64,000 bases of DNA from positions 124,001 to 188,000 of IMG/VR virus record IMGVR_UViG_3300011113_000640; one strand, written 5' to 3'. The notes beneath the pieces were generated by a model, which was given only the letters and a program-made list of their open reading frames with translations, was not told the DNA's origin and made no database searches. Position 1 is the stretch's first letter; the number at the start of each line of letters is the position of its first letter. This document shows positions 1 through 64,000 of this stretch, in pieces. A program made the translations under genes and the position numbers.

Positions 1-598
1 ATTCGGTATTTAAGAAACTGTTGTAGTAATTTCCACCATTAGGGTTGCCAGAATAGTACGGATTAGAAGGCCATTGGGTCCATCCAATGCCATCTGGACT
101 GCCTTGAGCACTGAGTTTGATGGTAGGTATGGTGAGTGGTGCACTGGGCACATACTGTGGTAAGATTGAATCCACAATGTTTACAGGGGCACGGGCACCG
201 GCCTGCGCATCCACAAACACAGCTTCCACAAGGTTACCACTGCTGCGTTGTATGCTGTAGTTGGCCGGTTGTGCCAAGACTTCTAGCAGTTCTGCACTGG
301 TCAAAGTTACCTTGGCGCGGCCGGTGGGAGCATTCAAGATCACCATGGGTTTTTCTATCAGCAATACATCACCTTCAGTGCTGATCACTCGGAACAGGAA
401 CGTGCTACCTGTGATGTTCACAGGTTTTTCTTGCTGGTTGATAAACTCAAACAAGAGCACGTTATCAACACCTTTGTTTATGGTCAGGACTTTGGCGTAC
501 ACAGGATCATACCTATAGATAAAAGTTTCGCCCGCGCCGGTGTCCATGAGCAAGACTCTGGTGATCTGCTGATAGATATAGGCTTGGGTGGAATACAT
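1..598 (-). CDS. Hypothetical phage protein, probably virion-associated (partial, runs off the window start)
   Basis: Not in the ORF track. Manual translation from ATG at 598 (MYSTQAYIYQQITRVLLMDTG...NKGVDNVLLFEFINQQEKPVNITG...) stays open to position 1. TAAATA lies 6 nt upstream. Confidence 0.8.
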   Translation of the reverse strand, partial: MYSTQAYIYQQITRVLLMDTGAGETFIYRYDPVYAKVLTINKGVDNVLLFEFINQQEKPVNITGSTFLFRVISTEGDVLLIEKPMVILNAPTGRAKVTLTSAELLEVLAQPANYSIQRSSGNLVEAVFVDAQAGARAPVNIVDSILPQYVPSAPLTIPTIKLSAQGSPDGIGWTQWPSNPYYSGNPNGGNYYNSFLNTE

Positions 599-658
599 AC
601 AGAGTATTTAGCAGGTTATGCTAGGGCTCAAAAACGGTCTGGTAAATATCCGTAACTT

Positions 659-1036
659 ATGAGCACTGAATTTTTTGCCCAACTAGCGGAAAAATATCCG
701 TTTATCACCTTGTGTGTGTATGCTACCACGGAATATGTGGGCATCATACAGAATCAAGACGATGCTATAACCACCATCTATGATTTTGGAGCCATACAAG
801 ATCTAGCAATCAAACGCAGATTTCTTGAGCTGGCCAACGTTTGGTGGTGGGAAAGCAATAGAACTGTGCCTATAAACATATTCTTGAAAGGTGAGTGGGA
901 CGTGTTCCGCCCCTATCTGCGTACATTTACCAACAAGGACCTGGAAATCCTGCACGGGCCCATATGCAGTCTCAGTGAAATGAGCCGCAAAAAAAGCAAG
1001 AGAAAAAGTATTACCTTAGTTCGGCGTGTTGAGTAG
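659..1036 (+). CDS. Hypothetical protein
   Basis: 125-aa ORF with TAAATA at 643-648; divergent from the preceding gene. Confidence 0.75.
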   Translation: MSTEFFAQLAEKYPFITLCVYATTEYVGIIQNQDDAITTIYDFGAIQDLAIKRRFLELANVWWWESNRTVPINIFLKGEWDVFRPYLRTFTNKDLEILHGPICSLSEMSRKKSKRKSITLVRRVE

Positions 1037-1585
1037 ATTCATGTGCAGGGCTACCAAGGCCGCATAACTAATCGCATGTGATTTCTTGAACACAAATCCT
1101 CGGCTGTCATCACCGTCCCACACTGAGGTAAACACTTGCTCCCAAGGCAGATTCTGTAGGTGTGCTTTGCCGGGTCTAATAATAGATATGAAAGCTGCCA
1201 TCCTAGGGATGCTGTCAGGGCGCATGGTTTTTAACAGTTCTGTATAGTTGCCCACGTGCACCAGTTGGCCTGCCCAATCCGAGTCGGTCCGTAGTCGCGA
1301 CCAAGGTGGTTCCAGGGCCAACATCGCTTCATAGTGTGATGGACTCTTTATCAGTTGATACACACTCATGTTCAGCAGATCGATCTTGAAATAACCCAAC
1401 TGTTCGGCTGTTTCGTAGTCTATGGCCGCACAGGCATTAACAGGATCCTGGGGTATGTCTGTGACATATATGCCACTGTTGTGACGACGCACCTGTCCTT
1501 GATTGATTTGTCGTGCTGGAACAGATTGTATCAATCGCAACAACTGATCTCTGTCAGCCAAGTCGATGTCAATGTCTGCGCTCAT
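1016..1585 (-). CDS. Minimal DNA polymerase III alpha (DnaE/family C) catalytic-core-like protein
   Basis: DnaE motifs in order (DIDID, HNSG, GYFKIDLL, RPG, FKKSHAISYA) within only 189 aa. Confidence 0.85.
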   Translation of the reverse strand: MSADIDIDLADRDQLLRLIQSVPARQINQGQVRRHNSGIYVTDIPQDPVNACAAIDYETAEQLGYFKIDLLNMSVYQLIKSPSHYEAMLALEPPWSRLRTDSDWAGQLVHVGNYTELLKTMRPDSIPRMAAFISIIRPGKAHLQNLPWEQVFTSVWDGDDSRGFVFKKSHAISYAALVALHMNLLNTPN

Positions 1586-2739
1586 TTTGAATATTTCCGC
1601 AAAATCTGATCAAGTTTCATTGGTCCTAGGGCTTCTATTGTGTTAGAAAAAAAGTAATTGTAGTTGTGTTCGACAAGATCTCGAGCCTGAGCACTGACCA
1701 AAATTTCAGGATGTTGGGCCATCCAGTTGATGGCCTCTGCACACATGCGATATCTTGCTATATGATCTTTTTCGTAATTATATGATTGTAACTGTTCTGG
1801 CAACAAATTCCAAGCAGTTTTAAATCCTAATTGGTTATACAACACGTCGGTGTTGGCCCCAGCAATGGGCCAAGGTATAGATTTAGTGATTGCACATTTA
1901 AGCAGTTTTTCAGTGATCCAGACTTCGTCATTTAACCATGTGGTTTCAGGAAATATCACACAATGATATGCAAGATATTCATCAATGACAAAGAAGCCCG
2001 GAGAAATTAATCCAAATTTTTGATCTATGCCAATTTGAATTGATCTATTATAATAGCCTTGAGTCTCTTGATCTATGTTGTCTTGATTGGCACAGTAATT
2101 ATTTACAAATTCTCTGAATTGGGTATCTTGTCTGGTTTCAAAAAAGCTGTCATTTAATTTTGATGCAGTGGTATAGTTATTTTGTCTTATAGTCATAGCA
2201 GTCCCCACAGTGGATTCTAATAGATCCATCATGTATTGACGCTGGGGTCTGTTCTGACCGTTGATATAGATCATGTTTTGCCTGCTGTTCTCAATTTTTT
2301 GATTGCTACGATCATAGTATTGTGGGTAAAACGGTCTTGTCAAGAAATCACGTGTGATCTGCGTGAATGGAAAAGGCAACAATTTGTCCGCACCAGGATA
2401 ACCGTCGACAACCAAGGCCGCAGTCAAAAAATAACAATTTTCTAATTCAACAAAAGCCCGATACATTTCTGGAGTGCAAACCTCAAGGTGATGTTGTCCT
2501 CCGTCAACAATTAAAAAGTCAAACTTGTCTGAGTTCACTGGATCCTTAGGCATGTGATAGAATCCAATATTGATGGCTCCAGCCTCCACTGACATGTTTT
2601 TACCAATTTTTATTTCACAATCAGCCCGATAATTATTGTGTTTATTCCTAGATTGATTGTATGCATAATAGTAATCAAACACCTGCAAGGATGAACTATT
2701 TTCTGAAGTATTATTGTCAAGGTGAACCAGTATTTTCAT
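1582..2739 (-). CDS. Putative glycosyltransferase-like protein (GT10-like ET...ITEK family)
   Basis: Motif FPET...WITEKLLK...GFKT; paralogous to 40147..41442; visibly AT-rich. Start placed at MKILVH. Confidence 0.5.
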   Translation of the reverse strand: MKILVHLDNNTSENSSSLQVFDYYYAYNQSRNKHNNYRADCEIKIGKNMSVEAGAINIGFYHMPKDPVNSDKFDFLIVDGGQHHLEVCTPEMYRAFVELENCYFLTAALVVDGYPGADKLLPFPFTQITRDFLTRPFYPQYYDRSNQKIENSRQNMIYINGQNRPQRQYMMDLLESTVGTAMTIRQNNYTTASKLNDSFFETRQDTQFREFVNNYCANQDNIDQETQGYYNRSIQIGIDQKFGLISPGFFVIDEYLAYHCVIFPETTWLNDEVWITEKLLKCAITKSIPWPIAGANTDVLYNQLGFKTAWNLLPEQLQSYNYEKDHIARYRMCAEAINWMAQHPEILVSAQARDLVEHNYNYFFSNTIEALGPMKLDQILRKYSK

Positions 2740-2744
2740 GACAG

Positions 2745-3419
2745 CTACCACCCAGCCTTGTTCAATATTTCACGCACATATTCTTGATCAGCCACATAGT
2801 CTGCAAATTTTTTCATCCACACTTCACTATCAATGTAAGGCCATATCATGGCAATCTGTGTAGCATCAAGTTCGCTTAGAAACTTTTGACCACTTTCACA
2901 ATTATAAACGATCCACGGACTGATACGGCCGGCAGTTACAGCATAGACCATGGCATTGGTGTTGCCATAACGCAGGCAATCTTCTGCTGGATGTCCAGAC
3001 GTCTCTGCCCAATCAATGCCAAATTCCATGGCACGAGCCAGGGCATCATTGACATTTTCCACCCGCAAATAGTCTATTAGGTATTCGGTATATATGGTAT
3101 CTCGACACCAATGATCAATCTTTTTGTTTTGTTTCAATACCCATTCTACAAATCTTGCAGGATTTACAGCACGGATGTCTACACAGTAGCGACCAAATTT
3201 TACAAAGGCACGATAGTAAGGACTTTCACAAAAGTCATCGTGCGTTTTTAACCGGGCGCTACCCTGGGTAAGCTCATAGAACTTTAAGTAGGACATGAAA
3301 CCAAGACGCACTCCTGCTTCGTCTTTTTCCATGCGACGACGTCGCGGTTCGCATGAATGTACCGCAAGACTGGACTCCTTCATGAAGTCCTTTTTACAAT
3401 ACTGACAGGTATAGGTCAT
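2745..3419 (-). CDS. Hypothetical protein with N-terminal zinc finger
   Basis: CQYC...H-x-C at the N-terminus; lies in the replication operon with overlapping start/stop codons. Confidence 0.7.
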   Translation of the reverse strand: MTYTCQYCKKDFMKESSLAVHSCEPRRRRMEKDEAGVRLGFMSYLKFYELTQGSARLKTHDDFCESPYYRAFVKFGRYCVDIRAVNPARFVEWVLKQNKKIDHWCRDTIYTEYLIDYLRVENVNDALARAMEFGIDWAETSGHPAEDCLRYGNTNAMVYAVTAGRISPWIVYNCESGQKFLSELDATQIAMIWPYIDSEVWMKKFADYVADQEYVREILNKAGW

Positions 3420-3862
3420 TTCTTTGCGTCTTGTCCTGCGGCTTTTAAGTAATCGTCTATGTCTTTTTTTGTGGTGATCTTGGTCAACAAATCCAGTTCG
3501 TCGTCTTTGAGATGTGGATACAATTCGGCCAATTGTTTTCTAACACTGCTGGCACCGACTTCTTTTTTCTTGGGCGCAATCCACGGATGTCTATGTGTGC
3601 CCATGCCAGGACTCACTGTGGTAGCTGTGAGCCATTGCAATTGAGGATGGCGGTTGATGTCAAAAAATCTTTTGTTCAATCGCTCGTTGGTAGCAATCAC
3701 ATAAAACTCCTGTAGTTCTTTTGAACCCTGTACCGCACTACCCCAACGTATCATGAGATAGTTGCTGAACTTTTTGCGTTCTTCGTCGGTGAGTTCGTTG
3801 TAGAAATCGCGGTTTTTGCGATCAAACTGGGCCATCTCATTTTGAATGCTGAGTTTATCCAC
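3416..3862 (-). CDS. Putative clamp loader small subunit (gp62-like)
   Basis: Size, FSNYLMIRWGS, HPQLQW and HPWI motifs, and replication context. Confidence 0.5.
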   Translation of the reverse strand: MDKLSIQNEMAQFDRKNRDFYNELTDEERKKFSNYLMIRWGSAVQGSKELQEFYVIATNERLNKRFFDINRHPQLQWLTATTVSPGMGTHRHPWIAPKKKEVGASSVRKQLAELYPHLKDDELDLLTKITTKKDIDDYLKAAGQDAKK

Positions 3863-4362
3863 TACCAGGCCCGGTTATAATCTACTACTTCACAGTTTCT
3901 GCTGATGTCTTTGACAAAATACACACACTCAGGCTTTTCACCTTCGCCCACTGGCACACACAGCATCTGTCCATTTTTTAATTTTGGCGCATACCAAGTA
4001 ACCTCTTGATACACATCAATGATTTCAATGTCCAGGAAGCTGGGCCTAAAACTGCTCAAAGGATTGAACTGGAATGCCTTGAATCCACGATCATTGATGG
4101 CTGTCAAAGGTAGGACTTCTAGGTCACCCAAATCGGGTTCCCCGATCAAGATCTGCCAGTCCACGGGCATTTTGATACGATATTCACCTATGCGCAGAAC
4201 CAGGGCTGGTGCTGTAAAACTTTCTAGAAAGATCAAGGGTATGTAATGATAGTCTGGATCTTTAGGATCACTATTATCAAATATAGCAAAACGCATGTCG
4301 TCTACTTCTTCGGGTAGATGATCTAGTTCAAATGGCTCATTGTCCAGTGTTAATATTCTCAT
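3862..4362 (-). CDS. Hypothetical protein (possible degenerate Hint-like beta fold)
   Basis: 166-aa beta-rich ORF with its own sigma70-like promoter. Confidence 0.6.
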   Translation of the reverse strand: MRILTLDNEPFELDHLPEEVDDMRFAIFDNSDPKDPDYHYIPLIFLESFTAPALVLRIGEYRIKMPVDWQILIGEPDLGDLEVLPLTAINDRGFKAFQFNPLSSFRPSFLDIEIIDVYQEVTWYAPKLKNGQMLCVPVGEGEKPECVYFVKDISRNCEVVDYNRAW

Positions 4363-4368
4363 ACTTTG

Positions 4369-4396
4369 ATTATAACATATTTTGTGGCAAGTGCAA
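4369..4396 (-). promoter_or_regulatory. Sigma70-type promoter, probably leaderless transcript
   Basis: TTGCAC-N16-TATAAT with extended -10 TG; ATG 6 nt downstream. Confidence 0.65.
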
Positions 4397-4399
4397 CCT

Positions 4400-5857
4400 T
4401 TATTTCCAAGATAACTTTTCCTGGGTAAATGGATAGTTGGCTTCCTTATAGAAAGTCTTGCGTTTGGTTAGATGACGTTTGGCAAATCTACAGGTACTGG
4501 TCACATCCCAGATCTGCACATGGTCTTTGTCTTCGGCTTTTCTAATGCCGCGTCCAATTGATTGAATAACTCGCACAAAGCTCTTTCCTGGTTCCACCAA
4601 CACAAGATTAAAAATTCTAGGTATATTGATACCCACGGCAGCCACACCATAAGTGGCCACGATAATCTTGCCATCGGCTACAGCCACTTCGTCGTATTCA
4701 TCTTGTCTATCCTTGGCCTTGGTTGCACCCGATACAAACACCGCATCCTTGAGTTGTTCTACCAAGGCCTGTCCTGCGGCAATGCGATCCACCAACACAA
4801 GAGTATTGCCAGTGACATTGACTTGTCGCACTAGATCAGCAATGGTCTTGAGTCTGTCGGGCTCTTCTAACAGATACTTTAGCTCGCTTTGGTAGTTGGT
4901 GAACTCAGCATGGTCTTCTAGTTGTACTATGTTGACATGGCACTGGGCCAGCACACCTTGACTTTGCAACTCGCTGGCACTGAGTTTGCTGATCACAGGA
5001 CCCAGGCTTACCAACAAGCTCACACTTTCAAATTTTTCTTTGGGTATAGTTCCTGTGAGTCCCCAGCGTATAGGAATCCGACTCATTACACCAGTGAGTA
5101 GGGTTTTCAGTGCATCAGCCTTGGCCATGTGTACCTCATCCACAATCACGCACACCACACCTTCCAAGAATTCACCTATGGTGATCTCTGCTAGATCGTT
5201 CTTGGTATTCTTTAGTAACACGTTTAGACTTTGCCAGGTGCATATGGTGTGTTGACGTCCGAACTCTTTACGGTCGCCAAAGAACACGCCCACATCCAGG
5301 CCCATGTTGATGTAGTCTCGTTCTGTTTGCGTGACCAGGCTCTTGTTGGGCACAATCACTATGCTACGACCATAAGGTGTTATAGCATCAGATAAGGCAG
5401 CGGTCATCACTGTCTTGCCTGCTCCAGTGGCCACTTCTTGTAGACATTGTGGATTGGCCAGGAAGTTGTTGATGATTTCTACTTGATAGTCACGAAGCTT
5501 CATGGGCTCGCCCGCAGCAGGATGTCCTTTGGGCCAGGCTATGTGGCTGTAACTGTCCTCTGTGACCGGTGTAAAGTCAAACGTGGTCAAATAATCTCTT
5601 TGGTCGTCTAGGTCAATATCATAGTTGAACTTTTCTAATATGGGTATGATCTCGGGCAACAAGTTCACATAGGTGCTGCCACCCAACTGAAAGTAACTGA
5701 CTTTGCCATCCCAACGTCCTAGCCGCACTGCCGGCAAATATCTAGCATAGGGCACATCATATTTGAAGGCATTAACCAGACTACGACGTGCATCTAATTC
5801 AAGACCTTCAATCTTGATATTGACTTCGTCGCGTATGATTATTGTGGCTTTTTTCAT
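4400..5857 (-). CDS. uvsW: SF2 DNA helicase (UvsW-like)
   Basis: LRDYQ, ATGAGKT, DEVH, GLTGT and QSIGRGIR helicase motifs. Confidence 0.85.
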   Translation of the reverse strand: MKKATIIIRDEVNIKIEGLELDARRSLVNAFKYDVPYARYLPAVRLGRWDGKVSYFQLGGSTYVNLLPEIIPILEKFNYDIDLDDQRDYLTTFDFTPVTEDSYSHIAWPKGHPAAGEPMKLRDYQVEIINNFLANPQCLQEVATGAGKTVMTAALSDAITPYGRSIVIVPNKSLVTQTERDYINMGLDVGVFFGDRKEFGRQHTICTWQSLNVLLKNTKNDLAEITIGEFLEGVVCVIVDEVHMAKADALKTLLTGVMSRIPIRWGLTGTIPKEKFESVSLLVSLGPVISKLSASELQSQGVLAQCHVNIVQLEDHAEFTNYQSELKYLLEEPDRLKTIADLVRQVNVTGNTLVLVDRIAAGQALVEQLKDAVFVSGATKAKDRQDEYDEVAVADGKIIVATYGVAAVGINIPRIFNLVLVEPGKSFVRVIQSIGRGIRKAEDKDHVQIWDVTSTCRFAKRHLTKRKTFYKEANYPFTQEKLSWK

Positions 5858-5873
5858 AAAGTATCGATGAGAT

Positions 5874-6689
5874 TTAAATTTTATAAATTATTTTTTTCAT
5901 ATCTAAACTTGTCAAAGGAAAAATATTTAATTGATCACATTGAATTTCAAATTTTTGTTCTCGCAGAAGATATTGAACATAAGACTCATCAAAAATCGTA
6001 ATACAAGGACTCGGATGATCAAATTGGCTGTTTAAAATTTGATCGACCCACTGCTGACACCTAATTTGTGAATTATGAAATTGTTGAGCTTTAATAAATT
6101 TTTTTTGATTGTTCATAATAGTATCAATATCTGCTGTTAATTTTTTATCAACAATCTTGGCGCATTCGACGAGTTTTTCAAAAATATTTTCAAATATATC
6201 TTGGGTATCTAGTTTAAAACTAGATTTAATTTGTTTGTAGCTATCGATAGTCTTCCAGACATCTACGATCCAAAAAGAAACCCATTCTCTCAAAATCCAT
6301 CTCGGGATATCTTCATTGAGTGTGTTAAATTTGTAGTCCCAATTTTGAGACAATTTTAACTTTATTTCAGCGTTAATAATTTGTGTTCGCAAATAGGAAA
6401 TCAAATTACTCTTCTCCCATTTGACAAATTGATTGTTATAATAGTCCAAGCAATGATCATGAACTGGTGTAATTGTTATTACAGTGTCCTGTTCTGTCAA
6501 TACTGTATCCTCACAATGTCCATACCAGATCAGTTTTTTTGATTCATGATCATCTCTAAACAAATGGCTGCTGCCATCGTCACAGAATTCAAAATTGGTT
6601 TCTCTGTGCGAGCTTAAATCAGTGTAATTGTACAAGCAACGGGAAAAATAAGTACCGTAGCATCCAGGAGGAAATAGTATTTTAATCAT
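5874..6689 (-). CDS. Hypothetical AT-rich protein (possible P-loop/sulfotransferase-like fold)
   Basis: N-terminal beta-strand followed by PPGCYGT; has its own overlapping promoters. Confidence 0.55.
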   Translation of the reverse strand: MIKILFPPGCYGTYFSRCLYNYTDLSSHRETNFEFCDDGSSHLFRDDHESKKLIWYGHCEDTVLTEQDTVITITPVHDHCLDYYNNQFVKWEKSNLISYLRTQIINAEIKLKLSQNWDYKFNTLNEDIPRWILREWVSFWIVDVWKTIDSYKQIKSSFKLDTQDIFENIFEKLVECAKIVDKKLTADIDTIMNNQKKFIKAQQFHNSQIRCQQWVDQILNSQFDHPSPCITIFDESYVQYLLREQKFEIQCDQLNIFPLTSLDMKKIIYKI

Positions 6690-6693
6690 TTGT

Positions 6694-6727
6694 TATTTAC
6701 TATAACACATTTGTAACAAAGATGCAA
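6694..6727 (-). promoter_or_regulatory. Overlapping sigma70-type and late TAAATA promoters
   Basis: TTGCAT-N17-TATAGT overlapping TAAATA (6694-6699), 4 nt from the ATG. Confidence 0.55.
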
Positions 6728-6780
6728 AAAAACAGGCACCGAAGTGCCTGTTGTAAAATGGACAACGTCGCCGCTGTCCA
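6726..6780 (-). terminator. Tandem hairpins / intrinsic terminator after the ATPase gene
   Basis: TGGACAGCG-GCGA-CGTTGTCCA-TTTT followed by ACAGGCAC-TTCG-GTGCCTG-T7. Confidence 0.85.
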
Positions 6781-6791
6781 GGAGCTACCGA

Positions 6792-7811
6792 TTATGAGTT
6801 TTTCATGCAAGTGCTTGCAGCCAAGGCCTTCCAATTGTCAGCACTAACCTTGGTCAAGTCTGCTATCTTCAAGGCCATACGCAGGCTCATTTCACGCAAG
6901 CGGTCCTTGTTGGCATCCATGAAGTTGAGGATTTCGTCACCTTGTTCTGGGCTGAAATCATAGTCATTGAACAGTTGTCCTTGGCGGAAGATCTGCTTGA
7001 TACGCAAGAAACGATCACGCTGGGTGTTGAGTGTAAGATCCAAGAAGTGACAACGACTCTGCAAGGCCTCCAAATGGTCTTGCAATTTCTTGCTTTTGAG
7101 ATTGCTGAACTGCAAGTTGGTGATAAAGATGCAGGCACCTTTGAAGTCGAAACAGTCAGGCACACCTTCACGGCGCAACATGGCCGAATCTGAGTTCCAG
7201 TAAATTCTGCGTTTCTTGCCTGAGTCTAGGGCGGCCTTGAGAATGTTCAATGATAAGTCATCTTGGAACACCGAGTCGCAGTCGTCGAACACCAAGACAT
7301 TGTTGGGATCAGAGTGTTTGTAGAGAGTGCAGTAGAGACCAATTGGAGTCATGGCACCTTTGATCACTTCATACTTGATCTTGCGACCGCTGAGTTTGTC
7401 AAACAGACCAGACTTTTCCAATTGCTTTTCTACTCCGTAGCTCTTGCCCACTCCAGGAGGACCAACCACGATCATGGCTCTGACGTCACCTGCGATAGTG
7501 GCCTTGGTCATCTGATCCAGGATGTCAAATCGCTGTTCAATACGATCCATGACTTCATCATCGGTCTCCACCGGAACCTGAGCAGTCGCAGGGCGATCAG
7601 CAGTCATTGACTCGGTAGTAAACTCTACATCTTCGATGCTGTCTACTTTGACACGGACCACTTCGGGCACTTCTGGGCCAAAAAATCCATCTGCTTTCAC
7701 AGTTACATAGCCTCCCTTGGCGCCAGTTTGAAACCCTTTGACCAAGTTAAAGATCATACCGTTGACGGGTTGATTGCGATACGACCCATTTTTAACGAGA
7801 ATAGTTGACAT
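6792..7811 (-). CDS. AAA+ family ATPase (early gene)
   Basis: Walker A GPPGVGKS, Walker B VLVFDDCD, sensor FITN, arginine finger ALQSR. Confidence 0.85.
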   Translation of the reverse strand: MSTILVKNGSYRNQPVNGMIFNLVKGFQTGAKGGYVTVKADGFFGPEVPEVVRVKVDSIEDVEFTTESMTADRPATAQVPVETDDEVMDRIEQRFDILDQMTKATIAGDVRAMIVVGPPGVGKSYGVEKQLEKSGLFDKLSGRKIKYEVIKGAMTPIGLYCTLYKHSDPNNVLVFDDCDSVFQDDLSLNILKAALDSGKKRRIYWNSDSAMLRREGVPDCFDFKGACIFITNLQFSNLKSKKLQDHLEALQSRCHFLDLTLNTQRDRFLRIKQIFRQGQLFNDYDFSPEQGDEILNFMDANKDRLREMSLRMALKIADLTKVSADNWKALAASTCMKNS

Positions 7812-7847
7812 ACATCTAGCTCCTTCTTTGATTGTTTTAATAATACT

Positions 7848-7876
7848 ATTATAGCAAATCGGTTATTTCTTGTCAA
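7848..7876 (-). promoter_or_regulatory. Consensus sigma70 early promoter
   Basis: TTGACA-N17-TATAAT with extended -10; the -35 lies in the last codons of the upstream gene. Confidence 0.9.
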
Positions 7877-8087
7877 CCTGGCTTTTCAAGTAGTCTTTGT
7901 ATTCGAAGTGCGAGAGCAAAACCGAATAGATTGTGTAAAGACATGCTGTGCTACCCATAACTGCCATGCCAATAACAAACTGCTCTGGAGTCATAGACTG
8001 GACCATATATTGAATGCCCAATCCAAATGCCACGCAGATTGCTCCAAACCCTGCTGTGAATAAGCCTGCTTTTAATTTTTGATTCAT
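7863..8087 (-). CDS. Small two-helix membrane protein
   Basis: 74 aa with two hydrophobic segments, an SD-like GAAAGG and its own promoter. Confidence 0.7.
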   Translation of the reverse strand: MNQKLKAGLFTAGFGAICVAFGLGIQYMVQSMTPEQFVIGMAVMGSTACLYTIYSVLLSHFEYKDYLKSQVDKK

Positions 8088-8135
8088 ATTGTGCCTTTCT
8101 ATAAAAGTGTTGCGTAAAAACTACATTATGTTACA

Positions 8136-8164
8136 ATTATAACAGCGAGGCAATTTCAGGTCAA
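8136..8164 (-). promoter_or_regulatory. Sigma70 early promoter
   Basis: TTGACC-N17-TATAAT with extended -10. Confidence 0.85.
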
Positions 8165-8169
8165 GTCAT

Positions 8170-8198
8170 AAAAAAACCCTACTACTTGTAGGGTTTTT
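8170..8198. terminator. Intrinsic terminator (potentially bidirectional)
   Basis: AAAAAACCCTAC-TACTT-GTAGGGTTTTT hairpin with A/T tracts on both sides. Confidence 0.8.
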
Positions 8199-8213
8199 GT
8201 GTATATTTTATGT

Positions 8214-8699
8214 TTAGAACTCTATTTCTGTGCCTTCGGCTATAAACAAATCATGCTCAAACGTAGATCCAGGATCTACGGTCCAATGCCAGGTGCCCAT
8301 TAATCCTGCACGCTCAGCATTGTGGGGAATTCCATTTATCCTTATGTTGTCTCGTGGGTCTCTTACACCCAACTCTCGCACAGGAGACACATCATCAAAT
8401 TCATATGGCCCAGTGTAATATATTTCTCCCCAATCAACTTCGGTATAATTGGCCACGATCATACCAAAACGTACAGTGGCTTTGTCCACCACGATTTTCA
8501 TTTGTTTGGTTCCTGCAAATTCAATTGGTATTTCAAAGCTAAACAAAGTTGGTGCGTTTTTTGCGGAAGAATTTTCATCAGTAAATGGTACAAGATCGAC
8601 ATCATCGGAAAATATCTGCTCGCCATCCAAACTGGCAGTCAGGGCGGCGGTTCCTGTGCCCCATCCTTGTACTCTAACTGTTCTTTTGTTCATAGACAT
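8214..8699 (-). CDS. Hypothetical beta-rich protein
   Basis: Start reassigned to 8699, supported by SD AAGGAG and TAAATA at 8714-8719. Confidence 0.65.
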   Translation of the reverse strand: MSMNKRTVRVQGWGTGTAALTASLDGEQIFSDDVDLVPFTDENSSAKNAPTLFSFEIPIEFAGTKQMKIVVDKATVRFGMIVANYTEVDWGEIYYTGPYEFDDVSPVRELGVRDPRDNIRINGIPHNAERAGLMGTWHWTVDPGSTFEHDLFIAEGTEIEF

Positions 8700-8722
8700 A
8701 TCTCCTTGACTGCTATTTAGCC

Positions 8723-9448
8723 CTAGATTCGCCAATGTTGTAATATAACTGGATCTGTCACATCACTGGGTTTAGGACGACCGTGAAACACAAGAATGCT
8801 GGTTTTGGGCCCAAGGTTGGTTCCAGTGCCCGGTGCTCTATGACGTCTGCGTGCGAAGTCATAGCCTCCATCTACGCACTGCCAACGCCAACTCTGTACT
8901 GATTCAAGATCAAAAAATCTGCGGTGTTTTACTTCTATGGCTTCGGACAAAAAATCCTGATCTCCTCTATATTTCAGTTGAATTTCTCGTATGTCCTTTG
9001 AGCAAAATTTGTCCCAGACATAGTCATATTTTGTGGTATCCCAATTCATTACACTTGAATTGATGCCATTGCTTGAAGATCGCCAGAGGTACTTGTAATC
9101 ACGAATGCTCCAAAAATAGTTTGTGTTGTTGACACCCACCCAATCAATGTTGTTGACAATGACTGTGTCTAGATCAAAATACAACAACGGACCAGCGTGA
9201 TGTGCAGGATTGAACAACTGCATTTTATACCACCAGGCACGACCCAACCGTATTTCTGGCCATTCGGTCAGTGCATGTTTGATCATGTGGGCAGGCACAG
9301 ACCTATCAGCTTCGGTATAAACATGCAGATTGAACTCAGAGGTAAGATTACGCCGGAGCATGGCATAAAGACAGTCCACATATTGCCAAGAATATGCACT
9401 GCCGTGTATCACACAGGCACAGTCTATAATCCCAGGCGTTGTATCCAT
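8723..9448 (-). CDS. GT-A glycosyltransferase (GT8-like)
   Basis: WWYKMQLF, YFDLD (DxD), NSSVM, GDQDF and VFHGRPKP motifs. Confidence 0.75.
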   Translation of the reverse strand: MDTTPGIIDCACVIHGSAYSWQYVDCLYAMLRRNLTSEFNLHVYTEADRSVPAHMIKHALTEWPEIRLGRAWWYKMQLFNPAHHAGPLLYFDLDTVIVNNIDWVGVNNTNYFWSIRDYKYLWRSSSNGINSSVMNWDTTKYDYVWDKFCSKDIREIQLKYRGDQDFLSEAIEVKHRRFFDLESVQSWRWQCVDGGYDFARRRHRAPGTGTNLGPKTSILVFHGRPKPSDVTDPVILQHWRI

Positions 9449-10266
9449 AATCCTGATTCAATTTCTTTTACTGTGTATTCAGTATGACAAATTTCCGTCA
9501 ACCATTGGTCTCTATCCACTGTGTATGGTCGTTCAATATCATCTAGTTGTATGCTGACTGGATGAGCCAAGCTAGAGGAGTCTACTATAGGCCTGGTGCC
9601 GGCTAAAGCTGCTTGTATGCCCGGACCAGAATTGTAGTTGACCAAGGCATGACAGTCAAATGCCAAGTTGTAGCTGTCATAGGTATTGGCTACCCGTACA
9701 GGTTTTTCTATGACCACGTCCAAGGGCAAATGTACCAAGCCAGCCCAGTTCAACGGACTTCTGGGATGAGGGCGCACCACAATAGGACGATCCGTGACTT
9801 TGCGTAGTCGTTCTACTTGTTGAACTACCCAGCCTTCTATGCTGACCAGACCCACCGCCTGCTGACTGCGGGCATGTTGCGCCGCTATCACAATCCTAGG
9901 GTTACGACTTAGATTCACGGCCAGGCTTATACCCAGCTTTCTGGGCCGATCCCAATCCAAGTTTTCTGTGTGTCCATAGTATCCGTTGGCCGTTACGGAG
10001 TTCAAGGCAATCTTCCAGGTTTCTCCACGATACAAGGCACCTACATCAATGATTATCACAGGTTTGCCCGCGGATCTATATTGCGACCATACTGACTGGT
10101 TGGCGGCCATGCGTCCGGACCACAGCACACTCCATATGATAACTGCGTCGGCGTCCAGACTATTGGGTTCAACTGTGTGCCCTGCACTACGTAGACTGGT
10201 CAGCACGGCCTGCAACGCAGGACCGCTGTTTTGAGCACACTGATTTGGAAAGTAGGCCACACGCAT
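9424..10266 (-). CDS. Capsule polysaccharide biosynthesis-like protein (KpsC/KpsS-like GT-B)
   Basis: VVRPHP and NYNSGPGIQAALAG motifs. Confidence 0.6.
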   Translation of the reverse strand: MRVAYFPNQCAQNSGPALQAVLTSLRSAGHTVEPNSLDADAVIIWSVLWSGRMAANQSVWSQYRSAGKPVIIIDVGALYRGETWKIALNSVTANGYYGHTENLDWDRPRKLGISLAVNLSRNPRIVIAAQHARSQQAVGLVSIEGWVVQQVERLRKVTDRPIVVRPHPRSPLNWAGLVHLPLDVVIEKPVRVANTYDSYNLAFDCHALVNYNSGPGIQAALAGTRPIVDSSSLAHPVSIQLDDIERPYTVDRDQWLTEICHTEYTVKEIESGLWIQRLGL

Positions 10267-10268
10267 AA

Positions 10269-10284
10269 GGTTAAATATTTAACC
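10269..10284. promoter_or_regulatory. Palindromic bidirectional late promoter
   Basis: Perfect palindrome GGTTAAATATTTAACC, carrying TAAATA on both strands, between divergent ATGs at 10266 and 10285. Confidence 0.75.
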
Positions 10285-11073
10285 ATGAATCTACTACCCT
10301 TGCAAGGAAACCTGGATCAAGATCGATTCTTCGTGTTTGCAGCCGCAGACACTGTGTATTTTGATTTACATGCTAGACCATTGATCAACAGCATCATGAC
10401 CAATGTTCCTGACCTAGGCATTCACATACACATCTATGATCCTAGGCCAGATCAAATTGATTTCTGTCGGTCACGTGCCGGAGTGACCTGCACGCATGAA
10501 ACCTTGGACGACATGAGTTTTCAACAAGCCGCCGATTATTGGATGACTCGAACTGTGTTTTCCAACGAGCGTCAACAGCAAATGTATAAAAAAGGGCAAA
10601 AACTGGGTCGTGGTGAACTGTTGCGATTGATACGGCAGACCTACTATGCCTGTGGTAGATTTGTGAGATTGGCAGAATTGTTGCGACCCGGACAACGATG
10701 CTTGAGCATTGATGTTGATGGTCTGGTTCGCCAGCCGTTTGAACATCAACTTGGTGCCCAGGATTTTTATCTGTACGAGAAACCCAAAGACGGCACGCAC
10801 CTTGCTGGCGCTATCCTTTTCAATGGCACCGCAGGATCACATGAGTTCCTACAAGAATATGCACGACAGTTGCGTGCAAGCATGACCGAAGACGACCTAT
10901 ATTGGTTCTTGGATCAGTTCGTCCTGGATCAGTTGGTAAAACAGTATCGCACGGGCCACCTGCCCATGAGCTACATTGACTGGGCCATGCGCCCAGAAAG
11001 CGCCATATGGTCGGCCAAGGGTCCACGCAAAGAATTAGAAATATTCAAAAATGAACAAAGAAAATACATCTGA
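10285..11073 (+). CDS. Putative nucleotide-diphospho-sugar transferase (GT-A)
   Basis: SIDVD (DxD), LAGAILF and WFLDQ motifs; start reassigned to 10285. Confidence 0.6.
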   Translation: MNLLPLQGNLDQDRFFVFAAADTVYFDLHARPLINSIMTNVPDLGIHIHIYDPRPDQIDFCRSRAGVTCTHETLDDMSFQQAADYWMTRTVFSNERQQQMYKKGQKLGRGELLRLIRQTYYACGRFVRLAELLRPGQRCLSIDVDGLVRQPFEHQLGAQDFYLYEKPKDGTHLAGAILFNGTAGSHEFLQEYARQLRASMTEDDLYWFLDQFVLDQLVKQYRTGHLPMSYIDWAMRPESAIWSAKGPRKELEIFKNEQRKYI

Positions 11074-11080
11074 TCAAAAT

Positions 11081-11767
11081 TTACAATGTGGATCGATAGG
11101 CGATTAGTTTTTGAGCCCACTCGTGTCTGAGTTTACGCATTTCTGCAGATTTGTAAATTTTCTTTTGATTTGATCTATTGAGGTACGTTTGATCCAAATT
11201 GTTACCTGTTAGATCTGCACGATCATGAAACACTGTTGCGTCGATGCGTTGAATTGCCTGGGCTTCTAAACAAATGTGTTGTATCCAAGAATCATTGGAA
11301 TTTGATAAACTCACGCACCCAAATATGTTGGTCCAGACTCGTGGTATCAATGGAAACAATGCAAACTTGTCTCTATAGTTTTCGGTGCTCATATGCAATA
11401 ATCCCACAAAGTCTGCATGGTCTCTTATCAAAGAATCCCATCCTGGTGTTTTCATCACAGCATCATCATTCCATATCAATAACCATTGGCCGCGAGCATG
11501 TTCTGCCAACAAATTATAGTATTTGTGTAGTTCGGAATATCCCCAAATGGGAGTTTCAAATACTTTTGATACAGCCCCAAATGAATTTACAAGTTCATTC
11601 CATGGCATGGAATTTAGATACTCGCGACTTTGGTCATCGTCTTGATCAAATGCCACAGCTATTTCAATATCGGCAGGATTGTCTGCATTGGCCAACAATG
11701 AATGAATACTTCTTTCGACCAAGTGCGGCCGTTGGCGTGTGGGCAATAATACTGTGACCAACATCAT
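11081..11767 (-). CDS. Glycosyltransferase family 2-like
   Basis: VLLPTRQR, AFDQDD and WNDDA motifs; ATGA overlap with the upstream gene. Confidence 0.75.
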   Translation of the reverse strand: MMLVTVLLPTRQRPHLVERSIHSLLANADNPADIEIAVAFDQDDDQSREYLNSMPWNELVNSFGAVSKVFETPIWGYSELHKYYNLLAEHARGQWLLIWNDDAVMKTPGWDSLIRDHADFVGLLHMSTENYRDKFALFPLIPRVWTNIFGCVSLSNSNDSWIQHICLEAQAIQRIDATVFHDRADLTGNNLDQTYLNRSNQKKIYKSAEMRKLRHEWAQKLIAYRSTL

Positions 11768-12711
11768 TTGACCCACTGCCGCATGTGAGCCCACTGCCGT
11801 CCTGACCGCAGATCCTCAAAGCTCCAATGGCACTGGGCCAAGCGTCTGATCCATTGTTCTCGATCTGGCATGACAGGATTTTCTATCAAAGACAAATCTG
11901 TGTTGGCAACGTCGCCGCCTTGACTATAACCAGGGTCATCGGTGATAAAAGCCGGTATGCCTTCTATGGGTGCCACTGCACTTGGAGTAGAATTATGACA
12001 CACCAGGGCCCAACAGTTGACAAAATCTGCAGTGATATGCCGTTCTTGCGGACTCAAAGTCACATTGTATTTTTCAAAATTTATTTGGCTGGGAAAGTTT
12101 TTCCAATCTCCTGGATGCCAACGCACTCTTATGGGTCGGTCTGTGTATTGGCGTAGCTGATTCAAAGTTGATTCAAACCACTGTATCAAGTTTTGTCCTC
12201 GCATGCTCCAGCCCATAGGGCGTTGCATGCATATCAGTATGTGTGAACCTTGAGTGCGCCAGGGTTGCAAGTCCATGTTGTAGTGTGCTCGCATCCTGTT
12301 CCAATTTTCATCAGTGGCTGTTTCATTGCAATAGATACCTTCTCGAGGAAAAACACCGTTGAAACTGTAGCGTAGATATGTGTGTGGATTGGTCCGGTCC
12401 TTGTAGATGAACACATTGCTGTCAATACTGAGCCAATAACGACCACGCTGACGTTGTTCATCCATGACCATTTTCCTTACCTTGTAGTGAGGCAACAGAG
12501 TCTTGCGTGGATTGGCATCAAAAGCATTGCCAATTATGGCACCCACATCACAGGGTTCGTAGACCTGGCTATGTGTTACTTGGGCTTGATCTCCACACCT
12601 GGCCGCACCCTCGGCAAAATAAGTCAATGCATTGACCTTTTCGGTGCCATTGATATGCTTGGGCAAACTGCTTAGATAGCTTTTAATAATCAAAGGTCGA
12701 CCGTTGCTCAT
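11764..12711 (-). CDS. KpsC/KpsS-like GT-B protein
   Basis: IRVRWHP and CHNSTPSAVAPIEGIP motifs; paralog of 9424 and 12683. Confidence 0.55.
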   Translation of the reverse strand: MSNGRPLIIKSYLSSLPKHINGTEKVNALTYFAEGAARCGDQAQVTHSQVYEPCDVGAIIGNAFDANPRKTLLPHYKVRKMVMDEQRQRGRYWLSIDSNVFIYKDRTNPHTYLRYSFNGVFPREGIYCNETATDENWNRMRAHYNMDLQPWRTQGSHILICMQRPMGWSMRGQNLIQWFESTLNQLRQYTDRPIRVRWHPGDWKNFPSQINFEKYNVTLSPQERHITADFVNCWALVCHNSTPSAVAPIEGIPAFITDDPGYSQGGDVANTDLSLIENPVMPDREQWIRRLAQCHWSFEDLRSGRQWAHMRQWVK

Positions 12712-13735
12712 TTTCTTGCACTATATGCCAGGCTTGTCCTGTGACGATTTCGTCAATACTAAACTGTCCATAGGCCAGACTAGATAACCATTTGTAAACT
12801 ATTTGTTCATCCACCCGCGGCGGACAATCAATAAGACTGAGATCATTGCTGGTGACAAGGCTGGCAGCCGTAGGCGCCAAGCTGAAGCTGGGGATTCCTA
12901 CTTGCAGGGCTTCCACAGCAGCTATGCTGTTATAGGTCACCACTGCCCAAACATCATCATCAAGTGCATCATAGATATTGCTGGTGGTAGTTCTTTCTGC
13001 ACGTCCGGGTTTGTCTTTGATCACTACAGGACGATCCGTGTATTGTTGTATGGTGTCAATGGTGGTTTGTATCCAGGCGTCTCTATCTTCACCATAGAAC
13101 TGAAAGGGTTTTTCTGTGCTCATGATCAAAAGAATTTTATCACCCGGGCATTTGCGCCAACCCTGATAGGTCAATCCTGGATTGAATCGGCACAGTGCTT
13201 GCCAACGATCGTCGGGCACATCAAGAAATCTGCGTTGTTGCATGGCATTTTTTTCAATCCTGTGATATATTTTCCTACCGGTGGCATTGTTTTCACTGCG
13301 ATAGTTACCCAGGTAACCAGTTTCCATAAAGTAATAATCACGACCAGTTTGTTCAGCATGTTTGATATATGCTCCTGCGCTGATGCCACGCACCAAGATC
13401 GGATCTGTGATGGTATCCTTGGCACGTTTGTAATCATGGCTGGTCATGAATTGGCTTTCTGGAAATGCGGCCATGACCATGGCTGGATAATCACTGAACT
13501 TGGTCAGTCTAAAATAGCGTTCTTCTTTTTCTCTGATTAGCAACTCAAGATTTTTATCTATGCGTTTACTTTCTTTGTCATCTTGCAATCGGAACAACTG
13601 TCGCAACAGTTGAATCTCACGATATAATTTCAAGGTATCTTCTACACTGTGCTTGAGCGCACTGCACTGATCCACGTATCGCAACCTGTATTCTTCCATG
13701 GGCCAGCGTTCAACCACAGCTATGGGCAAGGTCAT
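12683..13735 (-). CDS. KpsC/KpsS-like GT-B protein
   Basis: METGY and VVTYNSIAAVEALQVGIP motifs; start set at the ATGA overlap (13735). Confidence 0.55.
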   Translation of the reverse strand: MTLPIAVVERWPMEEYRLRYVDQCSALKHSVEDTLKLYREIQLLRQLFRLQDDKESKRIDKNLELLIREKEERYFRLTKFSDYPAMVMAAFPESQFMTSHDYKRAKDTITDPILVRGISAGAYIKHAEQTGRDYYFMETGYLGNYRSENNATGRKIYHRIEKNAMQQRRFLDVPDDRWQALCRFNPGLTYQGWRKCPGDKILLIMSTEKPFQFYGEDRDAWIQTTIDTIQQYTDRPVVIKDKPGRAERTTTSNIYDALDDDVWAVVTYNSIAAVEALQVGIPSFSLAPTAASLVTSNDLSLIDCPPRVDEQIVYKWLSSLAYGQFSIDEIVTGQAWHIVQENEQRSTFDY

Positions 13736-14418
13736 AGAATCCTCTGTTGACAATATTCAGTGAGTATGCGTTCCCTGTGCCATTCATCTGCCTGCGGTGT
13801 GTCGGCAAATTCAGAGAAGCAGGGTGTGCCCAAGGTATAATGCAATAATTTAGCATCGGCATTGGCGCCAAATTCATCTGGCAACCAGTTCCATTCTATA
13901 GGTAATTCTCCAATACGTTCGTCATCCAGCCACGAAAACCTGTGCAGATAACTACCGGGCTGGCCTTGCACAAATTCAGGAGTAAGTTTTCTATTGGGCC
14001 AACTGTTACAGTTCCATAATATCACACTTGACCAATTTTTTCTAGGGTAATCTTCGTTCTTGGCACCCATGTATTTTTCTGTCATGCGTGTTTTGTAATC
14101 GTGCTTGACCACCATGACATCATAGTGCCCTTCCATGCGCATATTCCACAGTTTCACAATGTCATCACGTAATACCATGTCGCCGTCGATGAATATGGCC
14201 CAACCTGTATAACTCATGAGATGTGGCACTAGGAATCTGGTGTACACAAAATGATTGCTGTTGTCACCATGTGTTTCTTCATAATCTTGGAACAGATTTA
14301 GTGCCACCGGCACAATGGCCACGGGATGGCTGGCATGACGAATAATGCTGTTCACGCAAGTATGATAGGCTATGGCTTCTCTGGGATCGTATCCCACAAA
14401 GATTGGAATAGGTGTCAT
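13732..14418 (-). CDS. GT-A glycosyltransferase (GT8-like, T4-like phage type)
   Basis: IFVGYDPRE, FIDGDM, YPRKNWSS, EWNWL and LHYTLGTP motifs. Confidence 0.8.
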   Translation of the reverse strand: MTPIPIFVGYDPREAIAYHTCVNSIIRHASHPVAIVPVALNLFQDYEETHGDNSNHFVYTRFLVPHLMSYTGWAIFIDGDMVLRDDIVKLWNMRMEGHYDVMVVKHDYKTRMTEKYMGAKNEDYPRKNWSSVILWNCNSWPNRKLTPEFVQGQPGSYLHRFSWLDDERIGELPIEWNWLPDEFGANADAKLLHYTLGTPCFSEFADTPQADEWHRERILTEYCQQRIL

Positions 14419-15170
14419 AGCCTTACTATGTCTTCTTCGTCGCAACTATTACCATACTGAATTTCTACAATTTTCAAAGGCTGGTCTGTGGTATTACGCA
14501 ACTGATGCCATTGGCCTGGGTCTACCCAAAAATGTTCATGACGCCGTAGTTCATCTACAAACACAGGATCTCGAGCCAGTTTCATGGTATATACACTGCC
14601 TTGTCCTTCGCTGACTATCCAAAATTCGCTGCGATGATCATGATACTGCATGCTGATACTTTGTCCAGGATTCAGCGTGAGCTCTTTGACTTTGATTCCC
14701 GGCACTTCATGCAACACACGATAATAACCCCAGACACGTTCAGTTTTAGGAGCTTTCCACTCTTCAAGTATCCATGAACTGGAGTTGGCTTTGTCTTGGC
14801 CCCCGACTCCAAACACAAACTCTACACCTGGCACTGTCATTTCTGGAATGTTGTCCTTGGTGCGGTCACCACCATTGGCAAATATGATACGTGCATGTGG
14901 ATAGTGTGCGCGGACCTGTTGCAATAAGTGACAAGCAGTTCCATCCTCATCGTCAAAGGTATAGACTTCATCTACGGGTTTCAAGTTATTGAGTACCGCC
15001 AGGCGCTCAGTCCAGGGCATGAATGAACGACCTTTTTTACGGGCCAACCACTCGTCGCTGTTGATGCCCACAATCAGCTGGTCGCCCAGCATCCTGGCTG
15101 CTTTGATCAGTCGGATATGTCCAGAATGTACCGGATCAAATCCACCGCTTACTACCACTATAGTCGTCAT
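14415..15170 (-). CDS. Cytidylyltransferase-like (HxGH) fused to a mannose-6-phosphate isomerase type II cupin
   Basis: SGGFDPVHSGH and FANGGDR; C-terminal WGYY...SMQYH..RSEFW...EIQYG. Canonical TATAAATA lies 5 nt upstream of ATG 15170. Confidence 0.85.
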   Translation of the reverse strand: MTTIVVVSGGFDPVHSGHIRLIKAARMLGDQLIVGINSDEWLARKKGRSFMPWTERLAVLNNLKPVDEVYTFDDEDGTACHLLQQVRAHYPHARIIFANGGDRTKDNIPEMTVPGVEFVFGVGGQDKANSSSWILEEWKAPKTERVWGYYRVLHEVPGIKVKELTLNPGQSISMQYHDHRSEFWIVSEGQGSVYTMKLARDPVFVDELRRHEHFWVDPGQWHQLRNTTDQPLKIVEIQYGNSCDEEDIVRL

Positions 15171-15202
15171 GCGGATATTTATATGCCGTTTATGGCCCGA
15201 AT

Positions 15203-15958
15203 TTATCTTATGGCCAGACTGGTAAGATTCTGATCCAACCAAGTTACAACCAGGTCTTGTTGTCGCAAGTAACCGTGGGCCTGTATGGAGGCATCGGTAG
15301 ATCTGGGCAACAGTTCAAGTTCTGATAGAGTGTACCAATTGGTGTTTTTTGGATCTCTGGGCTGGTGTTGGCTTTTGTATGTGACCGCATGCACCCAACC
15401 GTTTTGTGTGTCTAGTTTGAAAAATCCATGGCGGCAGTCCCATCCTGTGGTGGCCAACATGTAGATTAGATTGACCAGGCTGTAATGATAGTATTGTCCA
15501 GGTGGTGAAAAATAATCCAGCTGTCGTTGATGTATGCGTTGCGTTATTGGCACACAAAGAGCCAGCATGCCGCCCGGACTGGCGACACCGTGCCAGTTGG
15601 CCAAGGTTGCCAAGGGATTTACGGCATATTGGAAACTGTCATGACACCACAAAATATCAAAACCAGACTTGGGAATTTGTATCTGGTTTTCAAAATCTAT
15701 TTGTTGATATGACACATTGGAGTATTTTTTACACAAATTCAATTTATCAAACAGATCTACGCCGGTGCACTGTATTTCAAGCGGCGTCTGGCTTTCGTCT
15801 CTGGTGGTTCGTGTGGCCCACCACTCTAAATCATCACCAGAACCACAACCTAGATCTACCACGGTTTTGATGCTGAACATGAAGTCGTCATATTCATACA
15901 GTTGGTTGAGTGTTTCTAAACTGTGAGAGTGACTGTCTGTAGTTTTCTCAAATTTCAT
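15203..15958 (-). CDS. Class I SAM-dependent methyltransferase
   Basis: VDLGCGSG, FDILWCHD and PGGML motifs. Confidence 0.85.
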   Translation of the reverse strand: MKFEKTTDSHSHSLETLNQLYEYDDFMFSIKTVVDLGCGSGDDLEWWATRTTRDESQTPLEIQCTGVDLFDKLNLCKKYSNVSYQQIDFENQIQIPKSGFDILWCHDSFQYAVNPLATLANWHGVASPGGMLALCVPITQRIHQRQLDYFSPPGQYYHYSLVNLIYMLATTGWDCRHGFFKLDTQNGWVHAVTYKSQHQPRDPKNTNWYTLSELELLPRSTDASIQAHGYLRQQDLVVTWLDQNLTSLAIR

Positions 15959-16407
15959 ACCTGTATATCCTCCATTCCGGCTGTGCGTAATCTCACGATG
16001 TGGCCACTCATCCAGGATTTTGAATCCAGACCTTTCATAATGCCCAGCCAGCGGTTGCGTAGCAAGGCCACTTCGTTGATAATTGTTTCAAAGTCTATGA
16101 CTTCATCTTCACCATCCACATATTTTTCTGCGTCTCTCGAAGTCAAGGCACGCTGATAACCTTCTAGGTATTTTTGGAAATGTCGGCGGCGTATCTTGCG
16201 TAGTTGTATGTTGAGGTGATTGAGTATGGCTTCAATTTCTTGAAGCTGATTGAATCTGTGTTCGGTGATACCAGGCAATTCTTTGATATTTTTTTCAATC
16301 AGTCCGCCCACACGCACATCACGTTTGGCATCTTCTAGCTCTTTTTCGTAGTAGGCTATGAAATCAGGAATATTGCCTAAATCAGCAACTACCCGGCTAT
16401 ACCACAT
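15955..16407 (-). CDS. uvsY: Recombination mediator UvsY-like
   Basis: Helical 150-aa protein with KYVDGED and LRTAGMED motifs, downstream of the RecA-like gene. Confidence 0.7.
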   Translation of the reverse strand: MWYSRVVADLGNIPDFIAYYEKELEDAKRDVRVGGLIEKNIKELPGITEHRFNQLQEIEAILNHLNIQLRKIRRRHFQKYLEGYQRALTSRDAEKYVDGEDEVIDFETIINEVALLRNRWLGIMKGLDSKSWMSGHIVRLRTAGMEDIQV

Positions 16408-16655
16408 TAATAATCCTCGTCATCATCCTCGTAATCCTCTTCTTCATCATCCTCTTCATCTTCATGATCTTTGAGATAACTGGTCAAGGCACGTTTGACT
16501 TCTGAATCGCTTTTGAATGTATTTTTGATTTCATCAGCATCTACATCATTATCAATCAATACACTTACCAAGGTTTCTGCCGCTTCGTCTCGATCTACAG
16601 TATTAACATACCGTCGTAGTTCAGTCCAAATTTCTTTAGCTAGTTCCGCACTCAT
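16407..16655 (-). CDS. Small acidic hypothetical protein
   Basis: 82 aa with a D/E-rich tail, inside the recombination operon. Confidence 0.7.
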   Translation of the reverse strand: MSAELAKEIWTELRRYVNTVDRDEAAETLVSVLIDNDVDADEIKNTFKSDSEVKRALTSYLKDHEDEEDDEEEDYEDDDEDY

Positions 16656-16657
16656 TG

Positions 16658-17716
16658 TTATTCCTCCGTGGCTGATTCTTCAGTACTTACCGTTTCTTTC
16701 TGATTTGCAAAGTCGGCCATGACCTTGTCCAAGCACCCTTCTTCGTTGCTTTCCCAGGCCTTGCGGAACTGTTTGATGATTTCTCCATCGCTGGTCACAA
16801 ACATGAGTCTGTTGCCATCCTTCTTTAACAGGCCTTTCTTTTCAGCCAAGTCCACAAGACCGCTGTAGGGATTCATACCTGTTTCATAAGGAATCTTGAC
16901 CTGCACGCCTTCAAAGGGCTTGGCATAGCGTGTTTTCATGACTTTGCAACCTGCACGGATGCCCATGACTTCACTGATCTTGTTGCCGTCTTCGTCTTCT
17001 TTGAGTTTCATCTTCTTCATGGCTACTACAATACTGGAAGCATAGATAAAGCCTTGACCGCCCGAAATTTTGTCATCAGGATCAAACATGTCCTGTGACG
17101 CATAGGTATGATTGGTACATACCAAGCCCACATTGTAGCTACCAAACATGTTGACACAATTACGAACAAGTGCTGTCAGTGCCTTGGGTTTGCGGCCCAG
17201 GTCACCTTTCATTTCGCCTGCGTCAAATTGGTTCACGTCAGTTGGGGTAAGCAACATGCCCAGGCTGTCAATGATAAACATGACCTTGGGACGCTCACCA
17301 TCGGGCAAGGCCTTGTAGTCGGCCATGAATGTGCTGATGGTCTTGGCCACATCATCGATCATGGCCATGCTCAGTTTAAGCAGTTTGCTTTCGCTGGTAT
17401 CAACCCCAAGTGCCTTGAGCCAATCTTCATCTAGTGCGTTCTCCGAATCAATCAGCACAACAAAGATACCTTGCTGTTGTGCATTCCTGGCAATGTTGCC
17501 ACTACAGATATAGCTCTTGCCTGCACCTGACTCACCAGCAAACACAGTGACCTTGCCAAGTGGAATACCCTTGTTGAAGTCTCCTGAGATCAGGTAGTTG
17601 AGTGCAAAGTTGCCTGTGCTGATCCAGTCTGTGGGATCGTTGAATCCGATCGACAAACCGTCAATGCTCTTGGTAATTTCCTTGCGGAATTTTGATACGT
17701 CAAATGGTTTACCCAT
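16658..17716 (-). CDS. uvsX: RecA/UvsX-like recombinase
   Basis: GESGAGKS, IDSENA, IIDSLG, NHTY and SGG motifs. Confidence 0.9.
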   Translation of the reverse strand: MGKPFDVSKFRKEITKSIDGLSIGFNDPTDWISTGNFALNYLISGDFNKGIPLGKVTVFAGESGAGKSYICSGNIARNAQQQGIFVVLIDSENALDEDWLKALGVDTSESKLLKLSMAMIDDVAKTISTFMADYKALPDGERPKVMFIIDSLGMLLTPTDVNQFDAGEMKGDLGRKPKALTALVRNCVNMFGSYNVGLVCTNHTYASQDMFDPDDKISGGQGFIYASSIVVAMKKMKLKEDEDGNKISEVMGIRAGCKVMKTRYAKPFEGVQVKIPYETGMNPYSGLVDLAEKKGLLKKDGNRLMFVTSDGEIIKQFRKAWESNEEGCLDKVMADFANQKETVSTEESATEE

Positions 17717-17725
17717 GATTTTCCT

Positions 17726-18631
17726 TTAGTGAAGTAATAGAGTTGCCCGATTATTGGCTTTAGAATTTTTATATAACATAGTTCTATAATACTTGAGATT
17801 TTTTTCTAAGTCTATGATATTGGCAATTGGAATTTGTGCTGCTATTGCTTTGACACCTTTTTGTTGTTGCCAGTTGATAAATTCTTTGCTGTATGGTATT
17901 GTTTGAGGTCGATCTAGATTGATTTGAAAAGCATATTCTAAAGTTTCATAATTATAATGATCGACGCAATCTAGATCGGTATCAAAATATTGCCATTTGT
18001 CGTAAAATTGCCTGCCAACATAGGTGTATCCAAAACTCAAATTTACCACATCATTGTTGCTGATCATGGTGTCTTGGAATGGATTATCAAATACTTGCCA
18101 TTTTGACTGTGATTTGAATTCAATGTCTTTGGCAAAAAAATTTTCTAATCTATGCACTGTCATGTTGACTTCTTCGTAGGGGAAAATGAATCCTAATTTT
18201 TGCATGGCTTCGGCCAGCCGTATTCGTCGGATTTCATCTGGATATAGATCGTGCAATCTCCATCCAAGTTGGCTGACAGTTTTGTCTTGTGAAAATCGCA
18301 GTCGATCTATGTCAACCATGTTTTGTTGAGACAGAACCCATTGTTCGTGTTGTCGATTTAGGAATTTTTGATCAAGATATTCAAGGAGATCAGTATGCTC
18401 GGCAAATTTTTGATCGCACAACAACGGCATCACAGTGTTGGTCAAAGTCACAGCACTGTGTAACTGATTCAAATAACTGTCAACCGATGAAGAAATATTG
18501 CCATCATCTGAGTAACTGTTACAACCATCGGCATTGGATTTTGCTACCACATGTTCCAATATGTCTGAATTATAAACAATATCAAACTCAATTGAATCGT
18601 TGGAATTTTCAAATATTAAATTTAATTTCAT
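17726..18631 (-). CDS. Hypothetical AT-rich protein inserted between SSB and recombinase
   Basis: 301-aa ORF with no motif I recognise. Confidence 0.65.
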   Translation of the reverse strand: MKLNLIFENSNDSIEFDIVYNSDILEHVVAKSNADGCNSYSDDGNISSSVDSYLNQLHSAVTLTNTVMPLLCDQKFAEHTDLLEYLDQKFLNRQHEQWVLSQQNMVDIDRLRFSQDKTVSQLGWRLHDLYPDEIRRIRLAEAMQKLGFIFPYEEVNMTVHRLENFFAKDIEFKSQSKWQVFDNPFQDTMISNNDVVNLSFGYTYVGRQFYDKWQYFDTDLDCVDHYNYETLEYAFQINLDRPQTIPYSKEFINWQQQKGVKAIAAQIPIANIIDLEKNLKYYRTMLYKNSKANNRATLLLH

Positions 18632-18693
18632 TATCTATAGGCAGGTAGATGCACAGGGAACGTATCCCTCCCTGTGCCCAATCTGTCAATGAC

Positions 18694-19677
18694 TTACTGC
18701 TTTTGACGTGCCCGGATCATGGCCAAGATGTCTTCGGCTTTTTGAGTCGAAGGTTTGGCTTCCACCGGTGCCGAAACTACTGCTGGAGCATCATCCTCAT
18801 CAAAACTGCTTGAAACCGCAGGTGCTGGTCGGGCCGCAGGTGCTGGCGCATCTTCGTCGGCGTGTACAGAACTGGATCCACCAGCCGGAGCATTGACACC
18901 TGCTGGGCGGAAATACTGGCCCCAACGCTCGGTATCATAGGTCTGGCCATCTACCGAAGCCTCGAACATTTCCTTGATGACCTTGACTTCGGCTTCGCTT
19001 GGCTTCTTGGGCAAGAATGTGCTCAAATCAAACAGGCCATGCTTGTCTACTGCGGCTTGTTCGGCTTCTGTGAGTGCGCTTTCTTTGCGTGCCCATTTGC
19101 TACTGTTGTAGTCAGCGAAACCACCTTTGGAAGTTTTGGTGATGCGGAAGTCCAAGCCACGCAACAAGTCTGTTGGCAATTCTTCCAGTTCTGGATCCAT
19201 CAACGCACCTTTGATGATGGTAAAGATCTGAGGACCAATGATGAATCTACGGATTGGATTCTCTGGAGTCTTGTCGTCAGCCAGTGGATTCTCACGCACA
19301 AAGCCTTGGAAAATGTAACTGCGTTTTTTCCAATACTTACGACCCATGTCTTCCAAGGCCTTGTCCTTGAACCAAGTGCGAACTTCTGTGAGCACTGGAC
19401 AGGCTTCTTGCCACATCTCCATGCATGGCACTTGGACGTAGACTTGTTTAGAATCTGCTTCGCCTTTGATGCCATTGAATGGCAAGCGGATCATGGCCCG
19501 TTCTTGCCAAAAGAATGTGTTCTTTGAATTACCATCAGGCAAGAAACGCAGAGTGGCACTTTGGCCTTCTTCCATGTTCCAATGTGGGTAAATCGAATTG
19601 TCACCGCCTGTGGAGTTTCCGCCTTGTTTGGATTCGCTAGCGGCTAGTCTTGCGCGAATTTCTGCTAATGATGCCAT
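18694..19677 (-). CDS. Single-stranded DNA binding protein (T4 gp32-like)
   Basis: LRFLP, CPV, YWKKRSY and GGFADYNSSKW motifs; Ala/Pro/acidic tail. Confidence 0.9.
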   Translation of the reverse strand: MASLAEIRARLAASESKQGGNSTGGDNSIYPHWNMEEGQSATLRFLPDGNSKNTFFWQERAMIRLPFNGIKGEADSKQVYVQVPCMEMWQEACPVLTEVRTWFKDKALEDMGRKYWKKRSYIFQGFVRENPLADDKTPENPIRRFIIGPQIFTIIKGALMDPELEELPTDLLRGLDFRITKTSKGGFADYNSSKWARKESALTEAEQAAVDKHGLFDLSTFLPKKPSEAEVKVIKEMFEASVDGQTYDTERWGQYFRPAGVNAPAGGSSSVHADEDAPAPAARPAPAVSSSFDEDDAPAVVSAPVEAKPSTQKAEDILAMIRARQKQ

Positions 19678-19754
19678 AGTTAAGTTGCCTTTCTAAAGTT
19701 TACTATGTGTTGCCTATCTAAATGTTTAGATGTTACGTTGCCTGTGATGCCGAC

Positions 19755-19815
19755 AAAAAAGCGCATACACTTTTACAAGTATACACGCTGGTTTGAGTAG
19801 CGTCAAGTGTATTTA
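19755..19815 (-). promoter_or_regulatory. Composite control region: late TAAATA, sigma70 promoter and overlapping terminator-like hairpin
   Basis: TAAATA at 19810-19815; TTGACG-N17-TATACT at 19806-19778; hairpin 19760-19789 followed by a T-tract. Confidence 0.7.
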
Positions 19816-19834
19816 TGACGCGGTTGTTCAGATG

Positions 19835-21631
19835 CTAGGTTTTGATCATGCCGCTTAATTCTTTTAAGCGATCCAAGAACGTGGAATCCTCGGCCACAGG
19901 TTTCATTCGGCCACTGTGTCCGTACTGTCCTTGCAGAGCTGAGGTTTCGTACATGCCACACTCTTTGAGTCCGTGAACTGGGCAACTTTCACCTGCTTCG
20001 GTCATGTTACACTTGTCACGCTCGTTGATTGGGCTGAGAACACCTGGGCTTTGTTCATCTAAGTCCTCTTCAGATTCTTCTCGGAGTTCTGGTTCATAAT
20101 CGGGTGCTGGTCTTTCTTGAGCCGGCACACCTGCGTGTTTCAAGATACTGCTCAAGTCTTGAGCATATTCTGGATAGGCCGGTTGGGCAGTGTCGGGTGG
20201 ATCTTCGGTTTGTGTGGCAGGATCTTTGACAGTTTCTTCCATTTCCTCACCTTGTTCAGGCACTTCGATGTCGGTGATCAGGTCATCTGCGGCATCACCG
20301 CCCAACATTTCTTCAACCTTGTCTTCTTCTGATTCAAGATCAGCAGGTGTCTGCTCGGGCGGATTCATTTCTGCCGTGGCATCAATGTTCAAGCTGGTTA
20401 TGACCTTCATTACATCTGGGTCTTGATCTAATTCTTGCATGCGATTGAGTATGACCTGGCGTGCATCAGCATTGGCATCACGATCGGCCAAGGCCTGCAG
20501 TTGATCAAACAACTCATCATCGCCCAGCAGGTCATACAGTTGTTCGGTGGCATTGGTGGCATCGGCACCCACTGGTAGATCCTTGCTCATCAGTTCGATC
20601 AGTTTGGCTTGTTTTTCTGGTGTGTCTGGTGTCTGCCAGGTTCCTTCCATGAGCTGGTCAGCCCAGCTTTCAAATATTGCGGCTTCTTTCATAGCGTTTT
20701 CCTGTTGTTGAATTCTAGCGATCAACGGAAGTGCATCTTCAATCCGCTGATCAATACTTTGTGTGACAAACAAGTGTTTGAGTCCTTCAATGACCACGCT
20801 TTCTTCTGACACATTCAGCGGAGTCCATGATTCAAAATACGTGTTGTAGCCGCGACGATTGGTCAGGCTCTTTAAATTGCGTTGTAGATTTTCATAGTAG
20901 GCCGTGGTTTGTTCTACCAGGGTGGCAGTGTCGCCTTCCAACAATCGGCCAGCATTGGCACGTTTGAAGCGACTCAGCACAGTGAGTTCCGTGACCATTT
21001 CAGCAATGTGTTGTCCACGCAGGTCATACGGACGACCACCGTTGCGCACATGTTCCAACATGGCCTTGCCAGCAGTGAGATTGCGGAATGGTAGTTTATA
21101 TCTTTCGCCTTCGGCGGTTTCAATAAACAAACTTTCCACGTAACGGAATCTGGCTTCGCCTTCACCCAGGTTGCGTTTGTGTTTGATCATGAGTCGGCTT
21201 TCGTTGGCGCCGGCATTCCACGAAATGTCTTTTTTGCCCTGCCATGACTCAAACAAGCCTTCTTTGATGGCAGCTTGACCTTGCATGCTGTAGCGCAGGT
21301 GATTCAAATTCTTCACACCAAAATCCAATCGATTGGTGCGCACGGCAAAATGCTTGAGTTGCTCTAAAAAGTTGAACCAGTCGGTTTTGTCGGCACCTTC
21401 CATGGTTTTGCCCACGTTGTCGGCACAGTAAACTTCCAGGGCTCCGTCATCACTAAGCATGATCACAACAGTGCCGTAGTCCTTGCCCGATTCTGCACGG
21501 AAGTCAAAACTGAATATTTCCGCTTCACTGGGATCAGCAGCGGGTTTTCCAGCGGCATCCAGGATTTCTGGATCAAAATCTCTGGTGACCAAAAGATCAA
21601 ACAGTTTGCGGGCGGGTGTTATATCTGCCAT
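19835..21631 (-). CDS. Putative head/prohead-core-associated protein
   Basis: Late promoter; many hydrophobic-x-E sites, acidic linkers and C-terminal LDRLKELSGM; adjacent to terminase. Confidence 0.5.
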   Translation of the reverse strand: MADITPARKLFDLLVTRDFDPEILDAAGKPAADPSEAEIFSFDFRAESGKDYGTVVIMLSDDGALEVYCADNVGKTMEGADKTDWFNFLEQLKHFAVRTNRLDFGVKNLNHLRYSMQGQAAIKEGLFESWQGKKDISWNAGANESRLMIKHKRNLGEGEARFRYVESLFIETAEGERYKLPFRNLTAGKAMLEHVRNGGRPYDLRGQHIAEMVTELTVLSRFKRANAGRLLEGDTATLVEQTTAYYENLQRNLKSLTNRRGYNTYFESWTPLNVSEESVVIEGLKHLFVTQSIDQRIEDALPLIARIQQQENAMKEAAIFESWADQLMEGTWQTPDTPEKQAKLIELMSKDLPVGADATNATEQLYDLLGDDELFDQLQALADRDANADARQVILNRMQELDQDPDVMKVITSLNIDATAEMNPPEQTPADLESEEDKVEEMLGGDAADDLITDIEVPEQGEEMEETVKDPATQTEDPPDTAQPAYPEYAQDLSSILKHAGVPAQERPAPDYEPELREESEEDLDEQSPGVLSPINERDKCNMTEAGESCPVHGLKECGMYETSALQGQYGHSGRMKPVAEDSTFLDRLKELSGMIKT

Positions 21632-21641
21632 AGTAGTGTAT

Positions 21642-23207
21642 TTATCGTAGTACTGCTATGAAGGGCATGGGCGGTTTTATGTCATCGCCATGGTCACGCA
21701 GTTGGTTGTTTATGGTGCTGTCATAGGTTTGTAGCAGTTGTAACATGCGCACTGCCAGCACTGTGCTCATGACAAGATCATCAGTTTCGCCGGGTTTGGC
21801 CGCATAGCCCATGCCTGAAGCCACAAAAGTTTTGAGCTCGCTGACCAGGCCCGTGCTACGGATTTTCATTCTGGCAGTTTCTACCAGCAATTTTAATTTG
21901 TTGCAGGCCGCCAGTTTGGGTTTGTTTGTGGTGTTGAATCCCTTGCGATATCTGCGCCCACTGCCCGTGCCGGGCTCACTGAGGAAATAGCCCTGTATGT
22001 TTTCTTCACCGTATTCGGCAATCGAAATCAAGGCCGCTTCGCCAATGGTGTTGTTTTCTATGCTGTAGTAGACTCGTTGAGGATCCTGCACAGTTTCGTT
22101 GATATGGGCACAGATACTGGCCAAGATACGCACCTGTTCAGGTATGGTGGTCCTGTTGTGCCGCCATTCAGCCACTTGTTCGGTGGTTTCTGCTTCAAAC
22201 ACCTGTATGGCTGCAGGATCACCTCCGGTGCCCAGGCTAGGATCCAGTGCGACCACATAGGTCCTGTCTTTTCTGGGACGCTGATACCAACGAACCTGTC
22301 CAGTTTTGTAGAGAGGTTCATGCCCTTGCAAGTCCAGGAGCTTGGCTGGAGCTATCAGAGTCTCATCATTGATAATGAATTCACACCCCATCTCTCGGCG
22401 GAAACGATCTTCACCCAGTTGCGCCCGTTGTTCAGCGGCCCAGGCTTCGTCGCGATCTGGATGTTCGTTCCAGTAACTGCGATAGGCTCTAAAGCCATTG
22501 ATGCCAAGTTCAGTGGGATTGCCGTAGGCATCCTCGCATTTGTTAGCGCCTTTCCACAACAAGGCAAACTGATCTTCATCTGAGTTGGGTGTCGACGTAA
22601 TAATGGCCTTACCACCAGTGGCCAAGGTAGGGCTGATAGATGTCCAAAACTCGCGAGCTATGGTGGGTCGCACGAACGCAAACTCGTCACAATATAACAG
22701 CGTAATACTCATACCACGACCTGTGTTTTCTGTTGTGGTGGTACTAACTATGCGACTACCATTTTCAAAATCCAAGTTGCCTTTGTTGTAACTGGTGACC
22801 CCGGCACGTATATGATCAGGGCACAGTTCGTAAGCATAACGGATACGTTGCATGATCTCCTGCGAGCCGGTGTACTTGTGTGCGGCAATCAAGATGGTTG
22901 AATCTGGACGGAACATGGCCATCCACAACAAGTAACCAGCGGCCGACGTTGACTTACCAGTTTGCCTGGGCATCATACTAATACTGTATCTGTAGTTGTG
23001 ATAGGTGTCTATCAAGCGTTTCTGATAGTCAAACGGATGATACAGCATCTTGCCCCGGGTAGGATGCTGTATGTAGAAAAAGTTGTCCATGAAATACTGC
23101 GGACCTGACACAGGATCTGCACAGGCCATGAATTCACTGAGTTGCTGGTCGGTCCAATGCTGGCGGCGATAAGGTGCTTTGACTAGGGTTGATTCAGTTT
23201 GACTCAT
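21642..23207 (-). CDS. Terminase large subunit (T4 gp17-like)
   Basis: PRQTGKS, YCDEFAF and ITSTPN; nuclease-domain motifs LDPSLGTGGD and DDLVMS. Confidence 0.95.
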   Translation of the reverse strand: MSQTESTLVKAPYRRQHWTDQQLSEFMACADPVSGPQYFMDNFFYIQHPTRGKMLYHPFDYQKRLIDTYHNYRYSISMMPRQTGKSTSAAGYLLWMAMFRPDSTILIAAHKYTGSQEIMQRIRYAYELCPDHIRAGVTSYNKGNLDFENGSRIVSTTTTENTGRGMSITLLYCDEFAFVRPTIAREFWTSISPTLATGGKAIITSTPNSDEDQFALLWKGANKCEDAYGNPTELGINGFRAYRSYWNEHPDRDEAWAAEQRAQLGEDRFRREMGCEFIINDETLIAPAKLLDLQGHEPLYKTGQVRWYQRPRKDRTYVVALDPSLGTGGDPAAIQVFEAETTEQVAEWRHNRTTIPEQVRILASICAHINETVQDPQRVYYSIENNTIGEAALISIAEYGEENIQGYFLSEPGTGSGRRYRKGFNTTNKPKLAACNKLKLLVETARMKIRSTGLVSELKTFVASGMGYAAKPGETDDLVMSTVLAVRMLQLLQTYDSTINNQLRDHGDDIKPPMPFIAVLR

Positions 23208-24331
23208 AGTAAACTACTTATTTCGGGCCATAGTTCGGCAAACTTTCCACACTGATCCGGATGATAGTGTGACTCTATCTGTTGTATGTGATCAGCCAAG
23301 GCCGGGCGCAGATCCTGTTGGCAAGGATTTCGTAGATTACCGATTACCTGTGTAAGGAATCCGCGTTCACTGGCTGATAAGTCAAGTCTGTTCAAGACCT
23401 TTGACACTTCTTTTTCTGCCGCCTGTTGTATGTCAGTGCCCAGTTTCGTAGGATCAAGATATTCGTGTTCAAAAACGTTCTGCCAGTGTATTTCTAGCTC
23501 TTGTTGTTTGACCCATTCTACAAATTCGCACAACCTGGTGGCATTGTACACATTATAAACAGCATGTATGCCCACTTGATGCCCAGGTAGTCTGGTCAAG
23601 ATTCCTAAATTTTGTTGCATCAACGACCAGTCGCCGCCGTGCCTGACATATTCATATCGTGGACCTATGTTATCAAAACTCACATTCCAGCCCACATTAT
23701 GTCGATCAGACAACAAGCGGAAAATGCGGTTTGAGGCTAGATCCACACTGAGATTTGTTATAAGGTTTACCTGTGCTGATGCAGGAACTACAGCCAAAAT
23801 TGATTCGTTTTCTTTCAGCAACAAAGGTTCGCCGCCTATCAAGGCCACTTGACTGATGCTGTCTTGATATTGACTCAGATACTCACATACCTGATGTATA
23901 TAAGGTCTGGTTCCCGAGCGAACCGGAATGCCTTTTAGGTCGGCCCATTTGGAGCTGCTTTTTTCACCGCAGTAGTTGCAACTGAGATTGCAGGTAGTGT
24001 TCCAACGCACATCTATCAGCACAGGTCTATGCTCCATGTTGTCCACTGCTGTAGCATCAAATCCTGGATTCAATTGGTTGTGCCAGTCACGTTCACTGCG
24101 TCCATAGCCGTCGGCCTGTATGCAGTTTTGACAAAACTCAGGGTGCATGCGACCTTGCCGCAGAGTTTGTCGTATTTCCTGCATGACAGGGCCGTGCAGG
24201 ATCTGTTCAATGTTGTGCTCGTTGAGATTGCCCAACATGTTGGGATCTCCTGCACAGCAGGTTTTGACATCACCTCTGGGATTGATATGCAAGCCTCGCC
24301 AAGGAGCTGCACAGTAAACTTTTGACATCAA
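23204..24331 (-). CDS. Radical SAM protein with N-terminal SPASM/twitch-like domain
   Basis: CAAPW...GDVKTCC...CQNC, then CNLSCNYC and GGEP. Confidence 0.85.
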   Translation of the reverse strand: MMSKVYCAAPWRGLHINPRGDVKTCCAGDPNMLGNLNEHNIEQILHGPVMQEIRQTLRQGRMHPEFCQNCIQADGYGRSERDWHNQLNPGFDATAVDNMEHRPVLIDVRWNTTCNLSCNYCGEKSSSKWADLKGIPVRSGTRPYIHQVCEYLSQYQDSISQVALIGGEPLLLKENESILAVVPASAQVNLITNLSVDLASNRIFRLLSDRHNVGWNVSFDNIGPRYEYVRHGGDWSLMQQNLGILTRLPGHQVGIHAVYNVYNATRLCEFVEWVKQQELEIHWQNVFEHEYLDPTKLGTDIQQAAEKEVSKVLNRLDLSASERGFLTQVIGNLRNPCQQDLRPALADHIQQIESHYHPDQCGKFAELWPEISSLL

Positions 24332-24526
24332 CTACTTATAGGGATTTTCGCCAGTAAGGCCAGGTTTGGCAAACCATAACTTGAACCAAGGTTCGGTGCC
24401 GGGTTGGATGTTTTTGTTACGTTGGAAACGGGCCACGTGTGTGCCTGTTCGAGATATGTTGCTGCCCGCAAGAGGTTTTAACTTGGACTTAGGATAAACA
24501 CCCTGGCCAAACTCACTGAATCGCAC
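24332..24526 (-). CDS. Small hypothetical protein (possible head-internal protein)
   Basis: Probable GTG start giving MRFSEF...; C-terminal PGTEPWFKLWF. Confidence 0.5.
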   Translation of the reverse strand: MRFSEFGQGVYPKSKLKPLAGSNISRTGTHVARFQRNKNIQPGTEPWFKLWFAKPGLTGENPYK

Positions 24527-24528
24527 AA

Positions 24529-24969
24529 TCAATTACACCACGACTGCTTGGCGTCGCCGTAGTATTCTCTGGCAAAGCCATTGCGGATCAGTTCAGCACG
24601 TAAACTAACACCATCCAGGATCATGTCGCCCAGCACACGACCACCAAACTTGTCCCACGAGTAAAGAATCACTTGATGTTTTTTAGTTGATGCCACAGCT
24701 TTTTTGGTAAACTCCGTGGCAGCCTGACCACGGGCATCTTCCGACGGACATTGGGCGCGATGTCCTTTTTCGGGTGTGTCCACACCAAACACACGCACAG
24801 CCAGTTCAGGCTTGAGTGGTTGTGGAAGAAATGGTGCGGCAATCACAATGGTATCTCCGTCCGTGACACGCACGATCTGTGTGTCATAAGTGGCAGAATT
24901 TTTGGGTATTTTGCCTTGAGCAAATGCCAATGCAGGCACGGTCAATAATAACAATAGGAGTTTTTTCAT
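24529..24969 (-). CDS. Thermonuclease (SNase-like) with signal peptide
   Basis: MKKLLLLLL..ALAFA signal; DGDT, VRVFGVDTPE, DKFGGRVLG and GFAREY motifs. Confidence 0.9.
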   Translation of the reverse strand: MKKLLLLLLTVPALAFAQGKIPKNSATYDTQIVRVTDGDTIVIAAPFLPQPLKPELAVRVFGVDTPEKGHRAQCPSEDARGQAATEFTKKAVASTKKHQVILYSWDKFGGRVLGDMILDGVSLRAELIRNGFAREYYGDAKQSWCN

Positions 24970-24984
24970 TTAAATTTTTTCCGA

Positions 24985-26601
24985 TTAATTTGTAAGTTCT
25001 TCCCAGCCCAGTTTCCACAATAGGTCAGCGTTGTTGGCTGTGTAGGCCACTGCCAGAGTCAAGGTGCTGGGTGTTCCGGTCGCTGTTCTCCATAGTTGCA
25101 GGCGACGTTTGATGTCTTCGCTGATCTCTACTTCGTCTCGGCTGCTACTCAGTCCAGCATAGACCACAGTACCGTCAGTGATCACATTGCTGTGTATGGC
25201 GGTTTGAACAACTGATCCGGCCACGTTGCTGAAACTGGCAGTAAAGGTGGCATTTTCAATCAATTGAAATTGTCCGTATCTAACATCAATTAGCAACAGG
25301 TCCAGTTGAGCCGGTACAACTACTGCGTCAGGATAGGCTGGATTTAGTCGTATACTGCACAAGGCTGTGACAGTGTTACCTGCCGCAACTCGTGTTGGAA
25401 CTGTGCCGTTAGTCACATAACCAATCTTGGTGCTGGGGGTATAGCCGCCCTCGCTTATCACAGTGCTACAAATCTGTTTCATGGTGCTGGCACCCGAAGT
25501 AGCACCAGTGTTAGTTATTTCATATCGAGGATTTAAGGTAGCAGTGGTCATGTATACCGTGGTGTTACCCGGCTGATTGGCATGTTGGAATGTGTGGCAC
25601 ACGATGAACACACCGTTGATCACAAATCCTGTTCTAACATTGCCTACACCCAGCCACTCAACGTCACACCAAAAAATCTGTGTCAGCGTAGGATCTAAAA
25701 CTATGCCCGATGGATTGCCGGCCAACAAGGTGTTGCCGTTCCATGAGGCTTGCGGAATTCTTTCTTCAACTATGCCGCCGGTGACACTGCTGCGAATCAC
25801 TAGATTCAGGGTAGTGCCCACTGCTTCAAAGTAGATGCCGTTGTCGGCTGTGAAGTAGCCCACACGCTGGCGACAGTTGGCTTTGAGTGTGGCCATGGCA
25901 AAGGTATTCATGATCAACAAGCTCTTGCCGGGTTGATAGGTCTGAACTGTTTTGCTTTGTCTGATCACACTGGATCCACTGGTGGCAGATACATTTAGAT
26001 TGAACGAACTTTCATTGGCCACATACACCACATTGCCGCCTGTGGCTGTGATGTTTGAAAACTGATCACCGTCTATGTAACGATTTTGGCTGTCAAACAA
26101 GGTAAAGGGATTACTGACACGGAGTCGGCCAAACGCATCAAGATTGGTGCCACCTATGGTAGTTGACACATTGCCACCAGTAATATTAGCGTTAACTGTA
26201 CCGGTGATGCCCACGTTGCCTGTAATTGGTGGCAAAGCAGTGATTCCGGCTATGTTCCCAGTGATGCCTACATTGCCGGACGTTATGGCAACATTGACGT
26301 TGCCACTAACCACCCATGGACTTGTACCTTGAAGCACAGTGACGTTGCCAGTAATCACATCCACATTTACATTGCCGCCAATCGGCAGATAGGGTGTGGT
26401 TATATTTCCTAAACTACCAACAGCCGTGATATGGTTGTCGACTTCACCCGGAATGGTCACATTACCGGTGAGTGTGATGTTGGCGCCTTCGGTTAATCCT
26501 GTGCGCACAAAAACTTGGCCAGTGGTACTATTCAGCTCCAGAGCCTGGGTGATATTACGTAGATACCACGGTGCTACTTCAGTTGGTTCAGGATAGGCCA
26601 T
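24985..26601 (-). CDS. Putative virion structural protein
   Basis: G/N/V/T-rich repeats followed by DAFGRLRVS...YQPGKS...EWLGVG domain; late promoter. Confidence 0.6.
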   Translation of the reverse strand: MAYPEPTEVAPWYLRNITQALELNSTTGQVFVRTGLTEGANITLTGNVTIPGEVDNHITAVGSLGNITTPYLPIGGNVNVDVITGNVTVLQGTSPWVVSGNVNVAITSGNVGITGNIAGITALPPITGNVGITGTVNANITGGNVSTTIGGTNLDAFGRLRVSNPFTLFDSQNRYIDGDQFSNITATGGNVVYVANESSFNLNVSATSGSSVIRQSKTVQTYQPGKSLLIMNTFAMATLKANCRQRVGYFTADNGIYFEAVGTTLNLVIRSSVTGGIVEERIPQASWNGNTLLAGNPSGIVLDPTLTQIFWCDVEWLGVGNVRTGFVINGVFIVCHTFQHANQPGNTTVYMTTATLNPRYEITNTGATSGASTMKQICSTVISEGGYTPSTKIGYVTNGTVPTRVAAGNTVTALCSIRLNPAYPDAVVVPAQLDLLLIDVRYGQFQLIENATFTASFSNVAGSVVQTAIHSNVITDGTVVYAGLSSSRDEVEISEDIKRRLQLWRTATGTPSTLTLAVAYTANNADLLWKLGWEELTN

Positions 26602-26614
26602 AATATACTATTTA

Positions 26615-26914
26615 TTAGGGCTGGTAGTACACAATTTCACCTGTGGCAGGATCAAAATACAGCTGGTTGAGTCCAGCAGTGCTATTCACCACACGCACAT
26701 TGCCCAAAAAGGTGTTGGCTCCGGTAACCTGTATGATTTTTGTGAGTGCTCCAGTGGCATTGCCAATGTAGATTTCATTGGTGTTGATGTTCACGGTCAT
26801 TTCGGCAGGTCTGGCGTTGCCGTTGTAGTTTGTAACGGTTTCCTGGGCATTGTCCTTCATCACGGTACGGCTTATACCCGTGAGATCTTCATAGGGTGGT
26901 GGCGGATTGGCCAT
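26615..26914 (-). CDS. Small fibre-like structural protein
   Basis: 99 aa; the segment RPAEMTVNINTNEIYIGN resembles fibre N-terminal modules. Confidence 0.5.
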   Translation of the reverse strand: MANPPPPYEDLTGISRTVMKDNAQETVTNYNGNARPAEMTVNINTNEIYIGNATGALTKIIQVTGANTFLGNVRVVNSTAGLNQLYFDPATGEIVYYQP

Positions 26915-27306
26915 TATCTAGGATATCCTCGGAAAGGTCGGATAGGACTGACTGTGTCCACTGACTTGGGTTCTTCACTGGCAGCCGAGCTGACCAGCTT
27001 TTTGCCCCCGGGTGTCTTGGTCATTTTTAGCGCCAGGTCGATCACTGTATCCACATTGGCATCAAAACCCGATATCACACCATGTTCGCCAAAGGCTGTT
27101 TCTGCTTCCCAGGGCGGCATAAAGTGATCTACTTGATCTTGATCTTTGCCGCGGTCACTTCTGGCACGGGCCATGGCCACACCAAATCTGTAGTTTCTGT
27201 AAGGATCTGCGGCACTGAGGCCAGGCAGGACATAGGTATAACGCAGGGGTTCCGAGATCTCGGGCGGAAGCTCTCGTTGTTCACGGATGAACTCTCGGGC
27301 TCTCAT
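26914..27306 (-). CDS. MRAREF-family paralog 1 (putative head-internal protein)
   Basis: Begins MRAREFIRE; contains YRFGVAMA; ends TVSPIRPFRGY. Confidence 0.6.
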   Translation of the reverse strand: MRAREFIREQRELPPEISEPLRYTYVLPGLSAADPYRNYRFGVAMARARSDRGKDQDQVDHFMPPWEAETAFGEHGVISGFDANVDTVIDLALKMTKTPGGKKLVSSAASEEPKSVDTVSPIRPFRGYPR

Positions 27307-27701
27307 CGGCCGTATCCCCCAAATCCTGTCACAGGACTGGTCTTGTTGACCCAGTCTGCTTCGGTGCTACGATTGTCTGTGAGCTTCTTGACTTCTCCAG
27401 CTCCCACTGATTTGGCAGCTGCGTTGATGATTTTTAAGTCGGCATCACTGTAAGTGGCCAAGAGTGGATCTCCAGCAAAAGCACCTGCTGGAGGTGTGGG
27501 ATAATCAGGTGCACCGGCCATGGCTATACCAAAACGCCATTGGGTGTAAGGACTGCCACCTTGTTTGTTTGAGCTGATGTCAGGCATGCTGATGGCGCCT
27601 TTGATGGCCGAGTGTTGACTCTTGGCCAGTTTCCGTCCGTTGGCTGGAACGTCAGCAGCACTGCCAAATTTTGCCTCAGCTACAAATTCTCTTGCTCTCA
27701 T
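27303..27701 (-). CDS. MRAREF-family paralog 2
   Basis: Start reassigned to 27701 (ATGA overlap): MRAREFVAE; WRFGIAMA; ends KTSPVTGFGGY. Confidence 0.6.
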   Translation of the reverse strand: MRAREFVAEAKFGSAADVPANGRKLAKSQHSAIKGAISMPDISSNKQGGSPYTQWRFGIAMAGAPDYPTPPAGAFAGDPLLATYSDADLKIINAAAKSVGAGEVKKLTDNRSTEADWVNKTSPVTGFGGYGR

Positions 27702-28576
27702 TCCATGTCCTGTAAATGCATGTGACCAAACGGTGGATTGCTCTTGACGTTTTGCCATAATTCTCTGTTGCTCATTATCTCCACCCAGACATCTGTGGTG
27801 GGACGATTCAAACTCCAAAAATCAAACTTCATGTGACTGCTCACAGGGCGGCAATACAATGTGCGTTCTTTGGGCACACACAGTTGTTGGCTTGTGGTGC
27901 GCATTTTCTTACCGTCGGTGCTGGTCCTAAGTATATTTAGTTGCGGATCATTGATGTAGACTTGGCACATGCCATCCACTAGATCCTGTGGTGTGCTGGC
28001 TGACTTTACCACGGCTTCTGCCAACAACAAGCGGCTTTCACTGCTGATACGGTCCAGGGTTTTACGTTTATCTCTTGGACTGCGTTGCATACCGGCTGTG
28101 GGCATCCAAATGCCGTGATTGGTCCTGGCCACTGTTTGATCTTGGGGTATCTTTTTGGCTTTAAATCTGTAAGGACGTTTTCCGTCCCAGTTGCTGGCTT
28201 CAATCAAGAACATGTTGTCCTGATCAAATACCATGGTGCAACCACACAGGCGTTGTTGGACTAAAAATTTTGCCGCTGCCTCGGCCGTAGGCAAGGTCAA
28301 GGCTTCGGCAATCATCTGGCCATCAGGGCTGGTTTTGACCCGGCCAGATTCAACTTCGGTTTCATCATTGCCCACATCCAGGCTGGTGTTCAAGATACTT
28401 ACACCTCGGCTGTTGATGCCTTCTTTGTAGCCAGTGATTTCGTCATGCATCATCATGCGATCGGCGCTTTCGGATTCGCTTTCGATGAAGTCTAATACAG
28501 GTATGTAGGTTCGGTCTCGATTTTTGGCACCGGCCCATCCAATACCGTCAAAGTATTTGGCTACGATCACGCACAT
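27698..28576 (-). CDS. Ntn-hydrolase (Cys nucleophile; NRDE/C45-like)
   Basis: Cys at position 2; KNRDR, EGINSRG and RTNHG motifs. Confidence 0.7.
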   Translation of the reverse strand: MCVIVAKYFDGIGWAGAKNRDRTYIPVLDFIESESESADRMMMHDEITGYKEGINSRGVSILNTSLDVGNDETEVESGRVKTSPDGQMIAEALTLPTAEAAAKFLVQQRLCGCTMVFDQDNMFLIEASNWDGKRPYRFKAKKIPQDQTVARTNHGIWMPTAGMQRSPRDKRKTLDRISSESRLLLAEAVVKSASTPQDLVDGMCQVYINDPQLNILRTSTDGKKMRTTSQQLCVPKERTLYCRPVSSHMKFDFWSLNRPTTDVWVEIMSNRELWQNVKSNPPFGHMHLQDME

Positions 28577-28577
28577 T

Positions 28578-28958
28578 TTATTTTGCGTAGCCCCGGAAAC
28601 CTTTTACTGGGCTTGTAGTATTCACATATTCAGCCTCAAGACTGCCGGGCAACACATGATCTCGTGGATTCATGCCCAGTTTTTTCATGATGGCTTTGAG
28701 TTTTTTCCTATCATATTCAGTGTAGGCACTGAACACCGGAAGGTTTCCAAAGAATCCAATGTCATCAACCTTGCCTATTTGGTCTGGGTCCATGCCGGCC
28801 AGGCTCGACACACGATAGAAATCATAATAGCGGCCCCAATACACATCGCCATTTCCACCCGGACCAATTATGCCAGGATGTGCCTGATCAAATTCGTGAT
28901 TGGCAGTGGATCTGGTTCCGCCCCTACTAGCTTCGGTGACGAATTCTCGGGCACGCAC
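28578..28958 (-). CDS. MRAREF-family paralog 3
   Basis: GTG start, MRAREFVTE; ends TTSPVKGFRGY. Confidence 0.6.
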   Translation of the reverse strand: MRAREFVTEASRGGTRSTANHEFDQAHPGIIGPGGNGDVYWGRYYDFYRVSSLAGMDPDQIGKVDDIGFFGNLPVFSAYTEYDRKKLKAIMKKLGMNPRDHVLPGSLEAEYVNTTSPVKGFRGYAK

Positions 28959-28960
28959 TG

Positions 28961-29254
28961 TTATTGTCCTGCGGTGTTGAACACACTATATTGTGCAGAA
29001 CTTTGTGTGCCTAATTCCAATGCTGTAAATGGTGAGCCTACTATTGTAACTTTGTTTCCGGCACCTGAATAACCTTCAAACACTGTGTTGGCTGGAATCG
29101 TGATTGGTGCAGTGTAGATATTGCCAATGGCTGCGGCGGTTCCCAAGGCTGTGGCATAGGCTTGATAAGTCACTGCGTTGGCAGCCGTGGAGATCTGTAG
29201 TTTGTCTGTGTAAACAGTTGTGTTAGCTAGTGTGGTGTATACGTTTGCGGCCAT
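28961..29254 (-). CDS. Small Ala/Thr-rich structural protein
   Basis: 97 aa with SD AGGA; composition typical of virion proteins. Confidence 0.55.
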   Translation of the reverse strand: MAANVYTTLANTTVYTDKLQISTAANAVTYQAYATALGTAAAIGNIYTAPITIPANTVFEGYSGAGNKVTIVGSPFTALELGTQSSAQYSVFNTAGQ

Positions 29255-29269
29255 TTTATTTTCCTTTGT

Positions 29270-30007
29270 TTACCATGCACGACACGACCAATATCGCGCC
29301 TTGGTCTTTGGTCCCGGGTTGTCACAGTTGTGTCTTGCTCTAAAACTCTTTCTACGAGCCGGATTGGATTTTTTGATCTTCATGGTCTTTTGACCCAATC
29401 TCTTGGCAGTATTTCCTCCATGACCAAAGTTCACTTTCTTTACATTGCCGGTCTTGGGATCTTTCACATACACTTTTGATTTTTTCACATCGCCAGCCAT
29501 GGGTTTGTTGAGAGTGACTTCACGGCCTTGATACTTGGCTTCATCAGTGGCCAAGCGTTGTGCGGCATCAATAGCGGCTTCTTTGCCTGCTACCACAGCA
29601 GCATCTTGATCGTCTTTCAACTGCTCTGTCTCGCCAGTGGCTGTACGCCAAAAGTCTTCGATCCAGTCTTCATCACCATAGCGATCTTTGAACTCTTCCA
29701 GGCTCATGCGTAGTGCAGCCGTATACATTTCTTTTTTCATGGCGCCTTCGCCTACCAAGGTGCCATAGCCCATGGTCTCCATGACTATGTTGCTGTCACC
29801 CTCGTCGGTGTCTTCCAAGGTAGCCCATTCAGCCAGGGCTGCATTGATCTCGGGCGTACTATCTAACAGTATGCAATCGTCTGCTACTTCAATGATGTAA
29901 GTTTCACAAACAACTTCATCAGGAAGTTCAAAGGCAAAGATGTCACCTGCTGCAGGTGTGTTCATCCACTGTTCACTTTCCGCGAGATAGTCTTTTAGCG
30001 ATTTCAT
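29270..30007 (-). CDS. Putative head-internal protein with basic C-terminal domain
   Basis: MKSLKDYLAE N-terminus; acidic middle; C-terminal RRKSFRARHNC...KARYWSCRAW. Confidence 0.6.
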   Translation of the reverse strand: MKSLKDYLAESEQWMNTPAAGDIFAFELPDEVVCETYIIEVADDCILLDSTPEINAALAEWATLEDTDEGDSNIVMETMGYGTLVGEGAMKKEMYTAALRMSLEEFKDRYGDEDWIEDFWRTATGETEQLKDDQDAAVVAGKEAAIDAAQRLATDEAKYQGREVTLNKPMAGDVKKSKVYVKDPKTGNVKKVNFGHGGNTAKRLGQKTMKIKKSNPARRKSFRARHNCDNPGPKTKARYWSCRAW

Positions 30008-31899
30008 TGTGCTTTGTAGTTTTGATATAAACGGAACAGGTTGCGCTCAAGTTCCACTGACTCTTCCATTGAAACTTGGCGACGTAATTGGCTTGCAATC
30101 ACAGGAACTGTTGTTTGTCCAGTTGATTTGGGACCATTGAGGCCGCCTGAATACTGCATGGCATTGTCGCTGGTTTCTGTGTTTGTGGGCCAGTCTGGGC
30201 TGTTCTCATCTAATTCTTCACAGCCACAGGGTGCTTTGCCACAGGTGCCACAACTTTCTGCGTTGTCGTGACTGCCCATGCCAGCCATCTTTAACAATGC
30301 GGCCAAGGCTTCGGCATCTTCGCCGTCGGCACTGACAGTGATGTTCTTGGATGGATTACCATCAGGACCAGTGTTCATGTTCACACTTACATTCATGCCT
30401 TCTGTGAGTGCCTGCCGGAACTTTTGGTCCAGGCTTTCATACACACCTTTGCCAAACTGCATGCCACCTTTGGATTTACCACCAGTGGGTGCTGTGGCCA
30501 CTGATCCGGCTACAGTTGTTTCTTCGACTTCGTCTTTCTTCTTGCCTTTGGCTTGTTTTGCTGCTTGTTTCATGGGTTCAGTCTTGTTGCCATCTTTGTC
30601 AAGATCCAGGAAGTCAGGTTTGCCGGCTTCTTTGACTTTCTTTGGCAAACCTTTTTCTTTGGTTGCGGCAAACTTGCGTAGTTCACCCTTGGGCATCCGG
30701 GCCATTTCTTTCGAAGCACCACGCAACTCGCTTTTGGGAATCTCGCCCTTTTGTGCGGCATGTGCTATGCCAGCGGCTCTGCGTTGTGCTTGACTGACGG
30801 CTTTCTCTGCCACAGGTTCCGCATCATTTTTTTGTTGATGCATGTATTGATTGCTGCTGTTGATGTAGTCCAAGGCCTTGGTAATCTTGCTTTGTACCCA
30901 CTCTGGCAGATTTTCGTCGTCACCAAGAATGCTGTGCAGTTCTTTGGCGGCCATGGCCAAACTTTCTAAATCGTCCTTGGCCATTTCGCCTTCGCGGTCG
31001 TATTCACCTTTGTTGATCAAGCTCACACTTTCAATGTCTTCCGAACTCATGTTTGATGGGCGGGTCATCATGACACCATCGGTGTCGAGGTCTTCTTCAG
31101 TCTTCTCTTTTCTAGTGCCTTTGTGCTTCCAGGCACCCTTGGTAGTGCGCTCAGGACCCTTGGCAGGACCTTTTGGACGACCTTTCTTCTTGGGTTGATC
31201 ACTAACTTCTGCGTCGTCTTTTTCTTCAGGTTCTTCTTTTCTTGTGTAACGCTTGCTGTAGCCTGTGTCTTTGACATCATATCTTGGATGCTCGTCTTTG
31301 GTGGCAAACATTGATTTGGCCACTTCAGGATCAAATGCTGTGCCAGCACTGCGAGATTTTTTGGTTTCTTTTTTCTCTTCGATGTTGCTGGTGTCTTTGT
31401 ATTTTTTGCCATCCAGTTCAAACTCGCCACCCCGGGGTGTGCTCTTGAGCTTGGCTGTGAATGCGTTGCCTTCGTCGGCCATTTCTTCGTCCATCTTATC
31501 ATGCTTGGCACGTATTTTGGCCATGGTCTCTTTGCTGGCACCTTCACGACCGGCCTTCTGCAGGGCCTTCATGCCAGTCTCGCCGTATTTTTTCTTGCCC
31601 AGGTATGCTTGCAATGCACTCTCATCCATGTCGCCAGCACTTTCCTTGGCACGCAGTTTGGCCAACACAGCGCCGGCCACTTTCTCACCGCGCTCTTTGC
31701 TGCCATAACGCTCACCTGCACTCTTGGCAATCTTGGAGAACATCTTGCCAGGCTTGCCAATGTCTTTGCCCGCACGAGCCTTCTTGGCTGAATAGTCTCT
31801 AGTGCTGGCTTCGGCCACAGCTGATTGAGCGCTCTCATTGAGGTCTTGTTTCTTGGCCAAGTCAGCCAACTTCTTGTTTAGGTCGTAAAAAAATGTCAT
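30004..31899 (-). CDS. Modular Lys/Glu-rich putative head-internal polyprotein (contains DUF3008-like and DxDxDG modules)
   Basis: Basic modules separated by hydrophobic-x-E sites; KAVSQAQRRAAG...KGLPKKV resembles DUF3008; also DLDKDGN. Confidence 0.55.
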   Translation of the reverse strand: MTFFYDLNKKLADLAKKQDLNESAQSAVAEASTRDYSAKKARAGKDIGKPGKMFSKIAKSAGERYGSKERGEKVAGAVLAKLRAKESAGDMDESALQAYLGKKKYGETGMKALQKAGREGASKETMAKIRAKHDKMDEEMADEGNAFTAKLKSTPRGGEFELDGKKYKDTSNIEEKKETKKSRSAGTAFDPEVAKSMFATKDEHPRYDVKDTGYSKRYTRKEEPEEKDDAEVSDQPKKKGRPKGPAKGPERTTKGAWKHKGTRKEKTEEDLDTDGVMMTRPSNMSSEDIESVSLINKGEYDREGEMAKDDLESLAMAAKELHSILGDDENLPEWVQSKITKALDYINSSNQYMHQQKNDAEPVAEKAVSQAQRRAAGIAHAAQKGEIPKSELRGASKEMARMPKGELRKFAATKEKGLPKKVKEAGKPDFLDLDKDGNKTEPMKQAAKQAKGKKKDEVEETTVAGSVATAPTGGKSKGGMQFGKGVYESLDQKFRQALTEGMNVSVNMNTGPDGNPSKNITVSADGEDAEALAALLKMAGMGSHDNAESCGTCGKAPCGCEELDENSPDWPTNTETSDNAMQYSGGLNGPKSTGQTTVPVIASQLRRQVSMEESVELERNLFRLYQNYKAQ

Positions 31900-31903
31900 G
31901 CTG

Positions 31904-32512
31904 TTATCCTCTTGGGTTGGCGCCGGTGGCTGGGCGTGGTGGTCGCTTGACCTTGGTCATAGGGCTTGAAGTGCCCATGGGTAAATCATTTGTGGTCTTG
32001 GCTGGTGGTGTCTTGCCTCCAGCTACAGTGAAATCACTGCGATAAGCATTATTCAATACTCCATGCTCACCGTAGGGTGCTGAATAATCTTTGCTGAGTG
32101 CTTTCTGCTCTGCGTCAGGAGCAGGATAGTCTGTGTCTGTGAGCAAGTCTTTGTTTTGATCCGCGATCTTTTCACGCTCGACGTCCATGCTGTCTTCGTG
32201 TGGTGTGGTCAACATGATGATTCTATTGGGATCCAAGAACAACAACTGTGCGATCTGTTTGATCTGTGGTTCAATGGCTGGATAGCGGAATTCACAATCC
32301 ATACTGGTCACTGAGTCATTGCTGTGCTTGGGGAAGTCAGCGGGCTTGAGTTGCACTGGCGTGGTTTTTGGCGAACCAATTTTCACAGGATCAAACTGTT
32401 TGAGTTTTTCAGTCAGCATCTTGACAAAGTCAGGAGCAACGTCACCCACGATTTTGATCCTATAGCGGTAGGTTCTTTCGCTTTCGGCCAGGTATTCTTG
32501 AAATTTTTTCAT
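31904..32512 (-). CDS. Putative head-internal protein
   Basis: N-terminus MKKFQEYLAE resembles the T4 capsid targeting sequence; TAAATA at 32531-32536. Confidence 0.6.
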   Translation of the reverse strand: MKKFQEYLAESERTYRYRIKIVGDVAPDFVKMLTEKLKQFDPVKIGSPKTTPVQLKPADFPKHSNDSVTSMDCEFRYPAIEPQIKQIAQLLFLDPNRIIMLTTPHEDSMDVEREKIADQNKDLLTDTDYPAPDAEQKALSKDYSAPYGEHGVLNNAYRSDFTVAGGKTPPAKTTNDLPMGTSSPMTKVKRPPRPATGANPRG

Positions 32513-32533
32513 ATTTGTATCCCTATATGATAT

Positions 32534-33031
32534 TTATGCTTTTGTATCTTTTTGGTCTCTAGAGGCCATTAGACGCTCTAGCAAATCGTTGCGACTCAAG
32601 ATCTGCCCGTGTGCTGTTTCCACTGCTTCATCTCCGGTCTTGCTGGCACGATCCTGATCCATTTTGAGCTTTTTCAGTTGCAGATCAACCATTTTGAGTT
32701 TTTTGTTTAGCTTGGCCGTTTTGGCTGTGAGCGCATGGCCCAGCATGGTGCCAGCCACTGCAAATATTTCAGCACTGTATCTGCTGTCAACTTGCATGCC
32801 CAAGTCCATGAGATCATCAAAGGTTTCCTGGGCTTTGGCAGCCAGGGCATCCATTTCAGTGTCTGACGCATCCAGGCCTCGCACAGCCGGCAGGGCTTGG
32901 TCGATCTTGTCTATGGTAGCGTCGATTTCTTTGAGTGCGATTTGTGTGGTAGGAATAGATTCGGGTTCGGTGGTTTCGCTGTTGCAACCACTGGGCGGCA
33001 AATCAAAAAGTTCTTCCAGTTTTCGGGTCAT
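32534..33031 (-). CDS. Probable terminase small subunit (gp16-like)
   Basis: Helical pattern LMDLGMQVDSRYSAEIFAVAGTML...DLQLKKLK...SRNDLL recalls T4-like gp16. Confidence 0.5.
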   Translation of the reverse strand: MTRKLEELFDLPPSGCNSETTEPESIPTTQIALKEIDATIDKIDQALPAVRGLDASDTEMDALAAKAQETFDDLMDLGMQVDSRYSAEIFAVAGTMLGHALTAKTAKLNKKLKMVDLQLKKLKMDQDRASKTGDEAVETAHGQILSRNDLLERLMASRDQKDTKA

Positions 33032-33034
33032 GAC

Positions 33035-33478
33035 CTATTTACCGGTTTTTTTGCTGCCTTGATGGAATATTTGGTCTTCGTTTATGACTCGGAATGTGAG
33101 TCCGTTGCGACGTGCCCATTTGGTTGCAGAGTCCCACTTGGCGTAGTTCACTGCCACAATAGCACGGTCTCGGTCGGTCATTTTACTTTCAATTAGACTT
33201 TGTTTTTTGGGCTTGATTTCGATCAATTCAGCACGTGTGGTATTGTCACGTCCACGGTAAGTCACAAAAAAATCTGGCACATACATGCTCTGCTTGCCAG
33301 TGATGGGATTTCTATAAGGTATGCTAATGCTTTCACTGGCCCATTGCACAATGTTGTCATTGCTGTCAAGAAACATCATGAAAGTTAGCTCCCAGCCCGA
33401 TCTGTATCTGGGTGTGCCTTTGCCCACATATTTGGCGGGATTTTTACAGGTGTAGATGCCTTGGCGAAAATTTGGCAT
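33035..33478 (-). CDS. Head completion nuclease (T4 gp4-like, TnsA-type fold)
   Basis: YRSGWE, WASE, YVPDF and EIKP motifs. Confidence 0.85.
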   Translation of the reverse strand: MPNFRQGIYTCKNPAKYVGKGTPRYRSGWELTFMMFLDSNDNIVQWASESISIPYRNPITGKQSMYVPDFFVTYRGRDNTTRAELIEIKPKKQSLIESKMTDRDRAIVAVNYAKWDSATKWARRNGLTFRVINEDQIFHQGSKKTGK

Positions 33479-33481
33479 TAC

Positions 33482-33841
33482 TCAAGTCCTGATGTTGTGT
33501 GCCACGTAGTAGTTGGGTTGTGTGGGCACATTGATGCCCAGCAAGGTGCTGGAGCTGTTGAGGCCATTGAGATAGTAGGCCAAGGTCAGGCTCAGTTGTG
33601 GTGCCGACTGGCCTTGCAGTTGTTGTAGCAAGGTCATCACAGGAGTGCCGCTGACTCGGCTGATGCGGAACAGTGCCACAGTGAAGTTGTTGGCCGATTC
33701 GGTGTTTTGGAACACAGAAAGAAAGTAACTGTGCACCGAGTCATACTGATCCACCGGAACTTGTTCTTGATAGCCATAGAATCTGTCAAAGATCTGGACT
33801 GTGGTATCGTTTCTAGGATTGTAGTTGTTGACTGAGGCCAT
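33482..33841 (-). CDS. Hypothetical protein
   Basis: 119-aa ORF in the tail operon. Confidence 0.65.
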   Translation of the reverse strand: MASVNNYNPRNDTTVQIFDRFYGYQEQVPVDQYDSVHSYFLSVFQNTESANNFTVALFRISRVSGTPVMTLLQQLQGQSAPQLSLTLAYYLNGLNSSSTLLGINVPTQPNYYVAHNIRT

Positions 33842-33843
33842 GT

Positions 33844-35052
33844 TTAACCTCCACTGATCTGTTGTGCTGATTTAACACCAGCACTGATGCCAAACGGTGT
33901 GGGGAACAGTTGTCCTCCAGGACCATTGACCACTTGGCCTATGCTTGTAGGTATGCCGATACCAGCTGCTATGCCTATGCCTGAAGCTATGACACCGCCC
34001 AGTGCACCAGAACCTGCCAAGGCACTGTTGAGGAATCCGGCCGCGGTAGGTACCAGGGCCTGTCCTACTGCACCTATCACGTTCTGTAGCGTGTTCTGAC
34101 CTGTAGACAGGGCCTGCAGGTCCTGTTTGGAACCATTAGGACTGAATCGTATGGATCCTTGACTTTCTACCTCGGCGGTGCTGCCAGGTTTAGCAATTGG
34201 ACTACGAGTAGTGTCATAGTGTGCAGGATCAGCAAATCCAGTTACCGATCCGCTGGGTTGTGCGCCACCGATGGCACCCGAATAGTATTTTACCGCTTCA
34301 TAGCGTATGCTCATGGTGTGTTGCATAATGCCGTTGCCTTGGCTGTAGTCATAGGTGTCATGTTGCCACTCGGTAATCAAAGGATTGATCATGGTATACT
34401 GTGCATAGGTCTTTTGGCTCATGCCATATATGGTGATGTCATTGAAAAACGGTTGCACTGTGCTGGCCGCGCCGTTTAATAGACTGTTGCTGAGACTCTG
34501 CAGACTGGGATTGTTGTAACCTTGGCCACTGAGACCCCAGTGTTGCACTGGTCGGCTGGCTGCATAGGTATCATTGCTGGTGTAACTGAATCCAGTAAAC
34601 AAGTTGTTGATCTGTCCCAGAGATCCAGCTTGATTGGGTGTGTTGCCGTACTTGTAGGTAGGATCGCTATAGTAGTATTGAAAATACTGATACCACATGT
34701 TGCGTATGAGATCACTGTCATCATCATGCAACACTATCTGTGCAGGATTGTAATTGATCTTGGTCTGTACCAGACGTTTGCGATTGTACTGATTCATGGT
34801 GGCCACATCAATCTGATAGCCTGGTAACTGTGCCGATTTGGCCATGAGTCCGATAACACTGCTTTTACCACCCGATATCAAATTGGCCACAGCAGGAATA
34901 CTGGTGTTTAGGTTGAAATAAACATAGTAAAGGAACTTGTTGCGTGGGAGATACTGATAGCTACCGCCATCGGAACCAAAGGTCTTGGCAGCATGAGTGT
35001 AATCTCTCAGGCCTTTGCCTGGGGGAAACGGTTGAAGATTATCATTGTCCAT
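33844..35052 (-). CDS. Tail tube-like / baseplate-tube junction protein
   Basis: KSAQLP...NQYNRKR...HDD...NPLITEWQHD tube-fold pattern; follows the tail tube gene. Confidence 0.6.
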   Translation of the reverse strand: MDNDNLQPFPPGKGLRDYTHAAKTFGSDGGSYQYLPRNKFLYYVYFNLNTSIPAVANLISGGKSSVIGLMAKSAQLPGYQIDVATMNQYNRKRLVQTKINYNPAQIVLHDDDSDLIRNMWYQYFQYYYSDPTYKYGNTPNQAGSLGQINNLFTGFSYTSNDTYAASRPVQHWGLSGQGYNNPSLQSLSNSLLNGAASTVQPFFNDITIYGMSQKTYAQYTMINPLITEWQHDTYDYSQGNGIMQHTMSIRYEAVKYYSGAIGGAQPSGSVTGFADPAHYDTTRSPIAKPGSTAEVESQGSIRFSPNGSKQDLQALSTGQNTLQNVIGAVGQALVPTAAGFLNSALAGSGALGGVIASGIGIAAGIGIPTSIGQVVNGPGGQLFPTPFGISAGVKSAQQISGG

Positions 35053-35065
35053 AGGCTATTCTAGC

Positions 35066-35689
35066 CTACGCTGGATTGGCTACACCTGTGGCAGTACCTT
35101 GCTTCGGATCAGTGCTTATAATCTGATTGGCATTGTCAAATCTAATGGTCATGGTCACTGTCATAGGTTCGTTGGTACCATAGTTACCATCATTGTAGTT
35201 GACAGCTTGCAAGTAGCAACCATAGATTTCCCAGGTTTCAAGCGCAACGGGTTTAACTCCGTTGTTGCCATCTAGTACCTGGAACTTGGTCAAGAATTTG
35301 TAGTCGATACCAGCGGCTGCTGAACTTTGCTCAACAAAGTCAATTTGTTTTTGCAGTTGTTGTCCAACTAATCTGGAGATATTGCCAGCAGCATCATCAC
35401 GAATATTGCAGGTGAGATCTTGCCAGACATGCTTGCCAGCAATTTTAACCGTGCTGTTGTACACAGGCAGGTCGATGTTTTCAAAAGTAACATTAGGACG
35501 TGTGAAGTCTATTACCTGTCGTGTCAACTCTAGAGTTTCACTAGAACCGCTGGTTCCAAAATTTTCAAAGTAAACTCTGAAACGATACTTCAGTTTGGGC
35601 ATCAACAGGGTTTGATTGGAGGCACTCTGGTCGGTGCCAAAAATACCCCCGGTGTTAACTGACATTTTTTGTAGCGATGATGTTGGCAT
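35066..35689 (-). CDS. Tail tube protein (gp19-like)
   Basis: YRFRV...RPNV...AGKHVW...TMTIRFD; immediately downstream of the sheath gene. Confidence 0.8.
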   Translation of the reverse strand: MPTSSLQKMSVNTGGIFGTDQSASNQTLLMPKLKYRFRVYFENFGTSGSSETLELTRQVIDFTRPNVTFENIDLPVYNSTVKIAGKHVWQDLTCNIRDDAAGNISRLVGQQLQKQIDFVEQSSAAAGIDYKFLTKFQVLDGNNGVKPVALETWEIYGCYLQAVNYNDGNYGTNEPMTVTMTIRFDNANQIISTDPKQGTATGVANPA

Positions 35690-35736
35690 GGTTATGTTCC
35701 TGTTTTGATTTATTTATGTACCAAATCTACCCTTGA

Positions 35737-38700
35737 TTAGGCTGTTGCCTGGGCTTGTATGGTTCCTGTGTTCTGTATACGCATTGGTATATAGATAAAC
35801 TCTACAGCCTTGACAGGTTCAATAGCGATATCCACATATAGTTCGTTGGCGTCTATAGTAGCTGGTGTGTTGTTTGTTGCATCACAAATCACCAAATAGT
35901 CATACAGGGCACGCTTGCCTACCAAGTCAACCATGAGTGAGGTAATCTGGTTGGCTATGCTTGAACGAGTAATAGTGTCATTGGGCTCGAACAAGTACTG
36001 GTTACCAATGATTTCTAAACGTCCACGCAAGTATGCTACCAAGCGTGCCACATTGATACGATCCAAGGCAGTTGCGTTTCCTTGCAAGGTATGGTTACCA
36101 AAGTTGGTGATGCCTGTGCCAGGTATAAACGTGATTGGATTGATGTCGTTCTGATACAGCACATCACGCAGGCCTTGATTCACACCCAGGGGTTGGAATT
36201 CGCCAGTTTGTCCAACTAGATAACCAATCTGTAGTGCATTGTCTACTACCCCGCGGCGTAGGCCAGCTGGTGCAAACCATGGATAAGCCACGGCGTCGTT
36301 GCGGATTATGGTGCGCAACATCATGTGACTAGGTGCTGTGACCACAACGTTGCCAGTGAGGTCTGTGGTGGTACAACTTGGATAGAAAGCAGCCGAGTAG
36401 GCATCACCTTGTGCCAAATTGCCTTCACTGAACACAGTATTGGATGAAACAACGCCAAAGTCTGAGTAGATGTTGGAGGCTGTGGCCCAGTTCACAATGT
36501 TTTCAGGATCCAGACGCAACGGTGTGTCTACTATGGTAAATCCGGTATCGCCGCGGTCGTTGTTGAGCACAACCATGTTGGGGGCCAGTTCTGGATAGCT
36601 GGTACAAGCCAGCAAGTTGAACTGTGCCTGCTGTTCACGCAAGGTTGTGCTGGTATCTATGGCTGCACGCAAGGCCTTGACTATCAAGAAACGTTGTGCC
36701 TTGCGACCCATGTTGGGGCTGCCGTCAGCATTGTTGGCACTGGCTGTGAGCCAGGTATTGGTTTGGCTAGGCAATACCTCATTTGGAAAGTTTGTGGCAT
36801 TGAAATAGTTGGCCTGGAAGCTCTTAACGTTGAAGCCACTACGACGTGTGTTCCATAACAGCATGCCTTCTGGATACAACAAGGGATTTGGAGCATCAAG
36901 ATCTGTGTAGTCGCTCAGTATCAGCGGATCACTACCAGTGGCAATGGGTGGTATGGGATCTGTTACAGGATTTGTGGTTCCGTTGGGAGCCCAGCGTGCA
37001 TCTGCAAACAAGATGCCATTGATGGTGGTTTGATCAGTGTTGTCTACAGCCACCCATTGGTCTTCGCTATCCACACTCTGCCAGCGATAAATCTTGGGAT
37101 AGTTTTCTAAATCACTGGTATCAATCCATAAGTCACCTTCAACCAAAGGACTTTCAGCTGAATCAGTCTGTGTGGTAGGTGCTGTGGCACTGAATATAGG
37201 ACCATCAGCGTTGGTAAGGCTGAGGTTGTACCCACGCACATCGCTGTTTACCATTTGATAGCCCATCCAGGCACCGTTGTTTTGTATCATGATGTCAGCT
37301 GTGGTAGCATCACTGTAGTACCAGTAGGTTCCAGTGGCAGGATTCAGACTAGGTGCACTAGCACTGGCTGTGTAGGTAAATGTTGGAGAGCCCACCCAGT
37401 TGCTGAGAATCAAACCAGTGGCCACGCCATCGACATAGTTGCTTCTAATTCCCGTTACTGTAATATTAAATCCAGCATCTGCCAAAGGACCGTTGGTACC
37501 ATCTACTAGATAGATATCTCCACCGGTGGAGTGTGTGAAAACTATGGCACCCGAGCTATTGATTTCTGCGCTGACCGGTGCACCCAAGCCAACTGCGGCG
37601 CTGACTGCACTGATAAAGTCTGCTGCTGTGGTGCCGGTAATTGTTGCAGTTGCTGGAGTGGTTACAGTTGCAGTTCCTGCTTGGGTATAGGCAATAGTAA
37701 ATGTGGAACTGGCCACAAATGTAGGATTGGTTTGGTTGCCTGTGATTATGGTGTCACCAGTGGCCAAACGCGAAAGAACCAAAAAGCTCGAAGTCAGGCT
37801 GTCCAAGGGATTTATTTGAGCATAGGTTGAGCCCGCCGCAAGATTTTGACCGCCACTTGACGGATCTAGACCATACAACGCTGCCGCATCTGAATCATAT
37901 ACCGGGCAGGTTTGTAAAACAAAAGTCCCTAAGGTGCTGTCATATCTTTTGATCTGGATCAGCATGCCTTGATTTACTGCATTGGTCTGCTGGAAAACGC
38001 TGCCGGTTGGAGCACCACCGCCCACAGGACTTGGTGTGGAACTTGTAGTTCTCCAGTTTGGAACAGCGTAGTTGGCTCCGTAGGCATAAATTGGAGCACT
38101 GTAGGTTTTGCCTGTGATGCCTAAGGTTGCCAACGGTGTACCAGTGTAGTTCAATATCTGTACAATTCCATTGCCGTCTTCGGTGCTGCCATCAGATGTG
38201 GCCGAGCTGTCAGCAAACACTTGTAGTTTACCGCCCACATTAGCTGCGTAAACTCCGGTAATAGCCAAAGTATTGATTTGATTGGCCAAGGTGGTCACGG
38301 TATTGTATGTCGACGTAGATATAATCACGCCGTTGATTTCAATGCTGCCCGCACCAATCGTGGTAGGTGCCAAGGTCCCTGCCACTGTGGGCCAGGCTGT
38401 TTTCCAGTCGTCGCTGCCAACTTGCACCCAGGTATTGAACAACGAACTCAAATAAGTGGAGTTGGTTTGACTGGCTGTGGCGCCTCCACGTTTGTAATAA
38501 GTTGGATTGTACACGTTTGTGGCTACCACTGCGTAGTTGCCTATGCTGCCGTAGCTGTCTAAGGGCACAGTTGTGGATGGTTGTAAATTTGCTGTGTCAG
38601 TAATGACACTGGCTGTTTTTTTGGTAAATGCCGATGTGGCCTGATTCCATTCATTGATACCATAGGTGCTGTTGGTGGTATCAAACCAGTAAGTGTTGTT

Positions 38701-39093
38701 TAGTGGAGAACCAGTGGGACGTGTCAGGCTGGCTGTGAGTGCGGCCAGGTCAATGTCGGCACGCATGACATAGGCCAAGCTGCTGGCACCCAAAGCGGAA
38801 TATGCAGCCAACAAACCGTATTCATTGAGCTCATAGCCATTGATAGGTGTTCCTGCTGTGGTGTTGTAAAAGAATGGTACTCCAAACGTGCTCAGCAAGT
38901 CACGTTGGCTGGTCATCAAATAGACCTTGCCAGCATTGGCAGCCAGAGTTCCTGGAGCTATGCCGGTGCCTGCGCCGGAAACTTTGTTTTCTGCTGTGGC
39001 CAGCAAGATAAATGGCACCGAACCAGCAGAAGCTGGTGTGTAGTTGCTTTGGTCAATTACACTGACTTGTACACCTGGGGATAGTAAGGCCAT
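35737..39093 (-). CDS. Tail sheath protein (gp18-like)
   Basis: N-terminal LSPGVQV; C-terminal WFAPAG.RRG, INPI, RINVARL, FEPND and PVKAVEFI. Confidence 0.95.
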   Translation of the reverse strand: MALLSPGVQVSVIDQSNYTPASAGSVPFILLATAENKVSGAGTGIAPGTLAANAGKVYLMTSQRDLLSTFGVPFFYNTTAGTPINGYELNEYGLLAAYSALGASSLAYVMRADIDLAALTASLTRPTGSPLNNTYWFDTTNSTYGINEWNQATSAFTKKTASVITDTANLQPSTTVPLDSYGSIGNYAVVATNVYNPTYYKRGGATASQTNSTYLSSLFNTWVQVGSDDWKTAWPTVAGTLAPTTIGAGSIEINGVIISTSTYNTVTTLANQINTLAITGVYAANVGGKLQVFADSSATSDGSTEDGNGIVQILNYTGTPLATLGITGKTYSAPIYAYGANYAVPNWRTTSSTPSPVGGGAPTGSVFQQTNAVNQGMLIQIKRYDSTLGTFVLQTCPVYDSDAAALYGLDPSSGGQNLAAGSTYAQINPLDSLTSSFLVLSRLATGDTIITGNQTNPTFVASSTFTIAYTQAGTATVTTPATATITGTTAADFISAVSAAVGLGAPVSAEINSSGAIVFTHSTGGDIYLVDGTNGPLADAGFNITVTGIRSNYVDGVATGLILSNWVGSPTFTYTASASAPSLNPATGTYWYYSDATTADIMIQNNGAWMGYQMVNSDVRGYNLSLTNADGPIFSATAPTTQTDSAESPLVEGDLWIDTSDLENYPKIYRWQSVDSEDQWVAVDNTDQTTINGILFADARWAPNGTTNPVTDPIPPIATGSDPLILSDYTDLDAPNPLLYPEGMLLWNTRRSGFNVKSFQANYFNATNFPNEVLPSQTNTWLTASANNADGSPNMGRKAQRFLIVKALRAAIDTSTTLREQQAQFNLLACTSYPELAPNMVVLNNDRGDTGFTIVDTPLRLDPENIVNWATASNIYSDFGVVSSNTVFSEGNLAQGDAYSAAFYPSCTTTDLTGNVVVTAPSHMMLRTIIRNDAVAYPWFAPAGLRRGVVDNALQIGYLVGQTGEFQPLGVNQGLRDVLYQNDINPITFIPGTGITNFGNHTLQGNATALDRINVARLVAYLRGRLEIIGNQYLFEPNDTITRSSIANQITSLMVDLVGKRALYDYLVICDATNNTPATIDANELYVDIAIEPVKAVEFIYIPMRIQNTGTIQAQATA

Positions 39094-39192
39094 AACCGAT
39101 TCCTCTTTGTTTAATAATGATATTTATCGGTTGGATCAAAAAACTACCAGTTAGGAATGCCTTTATAAAGGTCCGTGTTGCTAAATATGCTT

Positions 39193-39540
39193 ATGACCAG
39201 ACCCGTGTGCCCTGACTGCAGGCAAAGACCTCGAGCTGTGTGTTATCACAAGTATGACAGGATTTACTATCGAAGTCGTTGCACACAATGTTTGCGCCGC
39301 TTGCAAGGCAAACCCGTGCCACGGATGCGTTGGCAGTTGGATGGATACAAAAAGAAAACAGTGTGCGATCGTTGTGGGTTTAGAGCCAAGTATTCAGCTC
39401 AATTACAGGTATTCCATATAGACGGAGATCTCAACAACAGCAGTTTGCGTAATTTAAAAACTATATGTCAAAACTGTGCTGTTGAAATCAAGAAATCGGA
39501 GCAACGTTGGGCCCCGGGAGATCTTGAACCAGACCTGTGA
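39193..39540 (+). CDS. Zinc-finger / HNH-like protein
   Basis: CxxC pairs; HIDGDLNN...NL..ICQNC; TAAATA 5 nt upstream. Confidence 0.7.
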   Translation: MTRPVCPDCRQRPRAVCYHKYDRIYYRSRCTQCLRRLQGKPVPRMRWQLDGYKKKTVCDRCGFRAKYSAQLQVFHIDGDLNNSSLRNLKTICQNCAVEIKKSEQRWAPGDLEPDL

Positions 39541-40150
39541 TTTGACGGTATAGGTGATCCAAGCTACCGTTGTTGTCTAGCACAGCATCAAATTCAGTGC
39601 CAATCCAGGCAGTTTCGCTGGCGTGTATGTTGTAGCGTTCCAGGGCGAGTTTGCTGGTGGTCCAAGTCATGTTGTGCGGACCAGAATTCACTGTTTCTGC
39701 CAAACTATACCAGGCAGGATCCGCGCCGCGATGCACTCTTATGACCCGGCCACCAGCACGTTTAATGGCCAAGATTTCATTGGGAAATCTGCAGTCGGAT
39801 ATGACCACATCATCATTGGTTTTACGCAGTTTATTTTCCAAGCTGGCAATCCAAGTATCATCGTGAAATCCTCTACGCACCACTTCAGTGCCCCAGTATT
39901 GTAACACCCAACGCGGAGTGAGATCGGGCATGCCCAGGCGTTCTGCCCACCATGGATCCACTTGTTCGCGCCAGGCCCTGCTGTGCTTGGTACGTCCTTC
40001 CAGCAGTTCACGATCCCAGCCAAACACTGAACTCACTGCATCTTTGAGTGTGTTGGCAAAACTTTCTCTGCGGAACTGATGTATGTTTACAAGATAGTCT
40101 GCTATGGTGTCTTTGCCGGCACCGATTAGTCCGCATACTCCAATTATCAT
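39488..40150 (-). CDS. Deoxynucleoside monophosphate kinase (T4 gp1-like)
   Basis: GLIGAGKDT, TPRWVLQYWGTE, SDCRFPNE and HASE motifs. Confidence 0.9.
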   Translation of the reverse strand: MIIGVCGLIGAGKDTIADYLVNIHQFRRESFANTLKDAVSSVFGWDRELLEGRTKHSRAWREQVDPWWAERLGMPDLTPRWVLQYWGTEVVRRGFHDDTWIASLENKLRKTNDDVVISDCRFPNEILAIKRAGGRVIRVHRGADPAWYSLAETVNSGPHNMTWTTSKLALERYNIHASETAWIGTEFDAVLDNNGSLDHLYRQITGLVQDLPGPNVAPIS

Positions 40151-41442
40151 AATTTTTTTCCAAAATAAAAAGAAGATCCCCACAATTGAGTTACATCATC
40201 ACAGATCAAATCGTGCCTGCGACAAAAATTTTCCAGTTGGAGTTGATTCTTTTCAAACAACTCAATGAATTTTTGATAATTGTGTTCAACATCCTGCGCA
40301 ATATATTTGGCATATCTGGCTATGTTTTTGTGGAAACTAACAGCATTTTCGACCACGGCATCTAGTCTAATTTCTGACCAAGACCCGATATGTTCAACAT
40401 AATGTCTTTGTATTTCTTGTTGCAAGCTCGCGGGCAGGGTATCAATTTGATCTAGCTCCAGTTGATCTGGCCACGAATCTCTCTTGAATTGTTGGTAAAA
40501 ATTTCTCCAGGATTTCTGACTCTGTAAATTTTCAAAAAATCCAACTTTACCAGATTGTTGTGAGTAATGCAGAAAATTTTCTTTGTCAGGGTCATCATAG
40601 TTTGGTATATCCATATAATCTTCAAATGTGCGGAATCCTAATTCGCGTAAAGTTGTCAGAGTATTCAATTCCCCGGCCATAACAAACGGTCTGTGATTGG
40701 CCATGCTCAACCAAATTTTTTCAGTCAGCCAGGTGTTGGAAAATGGGCGGTCAAAATCTGTTTCGCTTATAATTTGGAATACAGTATCGCCATACGCACT
40801 TTGATTGATATGGGCCCAGGCCTCAGGAGTACCAAAATACTTGTCAAATTGTCTCTGTGAGGTTTGAAAAAATGTTTCCTGCTCATCTTTGGTCAGATCA
40901 GACAAAACCAGTCTGACTGAATCATATTCTTCTGGTTTGACCATGAATGACCACGATAAGTGTTGCGCAATTGGTGAATCCAATAATTTAAATAACAATC
41001 TACTTCTGTGAATTTTATCAGGTTTGCCGACCATGAACAAAATCTTTGTTTTTGTAGAGTTCCAGTTATCCATCGTGATACAGGTTTTTCTAACACTGAT
41101 ACTGTGATATAATCTGTATAGCGGATCATCTACATACAAAATTTCTGCTACATGATCAAACTGCAAATTGAATGGTTTATAATACCTATTGAGCGTCAAC
41201 AGTATTTTTTTAAACTTGCAGGTTAACTGACTTAGAAATTCTTGAAATTGTTTTTGCCAATAAGGTTCAGCAGATTCACTTATGTAAATAATCAATATGG
41301 GCGGCAAGTTTGTTTGAGTGACCAATCTTGACAGCTCTTTATCTAAAATTGTTTGCACCTGCTGACTGATAAATTTGGAATCGGTGGTGTTTGAAAAAAA
41401 TGACAGTGAAGTCAAAGACAGCGTATGAAAATTTAATCCCAT
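40147..41442 (-). CDS. Putative glycosyltransferase-like protein (GT10-like family) with inserted WPD module
   Basis: IISET...LTEKIW...RPFVMAG...LGFRTF; paralog of 1582..2739. Confidence 0.5.
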   Translation of the reverse strand: MGLNFHTLSLTSLSFFSNTTDSKFISQQVQTILDKELSRLVTQTNLPPILIIYISESAEPYWQKQFQEFLSQLTCKFKKILLTLNRYYKPFNLQFDHVAEILYVDDPLYRLYHSISVRKTCITMDNWNSTKTKILFMVGKPDKIHRSRLLFKLLDSPIAQHLSWSFMVKPEEYDSVRLVLSDLTKDEQETFFQTSQRQFDKYFGTPEAWAHINQSAYGDTVFQIISETDFDRPFSNTWLTEKIWLSMANHRPFVMAGELNTLTTLRELGFRTFEDYMDIPNYDDPDKENFLHYSQQSGKVGFFENLQSQKSWRNFYQQFKRDSWPDQLELDQIDTLPASLQQEIQRHYVEHIGSWSEIRLDAVVENAVSFHKNIARYAKYIAQDVEHNYQKFIELFEKNQLQLENFCRRHDLICDDVTQLWGSSFYFGKKL

Positions 41443-41445
41443 GAA

Positions 41446-41970
41446 TTACTTTAACTCCTTTACGTTTAAGTGTCGGAGTGTGGCCTGCAACATGTCAATC
41501 TGTCTACGGCAGTCTTCGAGTGCATGATGGCTGGTAGGAGGCTTGGGCAGGCCGGGCCACAGGCTGTACACCGTCCTGGCGTCACGCACATTGTAGAACT
41601 GCCAAGGCAGGCTTTTGCCATAGCTCTTGTAGGCATGTTCCAAGATGTTCATGTCATAGGTAGGACCATTGGCCCAAATAAACTTGTGTTGCCAGGCCAG
41701 TTTGTAAAGACTGTCCAAGGCCTTGTCCAAGGGCACCCGTCCTTCTTCGCAGAATGCTTCTGCCTGTGCTTCTTTCTGCGTTGACCACCACTGTACTGTG
41801 CCATCTTCTATGGCACGAGTTTCTTGACTTTCAAGGGTAATACGAGCATAGTAGCAACGATCATAGTAGCCTGTGCCAAATGGATCAAAACTCTGTGCCG
41901 CAATGGTCAAAATAGTGGCATCCGGGCCAGTGGCCAGGCCTTCTATGTCGATCATCAAGGAAGTGCTCAT
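41446..41970 (-). CDS. DEDDh 3'-5' exonuclease (Rv2179c-like)
   Basis: MIDIEGL, WANG..YD, RDART and HHALED motifs. Confidence 0.85.
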   Translation of the reverse strand: MSTSLMIDIEGLATGPDATILTIAAQSFDPFGTGYYDRCYYARITLESQETRAIEDGTVQWWSTQKEAQAEAFCEEGRVPLDKALDSLYKLAWQHKFIWANGPTYDMNILEHAYKSYGKSLPWQFYNVRDARTVYSLWPGLPKPPTSHHALEDCRRQIDMLQATLRHLNVKELK

Positions 41971-41976
41971 GCTGAT

Positions 41977-42005
41977 AGTATAACATGAATTTTGATATTA
42001 GTCTA
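41977..42005 (-). promoter_or_regulatory. Sigma70-type promoter, probably leaderless
   Basis: TAGACT-N17-TATACT with extended -10; ATG 6 nt downstream. Confidence 0.7.
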
Positions 42006-42028
42006 CAAAATTTTTTGTTGAATCAATG

Positions 42029-42676
42029 TTATTTTGGCAAAAATGTGTGTATCACAATGGCTTGTTTGTTTGTAAACCCGTTGGCAATAAAATTATCAGT
42101 GTCGTGTAGATTGTTGCTGTTCCAATATATAATGCTGTTGTGCTTCCATTGATATATCCCTTGTATTGTGAGTTTTTTTACCAGAGATTCCGAATTATGG
42201 CTTAGATGGGATTTATAAATTTTAAATGCCGAATTGTCTTCTTCGATTTGATCTTTTTCAAAACGAGTCTTGAGTGATTGGTTGCTGTCACTGCTCTGAT
42301 CAAATACTATGGTGCTCACACGCTCAACTAAATCTTTGTTGTGATCTACGCTGTAGGGTATCAGCATAGATAGTGCTGGCTTGCGATCAGTAAATCCATC
42401 GCAGTGATAGGCGTCTGTGTGTATTCCCCAGGGTCTTGTTTCATTCAAAAACATACCAAAAATAAGACGCAGGTCTTGACCAAAAAGTTTTTGAATACTA
42501 GAAAAAATATTTCTCTGGAACCAAAAATTATAAGAATTTTTTTCGTCTACACCATGACAGTCATTGTCAAGTATTTTAATTGCAGGTATGTTTGAGAAAA
42601 CATCGACCCACGACTGGATTTCATCAGTTTCAAACACATCAAACAGTTGTCCTGCTGCAGGATTCAAAGATTGCAT
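42029..42676 (-). CDS. Putative 2OG-Fe(II) oxygenase-like protein
   Basis: HTD (HxD) plus a distal His in WNSNNLH, spaced as in the double-stranded beta-helix fold. Confidence 0.5.
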   Translation of the reverse strand: MQSLNPAAGQLFDVFETDEIQSWVDVFSNIPAIKILDNDCHGVDEKNSYNFWFQRNIFSSIQKLFGQDLRLIFGMFLNETRPWGIHTDAYHCDGFTDRKPALSMLIPYSVDHNKDLVERVSTIVFDQSSDSNQSLKTRFEKDQIEEDNSAFKIYKSHLSHNSESLVKKLTIQGIYQWKHNSIIYWNSNNLHDTDNFIANGFTNKQAIVIHTFLPK

Positions 42677-43095
42677 AATAGATACTGTTTAAAAACATCA
42701 GATTCTGTGAAATCAAAGTTGACAGATCCATTGAATCCTATGTATGATGTCGTTATCTCTCTGGCATCGTCGGTGCACAGTTTGATTTTTTTATGCATGA
42801 AACTTTCATTTAGTTCAAATCCATCAAAATCAACTTTGACGATCTTGATATAAACATCAGCTGTGATTTTGCCTTCGCTGTCAACGACAGTGTCGGTGTT
42901 GGAATTTTTGCCGTAAAATTTAAATGCGATCTGTGTTGGCAAAGTTATATCAAATTGCAGTCGTGCTCTATGGTCATGTCCAGGCAAGACAAGTATGGAC
43001 TCTTGGTCGTGAGAGACCTCCAAAGTCATGTGCCGGCCGTCAACTAGGCCAAACTCAAAATCAAATCCAATTTTACATGTATTTAATTCAGACAT
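42664..43095 (-). CDS. Hypothetical beta-rich protein coupled to the radical SAM gene
   Basis: 143 aa; overlaps both neighbours. Confidence 0.6.
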   Translation of the reverse strand: MSELNTCKIGFDFEFGLVDGRHMTLEVSHDQESILVLPGHDHRARLQFDITLPTQIAFKFYGKNSNTDTVVDSEGKITADVYIKIVKVDFDGFELNESFMHKKIKLCTDDAREITTSYIGFNGSVNFDFTESDVFKQYLLCNL

Positions 43096-44533
43096 TTATC
43101 AATGTTTCCAATAAAAAATGATTGTCAAGATTATCTGCCACTGTGTAACCTAATTCGCGACTGACTGCGTTTAATTCTTTGACCCATTTGGCCCGTACCG
43201 CCGGAGTGCTATCAATTGACTCATTGATCCATAAACTAGGTTGTGATCCAATTATACGCACTCCCAACTCTTCTTTGTTCTCGTCAAGATAGGTATTTGG
43301 AAATATTCCCAATGTTCCGCCCCATTGTATTACCAAAATGTCTCGATATTCAACGTGGTCACGCAACCACTGTTTTATAAAATCTATGTCTTTTTCGGTT
43401 TCGTTGACATACCCAACAATATTTAATAACAACAATCCAATGTTGTTTTTTTTGGCCTGGGCCAAATGAAAATCAATGGCTTCGTTGGAAAACTTTTTAC
43501 CAATTTCATATCTGATGTGTTGATTTAGATTTTCAATTCCCACTGCAAGTTTTTCGGCCCCACTTAATCGCAACAGATCCCATTCACGCTCAGATGCAGT
43601 GCTGACATTCCTAAAAATATAATAGCCAGACCACCTAAACTTGACTTCAGACTTTTGATTGAAATCTGCCAAAAGTTCTAGTAGTCTCATAAACTCTTTT
43701 TGATTTCCGTTGGTCAAAGAATCCTGGAATTTGAAAGTGCTGATATTGTATCTTTGGTATTGCGCCAGCATTTCGTTAAAAATATCGTCGGCGGTTCTCC
43801 ATTGAAACCGTTTCCAATTGGCGATGTAATCACAAAATTTACACTGTCTCACACAACCTCGACTGCCAATCAACGGCATAACCTTTTTGTCGTACACATC
43901 AAAAATATAATCATCATAATTGGGCATAGGCAAAGATCGCAGTTCGTCTTTGCTGAGCTCTTGCCATTCCAATGAATTTATTCCTGCATAGTTGGAGTTG
44001 CCAATCAACAACTCATATAGACTGTTTTCGCCATCGCCCCTGACATGATAATCAAAAAATTTAAGCCGCAACATGTCATCTATGTATTGAGATTTACCTG
44101 TGAATGTTGCTAGGCAACCAGCGCCGCCTACAATAATTTTAACGTCAGGATCTAATTTTTTGATATAATATGCCATCCATTTTGCTGAGTGTTGGCACAC
44201 ATAACTAAACAAGCTGAGTGCCACAAACTTTGGTGACCAACTCAAGATCTGCTTGGCTGCGCTGATAAAGATTTGTCTAAGCACCTCACTGGTTTCTGGA
44301 TCAGCATGCCCATCAAAGAAAAATCGTATCAATTGTTCTTTTTGAGGATGATTGCCGACGTACTGATAAATTTCAACGTTTAAATCCACAGCTAAACAAC
44401 TATGCCCAGATTTTTCAATTATGGGTTTTAGAGCCGCAGGAGCCATTAAAGGTATAGAACTGTCAGTCCAAGGAACTGTGCATATCACTACATCTTTATG
44501 ATTTGAATTAGGATTGTCAAGGCATTGCCACAT
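43088..44533 (-). CDS. B12-binding radical SAM enzyme (class B methyltransferase-like)
   Basis: IIVGGAG, VRGDGE and SRGCVRQCKFC motifs; start reassigned to MWQCLD at 44533. Confidence 0.85.
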   Translation of the reverse strand: MWQCLDNPNSNHKDVVICTVPWTDSSIPLMAPAALKPIIEKSGHSCLAVDLNVEIYQYVGNHPQKEQLIRFFFDGHADPETSEVLRQIFISAAKQILSWSPKFVALSLFSYVCQHSAKWMAYYIKKLDPDVKIIVGGAGCLATFTGKSQYIDDMLRLKFFDYHVRGDGENSLYELLIGNSNYAGINSLEWQELSKDELRSLPMPNYDDYIFDVYDKKVMPLIGSRGCVRQCKFCDYIANWKRFQWRTADDIFNEMLAQYQRYNISTFKFQDSLTNGNQKEFMRLLELLADFNQKSEVKFRWSGYYIFRNVSTASEREWDLLRLSGAEKLAVGIENLNQHIRYEIGKKFSNEAIDFHLAQAKKNNIGLLLLNIVGYVNETEKDIDFIKQWLRDHVEYRDILVIQWGGTLGIFPNTYLDENKEELGVRIIGSQPSLWINESIDSTPAVRAKWVKELNAVSRELGYTVADNLDNHFLLETLINV

Positions 44534-44539
44534 TAAATC

Positions 44540-44568
44540 AGTGTAACAAAGTTTATTAAAAAAGTCAA
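44540..44568 (-). promoter_or_regulatory. Sigma70-type promoter, probably leaderless
   Basis: TTGACT-N17-TACACT with extended -10; ATG 6 nt downstream. Confidence 0.7.
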
Positions 44569-44574
44569 TGATTA

Positions 44575-45345
44575 CTAACCAATTACCCAGGTAAGAGGTT
44601 GGCTGGCATCCACATAGTTCTTCAAATCTTCTATGCATCGATCCATGGCGGCCTGGGCTTCGCCTTTCATGGCTGTGCCATTCAGGCTGCTGCCACCTTG
44701 AGGTCCAGCATATTGTCCAAACTTTTCTCTGGCTTCGCCAATGATCATTTTACAGTTGGCTGTCATGTAGTCGCGGATCCATTGGCGTATTTGGTAGTCG
44801 CTGAGTAGATTGAATTCGGGTTTGAGATTGTAGGTCCAAAGCAGGACATTTTCACCAGTGCCTTTGGGATCACGGATCAGTTGCAATTTCTTTGTGACCG
44901 GATTCCAGGTATAGTTCATGTAGGCACCAAACATCTTGCCGGCCTGTTCCACATACTGGCTGTAGAAGTCATAAGTAGCAAGTCCGCCTGCCACGTTGAA
45001 GTTCATCAAATATACGTTTAAACTGGCCTGACTGAACGGATCAAAGTTACTGGCAAAGGGCCCAGTGCTGTCACCAAAAGTTCTGCGGAATATTTGACGC
45101 ACAGTTATCACTTCTTGTGGCAAGTCATAGATATTCACATTGGTTACTAGTTCTAAAAAGCTGTAGCTTTCTTCGTAGGCATTTTGTGCCCTTTGACGGT
45201 AAACACCAATGGTGCGTTGATAAGCGGCTTCGTAGTGTTCGGCATCCAGCTCGATGTCGATGATTTGATCGCCCAGTTGCAGGCGCACATAATCTATAAG
45301 TTCTTGTTTTAATGTTTCAGTGCTGGATTGACTTTCTAGTGCCAT
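44575..45345 (-). CDS. Neck protein (gp13-like)
   Basis: YVRLQLG..IIDIEL, WIRDY..A..K, and KF...GPQGG..LNG motifs. Confidence 0.8.
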   Translation of the reverse strand: MALESQSSTETLKQELIDYVRLQLGDQIIDIELDAEHYEAAYQRTIGVYRQRAQNAYEESYSFLELVTNVNIYDLPQEVITVRQIFRRTFGDSTGPFASNFDPFSQASLNVYLMNFNVAGGLATYDFYSQYVEQAGKMFGAYMNYTWNPVTKKLQLIRDPKGTGENVLLWTYNLKPEFNLLSDYQIRQWIRDYMTANCKMIIGEAREKFGQYAGPQGGSSLNGTAMKGEAQAAMDRCIEDLKNYVDASQPLTWVIG

Positions 45346-45383
45346 AGGAACTCCGTGTTCCTGTATTTATCTGCTTACCAGCG

Positions 45384-46553
45384 TCAAGAACCTTTAGTAA
45401 AAAAGTCCTGGCACGCACCCTGGCGCGACAGGTCATTGGTCACACAGTGTATGCCGCAGTCCCAGAAATATTTGTGTCTAAAAGGCATCACATGAACTTC
45501 TATACCATGTCTAGCACAGGCTGCTTCAACTTGATCATTGTGGGTACTGACCACTATGTTTTTGGGGTCTACTATGAGTATGTTTACATCAAATACAGTT
45601 TCTGATACCTGCCCGACCCACTCATCAAAGTAGTGATCCACCATGTTTATGAGATTGTTGTCCTGCTCAAAGCCGGGCATGAACCACCGTCCTTTGTTGC
45701 GTTTCATGCTAGTTTCAAACTCACGCATGTGTGCATAGTTGCTGGGTGGCAAGTAGACCACTTCCCAATCAGGAAATGTGTCGGTATAGGTAGGCACATC
45801 ATTGAGACTGATAATCAAGCCAGGCGTAATAGGACAGTACACTGCATCACCGTGGCCGCCGGCATTGACCACATGATTGCGTGTGCCAGGAAACAACTCA
45901 TTGACCTGGGCCAGTATGGCCTGCTTGTCGTCGTGATAGGTCTGTGTGGCAAAGTACAAGTCTTGACCAATGCGACTTACAAAACAACCATTGACAAAAT
46001 CCAGGTCGGTGTAGACAATCTCGTTGCCTTGAGACTCGATGTCATCCAGCACATGCTTGTAAAATTTTAATTTGGCGTCGAGGTGTGCCTGATCTACCAA
46101 ATTAAACTTGGCAAATTTTTCTTGCACTTCCTGGGCGAATTCTGGCAAGGCCTCGTAAAAATCTGTTGGTCTAACAAAATCTGGCCACCAGCTCTGCTTG
46201 TTTTGTCTATAAAACACACTCCAGGCATGACTTGCATTTGGTATTTTTGGAATCCAAAAACGATCTTGAATCATTAAAAAATAGTCACGTGGCGCTGTGG
46301 GTGGTTGGACCCACTTGCCTTCAACAAATAATTCGTCCAGATCGTCAGGAAATTCAGGACGAAAAACTTTGACTCCAAATCGGTTTGTCAGCAGACTGAT
46401 TAGACGTTGATAATCTTCTTCGGTCTCCTGAGCCAGTAGTTCGAATCTGTTGCGTGTTTCTGCGTTTTTGATCCAGTGGTAGAATTCTGGAGGGTATGTG
46501 CGACCCACCAGGCATACTTGCAACGGATCCCAGTGTTGATAAACATTGTACAT
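45384..46553 (-). CDS. Amidinotransferase (glycine/inosamine-phosphate amidinotransferase-like, pentein fold)
   Basis: WDPLQVCLVG, PRD, GHGD and C-terminal GIHCVT (catalytic Cys). Confidence 0.85.
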   Translation of the reverse strand: MYNVYQHWDPLQVCLVGRTYPPEFYHWIKNAETRNRFELLAQETEEDYQRLISLLTNRFGVKVFRPEFPDDLDELFVEGKWVQPPTAPRDYFLMIQDRFWIPKIPNASHAWSVFYRQNKQSWWPDFVRPTDFYEALPEFAQEVQEKFAKFNLVDQAHLDAKLKFYKHVLDDIESQGNEIVYTDLDFVNGCFVSRIGQDLYFATQTYHDDKQAILAQVNELFPGTRNHVVNAGGHGDAVYCPITPGLIISLNDVPTYTDTFPDWEVVYLPPSNYAHMREFETSMKRNKGRWFMPGFEQDNNLINMVDHYFDEWVGQVSETVFDVNILIVDPKNIVVSTHNDQVEAACARHGIEVHVMPFRHKYFWDCGIHCVTNDLSRQGACQDFFTKGS

Positions 46554-47704
46554 TAATGAGCCCTCAATATAATTAAATTTTCGTTTCCGCGACCGTTGAA
46601 CTTGGTTTCTGTGGCTCGGATATCTTTAAACACCTTGCGGGCCGCGGGTTTTCCGCCTGACAATAGTTCTTTTAACTGCTCTGCAGGCTTGCGTAGCGTT
46701 TTCTGCACGGTTTGCATGGTATCAAAGCCCACAATGGCTGATCCTTTGACGCTGAAGGTTCCAAGATGAGCATCGGCCATGACATGGATCAACTTGCGTT
46801 TTTTGGTGTCGTACAACCAGGCTTCGCCAGCACCCACCAATTGTGCTGGTGCTATGCTGGTCAGTTTGAGTTCGGTAAAGTCTTTCATGTACTTGAATTT
46901 AGCTGACAACTTCTCAGGGCTCACTGTTTTCTTGGCTCTGGGTTTGCGTTCAACTTTTTTGATCTGCACATAGTTGCCACAGTCGGCTATGACCTGTTCA
47001 ATGAACTTGATGCATTGTTTGATTTGATTTTTGTTTAGGTGGCTGTAACCTTCCGCCAGATCCGCATCGGTGCCTTCTAAAACTTCTTCAAACTCGGCCA
47101 ACTTGCGTTTCCACACATCAGCGATCGTGCCCACCATGTTAGGGCTGATGTTCATGCCACGGATCTGTGCAATGGGTTTCCAGTCTGCGCTCATCTTGGC
47201 ACCAGCGGCAATGAAATCATCGAACATGCCTTCCAGTTCGCCGGCACACTCTGATACCTTTTCACGCAGGTGATCCTGTATGGTGAGTTTGGCCACTGCG
47301 GATTCTGCGGCCACTTCGTCCTTGTCACGGCGCACTTCTTGTTTTACTTTGAGCATGTTGGCAATCTGTTCGTCGATGATGCATTGTTCATGCTCGTTGA
47401 GTTGTAGTCCTACCAAGGTCATCCTACACACCCAGGCCGGTGTGAGTCGAATTTGGCTGTCAGGAATGCCTCGCATGAGTTTGGCATCCTTGGGTCTGTG
47501 ATTGACGTCCAGGTACTGGCACAGCATGTCTTTGGCATCTTTTTTACCATAGTGATAATTATACCAGGCAAAAGCCTTGCTGAATGCACTGATGCGATTT
47601 TCTTCTGTGGGTTGGAATTTCCAGTCAGGCTCGTGCCCAACATATTTGGTTTCTGCGCCTTTGGGATTCAAGGGTTTGATCACTGTAGCGGCTCGTGCAT
47701 TCAT
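46553..47704 (-). CDS. Hypothetical early protein
   Basis: 383 aa with SD AGGAG and a sigma70 promoter. Confidence 0.75.
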   Translation of the reverse strand: MNARAATVIKPLNPKGAETKYVGHEPDWKFQPTEENRISAFSKAFAWYNYHYGKKDAKDMLCQYLDVNHRPKDAKLMRGIPDSQIRLTPAWVCRMTLVGLQLNEHEQCIIDEQIANMLKVKQEVRRDKDEVAAESAVAKLTIQDHLREKVSECAGELEGMFDDFIAAGAKMSADWKPIAQIRGMNISPNMVGTIADVWKRKLAEFEEVLEGTDADLAEGYSHLNKNQIKQCIKFIEQVIADCGNYVQIKKVERKPRAKKTVSPEKLSAKFKYMKDFTELKLTSIAPAQLVGAGEAWLYDTKKRKLIHVMADAHLGTFSVKGSAIVGFDTMQTVQKTLRKPAEQLKELLSGGKPAARKVFKDIRATETKFNGRGNENLIILRAH

Positions 47705-47728
47705 GGGCTCTCCTGAGTGTAAAACATA

Positions 47729-47757
47729 ATTATAGCATTTTAGGTATTTTTGGTCAA
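47729..47757 (-). promoter_or_regulatory. Sigma70 early promoter
   Basis: TTGACC-N17-TATAAT with extended -10; the -35 overlaps the upstream stop codon. Confidence 0.85.
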
Positions 47758-48008
47758 CCGCCTAAAAGTGCCGCAAAAGTAAGGTGTTGCTCTAGATTTG
47801 TGATCAGGTCTTCAGCTTGCTGGATCAGCTCTTTGTAGTGATTAGTTTCTCGGTGAAGTCTACGGCACTCCACGCTTTCCATGTCTGCGGCCACCATGGC
47901 CGAGTCTATGGTTCTGACCATTTTCAGCAGATCCTTACGGGCCACTTTGTTTTGGATCGTGGCAATTTGACGTTCTGCACGATCCAGGCGTTGATACAAT
48001 TCTTCCAT
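47754..48008 (-). CDS. Small helical hypothetical protein
   Basis: Start reassigned to MEELYQ at 48008; TTGACC-N17-TATACT (48044-48016) ends 7 nt upstream. Confidence 0.65.
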   Translation of the reverse strand: MEELYQRLDRAERQIATIQNKVARKDLLKMVRTIDSAMVAADMESVECRRLHRETNHYKELIQQAEDLITNLEQHLTFAALLGG

Positions 48009-48074
48009 GAGTTTAAGTATACTATAAGTTGATTTAACGGTCAATCTGGAATTATGAACATAAATATCTATACT

Positions 48075-48659
48075 ATGTTTTATGTATATACCTATTTAAG
48101 AGAAGACGGCTCCCCGTATTATGTTGGCAAGGGTAGTGGAGATCGTGCCTACAAAAAATGGAATAAAAAAGACATTAAACCACCAAAAGATCAAACTCGT
48201 ATTATTATAGTAGAAGATAATTTAGATGAACAATCTGCATTTGATTTAGAAATTAAATTGATTGCCCAATATGGACGCAAAGATTTAGGCACAGGCATAC
48301 TACACAACAAAACAAACGGAGGTGAAGGATCGTCTGGGCATAAAATAGGTGGATGGCAATGGAGTGCAGAATCTAGAGAAAAACGCAAAGGTGCCGGCAA
48401 TCCAGCGTTTGGAAAAGAACAGAGTGTAGAAATTATACAGAAAAAAGTAGAAAGCTGGCTTAAGACCACTGGAGGTAAGCAAAATCCAGAATGGATAGAA
48501 AAACGTGCTAATGCTAGAAGGGGTAAAAAACAACCAGAGGGCACCGGAGAGAAAATTGCTGCAAAATTAAGAGGTAGAAAACAATCACCAGAGGCAGTAG
48601 CTAAACGAGCGGAGTCGTGTAGGTTATCGTGGGCTGGTAAAAAAGCACTAAATATTTGA
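48075..48659 (+). mobile_element. Free-standing GIY-YIG homing endonuclease with NUMOD3-like repeats
   Basis: FYVY...YYVGKG..R, E..LI..YGR and NKTNGGEG; basic C-terminal repeats (NPAFGK, RGKKQ, RGRKQS); A-rich composition. Confidence 0.85.
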
Positions 48660-48661
48660 CT

Positions 48662-50005
48662 ATGCCAAGACTCTCGTTATATAGGCCTAATAGAACGGCC
48701 GATTATCAATATCTAGACAAAATAATCTCAGAACAATATACAGTGGGAGGCCTTGACCTTTTCGTACATAAGTATCTTGGGCCACAAGGTGCTGGACAAG
48801 ACAATGGCAACAATGATGCTACCCTGCCCAACTATCCTTCAACCGATCCGCTTTTTATCCAAGACCTATTATTGTTGGAAAATCGCGATCGAGTATATGC
48901 TCCTGATGTGTTTGTCATGCGTGGTGTGTATCGCACACAAGACATAGATTTTGATCTCACCCAGTTTGGCTTGTTTTTAAACGGTGACACTTTGTTCATC
49001 ACCTTCCACTACAACGACATGATTGACACGTTTGGCCGCAAACTCATGAGTGGTGATGTCATAGAAGTGCCCAACCTTAGAGATTACCATCCCTTGGACA
49101 CTACCTTGGTCAAAAGCCTGGCTAGATACTATGTGATCCAGGATGCCAACTTTGCTTCAGAAGGATTTAGTCAGACCTGGCAACCTCATTTATGGCGTAT
49201 CAAAGCCACGCCCATGGTCAATGCTCAAGAATTCAGTCAGATCATTGATCAGCCGTTCATGCCGGAAAACATCTGGGACCCAGGCAATTTTTATCCTGCC
49301 AACGAAATTGTCAACAACGGTGGCACATACTACCGGGCCACGCAAAATGTTCCACCGGGCACTGACATAACGAATACCGCTTACTGGCAAGTGGTCACTC
49401 CTGACACCGTGGGTGACAAGCAAAGCACCAGACCCAAGGATCTGGCTCTCAATGATGCTATCCTGGCACAAAGCTACGAAGAGGTACCACTCAGTGGCTA
49501 TGACAATGTGAAGTTTTATATATTGCCCACACAAGACGGAGAACCTGGACAGTATGGTATCACTACAACCACCGACGGTCCTGACTCAGCTGGTGGGCAA
49601 CCTGCCTTGGATCAAACACCCACTGGATTTGGCTATGCCAGTGGTTATCTTACTGGTAGCACCCATGCACTCAATGGCCTGCCAGTTACGCCTGGAGTTC
49701 AGTTTCCTCCAAATCCGGCCTCTGGTGCCTACTGTTTACGTTTGGATTATTTCCCCAACCGCTTGTTTCGTTACAATGGACGTGCCTGGATTGCCATTTC
49801 AGACAATGTGAGAACGGATCTTGATTATGCCACCCAGGCGCTGACACAACGAGCCAGCTTTGTGAACAACACATATACTGTGCCCACCACAGACCTTGGC
49901 AACATTCCAAGCCGTCAGAGTTTAAGTAAGATTTTAGAAATCCAGCCCGACAACGGCGACCAAGGTGGTAATCTTCCACCCAATCCTAGACCCCCAGGAC
50001 GATAA
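48662..50005 (+). CDS. Neck/head-closure protein (gp14-like)
   Basis: DLLLLENRDR, LTQFGLFL and GDVIEVP motifs; precedes the gp15-like gene. Confidence 0.65.
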   Translation: MPRLSLYRPNRTADYQYLDKIISEQYTVGGLDLFVHKYLGPQGAGQDNGNNDATLPNYPSTDPLFIQDLLLLENRDRVYAPDVFVMRGVYRTQDIDFDLTQFGLFLNGDTLFITFHYNDMIDTFGRKLMSGDVIEVPNLRDYHPLDTTLVKSLARYYVIQDANFASEGFSQTWQPHLWRIKATPMVNAQEFSQIIDQPFMPENIWDPGNFYPANEIVNNGGTYYRATQNVPPGTDITNTAYWQVVTPDTVGDKQSTRPKDLALNDAILAQSYEEVPLSGYDNVKFYILPTQDGEPGQYGITTTTDGPDSAGGQPALDQTPTGFGYASGYLTGSTHALNGLPVTPGVQFPPNPASGAYCLRLDYFPNRLFRYNGRAWIAISDNVRTDLDYATQALTQRASFVNNTYTVPTTDLGNIPSRQSLSKILEIQPDNGDQGGNLPPNPRPPGR

Positions 50006-51420
50006 TGGCACAATTTTTTTATGACCAACAAATACGCAGATTCCTGTTGCAGTTTGCCAGAATCTTCAGTAACTTTGATGTGGAATACGGTACCAACCAA
50101 TTTGGTCAAGGTCCAGATTCAGAACAAGACACCTTGGTGCGTGTGCCAGTTCGTTACGGTGATGCCAGCCGCCAGGCCCAGACCATCCTGCAGAACAACT
50201 CGGCCAACGACATGCCATCAACTCCCTTGATGACATTTTATATCACAGAATTCAAATATGATCGGCCTCGTATACAAGAACCTTATTTTGTAAACAACAT
50301 CTCAGTGCGTCAACGGACCTGGGATTCTGATACGCAGAGCTATGAAACCACACAGGGCAATGCATTTACCATAGAACGCCAGATGCCAGTGCCGTTTGAG
50401 ATGCGTGTAAACCTTGACATATGGACCAGCAACACCAATCAAAAATGGCAGTTGCTTGAACAGATCCTGACCTTGTTCAATCCCAGCCTGGAAATACAAA
50501 GCACTGACAATTACCTGGATTGGACCAGTCTGAGTGTGCTATACCTTGAAGACATACGATACAGCAGCCGGGTCATTCCGGTCAACGCAGACAATCCCAT
50601 AGACATAGCCACCTTGACTTTCCGCTTGCCCATGTGGATCACTCCTCCGGCCAAGGTCAAAAAATTGGGTGTTATTGAACGTGTTATTGCCAGCGTGTAT
50701 GATGCACAAGGCGACTTGGTCAATGCCTTGAACAACAGTGATCTTTTGTTGGGCACTAGACAGCGATTCACACCTTATGGTTATCAGGTCCTGTTGATAG
50801 ACAACAAACTACAGGCCCTGCGTCAACCACAGATCGTAGACGAACCCAATGCCAGCTTGACACCGCCAGATAGTCCCGACAGTAACCTGCTATGGGCCAG
50901 CGTGGTTGGCATGTATGGCACTCTAAGGCCGGGTATCAGTTATATCAGTCTTGAACAACCCGATGGCAGCCAGGTCACAGGCACCGTGGTTTTTGATCCT
51001 ACTGATGACAGATTCCTGTTGTTTGACATTGATGCTGGTACAGTTCCAGCCAATACTCTGGATCCTGTCAACGCTGTGATTGACCCTTTGATCAGCGGGC
51101 CTGGATCTGGTTTGCCAGCACCAGCAGTGGGTCAGAGATATTTGCTCACACAAGACACTGGTAGCTATTCTAATCCCAATCAGACCAATCCAGATGCCTG
51201 GTCTGGAACCAGTGGACAACCTTTGGTGGCACGCCGCAATGATATCATAATCTACGATGGCACACGTTGGCAAATTTATTTTGACAGTGGAAGCAGTCCT
51301 GATAATATACAGTATGTCACAAATATCACCACAGAGATACAATATCGTTGGACTGGCTCAGCCTGGGTCAAGAGCTATCAAGGACTTTACCCAGGAGGCA
51401 TGTGGAGTCTAACACTGTAA
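50005..51420 (+). CDS. Tail sheath stabilizer/terminator (gp15-like)
   Basis: FFYDQQIRRF, VPVRYG, MPVPF and QLLEQILTLFNP motifs. Confidence 0.8.
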   Translation: MAQFFYDQQIRRFLLQFARIFSNFDVEYGTNQFGQGPDSEQDTLVRVPVRYGDASRQAQTILQNNSANDMPSTPLMTFYITEFKYDRPRIQEPYFVNNISVRQRTWDSDTQSYETTQGNAFTIERQMPVPFEMRVNLDIWTSNTNQKWQLLEQILTLFNPSLEIQSTDNYLDWTSLSVLYLEDIRYSSRVIPVNADNPIDIATLTFRLPMWITPPAKVKKLGVIERVIASVYDAQGDLVNALNNSDLLLGTRQRFTPYGYQVLLIDNKLQALRQPQIVDEPNASLTPPDSPDSNLLWASVVGMYGTLRPGISYISLEQPDGSQVTGTVVFDPTDDRFLLFDIDAGTVPANTLDPVNAVIDPLISGPGSGLPAPAVGQRYLLTQDTGSYSNPNQTNPDAWSGTSGQPLVARRNDIIIYDGTRWQIYFDSGSSPDNIQYVTNITTEIQYRWTGSAWVKSYQGLYPGGMWSLTL

Positions 51421-51851
51421 CCGCGGTAGGAGTTTGGTTTTATACAGCCACAACTCACAGGTATCTTTATCTCATGCGCAACGATCCCAAACACCCCGGA
51501 AGTTGGGGCCTGCCTGGCGGACGTGTAGAGTTGGGTGAAACCTTGATCGAGGCCATCACAAGAGAATGTGAAGAAGAATTAGGATCAATGCCCAAATATC
51601 AACGCATTGTTCCATTGGAAAAATTTACCACCGCCGACTCTGGATTCGAATATCACACCTTTTTTTGTATAGTTGCCGAGGAATTCCGGCCCCAACTCAA
51701 TCACGAACACTTGGGATATGCATGGTTGGATTCTGGTGTATGGCCCCGACCCATGCATCCGGGTCTATGGAGCACTGTGAATTTTGAAGCAGTTCAAAAC
51801 AAAATTGTCACTATCGAATCAAGATTTACTGCGACACATCACAGTAACTGA
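51402..51851 (+). CDS. Nudix hydrolase
   Basis: Nudix box GGRVELGETLIEAITRECEEELG; probable GTG start. Confidence 0.9.
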   Translation: MESNTVTAVGVWFYTATTHRYLYLMRNDPKHPGSWGLPGGRVELGETLIEAITRECEEELGSMPKYQRIVPLEKFTTADSGFEYHTFFCIVAEEFRPQLNHEHLGYAWLDSGVWPRPMHPGLWSTVNFEAVQNKIVTIESRFTATHHSN

Positions 51852-52491
51852 TCCAATCTTGATAGTTTGTGGTGCGCACATTGGCACAGTCTAACCAGGC
51901 CGCAGGCATGTTGGTGGGCTCTCCGACCAAATAAAAATCCACAGGATAAGTTGTGAAGATTTGAGATATGTCTGTGATCCAGGTATCTCGCCCGGGACTC
52001 AAATCTTGAGTGTAACCTAACAAAAATATTTCCTTGTGTCCATCAAAAGCAGCCAGATAGATTATGGTGGCCATATCCAGGATCCTGGGCTTGTTGGGTA
52101 TGAGATAGAAATCTCCAGGGTTGGCTATGCAGTTTCGTGCTGTAGTGTAGACCACGTTGTCTTGATTGTAGGTTGACTGTTTGATTTGTGATAAAGGACC
52201 GGAATCGGTTTCCACCACAAAATCTAAACGCATTTCCAGAGCTATGGATCCCACGCCATAGGTCTGTAATTTTTTACTGCTGAGCAAGCCGCCGCGATGC
52301 CGAGCCAGCCTGGTGTAATCAAACCTCCATCGGTCTTCGGCACTGCCTATACATGCAGCACGACCACTGATGTGTTGATTTTCTATGGAATTTGGAATCC
52401 ATTCACGTGTTTCGTGTTTGCGACCACCAGACCAGCGTGTTTCTAGTATGACAAACTCGCCCGGATATTCCGATCTATATCGGGCAGTCAT
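51826..52491 (-). CDS. Divergent GT42/Maf(DUF115)-like protein
   Basis: YLAAFDGHKEIFLLGY and overall layout shared with 61414..61995. Confidence 0.45.
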   Translation of the reverse strand: MTARYRSEYPGEFVILETRWSGGRKHETREWIPNSIENQHISGRAACIGSAEDRWRFDYTRLARHRGGLLSSKKLQTYGVGSIALEMRLDFVVETDSGPLSQIKQSTYNQDNVVYTTARNCIANPGDFYLIPNKPRILDMATIIYLAAFDGHKEIFLLGYTQDLSPGRDTWITDISQIFTTYPVDFYLVGEPTNMPAAWLDCANVRTTNYQDWISYCDVSQ

Positions 52492-53597
52492 CAGGTCCTA
52501 CCTATAGCAATCTCTATGCGTCCTATGCCGGCACTGCTGTGATCTTCTAGAGACTTGCCAATGATGCAGGCTGGTTCGTACTTCTTGGGATCAAGGCGTG
52601 TGGCCACACCTGGAATGGCGCTGGCAACCAATCGGTCACCTTTGGCTATGGTGCCTGTGACCATGCAAGGCACTCGACCAGTCAAGGCCACGGCTAACAC
52701 ATTGTCTCCGGTCTGTGTGGCATTCATCAAATAGCTGGGGTTAGTAGATATCACTCCAGCCACACGTGTGCTGTGGTCTGTGCTGGCAATGGTGATTTCA
52801 GCCGGACCACCAAACTCTACCACTGTGCCTGGAGAGTAGTTATCGTCGGCCACATACATCTCTGCCAAGTCAGCGTATTGCGCACTGGTGGCTTTGGCAA
52901 ACACTGTGTTAAAATATCCCGTGGAACTTCCAATGTTGCCTACTGCGTTGGCCTGACCATTGCGAATATCAGTGTTGACCACAATCACACCACTGCCATT
53001 GGGTGCCAAGGTGATATTGCCATTGCTTGAAGTGCTGATAGTCATTGGTCCTGTGTCAACAATGTTACCAACTAAACTCAAGTCACCACCAGCAGTGACA
53101 GTTCCTGTGGCACTGATAACCCCAGTTACAAACTGTCCTGTGGTGGCCACAACAACCACGTTGCTGGTACCGCCGATACTAATGTTGGCATTGCCACTGG
53201 GTGTTTGAATATCAATGCTGGTTGTACCATTCTGTACACGATCACCTAAAATGTTACCGCTCAGTGTGGCATTGCCCGAGACGCTCAAATCGCCCGTAAT
53301 TGCTACCAATCCTGAGCTAATTGTCTGCACCGTGCTGCCAGCAATATTACTACGTATGTTTCCGCCCGAGGCAATCACTGCCACGCTTGATGTTCCAAAG
53401 CTGATGCTGTTGGAACTCAAGGCTGATATTTGACTGGTCACATAGGCCACAGTGGCAATGTTGCTGCCACCGGGTGTAATAGCATCATGCACCCGCAGGG
53501 TACCGTTGGTGGTGTCCACTGTGATTTCTGCCAAGGCTCCAGTAAAAGCCGCATTTTGTGCGTTGGTTCCGCGTCTGTATTGTACTTGTGAGGCCAT
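52491..53597 (-). CDS. Tail fibre protein (Mtd-N-like N-terminus, C-terminal ADLAE chaperone-like domain)
   Basis: QYRRGT...EITVDT...LRVHD; C-terminal SAQYADLAE...VALTGRVP...IIGKSL. Confidence 0.75.
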   Translation of the reverse strand: MASQVQYRRGTNAQNAAFTGALAEITVDTTNGTLRVHDAITPGGSNIATVAYVTSQISALSSNSISFGTSSVAVIASGGNIRSNIAGSTVQTISSGLVAITGDLSVSGNATLSGNILGDRVQNGTTSIDIQTPSGNANISIGGTSNVVVVATTGQFVTGVISATGTVTAGGDLSLVGNIVDTGPMTISTSSNGNITLAPNGSGVIVVNTDIRNGQANAVGNIGSSTGYFNTVFAKATSAQYADLAEMYVADDNYSPGTVVEFGGPAEITIASTDHSTRVAGVISTNPSYLMNATQTGDNVLAVALTGRVPCMVTGTIAKGDRLVASAIPGVATRLDPKKYEPACIIGKSLEDHSSAGIGRIEIAIGRT

Positions 53598-53617
53598 TTT
53601 AAGTTCCTATATGCTAT

Positions 53618-55615
53618 TTATGTTACTATGGCACGGTCTGTTACTCTGCGCCAATTTGTGCCATCAGCAAAGGCCGGCACTGGGCCGCCGGTTTCGTTGG
53701 TCACGTATATCATGGCCCCAGCTATCGCGGCACTGGGCAACGTATTGGCGGTATAACTGGGCAAAACAAGCTGATCTGGGTAGATCAAGCCCGATGTAAC
53801 CAGCGTGCCAAGATCTGCTTCACTGTCCACAGGGGCGGTTATCAGGCCAAGATCTTCCGATACCGTAACTGGTTCGGTCACTGCGCCAAAATCTGCTCCA
53901 TCTACAAAGAGTTCGCTACCGCCCTGGGTACCAATGGTTATGGTGTCTGTGGCGGGATCAATCACAATGCTGATACCAGTGCCAGCTGTCAAGGTCAGGG
54001 TATCAGCTATGCTGTCTGCCACAGCACTGTTGCCTCCGGTGACTGTGACGTTGCTGAACACATTGATACCAGATAGGCCAGCACCGTTGCCCAGGATATT
54101 ACCACCACTAATGTTGCCAGTTGCTGAAATCAGTCCACCAGTCAGAACATTACCGCCAGTGACATTACCAGTGGCGCTCAACAATCCTGTAACAAATTCA
54201 CCAGTGGTGGAAAATACAACAACGTTACTGACTCCACCAATTGAAATGTTGGCATTGCCGCCCGATGTGCCAATGTTGGCTTCGCTGGTGCCATTAAATA
54301 TTCTGCTGGCACTGAATCCAGTGGCAAAATAGATGTTGGCCAACAAATAATTGCCAGCAATGTTGCCCGTGGCACTGACGTTGCCTGCTGTGGTTAGATT
54401 GGCACCTGCGACGTCGCCAGTAACACTGGCACTTGAACCTGTGATTACACCGCCCACTGTTGATGCAGCAGTTTGAGTGCCAGTGACGCTGGTAGAACTA
54501 CCAGTTATTACTCCACCTATTGTAGAGGCAGATGTAGATGTGCCAGTTACACTGACACTGCTTCCAGTAATCACACCGCCCACTGTGCTGGCTGTTGCTA
54601 CAGTTCCTGTGACACTAATATTGGTGCCTGTGTAATTAGTAGATGAAATATTGCCGCTAGTAATGTTGCCAGTGACGCTGAGCAATCCAGTTATAAATTG
54701 ACCGGTAGTGGCAAACACTGCCACATTCGACGTGCCACCAACGGATACATTGACATTGCCGCCACTGGCTCCAATATTGGCTTCACTGGTGCCATTGAAT
54801 ATCCTTGATGAAAATATTCCCGATGCACAGGCCACGTTGCCTAAAAAGTAATTGGCCGTGACATTGCCGGTAGCCGACACAAGACCAGAAGTCAGGATAT
54901 TACCACCTGTGATATTACCACTGGTACTAAAAGCAGCTCCAGTATTGCCGGTCAATACGTTAGCTCCATTGACTGTGAGTACGGAACCAGTGGTGGCTAT
55001 CGACACATCCCCAATATACAATGTGCTGTTAGACAGCCATAAATCTTTCCATCTTAGGGCAGTATTTCCTAAACTATAAGTGACGTTGGCCGAAGGGAAC
55101 AGGTTACCAGTAAACGTCACTGCTGTGTTACCAACGCTGACAACGTTGGCTGTGCCAGCTGAACTTATTGTGACATTGGCATTTGAATTGACCACCACAT
55201 TTGACGTGCCGCCCGATATGGAGTTGGCCATGTAGTTTTGCGTAAACGTCAGGGCCGTGGTGTTGATCGTAATGGGATCATCAGTGATCAGTTTCCATTG
55301 CGTGTCGGCGTAGATGGCGCCTTCTGTGACCATGACAATCATGCCGGCTTCAATTTCACCGTTTTCGTTGCCGTCGCTGGTCCTGTCCCAGGTACCATTG
55401 GCACCCGATCCCAAGGTGGTCACAAGGTAAAGTCCGTTTTGGCTACCTGTGGTTTGTCCAGTGACCAAGATCCTGTCACCCTTGACTAGATTTACACTGT
55501 CAACCACACTGGGCGCACCACCACTCAAATTGATATTGGTAGCAGTAACTACTCGCGTGGACTGTTTGTAGTCTAAGTTGAATATCTGCGCGGCACGCGG
55601 TTTGGTTAAGCCCAT
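53618..55615 (-). CDS. Tail fibre protein
   Basis: GDRILV...NGLY domain, G/N/T/S repeats and C-terminal FADGTNWRR. Confidence 0.75.
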   Translation of the reverse strand: MGLTKPRAAQIFNLDYKQSTRVVTATNINLSGGAPSVVDSVNLVKGDRILVTGQTTGSQNGLYLVTTLGSGANGTWDRTSDGNENGEIEAGMIVMVTEGAIYADTQWKLITDDPITINTTALTFTQNYMANSISGGTSNVVVNSNANVTISSAGTANVVSVGNTAVTFTGNLFPSANVTYSLGNTALRWKDLWLSNSTLYIGDVSIATTGSVLTVNGANVLTGNTGAAFSTSGNITGGNILTSGLVSATGNVTANYFLGNVACASGIFSSRIFNGTSEANIGASGGNVNVSVGGTSNVAVFATTGQFITGLLSVTGNITSGNISSTNYTGTNISVTGTVATASTVGGVITGSSVSVTGTSTSASTIGGVITGSSTSVTGTQTAASTVGGVITGSSASVTGDVAGANLTTAGNVSATGNIAGNYLLANIYFATGFSASRIFNGTSEANIGTSGGNANISIGGVSNVVVFSTTGEFVTGLLSATGNVTGGNVLTGGLISATGNISGGNILGNGAGLSGINVFSNVTVTGGNSAVADSIADTLTLTAGTGISIVIDPATDTITIGTQGGSELFVDGADFGAVTEPVTVSEDLGLITAPVDSEADLGTLVTSGLIYPDQLVLPSYTANTLPSAAIAGAMIYVTNETGGPVPAFADGTNWRRVTDRAIVT

Positions 55616-55645
55616 GGTTGTTCCATTAATATCCAATATTTAGCC

Positions 55646-55678
55646 AAAAAAATAGGACTGTGACCAGTCCTATTTTTT
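55646..55678. terminator. Intrinsic terminator (potentially bidirectional)
   Basis: AAAAAATAGGACTG-TGAC-CAGTCCTATTTTTT. Confidence 0.85.
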
Positions 55679-55693
55679 CACAACTTTGAGCTA

Positions 55694-58600
55694 TTAAACG
55701 CGGCCGACCACAACTTCAATCACTGCATCGCCTTCGCTGTCGGCTAGAGCTTTGCCGATCACTGTGCCTACCTGTGGGTTGGCTTCGGCTCTTGCGGTTC
55801 CGTTGCCGGCACTGACCATCATGTCGCCTTTGCGTACTGTACCAGTTACGCTTGTGGGCACACGTCCGGTGAGTGCTACCATGGCTGTGTGTTCGCTCTG
55901 TAAACCGTCGTTCATCCTGTAGCTGGGATTGGTTGAAATCACACCTGCCACACGCGAACAACCATCATTTACACACAAGGTAACCTCTGCTGAACCGCCA
56001 AACATGACCACTGTACCCGGCGCATAGTCTGCGTCAGCGGCATATTTCTCAGCCAAGTCAGCGTATTGCGCACTAGTAGCTTTGGCAAATATGGTGTTGA
56101 AGTAGCCAGTTGAGTTACCAATATTGCCTACCGCATTGCCCATGTTGTTTATGATACCAGCCGAGGTAAATGTGACTATGCCGCTGCCGGCAACATTGAC
56201 AGCAATATTGCCTCCAGACGACAACACTTTTACATTGCTGGTGCCTGACTGTATACTGGTAGCATCAATACCTGTGAGCTGGCTACCATTACCAATAAAG
56301 AAGCTGCCGGTGATGTTGCCAGTAGCACTTACAATGCCGCCTGTCAATACATTACCGCCGGTGATGTTGCCAGCAACACTTGATGATGTGGTTGCACCAG
56401 CTAAAACAGTTTGTCCACCTGCTGGATTAGTCATCACGATCGCTGTGGCATTGGCACTGATTTGAGCATTGCCCAGATAGATTGTGCTGTTGGCCAAATA
56501 CAAATCTTTCCAGCGTCTTGTGGCTGTACCTAAATCGTATGTGACGTTGGCTGCTGGTAAGATATTGCCCGAAAATACGCTGTTAAACTGACTGATATTC
56601 AGTACATCGTTGGCTGCGTTTACGTCAAAGTGAATGTTACCGTTGGCCTCGGGGATCTCTATGCGTGACGTACCATTTTGAATTAGGTCAGTTGCAACGT
56701 TACCAAGGATGGTAGCATTGCCTGTCACTTCCAAATCACCTACGATATTTACTGTTGCACTGCTATCGCTAACAGACACCGAAGCGTTGCCTGAACTATT
56801 GGAAATAGTGGTAACAGTTGTAGTGGTTGTCAAGTTTCTGACATCAATCAAGTCGCCCGGAGCCGGAGCTTCAGTGAATAAGAGTGTGACTCCAGAAACA
56901 CTGTAGGCCGTGATTGGTATCTGTTGCACACCGTTGATGCTGACGATTGTGCCAGCTGTGGTGGCATTGGCTGTGAGTGTGAATGACACGGTACTGCCGT
57001 CACCGTTGAACTGCTGATCAGTAATAACTGTAAACGCTGGAACACCTACACTGGTCCATTGAGTGTTGTCATAGACCTCAAGACTGTCAGTGGTGGTGTT
57101 GAAACGGAACATGCCAGTGACCCCTGTTGCAGGACGTTGTGCTGTGTTGCCCACTGGCGTCTTGAACGACGTAGTTGTGTCAAAGTTCACTATGGCATTG
57201 GTGACCTGTGTGCTTGAACCAAAGCTGGCTGTGCCTGTGCCGGCATCCACATAGAACACGTTGGCCAAGGTGTCGCCATCCACTGCAAAGTCGGTGTCAA
57301 TGTCTGAACCATTGATGGTGATCCTGCCTGCAGCTGGTCCATCTATAGTACCGCTGGTAAGTGCAAGGTTAGCACCTGTGATGTTGCCGCTTACACTGGC
57401 GCTTGATCCAGTGATCACTCCGCCCACTGTTGATGCAGCTGTTACTGTGCCACTGACACTGGCACTTGTGCCTGTGATCACACCACCCACGGTGCTGGCA
57501 GCTGTTACTGTGCCGCTTGCGCTGACCGAGGTGCCAAACACATTGCCATTGAAATTGGCGGCATTCACGTTGGCTCCAACTGTGACTGTGTTTGATGTTT
57601 TGTTAAATGTGAATCCACTTGTTGCATTGGCTGTGCCATTATCGTTGAATATGACCTGTGTATCGGCACCGGGCGAGCTAAGGTTACCTGAAATGTTACC
57701 AAAGAAGTTGGCTGCAAACACGTTGCCTGTGGCCGACACATTGGCACTGGTCAAGATATTGCCAGTAGAGCTGACTGTGCCACCTGTGCCTAGATTGCCC
57801 ACTGTGGCAGTTCCGGTGGCACTTACTGTGCCACTAGTGGCAATGTTGCCACCTGTTACAGTACCAATTGCGCTGACCACACCGCCAGTGACCAAGTTGC
57901 CCACTGTAGCTGTACCAGCTGCACTTACAGTTCCGCCTGTGGCCAAGTTGCCACCAGTGACTGTGCCAGTTGCACTTGCAGTACCACCAGTGGCCAAATT
58001 ACCACCTGTGACAGTGCCCGAAACGTTGGCTGTTCCACCTGTTTCTAAATTGCCACCAGTTATAGTACCAGTTGCACTGATAGTGCCGCCAGTGAAAAGA
58101 TTACCCACTGTGGCTGCGCCCGTGGCAGAAATCGCTCCTGTTGTGCGTATATTGGCACCCGTGATGTTGCCACCTGCACTAACTGTGCCACCAGTGGCCA
58201 AGTTGCCCACTGTGGCTGTGCCAGTGGCACTAGTTACCCCAGTTACATATACGCCTGCGGTTGCAAATACGGCCACGTTGGGAGTGCCGCCAACACCAAT
58301 CAATACGTTGCCATCGGTCACGGGTATGTCTACATTACTGGTTCCATTGACCAATTTCTGTGCAGACGTGGCATTGGCCACACCAGCCAAGAAGAAGCCA
58401 TTACCAAAATAGTAGCCAGCTGTGGTTATGTTGCCTGTAGCGCTGACGATACCGCCAGTGAGTATGTTTCCACCAGTGACATTGCCTGTACCAGAAATAG
58501 TTCCACCAGTGGCCAAGTTACCTGCTGTGGCTGTGCCAGTTGCACTTACAGTTCCACCAGTGGCTACGTTACCACCAGTGATGGTTCCTGTGCCGGAAAT

Positions 58601-61264
58601 TGTTCCGCCTGTGGCAAGATTTCCACCAGTGATAGTACCAGTTGTACTTAAACTTGTGCCTGTGGCAGCACCAATGTTGGGTGTGGTCAAGTTTGCACCG
58701 GCTTTGACCGAGATATTGCCAAACCCATCAAAGGCTGTGGTGTTGTTGTCAACCCTGGCACTGATCACTGTGCCGTTGATGTCAATACCGTTGCCTTCTG
58801 TGTAGACCTGTGTCTGGCTGAATTGAGCAAATGTGATCTGACTGGTGCCAAATGTGATGGTGCCCGAAGGTGAGTCAACGATGTATGCTGATCCTGCATT
58901 GACATTACCGCTGGTGACAAAGAAGTAATCGTTTATGCTCAGTGTGTTTGCACTGGCTGGTCCATAGGTGTCAGTGTCCGAGCTACGTGTGATTGCCGTG
59001 GCATTGGAATAGACATAGATACCGTTGAATACTGCGTTGCCTTCGTCTTTGACCAGGATTCTTGTGCCCACGGTCTGCACGTTGGCTGTGTCAATGGTGG
59101 TAAAGGTTCCGGTGGTCTGGATGTAAGCACCCACACCGTTTGATACACCGTTGGGTTGAGTATAGGTAATAGTACCGCCTGTGGCTGTGGCCAAGGTGGT
59201 GTTGGTGGCCGCAACCACTGCTTGGTGATAGCTGATGGCCGTGGTAACCAATTGATCCACATAGAATTTGGAAGTGGCTGCTGTGTTGCCTGCCGGCTGG
59301 AGAGCCAGGCCCAAGATTTGTTTGTTATTCAAGACCACATTGGCAGCAGATTCAATGTTGATGTTGCCCGAAGCATTTACTATGCTCAAGCCTGAACTGC
59401 TGTATAATTGTGCGGTGTTGACATTGGCACCAGTGATGTTGCCTGTGGCTGATACCAGACCTCCAGTGAGTATGTTGCCACCAGTGACGTTGCCTGACAC
59501 ACTGGCTGTTCCGCCAGTGGCCAAGTTGCCACCAGTGATTGTGCCTGTTGCTGAAACTGTTCCGCCTGTGGCAAGGTTGCCAGTTGTGGCGGTACCACTG
59601 ACACTTAAATCAGTCAATGTGCCCACAGAAGTAAGGCTTGAGAATAAAACATTGGGACTTAGTGTATTACCCAATAAAGCGTTAGCGTTAACAGCACTGG
59701 CAGTAACGCCTGTCAAGAATGCACCGTTGCCAAGAAAGAAATTGTTGGTAGAAATATTGCCTGTGGCTGAAACTGTGCCACCTGTGTCCAAATTACCGCC
59801 CGTTACAGTGCCACTGGCACTGACTGTTCCACCAGTGTTTACGTTGCCCACTGTGGCTGTGCCTGTGGCAGATAGCAATCCTGCTGTGCGTATGTTACCG
59901 CTGGTGACGTTGCCCGTGGCACTGATATTGCCAGCGGTGCCAATAAAGCCACCTGTGATTGTGCCAGTTGCTGAAATTATCCCATTAGTGACAAGGTTGC
60001 CTACTGTGGCATTTTGTGCAATGTTGGCAGTTATTCCAGATAATGCTGCACCTGTGATGTCACCTGTGGCACTGACAAGACCACCAGTGAGCAGGTTGCC
60101 GCCTGTGACATTGCCTGTGGCAGTCAGTGGACCGGTGGCAAAATTTGCGGGTGTGACACCGTCATCACGAGTGACTGTGAACACATTAGGACCGGCTTCT
60201 TGGATCTGTAGATTGCCCAAATGAACTGGGCCTGCCAAATAAAGTTGATTCCACCGACTGGTGGTTGTGCCCAAATTATAGGTCACGTTGGCTGTGGGTA
60301 TGACATTGCCACTTGCTGAAACGTTGGCACCAGTGATATCGCCGGTGGCGCTGACAGTGCCACCTGTGGCCAAGTTTCCACCAGTTACTGTGCCGGTTGA
60401 GCTTACAGTGCCAGTGACTGTGACAGCATTGGTAGTTTTGTTAAATCTAAATCCAGCAGTGGAATTGGCCAGACCATTGTCATTGAACAGCACATCTGTA
60501 TTGCCACCACCTATGACAAGATTACCAGAAACGTTTCCAAAAAAGTTTGCAGCCGTGACATTACCTGTGGCGCTGACATTTCCTGCTGTGTTGATGTTGC
60601 CACCAGTGATGGTTCCTGTGGCACTGACTGTTCCACCAGTGGCTACATTGCCCACAGTGGCTGTGCCAGTTGCACTAACAGTTCCGCCAGTGGCCAAGTT
60701 GCCACCCGTGACTGTACCAGTAGAGCTAATCAAGCCCACTGTGGTTATGTTAGCGCCAGTGATGTTGCCGGTGACATTGAGAGCACTGATAATATTGCCG
60801 CTCAAGCTGGTAGTGCCAGCTACTGTGAGATTGCCACCTACAACAGTGTTGGCTGAATGTAGATTGGCATAGCTGGTAATGGTAATAACTGTGTTTGATT
60901 CTGCGGTGCTGGTAAAGGCCGTGATAAATTCACCAGCGCTTTCGTCCCACACAAAGGCTATGTTTTCGCTGGATCCGCGTTGGCCAATGTAGCCGATGTC
61001 AACTGTGGGGCTACCGGTCTGTCCAGATCCCAACAGTAAAATTGGGTCTTCAATGGTGGTGATGGTGGTGTCAATGGCTGTGGTGTTGCCTTGTACCGTG
61101 AGGTTGCCAGTAATGGTCAGGTTTGATCCATAGGTAAGATTGTTGGCGATCTTGGTGGCTGTGATCGAGTAGTTTTGCAGTTTGGTACCTGCATTGATAC
61201 CCACATATAGGTTGCCTGATTGTGCATCAGTGACTTGATTGTTATTAATTCTTGTGACGGCCAT
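55694..61264 (-). CDS. Long tail fibre protein (1856 aa)
   Basis: Many ~17-aa TGNVTGGNL.TGG.VSA repeats; C-terminal ADLAE domain. Confidence 0.85.
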   Translation of the reverse strand: MAVTRINNNQVTDAQSGNLYVGINAGTKLQNYSITATKIANNLTYGSNLTITGNLTVQGNTTAIDTTITTIEDPILLLGSGQTGSPTVDIGYIGQRGSSENIAFVWDESAGEFITAFTSTAESNTVITITSYANLHSANTVVGGNLTVAGTTSLSGNIISALNVTGNITGANITTVGLISSTGTVTGGNLATGGTVSATGTATVGNVATGGTVSATGTITGGNINTAGNVSATGNVTAANFFGNVSGNLVIGGGNTDVLFNDNGLANSTAGFRFNKTTNAVTVTGTVSSTGTVTGGNLATGGTVSATGDITGANVSASGNVIPTANVTYNLGTTTSRWNQLYLAGPVHLGNLQIQEAGPNVFTVTRDDGVTPANFATGPLTATGNVTGGNLLTGGLVSATGDITGAALSGITANIAQNATVGNLVTNGIISATGTITGGFIGTAGNISATGNVTSGNIRTAGLLSATGTATVGNVNTGGTVSASGTVTGGNLDTGGTVSATGNISTNNFFLGNGAFLTGVTASAVNANALLGNTLSPNVLFSSLTSVGTLTDLSVSGTATTGNLATGGTVSATGTITGGNLATGGTASVSGNVTGGNILTGGLVSATGNITGANVNTAQLYSSSGLSIVNASGNINIESAANVVLNNKQILGLALQPAGNTAATSKFYVDQLVTTAISYHQAVVAATNTTLATATGGTITYTQPNGVSNGVGAYIQTTGTFTTIDTANVQTVGTRILVKDEGNAVFNGIYVYSNATAITRSSDTDTYGPASANTLSINDYFFVTSGNVNAGSAYIVDSPSGTITFGTSQITFAQFSQTQVYTEGNGIDINGTVISARVDNNTTAFDGFGNISVKAGANLTTPNIGAATGTSLSTTGTITGGNLATGGTISGTGTITGGNVATGGTVSATGTATAGNLATGGTISGTGNVTGGNILTGGIVSATGNITTAGYYFGNGFFLAGVANATSAQKLVNGTSNVDIPVTDGNVLIGVGGTPNVAVFATAGVYVTGVTSATGTATVGNLATGGTVSAGGNITGANIRTTGAISATGAATVGNLFTGGTISATGTITGGNLETGGTANVSGTVTGGNLATGGTASATGTVTGGNLATGGTVSAAGTATVGNLVTGGVVSAIGTVTGGNIATSGTVSATGTATVGNLGTGGTVSSTGNILTSANVSATGNVFAANFFGNISGNLSSPGADTQVIFNDNGTANATSGFTFNKTSNTVTVGANVNAANFNGNVFGTSVSASGTVTAASTVGGVITGTSASVSGTVTAASTVGGVITGSSASVSGNITGANLALTSGTIDGPAAGRITINGSDIDTDFAVDGDTLANVFYVDAGTGTASFGSSTQVTNAIVNFDTTTSFKTPVGNTAQRPATGVTGMFRFNTTTDSLEVYDNTQWTSVGVPAFTVITDQQFNGDGSTVSFTLTANATTAGTIVSINGVQQIPITAYSVSGVTLLFTEAPAPGDLIDVRNLTTTTTVTTISNSSGNASVSVSDSSATVNIVGDLEVTGNATILGNVATDLIQNGTSRIEIPEANGNIHFDVNAANDVLNISQFNSVFSGNILPAANVTYDLGTATRRWKDLYLANSTIYLGNAQISANATAIVMTNPAGGQTVLAGATTSSSVAGNITGGNVLTGGIVSATGNITGSFFIGNGSQLTGIDATSIQSGTSNVKVLSSGGNIAVNVAGSGIVTFTSAGIINNMGNAVGNIGNSTGYFNTIFAKATSAQYADLAEKYAADADYAPGTVVMFGGSAEVTLCVNDGCSRVAGVISTNPSYRMNDGLQSEHTAMVALTGRVPTSVTGTVRKGDMMVSAGNGTARAEANPQVGTVIGKALADSEGDAVIEVVVGRV
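57700..60800 (-). repeat. Degenerate 51-bp (17-aa) coding tandem repeats in several blocks
   Basis: Recurrent gtggccaagttgccaccagtga-type units; boundaries are approximate. Confidence 0.8.
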
Positions 61265-61413
61265 TTTTGGTCTCCAGTTCGCCTTTTAACACCCCTAGCA
61301 AGCGGTTTTCTTGCTATAATAATTCTTCTAGCCATGCGAATTCGCAGGCTATGACTTATTTACCAGAGCCCAATAAAAAGGCAAATTGTGTGGTGATTTT
61401 TGAGAGTGTTAGC

Positions 61414-61995
61414 TCAGGGTTGAATACCCAAAATGCTGACAAAATCTGTGAGATTTTCGTGTTGCAAGTTTGAGATTTTGTCTAGCTCGGCAATTCTGGC
61501 CGTGGTATCTCCGTAGACTCTTACAAATTGTGTGTGCGGATAATCTGCGCAGATTTCTGTGATTTGCCGTATCCAGTTGCCGGCAAAGGTGGGCGGATGT
61601 GCAGATGTTTTGTAAAATTCTGTGTCTGCATACACATTGTTGAACTGGTTGTTTTCTCGAGGGCCCATGTCAAAACCCAGCAGATATACCATAGTGTGCC
61701 CATGGTCAGCGGCCAAGGCCACGGCGTTGGGCCCTGAGCTGTAGCCATGATATTTACGAAGCACGGCTTGAGCTTCCAGGCCCGGCAAGGGTCGTCGGGT
61801 GTGGAACTGATTGTGTTTGGCATAGCCAGATTCCTGAATGGCTGTGGCTATGGGCTGGTCTGTGGCCACCAGGACATCGGGCGTAAACTCTCTGTACAAG
61901 GCGTTGCACCCATAGATTTTTCCAAATTGTTTTAGCCATACAAGATCTACGTTGCGACGGCTGACTCCGTTTCCTAACACAAAAGCAGTGCTCAT
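61414..61995 (-). CDS. GT42/Maf(DUF115)-like putative glycosyltransferase
   Basis: AFVLGNGVS...YGCNALY...SSG...A...GH..VYLLGFD parallels the CstII-type sialyltransferase layout. Confidence 0.55.
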   Translation of the reverse strand: MSTAFVLGNGVSRRNVDLVWLKQFGKIYGCNALYREFTPDVLVATDQPIATAIQESGYAKHNQFHTRRPLPGLEAQAVLRKYHGYSSGPNAVALAADHGHTMVYLLGFDMGPRENNQFNNVYADTEFYKTSAHPPTFAGNWIRQITEICADYPHTQFVRVYGDTTARIAELDKISNLQHENLTDFVSILGIQP

Positions 61996-62047
61996 AAAAA
62001 ATCCCCACTGTACTTATTGTGGGGATTTTGGGTTGGCTACAAAAAAA

Positions 62048-62839
62048 TTAAGTCTTGTAGTTTTCTACGATAGCAAGATCCAGGTTGCCTGTGCTGAGCT
62101 GGCTGGTGCCTGCCCATGTGTCAACTTCGGCGCCCGACTTGGCTGTAACGCCTTCGTCGCTGAAGAAGTTGGCTGCAAACTCAACATCGTTGACCACTTG
62201 TGCATAATTCCAAACATCGCCGGTGTTGGCATTGCCACCTGTGGCACCGCCAGCAAAGTTCTGCAAGAACTTGTTGGTCAGTTTGCTGATTGGTGTTTCA
62301 GAAGAATCGTTGCTGAAGTAGCTGATGCTCATGTTACCAGCTGTGGGGCTTAAATCGCTGGTAAGAACACAGATACCTACTGCGTTTACACGACCAGAAC
62401 CTGTGGAGCCCAAGGCAGCTGTGGCTGTGAAGATGGTTCCAAGTGCTGCGTTTGGAGCACCATAGCTGGCCCAGTCTGTGTTGCCTACCACTGTGATACG
62501 ATAGGCTTGATTGGCTACCAAGGCTGTTCGGCTTGTGATATCTGCCACCAAGAATTTGTGTGAACCTTTTTGACGTATGATCTGTCCATCGGCTTCAGCG
62601 AATCCTGTCACAAACACACGACACTTGACAATAGGATAGTTGGTGCTGGCCACGGTAGGAGGCTGAGCTCCGCCAACCACGCCTAGATATTCCGTGGCCG
62701 AATCCCATACAGGACTAGGGTACACAGGTGCTGTCAAACTAGTTAGTGCATTGAAACCAATGTCTACACCTGGATTTGCACCGGTAGTAGAATTATAACC
62801 AGTTTCGATAATTTTTTTAATTTTGAGAGGACGTCCCAT
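62048..62839 (-). CDS. Putative virion structural protein
   Basis: Start MGRPLKIKK at 62839 with SD AAGGAG; late promoter at 62932-62937. Confidence 0.65.
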   Translation of the reverse strand: MGRPLKIKKIIETGYNSTTGANPGVDIGFNALTSLTAPVYPSPVWDSATEYLGVVGGAQPPTVASTNYPIVKCRVFVTGFAEADGQIIRQKGSHKFLVADITSRTALVANQAYRITVVGNTDWASYGAPNAALGTIFTATAALGSTGSGRVNAVGICVLTSDLSPTAGNMSISYFSNDSSETPISKLTNKFLQNFAGGATGGNANTGDVWNYAQVVNDVEFAANFFSDEGVTAKSGAEVDTWAGTSQLSTGNLDLAIVENYKT

Positions 62840-62849
62840 TTTTGTTTTC

Positions 62850-62925
62850 TCCTTAAAGAAGCCCAATGCGAGTTCTAGTCGCTACGCGGTGGGGTTAATC
62901 ACCGCATAAAACGCAGGATTGCGTT
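62850..62925 (-). promoter_or_regulatory. Structured 5' leader (three hairpins), candidate cis-regulatory RNA
   Basis: AACGCA/TGCGTT, TATGCGGTG/CACCGCGTA and GCGA/TCGC stems between TAAATA and the SD. Confidence 0.55.
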
Positions 62926-62984
62926 GACAAGTATTTATGGCAAGGCAAATATTTTAGGTCAGTACATACAAATTAAATAGAACC

Positions 62985-64000
62985 ATGCATACAGAAGAAC
63001 TCATAGCGTTAGGCAATCAAGCCCGAGAAGACAACAATCCAGAATTGGCCTTGCAGTACTATGTGCAGGCCTTGACTCAAGATCGCAATTCGGCAAGTGC
63101 ATTCAACAACTATGGCAATGTTTTGAGAGAGTGCGGTGATCCTGCGGGTGCCATACCTTTCTTGCAACGAAGCATAACTTTGGCTCCAGAGCATCCCACT
63201 GCGCAATTCAATTTGGCTGTGGCCTACTTGCTCATGGGCGACTACGAGCGCGGTTGGCCACAGTACGAAACACGCTGGAACTACGAACACCTGGCTGGCA
63301 CGTTGCCCAATTACACACAACCGCGTTGGACTGGACAAGATGTCCGAGACAAAACTGTGTTGATCATGGGCGAGCAAGGTCACGGTGACAACATACAGTT
63401 TGTGAGATTTGTTGAGGATATTAAAACCCGCGGCGCCCGAGTTATCTTGGCAGTCAGCGCCAGCCTCAAACCCTTGTTGCAGGGAGAGGCCATACCCGAC
63501 ATTGTTTGCCCGGGCGACGCCTTGCCAGAGTTTGATTATTGGATTCCCATAATGAGCATACCTGCTGTAGTGGGTAGCACCTTGGAAAATCTTGCTCCTG
63601 TGCAGTATTATCTCACAGCCGACACAGCATTACAACGTACCTGGCAACAACGCCTGGGACCAAAAACTCGCTTGCGTGTGGGCTTCTGTTGGTCGGGCCG
63701 CAGAGACACCTGGATCAATCGTCACAAAGGCATGCCTTTTGCAACCATGTTAGAACTGATAAAAAGAAATCCCACGTATGAATGGGTCAATCTGCAGTGC
63801 GATTGTACCCCTGAAGAAGAAGAAGCCCTGGTAGCTGCAGGAGTCACAGCTTATCCAGGTAGCATACAGAGCTTTGCAGATTCAGCGGCCTTGCTCATGC
63901 ACATGGATGTAGTCTTGAGTGTGGACACCGCTGTGGCGCACCTGGCCGGTGCATTGGGCAGACCTGTGTGGGTCATGCTGAGTCAATATGCTTTGGATTG
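62985..64000 (+). CDS. TPR-domain + GT-B (GT9-like) glycosyltransferase (partial, runs off the window end)
   Basis: Not in the ORF track. Manual translation gives MHTEELIALGNQ...AFNNYGNVLRE (TPR), EQGHGDNIQFVRF and VDTAVAHLAGALGRPVW; TAAATA 5 nt upstream. Confidence 0.85.
   Translation, partial: MHTEELIALGNQAREDNNPELALQYYVQALTQDRNSASAFNNYGNVLRECGDPAGAIPFLQRSITLAPEHPTAQFNLAVAYLLMGDYERGWPQYETRWNYEHLAGTLPNYTQPRWTGQDVRDKTVLIMGEQGHGDNIQFVRFVEDIKTRGARVILAVSASLKPLLQGEAIPDIVCPGDALPEFDYWIPIMSIPAVVGSTLENLAPVQYYLTADTALQRTWQQRLGPKTRLRVGFCWSGRRDTWINRHKGMPFATMLELIKRNPTYEWVNLQCDCTPEEEEALVAAGVTAYPGSIQSFADSAALLMHMDVVLSVDTAVAHLAGALGRPVWVMLSQYALD

What the first reader, a model, noticed from the sequence alone, without database searches (positions are those of the whole stretch)
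51826..64000. Tail-fibre cassette bracketed by candidate protein glycosyltransferases
Seen: three fibre genes extremely rich in Thr/Ser and N-x-T/S (GNVT, GNIT, ANVT) are flanked on both sides by paralogous GT42/Maf-like genes (51826, 61414), with a late-promoter TPR+GT-B gene at 62985. Known: Maf proteins and TPR-GT-B enzymes of the FlmG type glycosylate flagellins with nonulosonic acids. Inference: a dedicated fibre or virion glycosylation system, possibly supplied by the 8.7-16 kb island.
Basis: inference. Interest (0 to 1): 0.65.

Follow-up and report, generated by a model that had tools for sequence, protein, structure and literature searches.

The report
Phage fibre genes flanked by glycosyltransferase-like genes
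In an uncultured 320-kb freshwater T4-like phage, a variable set of fibre genes sits between two small genes with a sialyltransferase/Maf-like fold and next to a relative of the bacterial flagellin glycosyltransferase FlmG, so the phage may put sugars on its own virion proteins, but nothing here shows that it does.

Summary
Three Thr/Ser/Gly/Asn-rich fibre genes (368, 672 and 1856 aa, minus strand) are bracketed by two small genes. These are distant paralogues (hhalign 97.9 %).

The 193-aa gene folds confidently (pLDDT 87.8). Its best structural matches are the Maf flagellin glycosyltransferase (Z 12.4) and the GT42 sialyltransferases Cst-I/CstII. It keeps the GNG.S, CN..Y, SG and G.D motifs.

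The 221-aa paralogue has lost most of those motifs. Its start overlaps the stop of the last fibre gene by one base in 5 of 5 loci.

The gene at 62985 (381 aa, ending outside the window) is TPR plus a GT9-like GT-B domain. It matches FlmG-like proteins in a Caulobacteraceae FlbT-FlaF-flagellin locus (E 4e-29).

The gene order is conserved in relatives while the fibre genes between are swapped.

Not supported:
- The N-x-S/T sequons are mostly a matter of composition, and Maf and FlmG are O-glycosyltransferases.
- The genome has no NeuB or CMP-sugar synthetase.
- The 8.7-16 kb island holds GT2, GT8 and an HldE-like nucleotidyltransferase instead.
- There is no canonical late promoter.

Virion O-glycosylation is the best reading (about 0.45) but is untested. 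I rate it a new variant of a known kind.

The parts
51826..52491 (-). 221-aa divergent paralogue of the Maf/GT42-like gene (P0001). Its ATG overlaps the stop of the last fibre gene by 1 nt. It lacks the GNG, CN..Y, SSG and G.D motifs, so it may be a pseudo-enzyme or a fibre-specific factor.
   Evidence: The same 1-nt overlap occurs in L006, L007, L030 and L031. No Pfam, PHROG or NCBIfam hit.
52491..53597 (-). 368-aa fibre protein with an Mtd_N-type N-terminus. Its C-terminal ~150-aa domain is shared with the 1856-aa fibre.
   Evidence: Pfam PF18454 E 4e-10; phrog_9648 tail protein; phrog_6427/22593.
53618..55636 (-). 672-aa fibre protein, S+T 25.9 %. Its N-terminal domain matches PHROG families named tail fibre protein and head decoration. 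The TTG start is uncertain.
   Evidence: The N-terminal 284 aa are 73 % identical to the N-terminus of a 2827-aa fibre in L006.
55694..61264 (-). 1856-aa fibre protein made of imperfect Gly/Thr/Ser/Asn-rich repeats, S+T 25.9 %. Its C-terminal domain is like that of the 368-aa fibre.
61414..61995 (-). 193-aa single-domain Maf/GT42-like protein (P0002), a candidate CMP-sugar-dependent glycosyltransferase.
   Evidence: AF2 pLDDT 87.8. Foldseek: Cst-I, CstII, PmST, Maf. VIA: Maf Z 12.4, Cst-I Z 9.7. Motif alignment to PmST. phrog_4603 'alpha-2,3-sialyltransferase' E 5e-7. 3422 homologues at E <= 0.001, none of the 120 listed with a Pfam domain or functional name.
62048..62839 (-). 263-aa conserved protein of unknown function (p263), listed as a 272-aa TTG ORF ending at 62866. 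The true start is probably ATG 62839, behind an AAGGAG ribosome-binding site. It always lies between the TPR-GT and the Maf-like gene. It may be a virion protein or an acceptor.
   Evidence: 79 % identical from residue 1 to the L004 homologue. No family or atlas hit.
62840..62984 (.). Divergent intergenic region between p263 and the TPR-GT gene. It holds a sigma-70-like TTGACA-18-AATATT site (62924-62953, + strand) and a TTAAATA 5 nt before the TPR-GT ATG.
62985..64000 (+). FlmG-type TPR + GT-B (GT9-like) glycosyltransferase gene. The full length is 381 aa, ending at window-equivalent 64130 (L001:985-2130).
   Evidence: Pfam TPR families; Glyco_transf_9 24.1 bits against cut-off 22. Foldseek top hits are SPY and OGT. 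BLASTP E 4e-29 to an FlmG-like protein in a flagellin locus.
51348..51851 (+). NUDIX hydrolase gene, the conserved boundary of the cassette on the gp15 side. It is convergent with the 221-aa gene and overlaps it.
   Evidence: 73-80 % identical to the NUDIX-annotated genes of L004 and L006.
11081..15242 (-). Part of the 8.7-16 kb island: GT2 (11081-11794), GT8 (13732-14445) and an HldE-domain-II-like nucleotidyltransferase fused to a PMI-type cupin (14415-15242). It is a possible source of a nucleotide sugar, but its link to the fibre cassette is unproven.

Best explanation
The region is the fibre module of an uncultured freshwater T4-like jumbo phage.

A hypervariable cassette of Ser/Thr-rich fibre genes lies in one minus-strand array: p263, Maf-like P0002, the fibres, then P0001. 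This array sits next to a divergently transcribed FlmG-type TPR-GT-B gene.

The most likely function is cytoplasmic O-glycosylation of virion proteins before assembly. The acceptors would be the fibres, p263, or both. In this model:
- The short TPR domain of the FlmG-like enzyme selects the acceptor, and its GT-B domain transfers the sugar.
- The 193-aa protein is a minimal Maf/GT42-type transferase that uses a CMP-activated acidic sugar.
- The 221-aa paralogue, translationally coupled to the last fibre gene, has lost the nucleotide-sugar motifs. It more likely acts as a fibre-specific adaptor or pseudo-enzyme.
- The donor would come from the host (CMP-Pse, CMP-Leg or CMP-Neu5Ac) or from a phage-made nucleotide sugar.

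Shown: the folds, the homologies, the motifs and the conserved gene order.
Inferred: catalysis, the donor, the acceptor and the timing.
For: - Fold. The P0002 model has pLDDT 87.8. All top Foldseek hits are GT42 sialyltransferases and Maf. The independent VIA search puts Maf first, Z 12.4 over 166 residues.
- Motifs. Residues invariant in the P0002 family, G8-N9-G10, S12, C30-N31, S87-G88 and G107/D109, with Y34 nearly invariant, align with the same motifs of the P. multocida CMP-Neu5Ac sialyltransferase.
- Paralogy. P0001 and P0002 are homologous.
- FlmG homology. The TPR-GT aligns over residues 8-377 with a 584-aa TPR-GT encoded between flagellin genes beside FlbT and FlaF. FlmG's TPR domain binds the acceptor and its GT-B domain sets the donor (PMC7591256; bioRxiv 10.1101/2022.03.25.485807).
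- Synteny. MCP | TPR-GT | p263 | P0002 occurs in 5 of 5 loci. Last fibre gene overlapping P0001 | NUDIX | gp15 occurs in 5 of 5 loci. The fibre genes between differ.
- Substrate composition. The fibres are among the most Ser/Thr-rich proteins of the genome.
- Precedent. Phage virion glycosylation is known in mycobacteriophages (Freeman et al. 2023, as cited in PMC12619734).
Against: - There is no direct evidence of glycans.
- The genome has no NeuB-type synthase and no CMP-sugar synthetase, so the canonical donors of Maf and FlmG would have to come from an unknown host.
- P0002 does not reach any Pfam model. It matches bacterial PF01973 Maf domains only at 53 % probability over 32 columns.
- P0001 lacks the motifs.
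- The TPR-GT model is poor, pLDDT 64. Its closest bacterial relatives (35-40 % identity) are paralogues of unknown function rather than the flagellin-locus copies (28-32 %).
- A relative of P0002 in Pelagibacter phage HTVC008M lies between uvsY and a helicase gene, not near fibres.
- One relative (L004) has the fibres without P0001.
- Other Ser/Thr-rich fibre-like ORFs elsewhere in the genome have no such neighbours.
Confidence: 0.45

Rival explanations
1. The enzymes act on the host, not on the virion. The FlmG-like and Maf-like proteins would modify host flagellin, pili, LPS/LOS or capsule during infection. This could block superinfection, stop progeny sticking to debris, or change host motility.
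For: - The characterised relatives act on bacterial substrates: flagellin for Maf and FlmG, LOS for GT42, and LPS core for GT9 (PMC7591256).
- The closest bacterial homologues of the TPR-GT are in Caulobacteraceae, which use FlmG.
- The TPR-GT is on the opposite strand from the fibre array and has a sigma-70-like promoter, which would suit earlier expression.
- The phage carries further GT2 and GT8 genes and sugar-nucleotide enzymes.
Against: - P0002 and P0001 are embedded in the fibre gene array. P0001 is translationally coupled to a fibre gene in 5 of 5 loci.
- The position beside the MCP and fibre genes is fixed while the fibres change.
- The single-domain Maf-like proteins lack the acceptor-binding domains of bacterial Mafs.
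Confidence: 0.22
2. One or both small Maf-like proteins are not enzymes. They would be fibre assembly factors or chaperones that re-use a Rossmann-like fold, as tail-fibre assembly genes usually lie directly downstream of fibre genes.
For: - P0001 occupies the classical chaperone position and overlaps the last fibre gene's stop.
- P0001 has lost the GNG, CN..Y, SSG and G.D motifs and matches no family.
- P0001 is missing where the cassette differs (L004).
Against: - P0002 keeps all the nucleotide-sugar motifs as invariant or nearly invariant residues across 47 aligned sequences.
- Both families have many invariant polar residues, as enzymes do.
- L004's last fibre has the same C-terminal domain yet no P0001.
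Confidence: 0.2
3. The TPR-GT is a protein O-heptosyltransferase-like enzyme, comparable to the autotransporter heptosyltransferases AAH and TibC. It would use an ADP- or CDP-activated sugar made with the phage's HldE-domain-II-like nucleotidyltransferase, and would decorate Ser/Thr in the repeated fibre units. Nonulosonic acids would play no part.
For: - The only GT family the protein reaches is GT9 (24.1 bits against cut-off 22).
- The island encodes an rfaE-domain-II-like nucleotidyltransferase fused to a PMI-type cupin (E 5e-21).
- The genome has no NeuB or CMP-sugar synthetase.
- The fibres are built of short imperfect repeats. I recall from memory that the heptosylated autotransporter passenger domains are also repeat-built; this was not checked here.
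Against: - The GT9 match covers only 32 residues. The heptosyltransferase equivalogs are far below cut-off, 19.6 against 185 bits.
- The nucleotidyltransferase is far below the HldE cut-off, 75 against 181.5 bits, and lies about 48 kb away.
- Full-length homology is to FlmG-type proteins.
- TibC and AAH did not appear among the fold matches, though the model was poor.
Confidence: 0.1
4. P0002 and P0001 are MptE/thiamine-pyrophosphokinase-like small-molecule kinases. Their place among the fibre genes would be accidental.
For: The same fold class includes archaeal MptE HPPK (Z 9.3) and thiamine pyrophosphokinases (Z 7-8). The genome encodes GTP cyclohydrolase I.
Against: - Maf and GT42 score higher and cover more residues.
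- The motifs match the sialyltransferase.
- The conserved position is in the structural module.
Confidence: 0.04

Closest known systems
Maf (motility accessory factor, MAF_flag10 / PF01973) flagellin glycosyltransferases, e.g. Magnetospirillum magneticum Maf (PDB 5mu5)
   Same: This is the best structural match of the 193-aa protein: Z 12.4, with 166 residues aligned to the central catalytic domain, residues 272-512. The core motif aligns weakly, SSGPNA..LLGFDMG against ITVSHQALG..ILAGFDLC. Both are cytoplasmic enzymes encoded beside genes for Ser/Thr-rich filament proteins.
   Different: - The phage proteins consist of the central domain only: 193 or 221 aa, against 632 residues in the solved Maf chain and open frames of about 730-900 aa in most of the sampled bacteria.
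- They do not reach the Pfam model.
- There is no flagellin and no Pse/Leg pathway in the genome.
CAZy GT42 sialyltransferases: Campylobacter Cst-I and CstII, Pasteurella multocida PmST (PDB 2p2v, 1ro7, 9c08)
   Same: These are the top Foldseek hits (E 2e-5 to 3e-4, TMq 0.47-0.57). The GNG.S, CN..Y, SG and G.D motifs align with PmST. The low-confidence loop at 110-140 lies where I recall CstII's flexible lid to be; that placement is from memory and was not tested.
   Different: Sequence identity is 13-17 %, with no significant sequence match (E 0.27). The phage protein is shorter. A catalytic histidine could not be assigned. GT42 acceptors are lipooligosaccharides, not proteins.
FlmG-type flagellin glycosyltransferases of Caulobacterales (TPR + GT-B; PMC7591256)
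   Same: The architecture is the same. There is full-length homology to FlmG-like proteins encoded in a FlbT-FlaF-flagellin locus: 28 % identity, E 4e-29, with shared GEQGxGD and C-terminal GT motifs.
   Different: - The TPR part is only about 100 aa, against the 313-residue N-terminal TPR part of FlmG (PMC7591256).
- The closest bacterial relatives are other TPR-GT9-like paralogues, 35-40 % identity.
- The gene is in a phage structural module.
- Donor and acceptor are unknown.
Virion glycosylation of mycobacteriophages (Freeman et al. 2023, Cell Host Microbe, cited in PMC12619734)
   Same: Phage-encoded glycosyltransferase genes lie close to structural genes, and the proposed outcome is glycans on virion proteins.
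   Different: Here the enzyme families are of the flagellin-glycosyltransferase type, the host is probably Gram-negative, the candidate acceptors are fibres, and there is no experimental evidence.
GT41 TPR-GT-B protein glycosyltransferases (OGT, SPINDLY, bacterial OGTs)
   Same: These are the top Foldseek hits of the whole TPR-GT model (E 8e-7 to 1e-5). They share the TPR-plus-GT-B logic of acceptor selection.
   Different: TM-scores are low (0.23-0.27) and come from a low-confidence model. There is no sequence match outside the TPRs.

Membership tests
CAZy GT42 / Pfam CST-I sialyltransferases | Significant sequence match to the family | tested here: not met
   No Pfam hit even at E <= 10. phmmer against PDB found nothing. 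The profile against PDB gave PmST 9c08 at only E 0.27.
CAZy GT42 / Pfam CST-I sialyltransferases | Fold of the catalytic domain | tested here: met
   Foldseek: Cst-I 2p2v E 2.1e-5, CstII 1ro7, PmST 9c08, TMq 0.47-0.57. VIA: Cst-I 2p56 Z 9.7 over 154 residues. This holds for P0002 only.
CAZy GT42 / Pfam CST-I sialyltransferases | N-terminal GNG.S and CN..Y motifs and central (S/T)SG...G.D motif | tested here: met
   P0002 family invariants G8 N9 G10 S12 C30 N31 S87 G88 G107 D109, with Y34 nearly invariant, align with the PmST motifs. P0001 lacks them.
CAZy GT42 / Pfam CST-I sialyltransferases | Catalytic base and use of CMP-sialic acid | not testable with these tools
   No residue-level structural alignment was available. 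His133 is not invariant in the family.
Maf flagellin glycosyltransferases (PF01973) | Match to PF01973 | tested here: not met
   An own-genome search at E <= 1 found nothing at either gene. hhalign against 14 bacterial Maf domains gave 53 % probability, E 1.4e-4 over 32 columns for P0002 and nothing for P0001.
Maf flagellin glycosyltransferases (PF01973) | Fold of the central domain | tested here: met
   5mu5_A is the top hit of 48,161 chains, Z 12.4, 166 residues, chain residues 272-512.
Maf flagellin glycosyltransferases (PF01973) | Three-domain architecture with an acceptor-binding domain | tested here: not met
   The phage proteins are 193 and 221 aa, single domain. The solved Maf chain has 632 residues, and most open frames in the sampled bacteria are about 730-900 aa.
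Maf flagellin glycosyltransferases (PF01973) | Linkage to flagellin and Pse/Leg biosynthesis genes | tested here: not met
   No NeuB or CTP_transf_3 in the 320-kb record. The neighbours are phage fibre and head genes.
FlmG-type flagellin glycosyltransferases | N-terminal TPR domain plus C-terminal GT-B domain | tested here: met
   Pfam TPR families match within residues 8-89, with the GT9-like C-terminal motif at 297-328. Foldseek top hits are TPR-GT-B enzymes. The GT part of the model has low confidence.
FlmG-type flagellin glycosyltransferases | Sequence homology to FlmG proteins of flagellin loci | tested here: met
   BLASTP 28 % identity, E 4e-29, residues 8-377 against 188-578 of L011:8356-10110, which lies between flagellin genes beside FlbT and FlaF.
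FlmG-type flagellin glycosyltransferases | Orthology: FlmG is the nearest bacterial relative | tested here: not met
   The best Caulobacteraceae hits (35-40 % identity, E to 1e-73) are other TPR-GT9-like paralogues. The one whose neighbours were examined (L009) lies beside a sulfotransferase gene, not flagellar genes.
FlmG-type flagellin glycosyltransferases | Flagellin acceptor and CMP-Pse/Leg donor | not testable with these tools
   Biochemistry is needed. The genome has no donor pathway.
GT9 heptosyltransferases / autotransporter heptosyltransferases | Match to the family models | tested here: inconclusive
   PF01075 scores 24.1 bits against cut-off 22, but over 32 residues only. NCBIfam heptosyltransferase I scores 19.6 against 185.3 bits.
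GT9 heptosyltransferases / autotransporter heptosyltransferases | ADP-heptose supply | tested here: inconclusive
   An rfaE-domain-II-like nucleotidyltransferase lies at 14415-15242, 75 bits against cut-off 181.5. No other pathway genes were identified.
Phage virion glycosylation systems (mycobacteriophage type) | Glycans on virion proteins that depend on phage glycosyltransferases | not testable with these tools
   The phage is uncultured and no proteomic data were available. No listed run holding the stretch is on record as RNA.

The most novel reading that the evidence does not exclude
A widespread freshwater lineage of T4-like jumbo phages has taken up cut-down versions of both known classes of bacterial flagellin glycosyltransferase: a single-domain Maf-like enzyme and a short-TPR FlmG-like enzyme. 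It would use them to O-glycosylate its own exchangeable fibres with host-made sialic-acid-like sugars. That would be the first nonulosonic-acid-decorated phage virion. The motif-less paralogue would act as a fibre-specific specificity factor.
Probability: 0.15. Interest if true: 0.8.

Novelty: new variant of a known kind. Interest (0 to 1): 0.6.

Why it matters
Glycosylation of phage virions is documented for very few phages, and with other enzyme families. If this system works as proposed, four things would follow.
- The two bacterial flagellin-glycosylation enzyme types would be shown to work on non-flagellar, phage-encoded filament proteins.
- There would be a natural minimal Maf-type catalytic domain of about 190 aa, useful for dissecting donor and acceptor specificity and for glyco-engineering.
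- Fibre glycans would become a further layer of host-range or stability control in abundant lake phages.
- The function of a family of thousands of uncharacterised small phage proteins would become testable (3422 and 1580 homologues at E <= 0.001; many BFVD look-alikes).

Tried and rejected
- Near-identical DNA search in the phage collection found nothing. P0001 has no tblastn match in cultured phages. P0002 matches only the N-terminal third of proteins of Pelagibacter myophages, where the gene lies between uvsY and a helicase gene.
- Sequence searches of P0001, P0002 and the GT domain of the TPR-GT against PDB gave only noise.
- The structure model of the TPR-GT was poor (pLDDT 64). The wide VIA search then returned almost only TPR proteins, so the GT-B fold rests on Pfam, on homology and on low-TM Foldseek hits.
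- hhalign of the P0002 family against bacterial PF01973 domains was marginal, and that of the P0001 family was negative.
- The protein atlas gave nothing for p263.
- A diversity-generating retroelement, suggested by the Mtd_N domain, is unlikely: no reverse transcriptase was found in the genome.
- I dropped the argument that the TPR-GT must have a conserved acceptor because it is highly conserved. Against the same relatives it is 63-80 % identical while the MCP is 96-99 %.
- N-glycosylation at N-x-S/T is rejected as the leading idea. The enzymes found are of O-glycosyltransferase types, and the sequon excess is mostly compositional.
- One Pfam call failed on a wrong coordinate. One genome search failed on a handle format.
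- Read laying and the large representative protein search were not used.

Full report
CONTEXT
The window is bases 124001-188000 of a single 320,541-bp IMG/VR virus record. CheckV puts it at 93 % complete, and G+C is 46 %.

It is a T4-like jumbo myophage. A gp15-type tail sheath stabiliser lies at 50005-51420. Just beyond the window lie the gp23 major capsid protein, the gp21 protease and the gp20 portal.

No cultured phage is close. The nearest gp15 relatives are 33-35 % identical: Sinorhizobium phage Phosso, Agrobacterium phage Atu_ph07 and Pseudomonas phage PA5oct.

Parts of the region recur in lake, river and other freshwater metagenomes from 13 studies. Homologues sit on metagenomic contigs of 290-513 kb.

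WHAT IS IN THE REGION
On the minus strand, read in the direction of transcription:
- p263 (62839-62048). It is listed as a 272-aa TTG ORF. Alignment with a homologue and an AAGGAG site point to ATG 62839.
- P0002, 193 aa (61995-61414).
- Fibre proteins of 1856, 672 and 368 aa.
- P0001, 221 aa (52491-51826). Its ATG overlaps the stop of the last fibre gene by one base.

Hairpins followed by T-runs lie just before P0002 and just before the 672-aa gene.

On the plus strand, divergent from p263, is a 381-aa TPR gene (62985 to window-equivalent 64130).

A NUDIX gene (51348-51851) and gp15 close the other side.

THE FIBRES
- They hit the Mtd_N Pfam domain and PHROG families named 'tail protein', 'tail fiber protein' and 'head decoration'. 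I therefore call them fibres without deciding between tail, neck or head.
- S+T is 23-26 % against a genome median of 11.8 %. Two of them rank 2nd and 3rd of 237 ORFs.
- N-x-S/T sequons are dense, 3.3-3.4 per 100 aa against a median of 0.56. Against shuffles of the same proteins the excess is small: z 2.4, 2.5 and 1.1. The motif mostly reflects Asn/Thr/Ser-rich structural repeats.
- The 368- and 1856-aa proteins share a C-terminal domain of about 150 aa.

THE TWO SMALL FLANKING GENES
Neither reaches any Pfam or NCBIfam model. P0002 weakly hits a PHROG named alpha-2,3-sialyltransferase (E 5e-7). Both belong to large families of unannotated metagenomic proteins: 3422 and 1580 proteins at E <= 0.001. 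The two families are homologous: 97.9 % probability, E 3e-13, 162 columns.

P0002:
- With a 47-sequence alignment it gave a confident model (pLDDT 87.8, pTM 0.87).
- Foldseek against the PDB returned, before anything unrelated, the GT42 sialyltransferases Cst-I, CstII and PmST and the Maf glycosyltransferase of Magnetospirillum (E 2e-5 to 4e-4).
- The Foldseek-independent search of 48,161 chains ranked Maf first (Z 12.4, 166 residues of its central domain). Next came Cst-I (Z 9.7), archaeal MptE pyrophosphokinase (Z 9.3) and thiamine pyrophosphokinases.
- A profile search of the PDB gave a non-significant (E 0.27) but informative alignment to the P. multocida CMP-Neu5Ac sialyltransferase. GNG.S, CN..Y, SG and G.D align, and most of these are invariant residues of the P0002 family, Y34 being nearly invariant.
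- Against 14 bacterial PF01973 (Maf) domains the profile match is marginal: 53 %, 32 columns.

So P0002 has the Maf/GT42 fold and nucleotide-sugar motifs, but it is not a sequence member of either family. It consists of the catalytic-type domain alone.

P0001:
- In the profile alignment it replaces GNG with GSA, CN with VG, SSG with unrelated residues and the Asp of G.D with Thr.
- It is homologous, but it probably does not bind a CMP-sugar in the canonical way.

Small proteins of the same fold, some named DUF115 or MptE-like, are common in uncultured phages and occur in a giant virus.

THE TPR GENE
- Pfam finds TPRs within residues 8-89 and a match to Glyco_transf_9 that just passes the cut-off (24.1 against 22 bits, 32 residues).
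- Most listed homologues carry the same pair of domains. The atlas calls the clusters 'tetratricopeptide repeat-containing glycosyltransferase family protein'.
- The structure model was poor (pLDDT 64). Its best Foldseek hits are the TPR-GT-B protein glycosyltransferases SPY and OGT, at low TM-score.
- The decisive test was homology to FlmG. Homologues are present in 28 of 31 sampled Caulobacteraceae genomes. In two genomes, copies lie within 1-2 kb of flagellin genes.
- In one locus the order is TPR-GT, FlbT, FlaF, flagellin, TPR-GT, flagellin. I recognise this as the Caulobacter flmG neighbourhood from memory.
- The phage protein aligns with that 584-aa protein over residues 8-377, at 28 % identity and E 4e-29.
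- Its nearest bacterial relatives, however, are other paralogues (35-40 % identity). The one whose neighbours I examined lies beside a sulfotransferase gene.

SYNTENY
- MCP | TPR-GT (opposite strand) | p263-like | P0002-like is found in the window and in four independent contigs.
- Last fibre gene overlapping P0001-like | NUDIX | gp15 is found in the window and four contigs.
- One contig shows the whole bracket with only two fibre genes (L031). One lacks P0001 (L004).
- Between the brackets the fibre genes differ in number, length and modules. Against the same relatives the MCP stays 96-99 % identical, the TPR-GT 63-80 %, P0002 64-68 % and P0001 65-73 %.

The association of these genes with an exchangeable fibre cassette is therefore conserved and not a chance neighbourhood.

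SUGAR SUPPLY
- The genome has no NeuB-type synthase and no CMP-sugar synthetase.
- Elsewhere, at 254-306 kb of the genome, there are DegT aminotransferases, four epimerase/dehydratases and methyltransferases.
- So the phage can make nucleotide sugars, but apparently not the CMP-nonulosonic acids used by Maf and FlmG (bioRxiv 10.1101/2022.03.25.485807). Those would have to come from the unknown host.

PROMOTER
- The window holds one TATAAATA, far away.
- Before the TPR gene are a sigma-70-like site and a TTAAATA 5 nt from the ATG.
- TAAATA occurs within 40 nt upstream of 46 ORFs against 2.9 expected. A relaxed late-type element is possible but unproven.

INTERPRETATION
The best reading is a virion protein O-glycosylation module. 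It would comprise a FlmG-like enzyme whose TPRs pick the acceptor, a minimal Maf/GT42-like transferase, and a degenerate paralogue coupled to the last fibre. I put this at about 0.45.

Rivals are host-directed glycosylation (0.22), a chaperone role for one or both small proteins (0.20, not exclusive for P0001), a heptosyltransferase-like chemistry (0.10, a variant of the main idea) and a small-molecule kinase (0.04).

The literature searches found no report of Maf- or FlmG-type genes in phage structural modules. Virion glycosylation itself is known from mycobacteriophages (cited in PMC12619734).

Noticed in passing
window 48054-48659 (+): A 201-aa ORF just upstream of the virion-protein and gp15 genes matches PHROG families that include a homing endonuclease (phrog_314, E 2e-14). 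It may be a mobile endonuclease inserted in the structural module.
   Followed up: no
whole genome; e.g. window 62973-62979, 53618-55650: The hexamer TAAATA lies within 40 nt upstream of 46 ORFs against 2.9 expected, often only 2-10 nt before the start codon (TPR-GT, portal, the 295-aa gene, the 672-aa fibre). It could be a relaxed T4-type late promoter giving nearly leaderless mRNAs, or a translation signal.
   Followed up: partly
window 52491-52950 and 55694-56150 (C-terminal ~150 aa of the 368- and 1856-aa fibres): The two fibres share a C-terminal domain (motif AQYADLAE...GTVV...RVAGVISTNPSY), also present in fibres of L004 and L006. By eye it recalls the C-terminal autoproteolytic or chaperone domains of phage appendage proteins, but no Pfam model matched.
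   Followed up: partly
window 14415-15242 (-): An unusual fusion: an HldE-domain-II / cytidylyltransferase-like nucleotidyltransferase (E 5e-21) joined to a mannose-6-phosphate-isomerase-type cupin. It lies next to GT8, GT2 and methyltransferase genes.
   Followed up: partly
genome 254-306 kb (L014, L015), outside the window: A second sugar-nucleotide region holds two full DegT aminotransferases plus a fragment, four epimerase/dehydratases, methyltransferases and a transketolase-like fragment. Nearby are GTP cyclohydrolase I and a radical SAM protein (a possible 7-deazaguanine pathway) and an 828-aa FG-GAP repeat protein.
   Followed up: partly
L001:2110-2997 (window-equivalent 64110-64997, - strand): A 295-aa gene without family hits lies between the MCP and the TPR-GT and overlaps the TPR-GT 3' end by about 20 nt. 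It is absent in L004 and replaced by a 112-aa gene in L032, so this is an indel hot spot beside the capsid gene.
   Followed up: no
window 61996-62047 and 55637-55693: Strong hairpins followed by T-runs lie directly before the starts of P0002 and of the 672-aa fibre gene. They are likely terminators or attenuators that set expression levels within the array.
   Followed up: no
L003 (Pelagibacter phage HTVC008M, 77489-78319): A 276-aa hypothetical protein shares the N-terminal GNG..CN..Y region of P0002 (53 % identity over 64 aa). It lies between uvsY and a helicase gene, so the fold family is not always fibre-linked.
   Followed up: partly
window 16658-17716 (-): A RecA/UvsX-like recombinase (E 1e-19) borders the glycosyltransferase island.
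   Followed up: no
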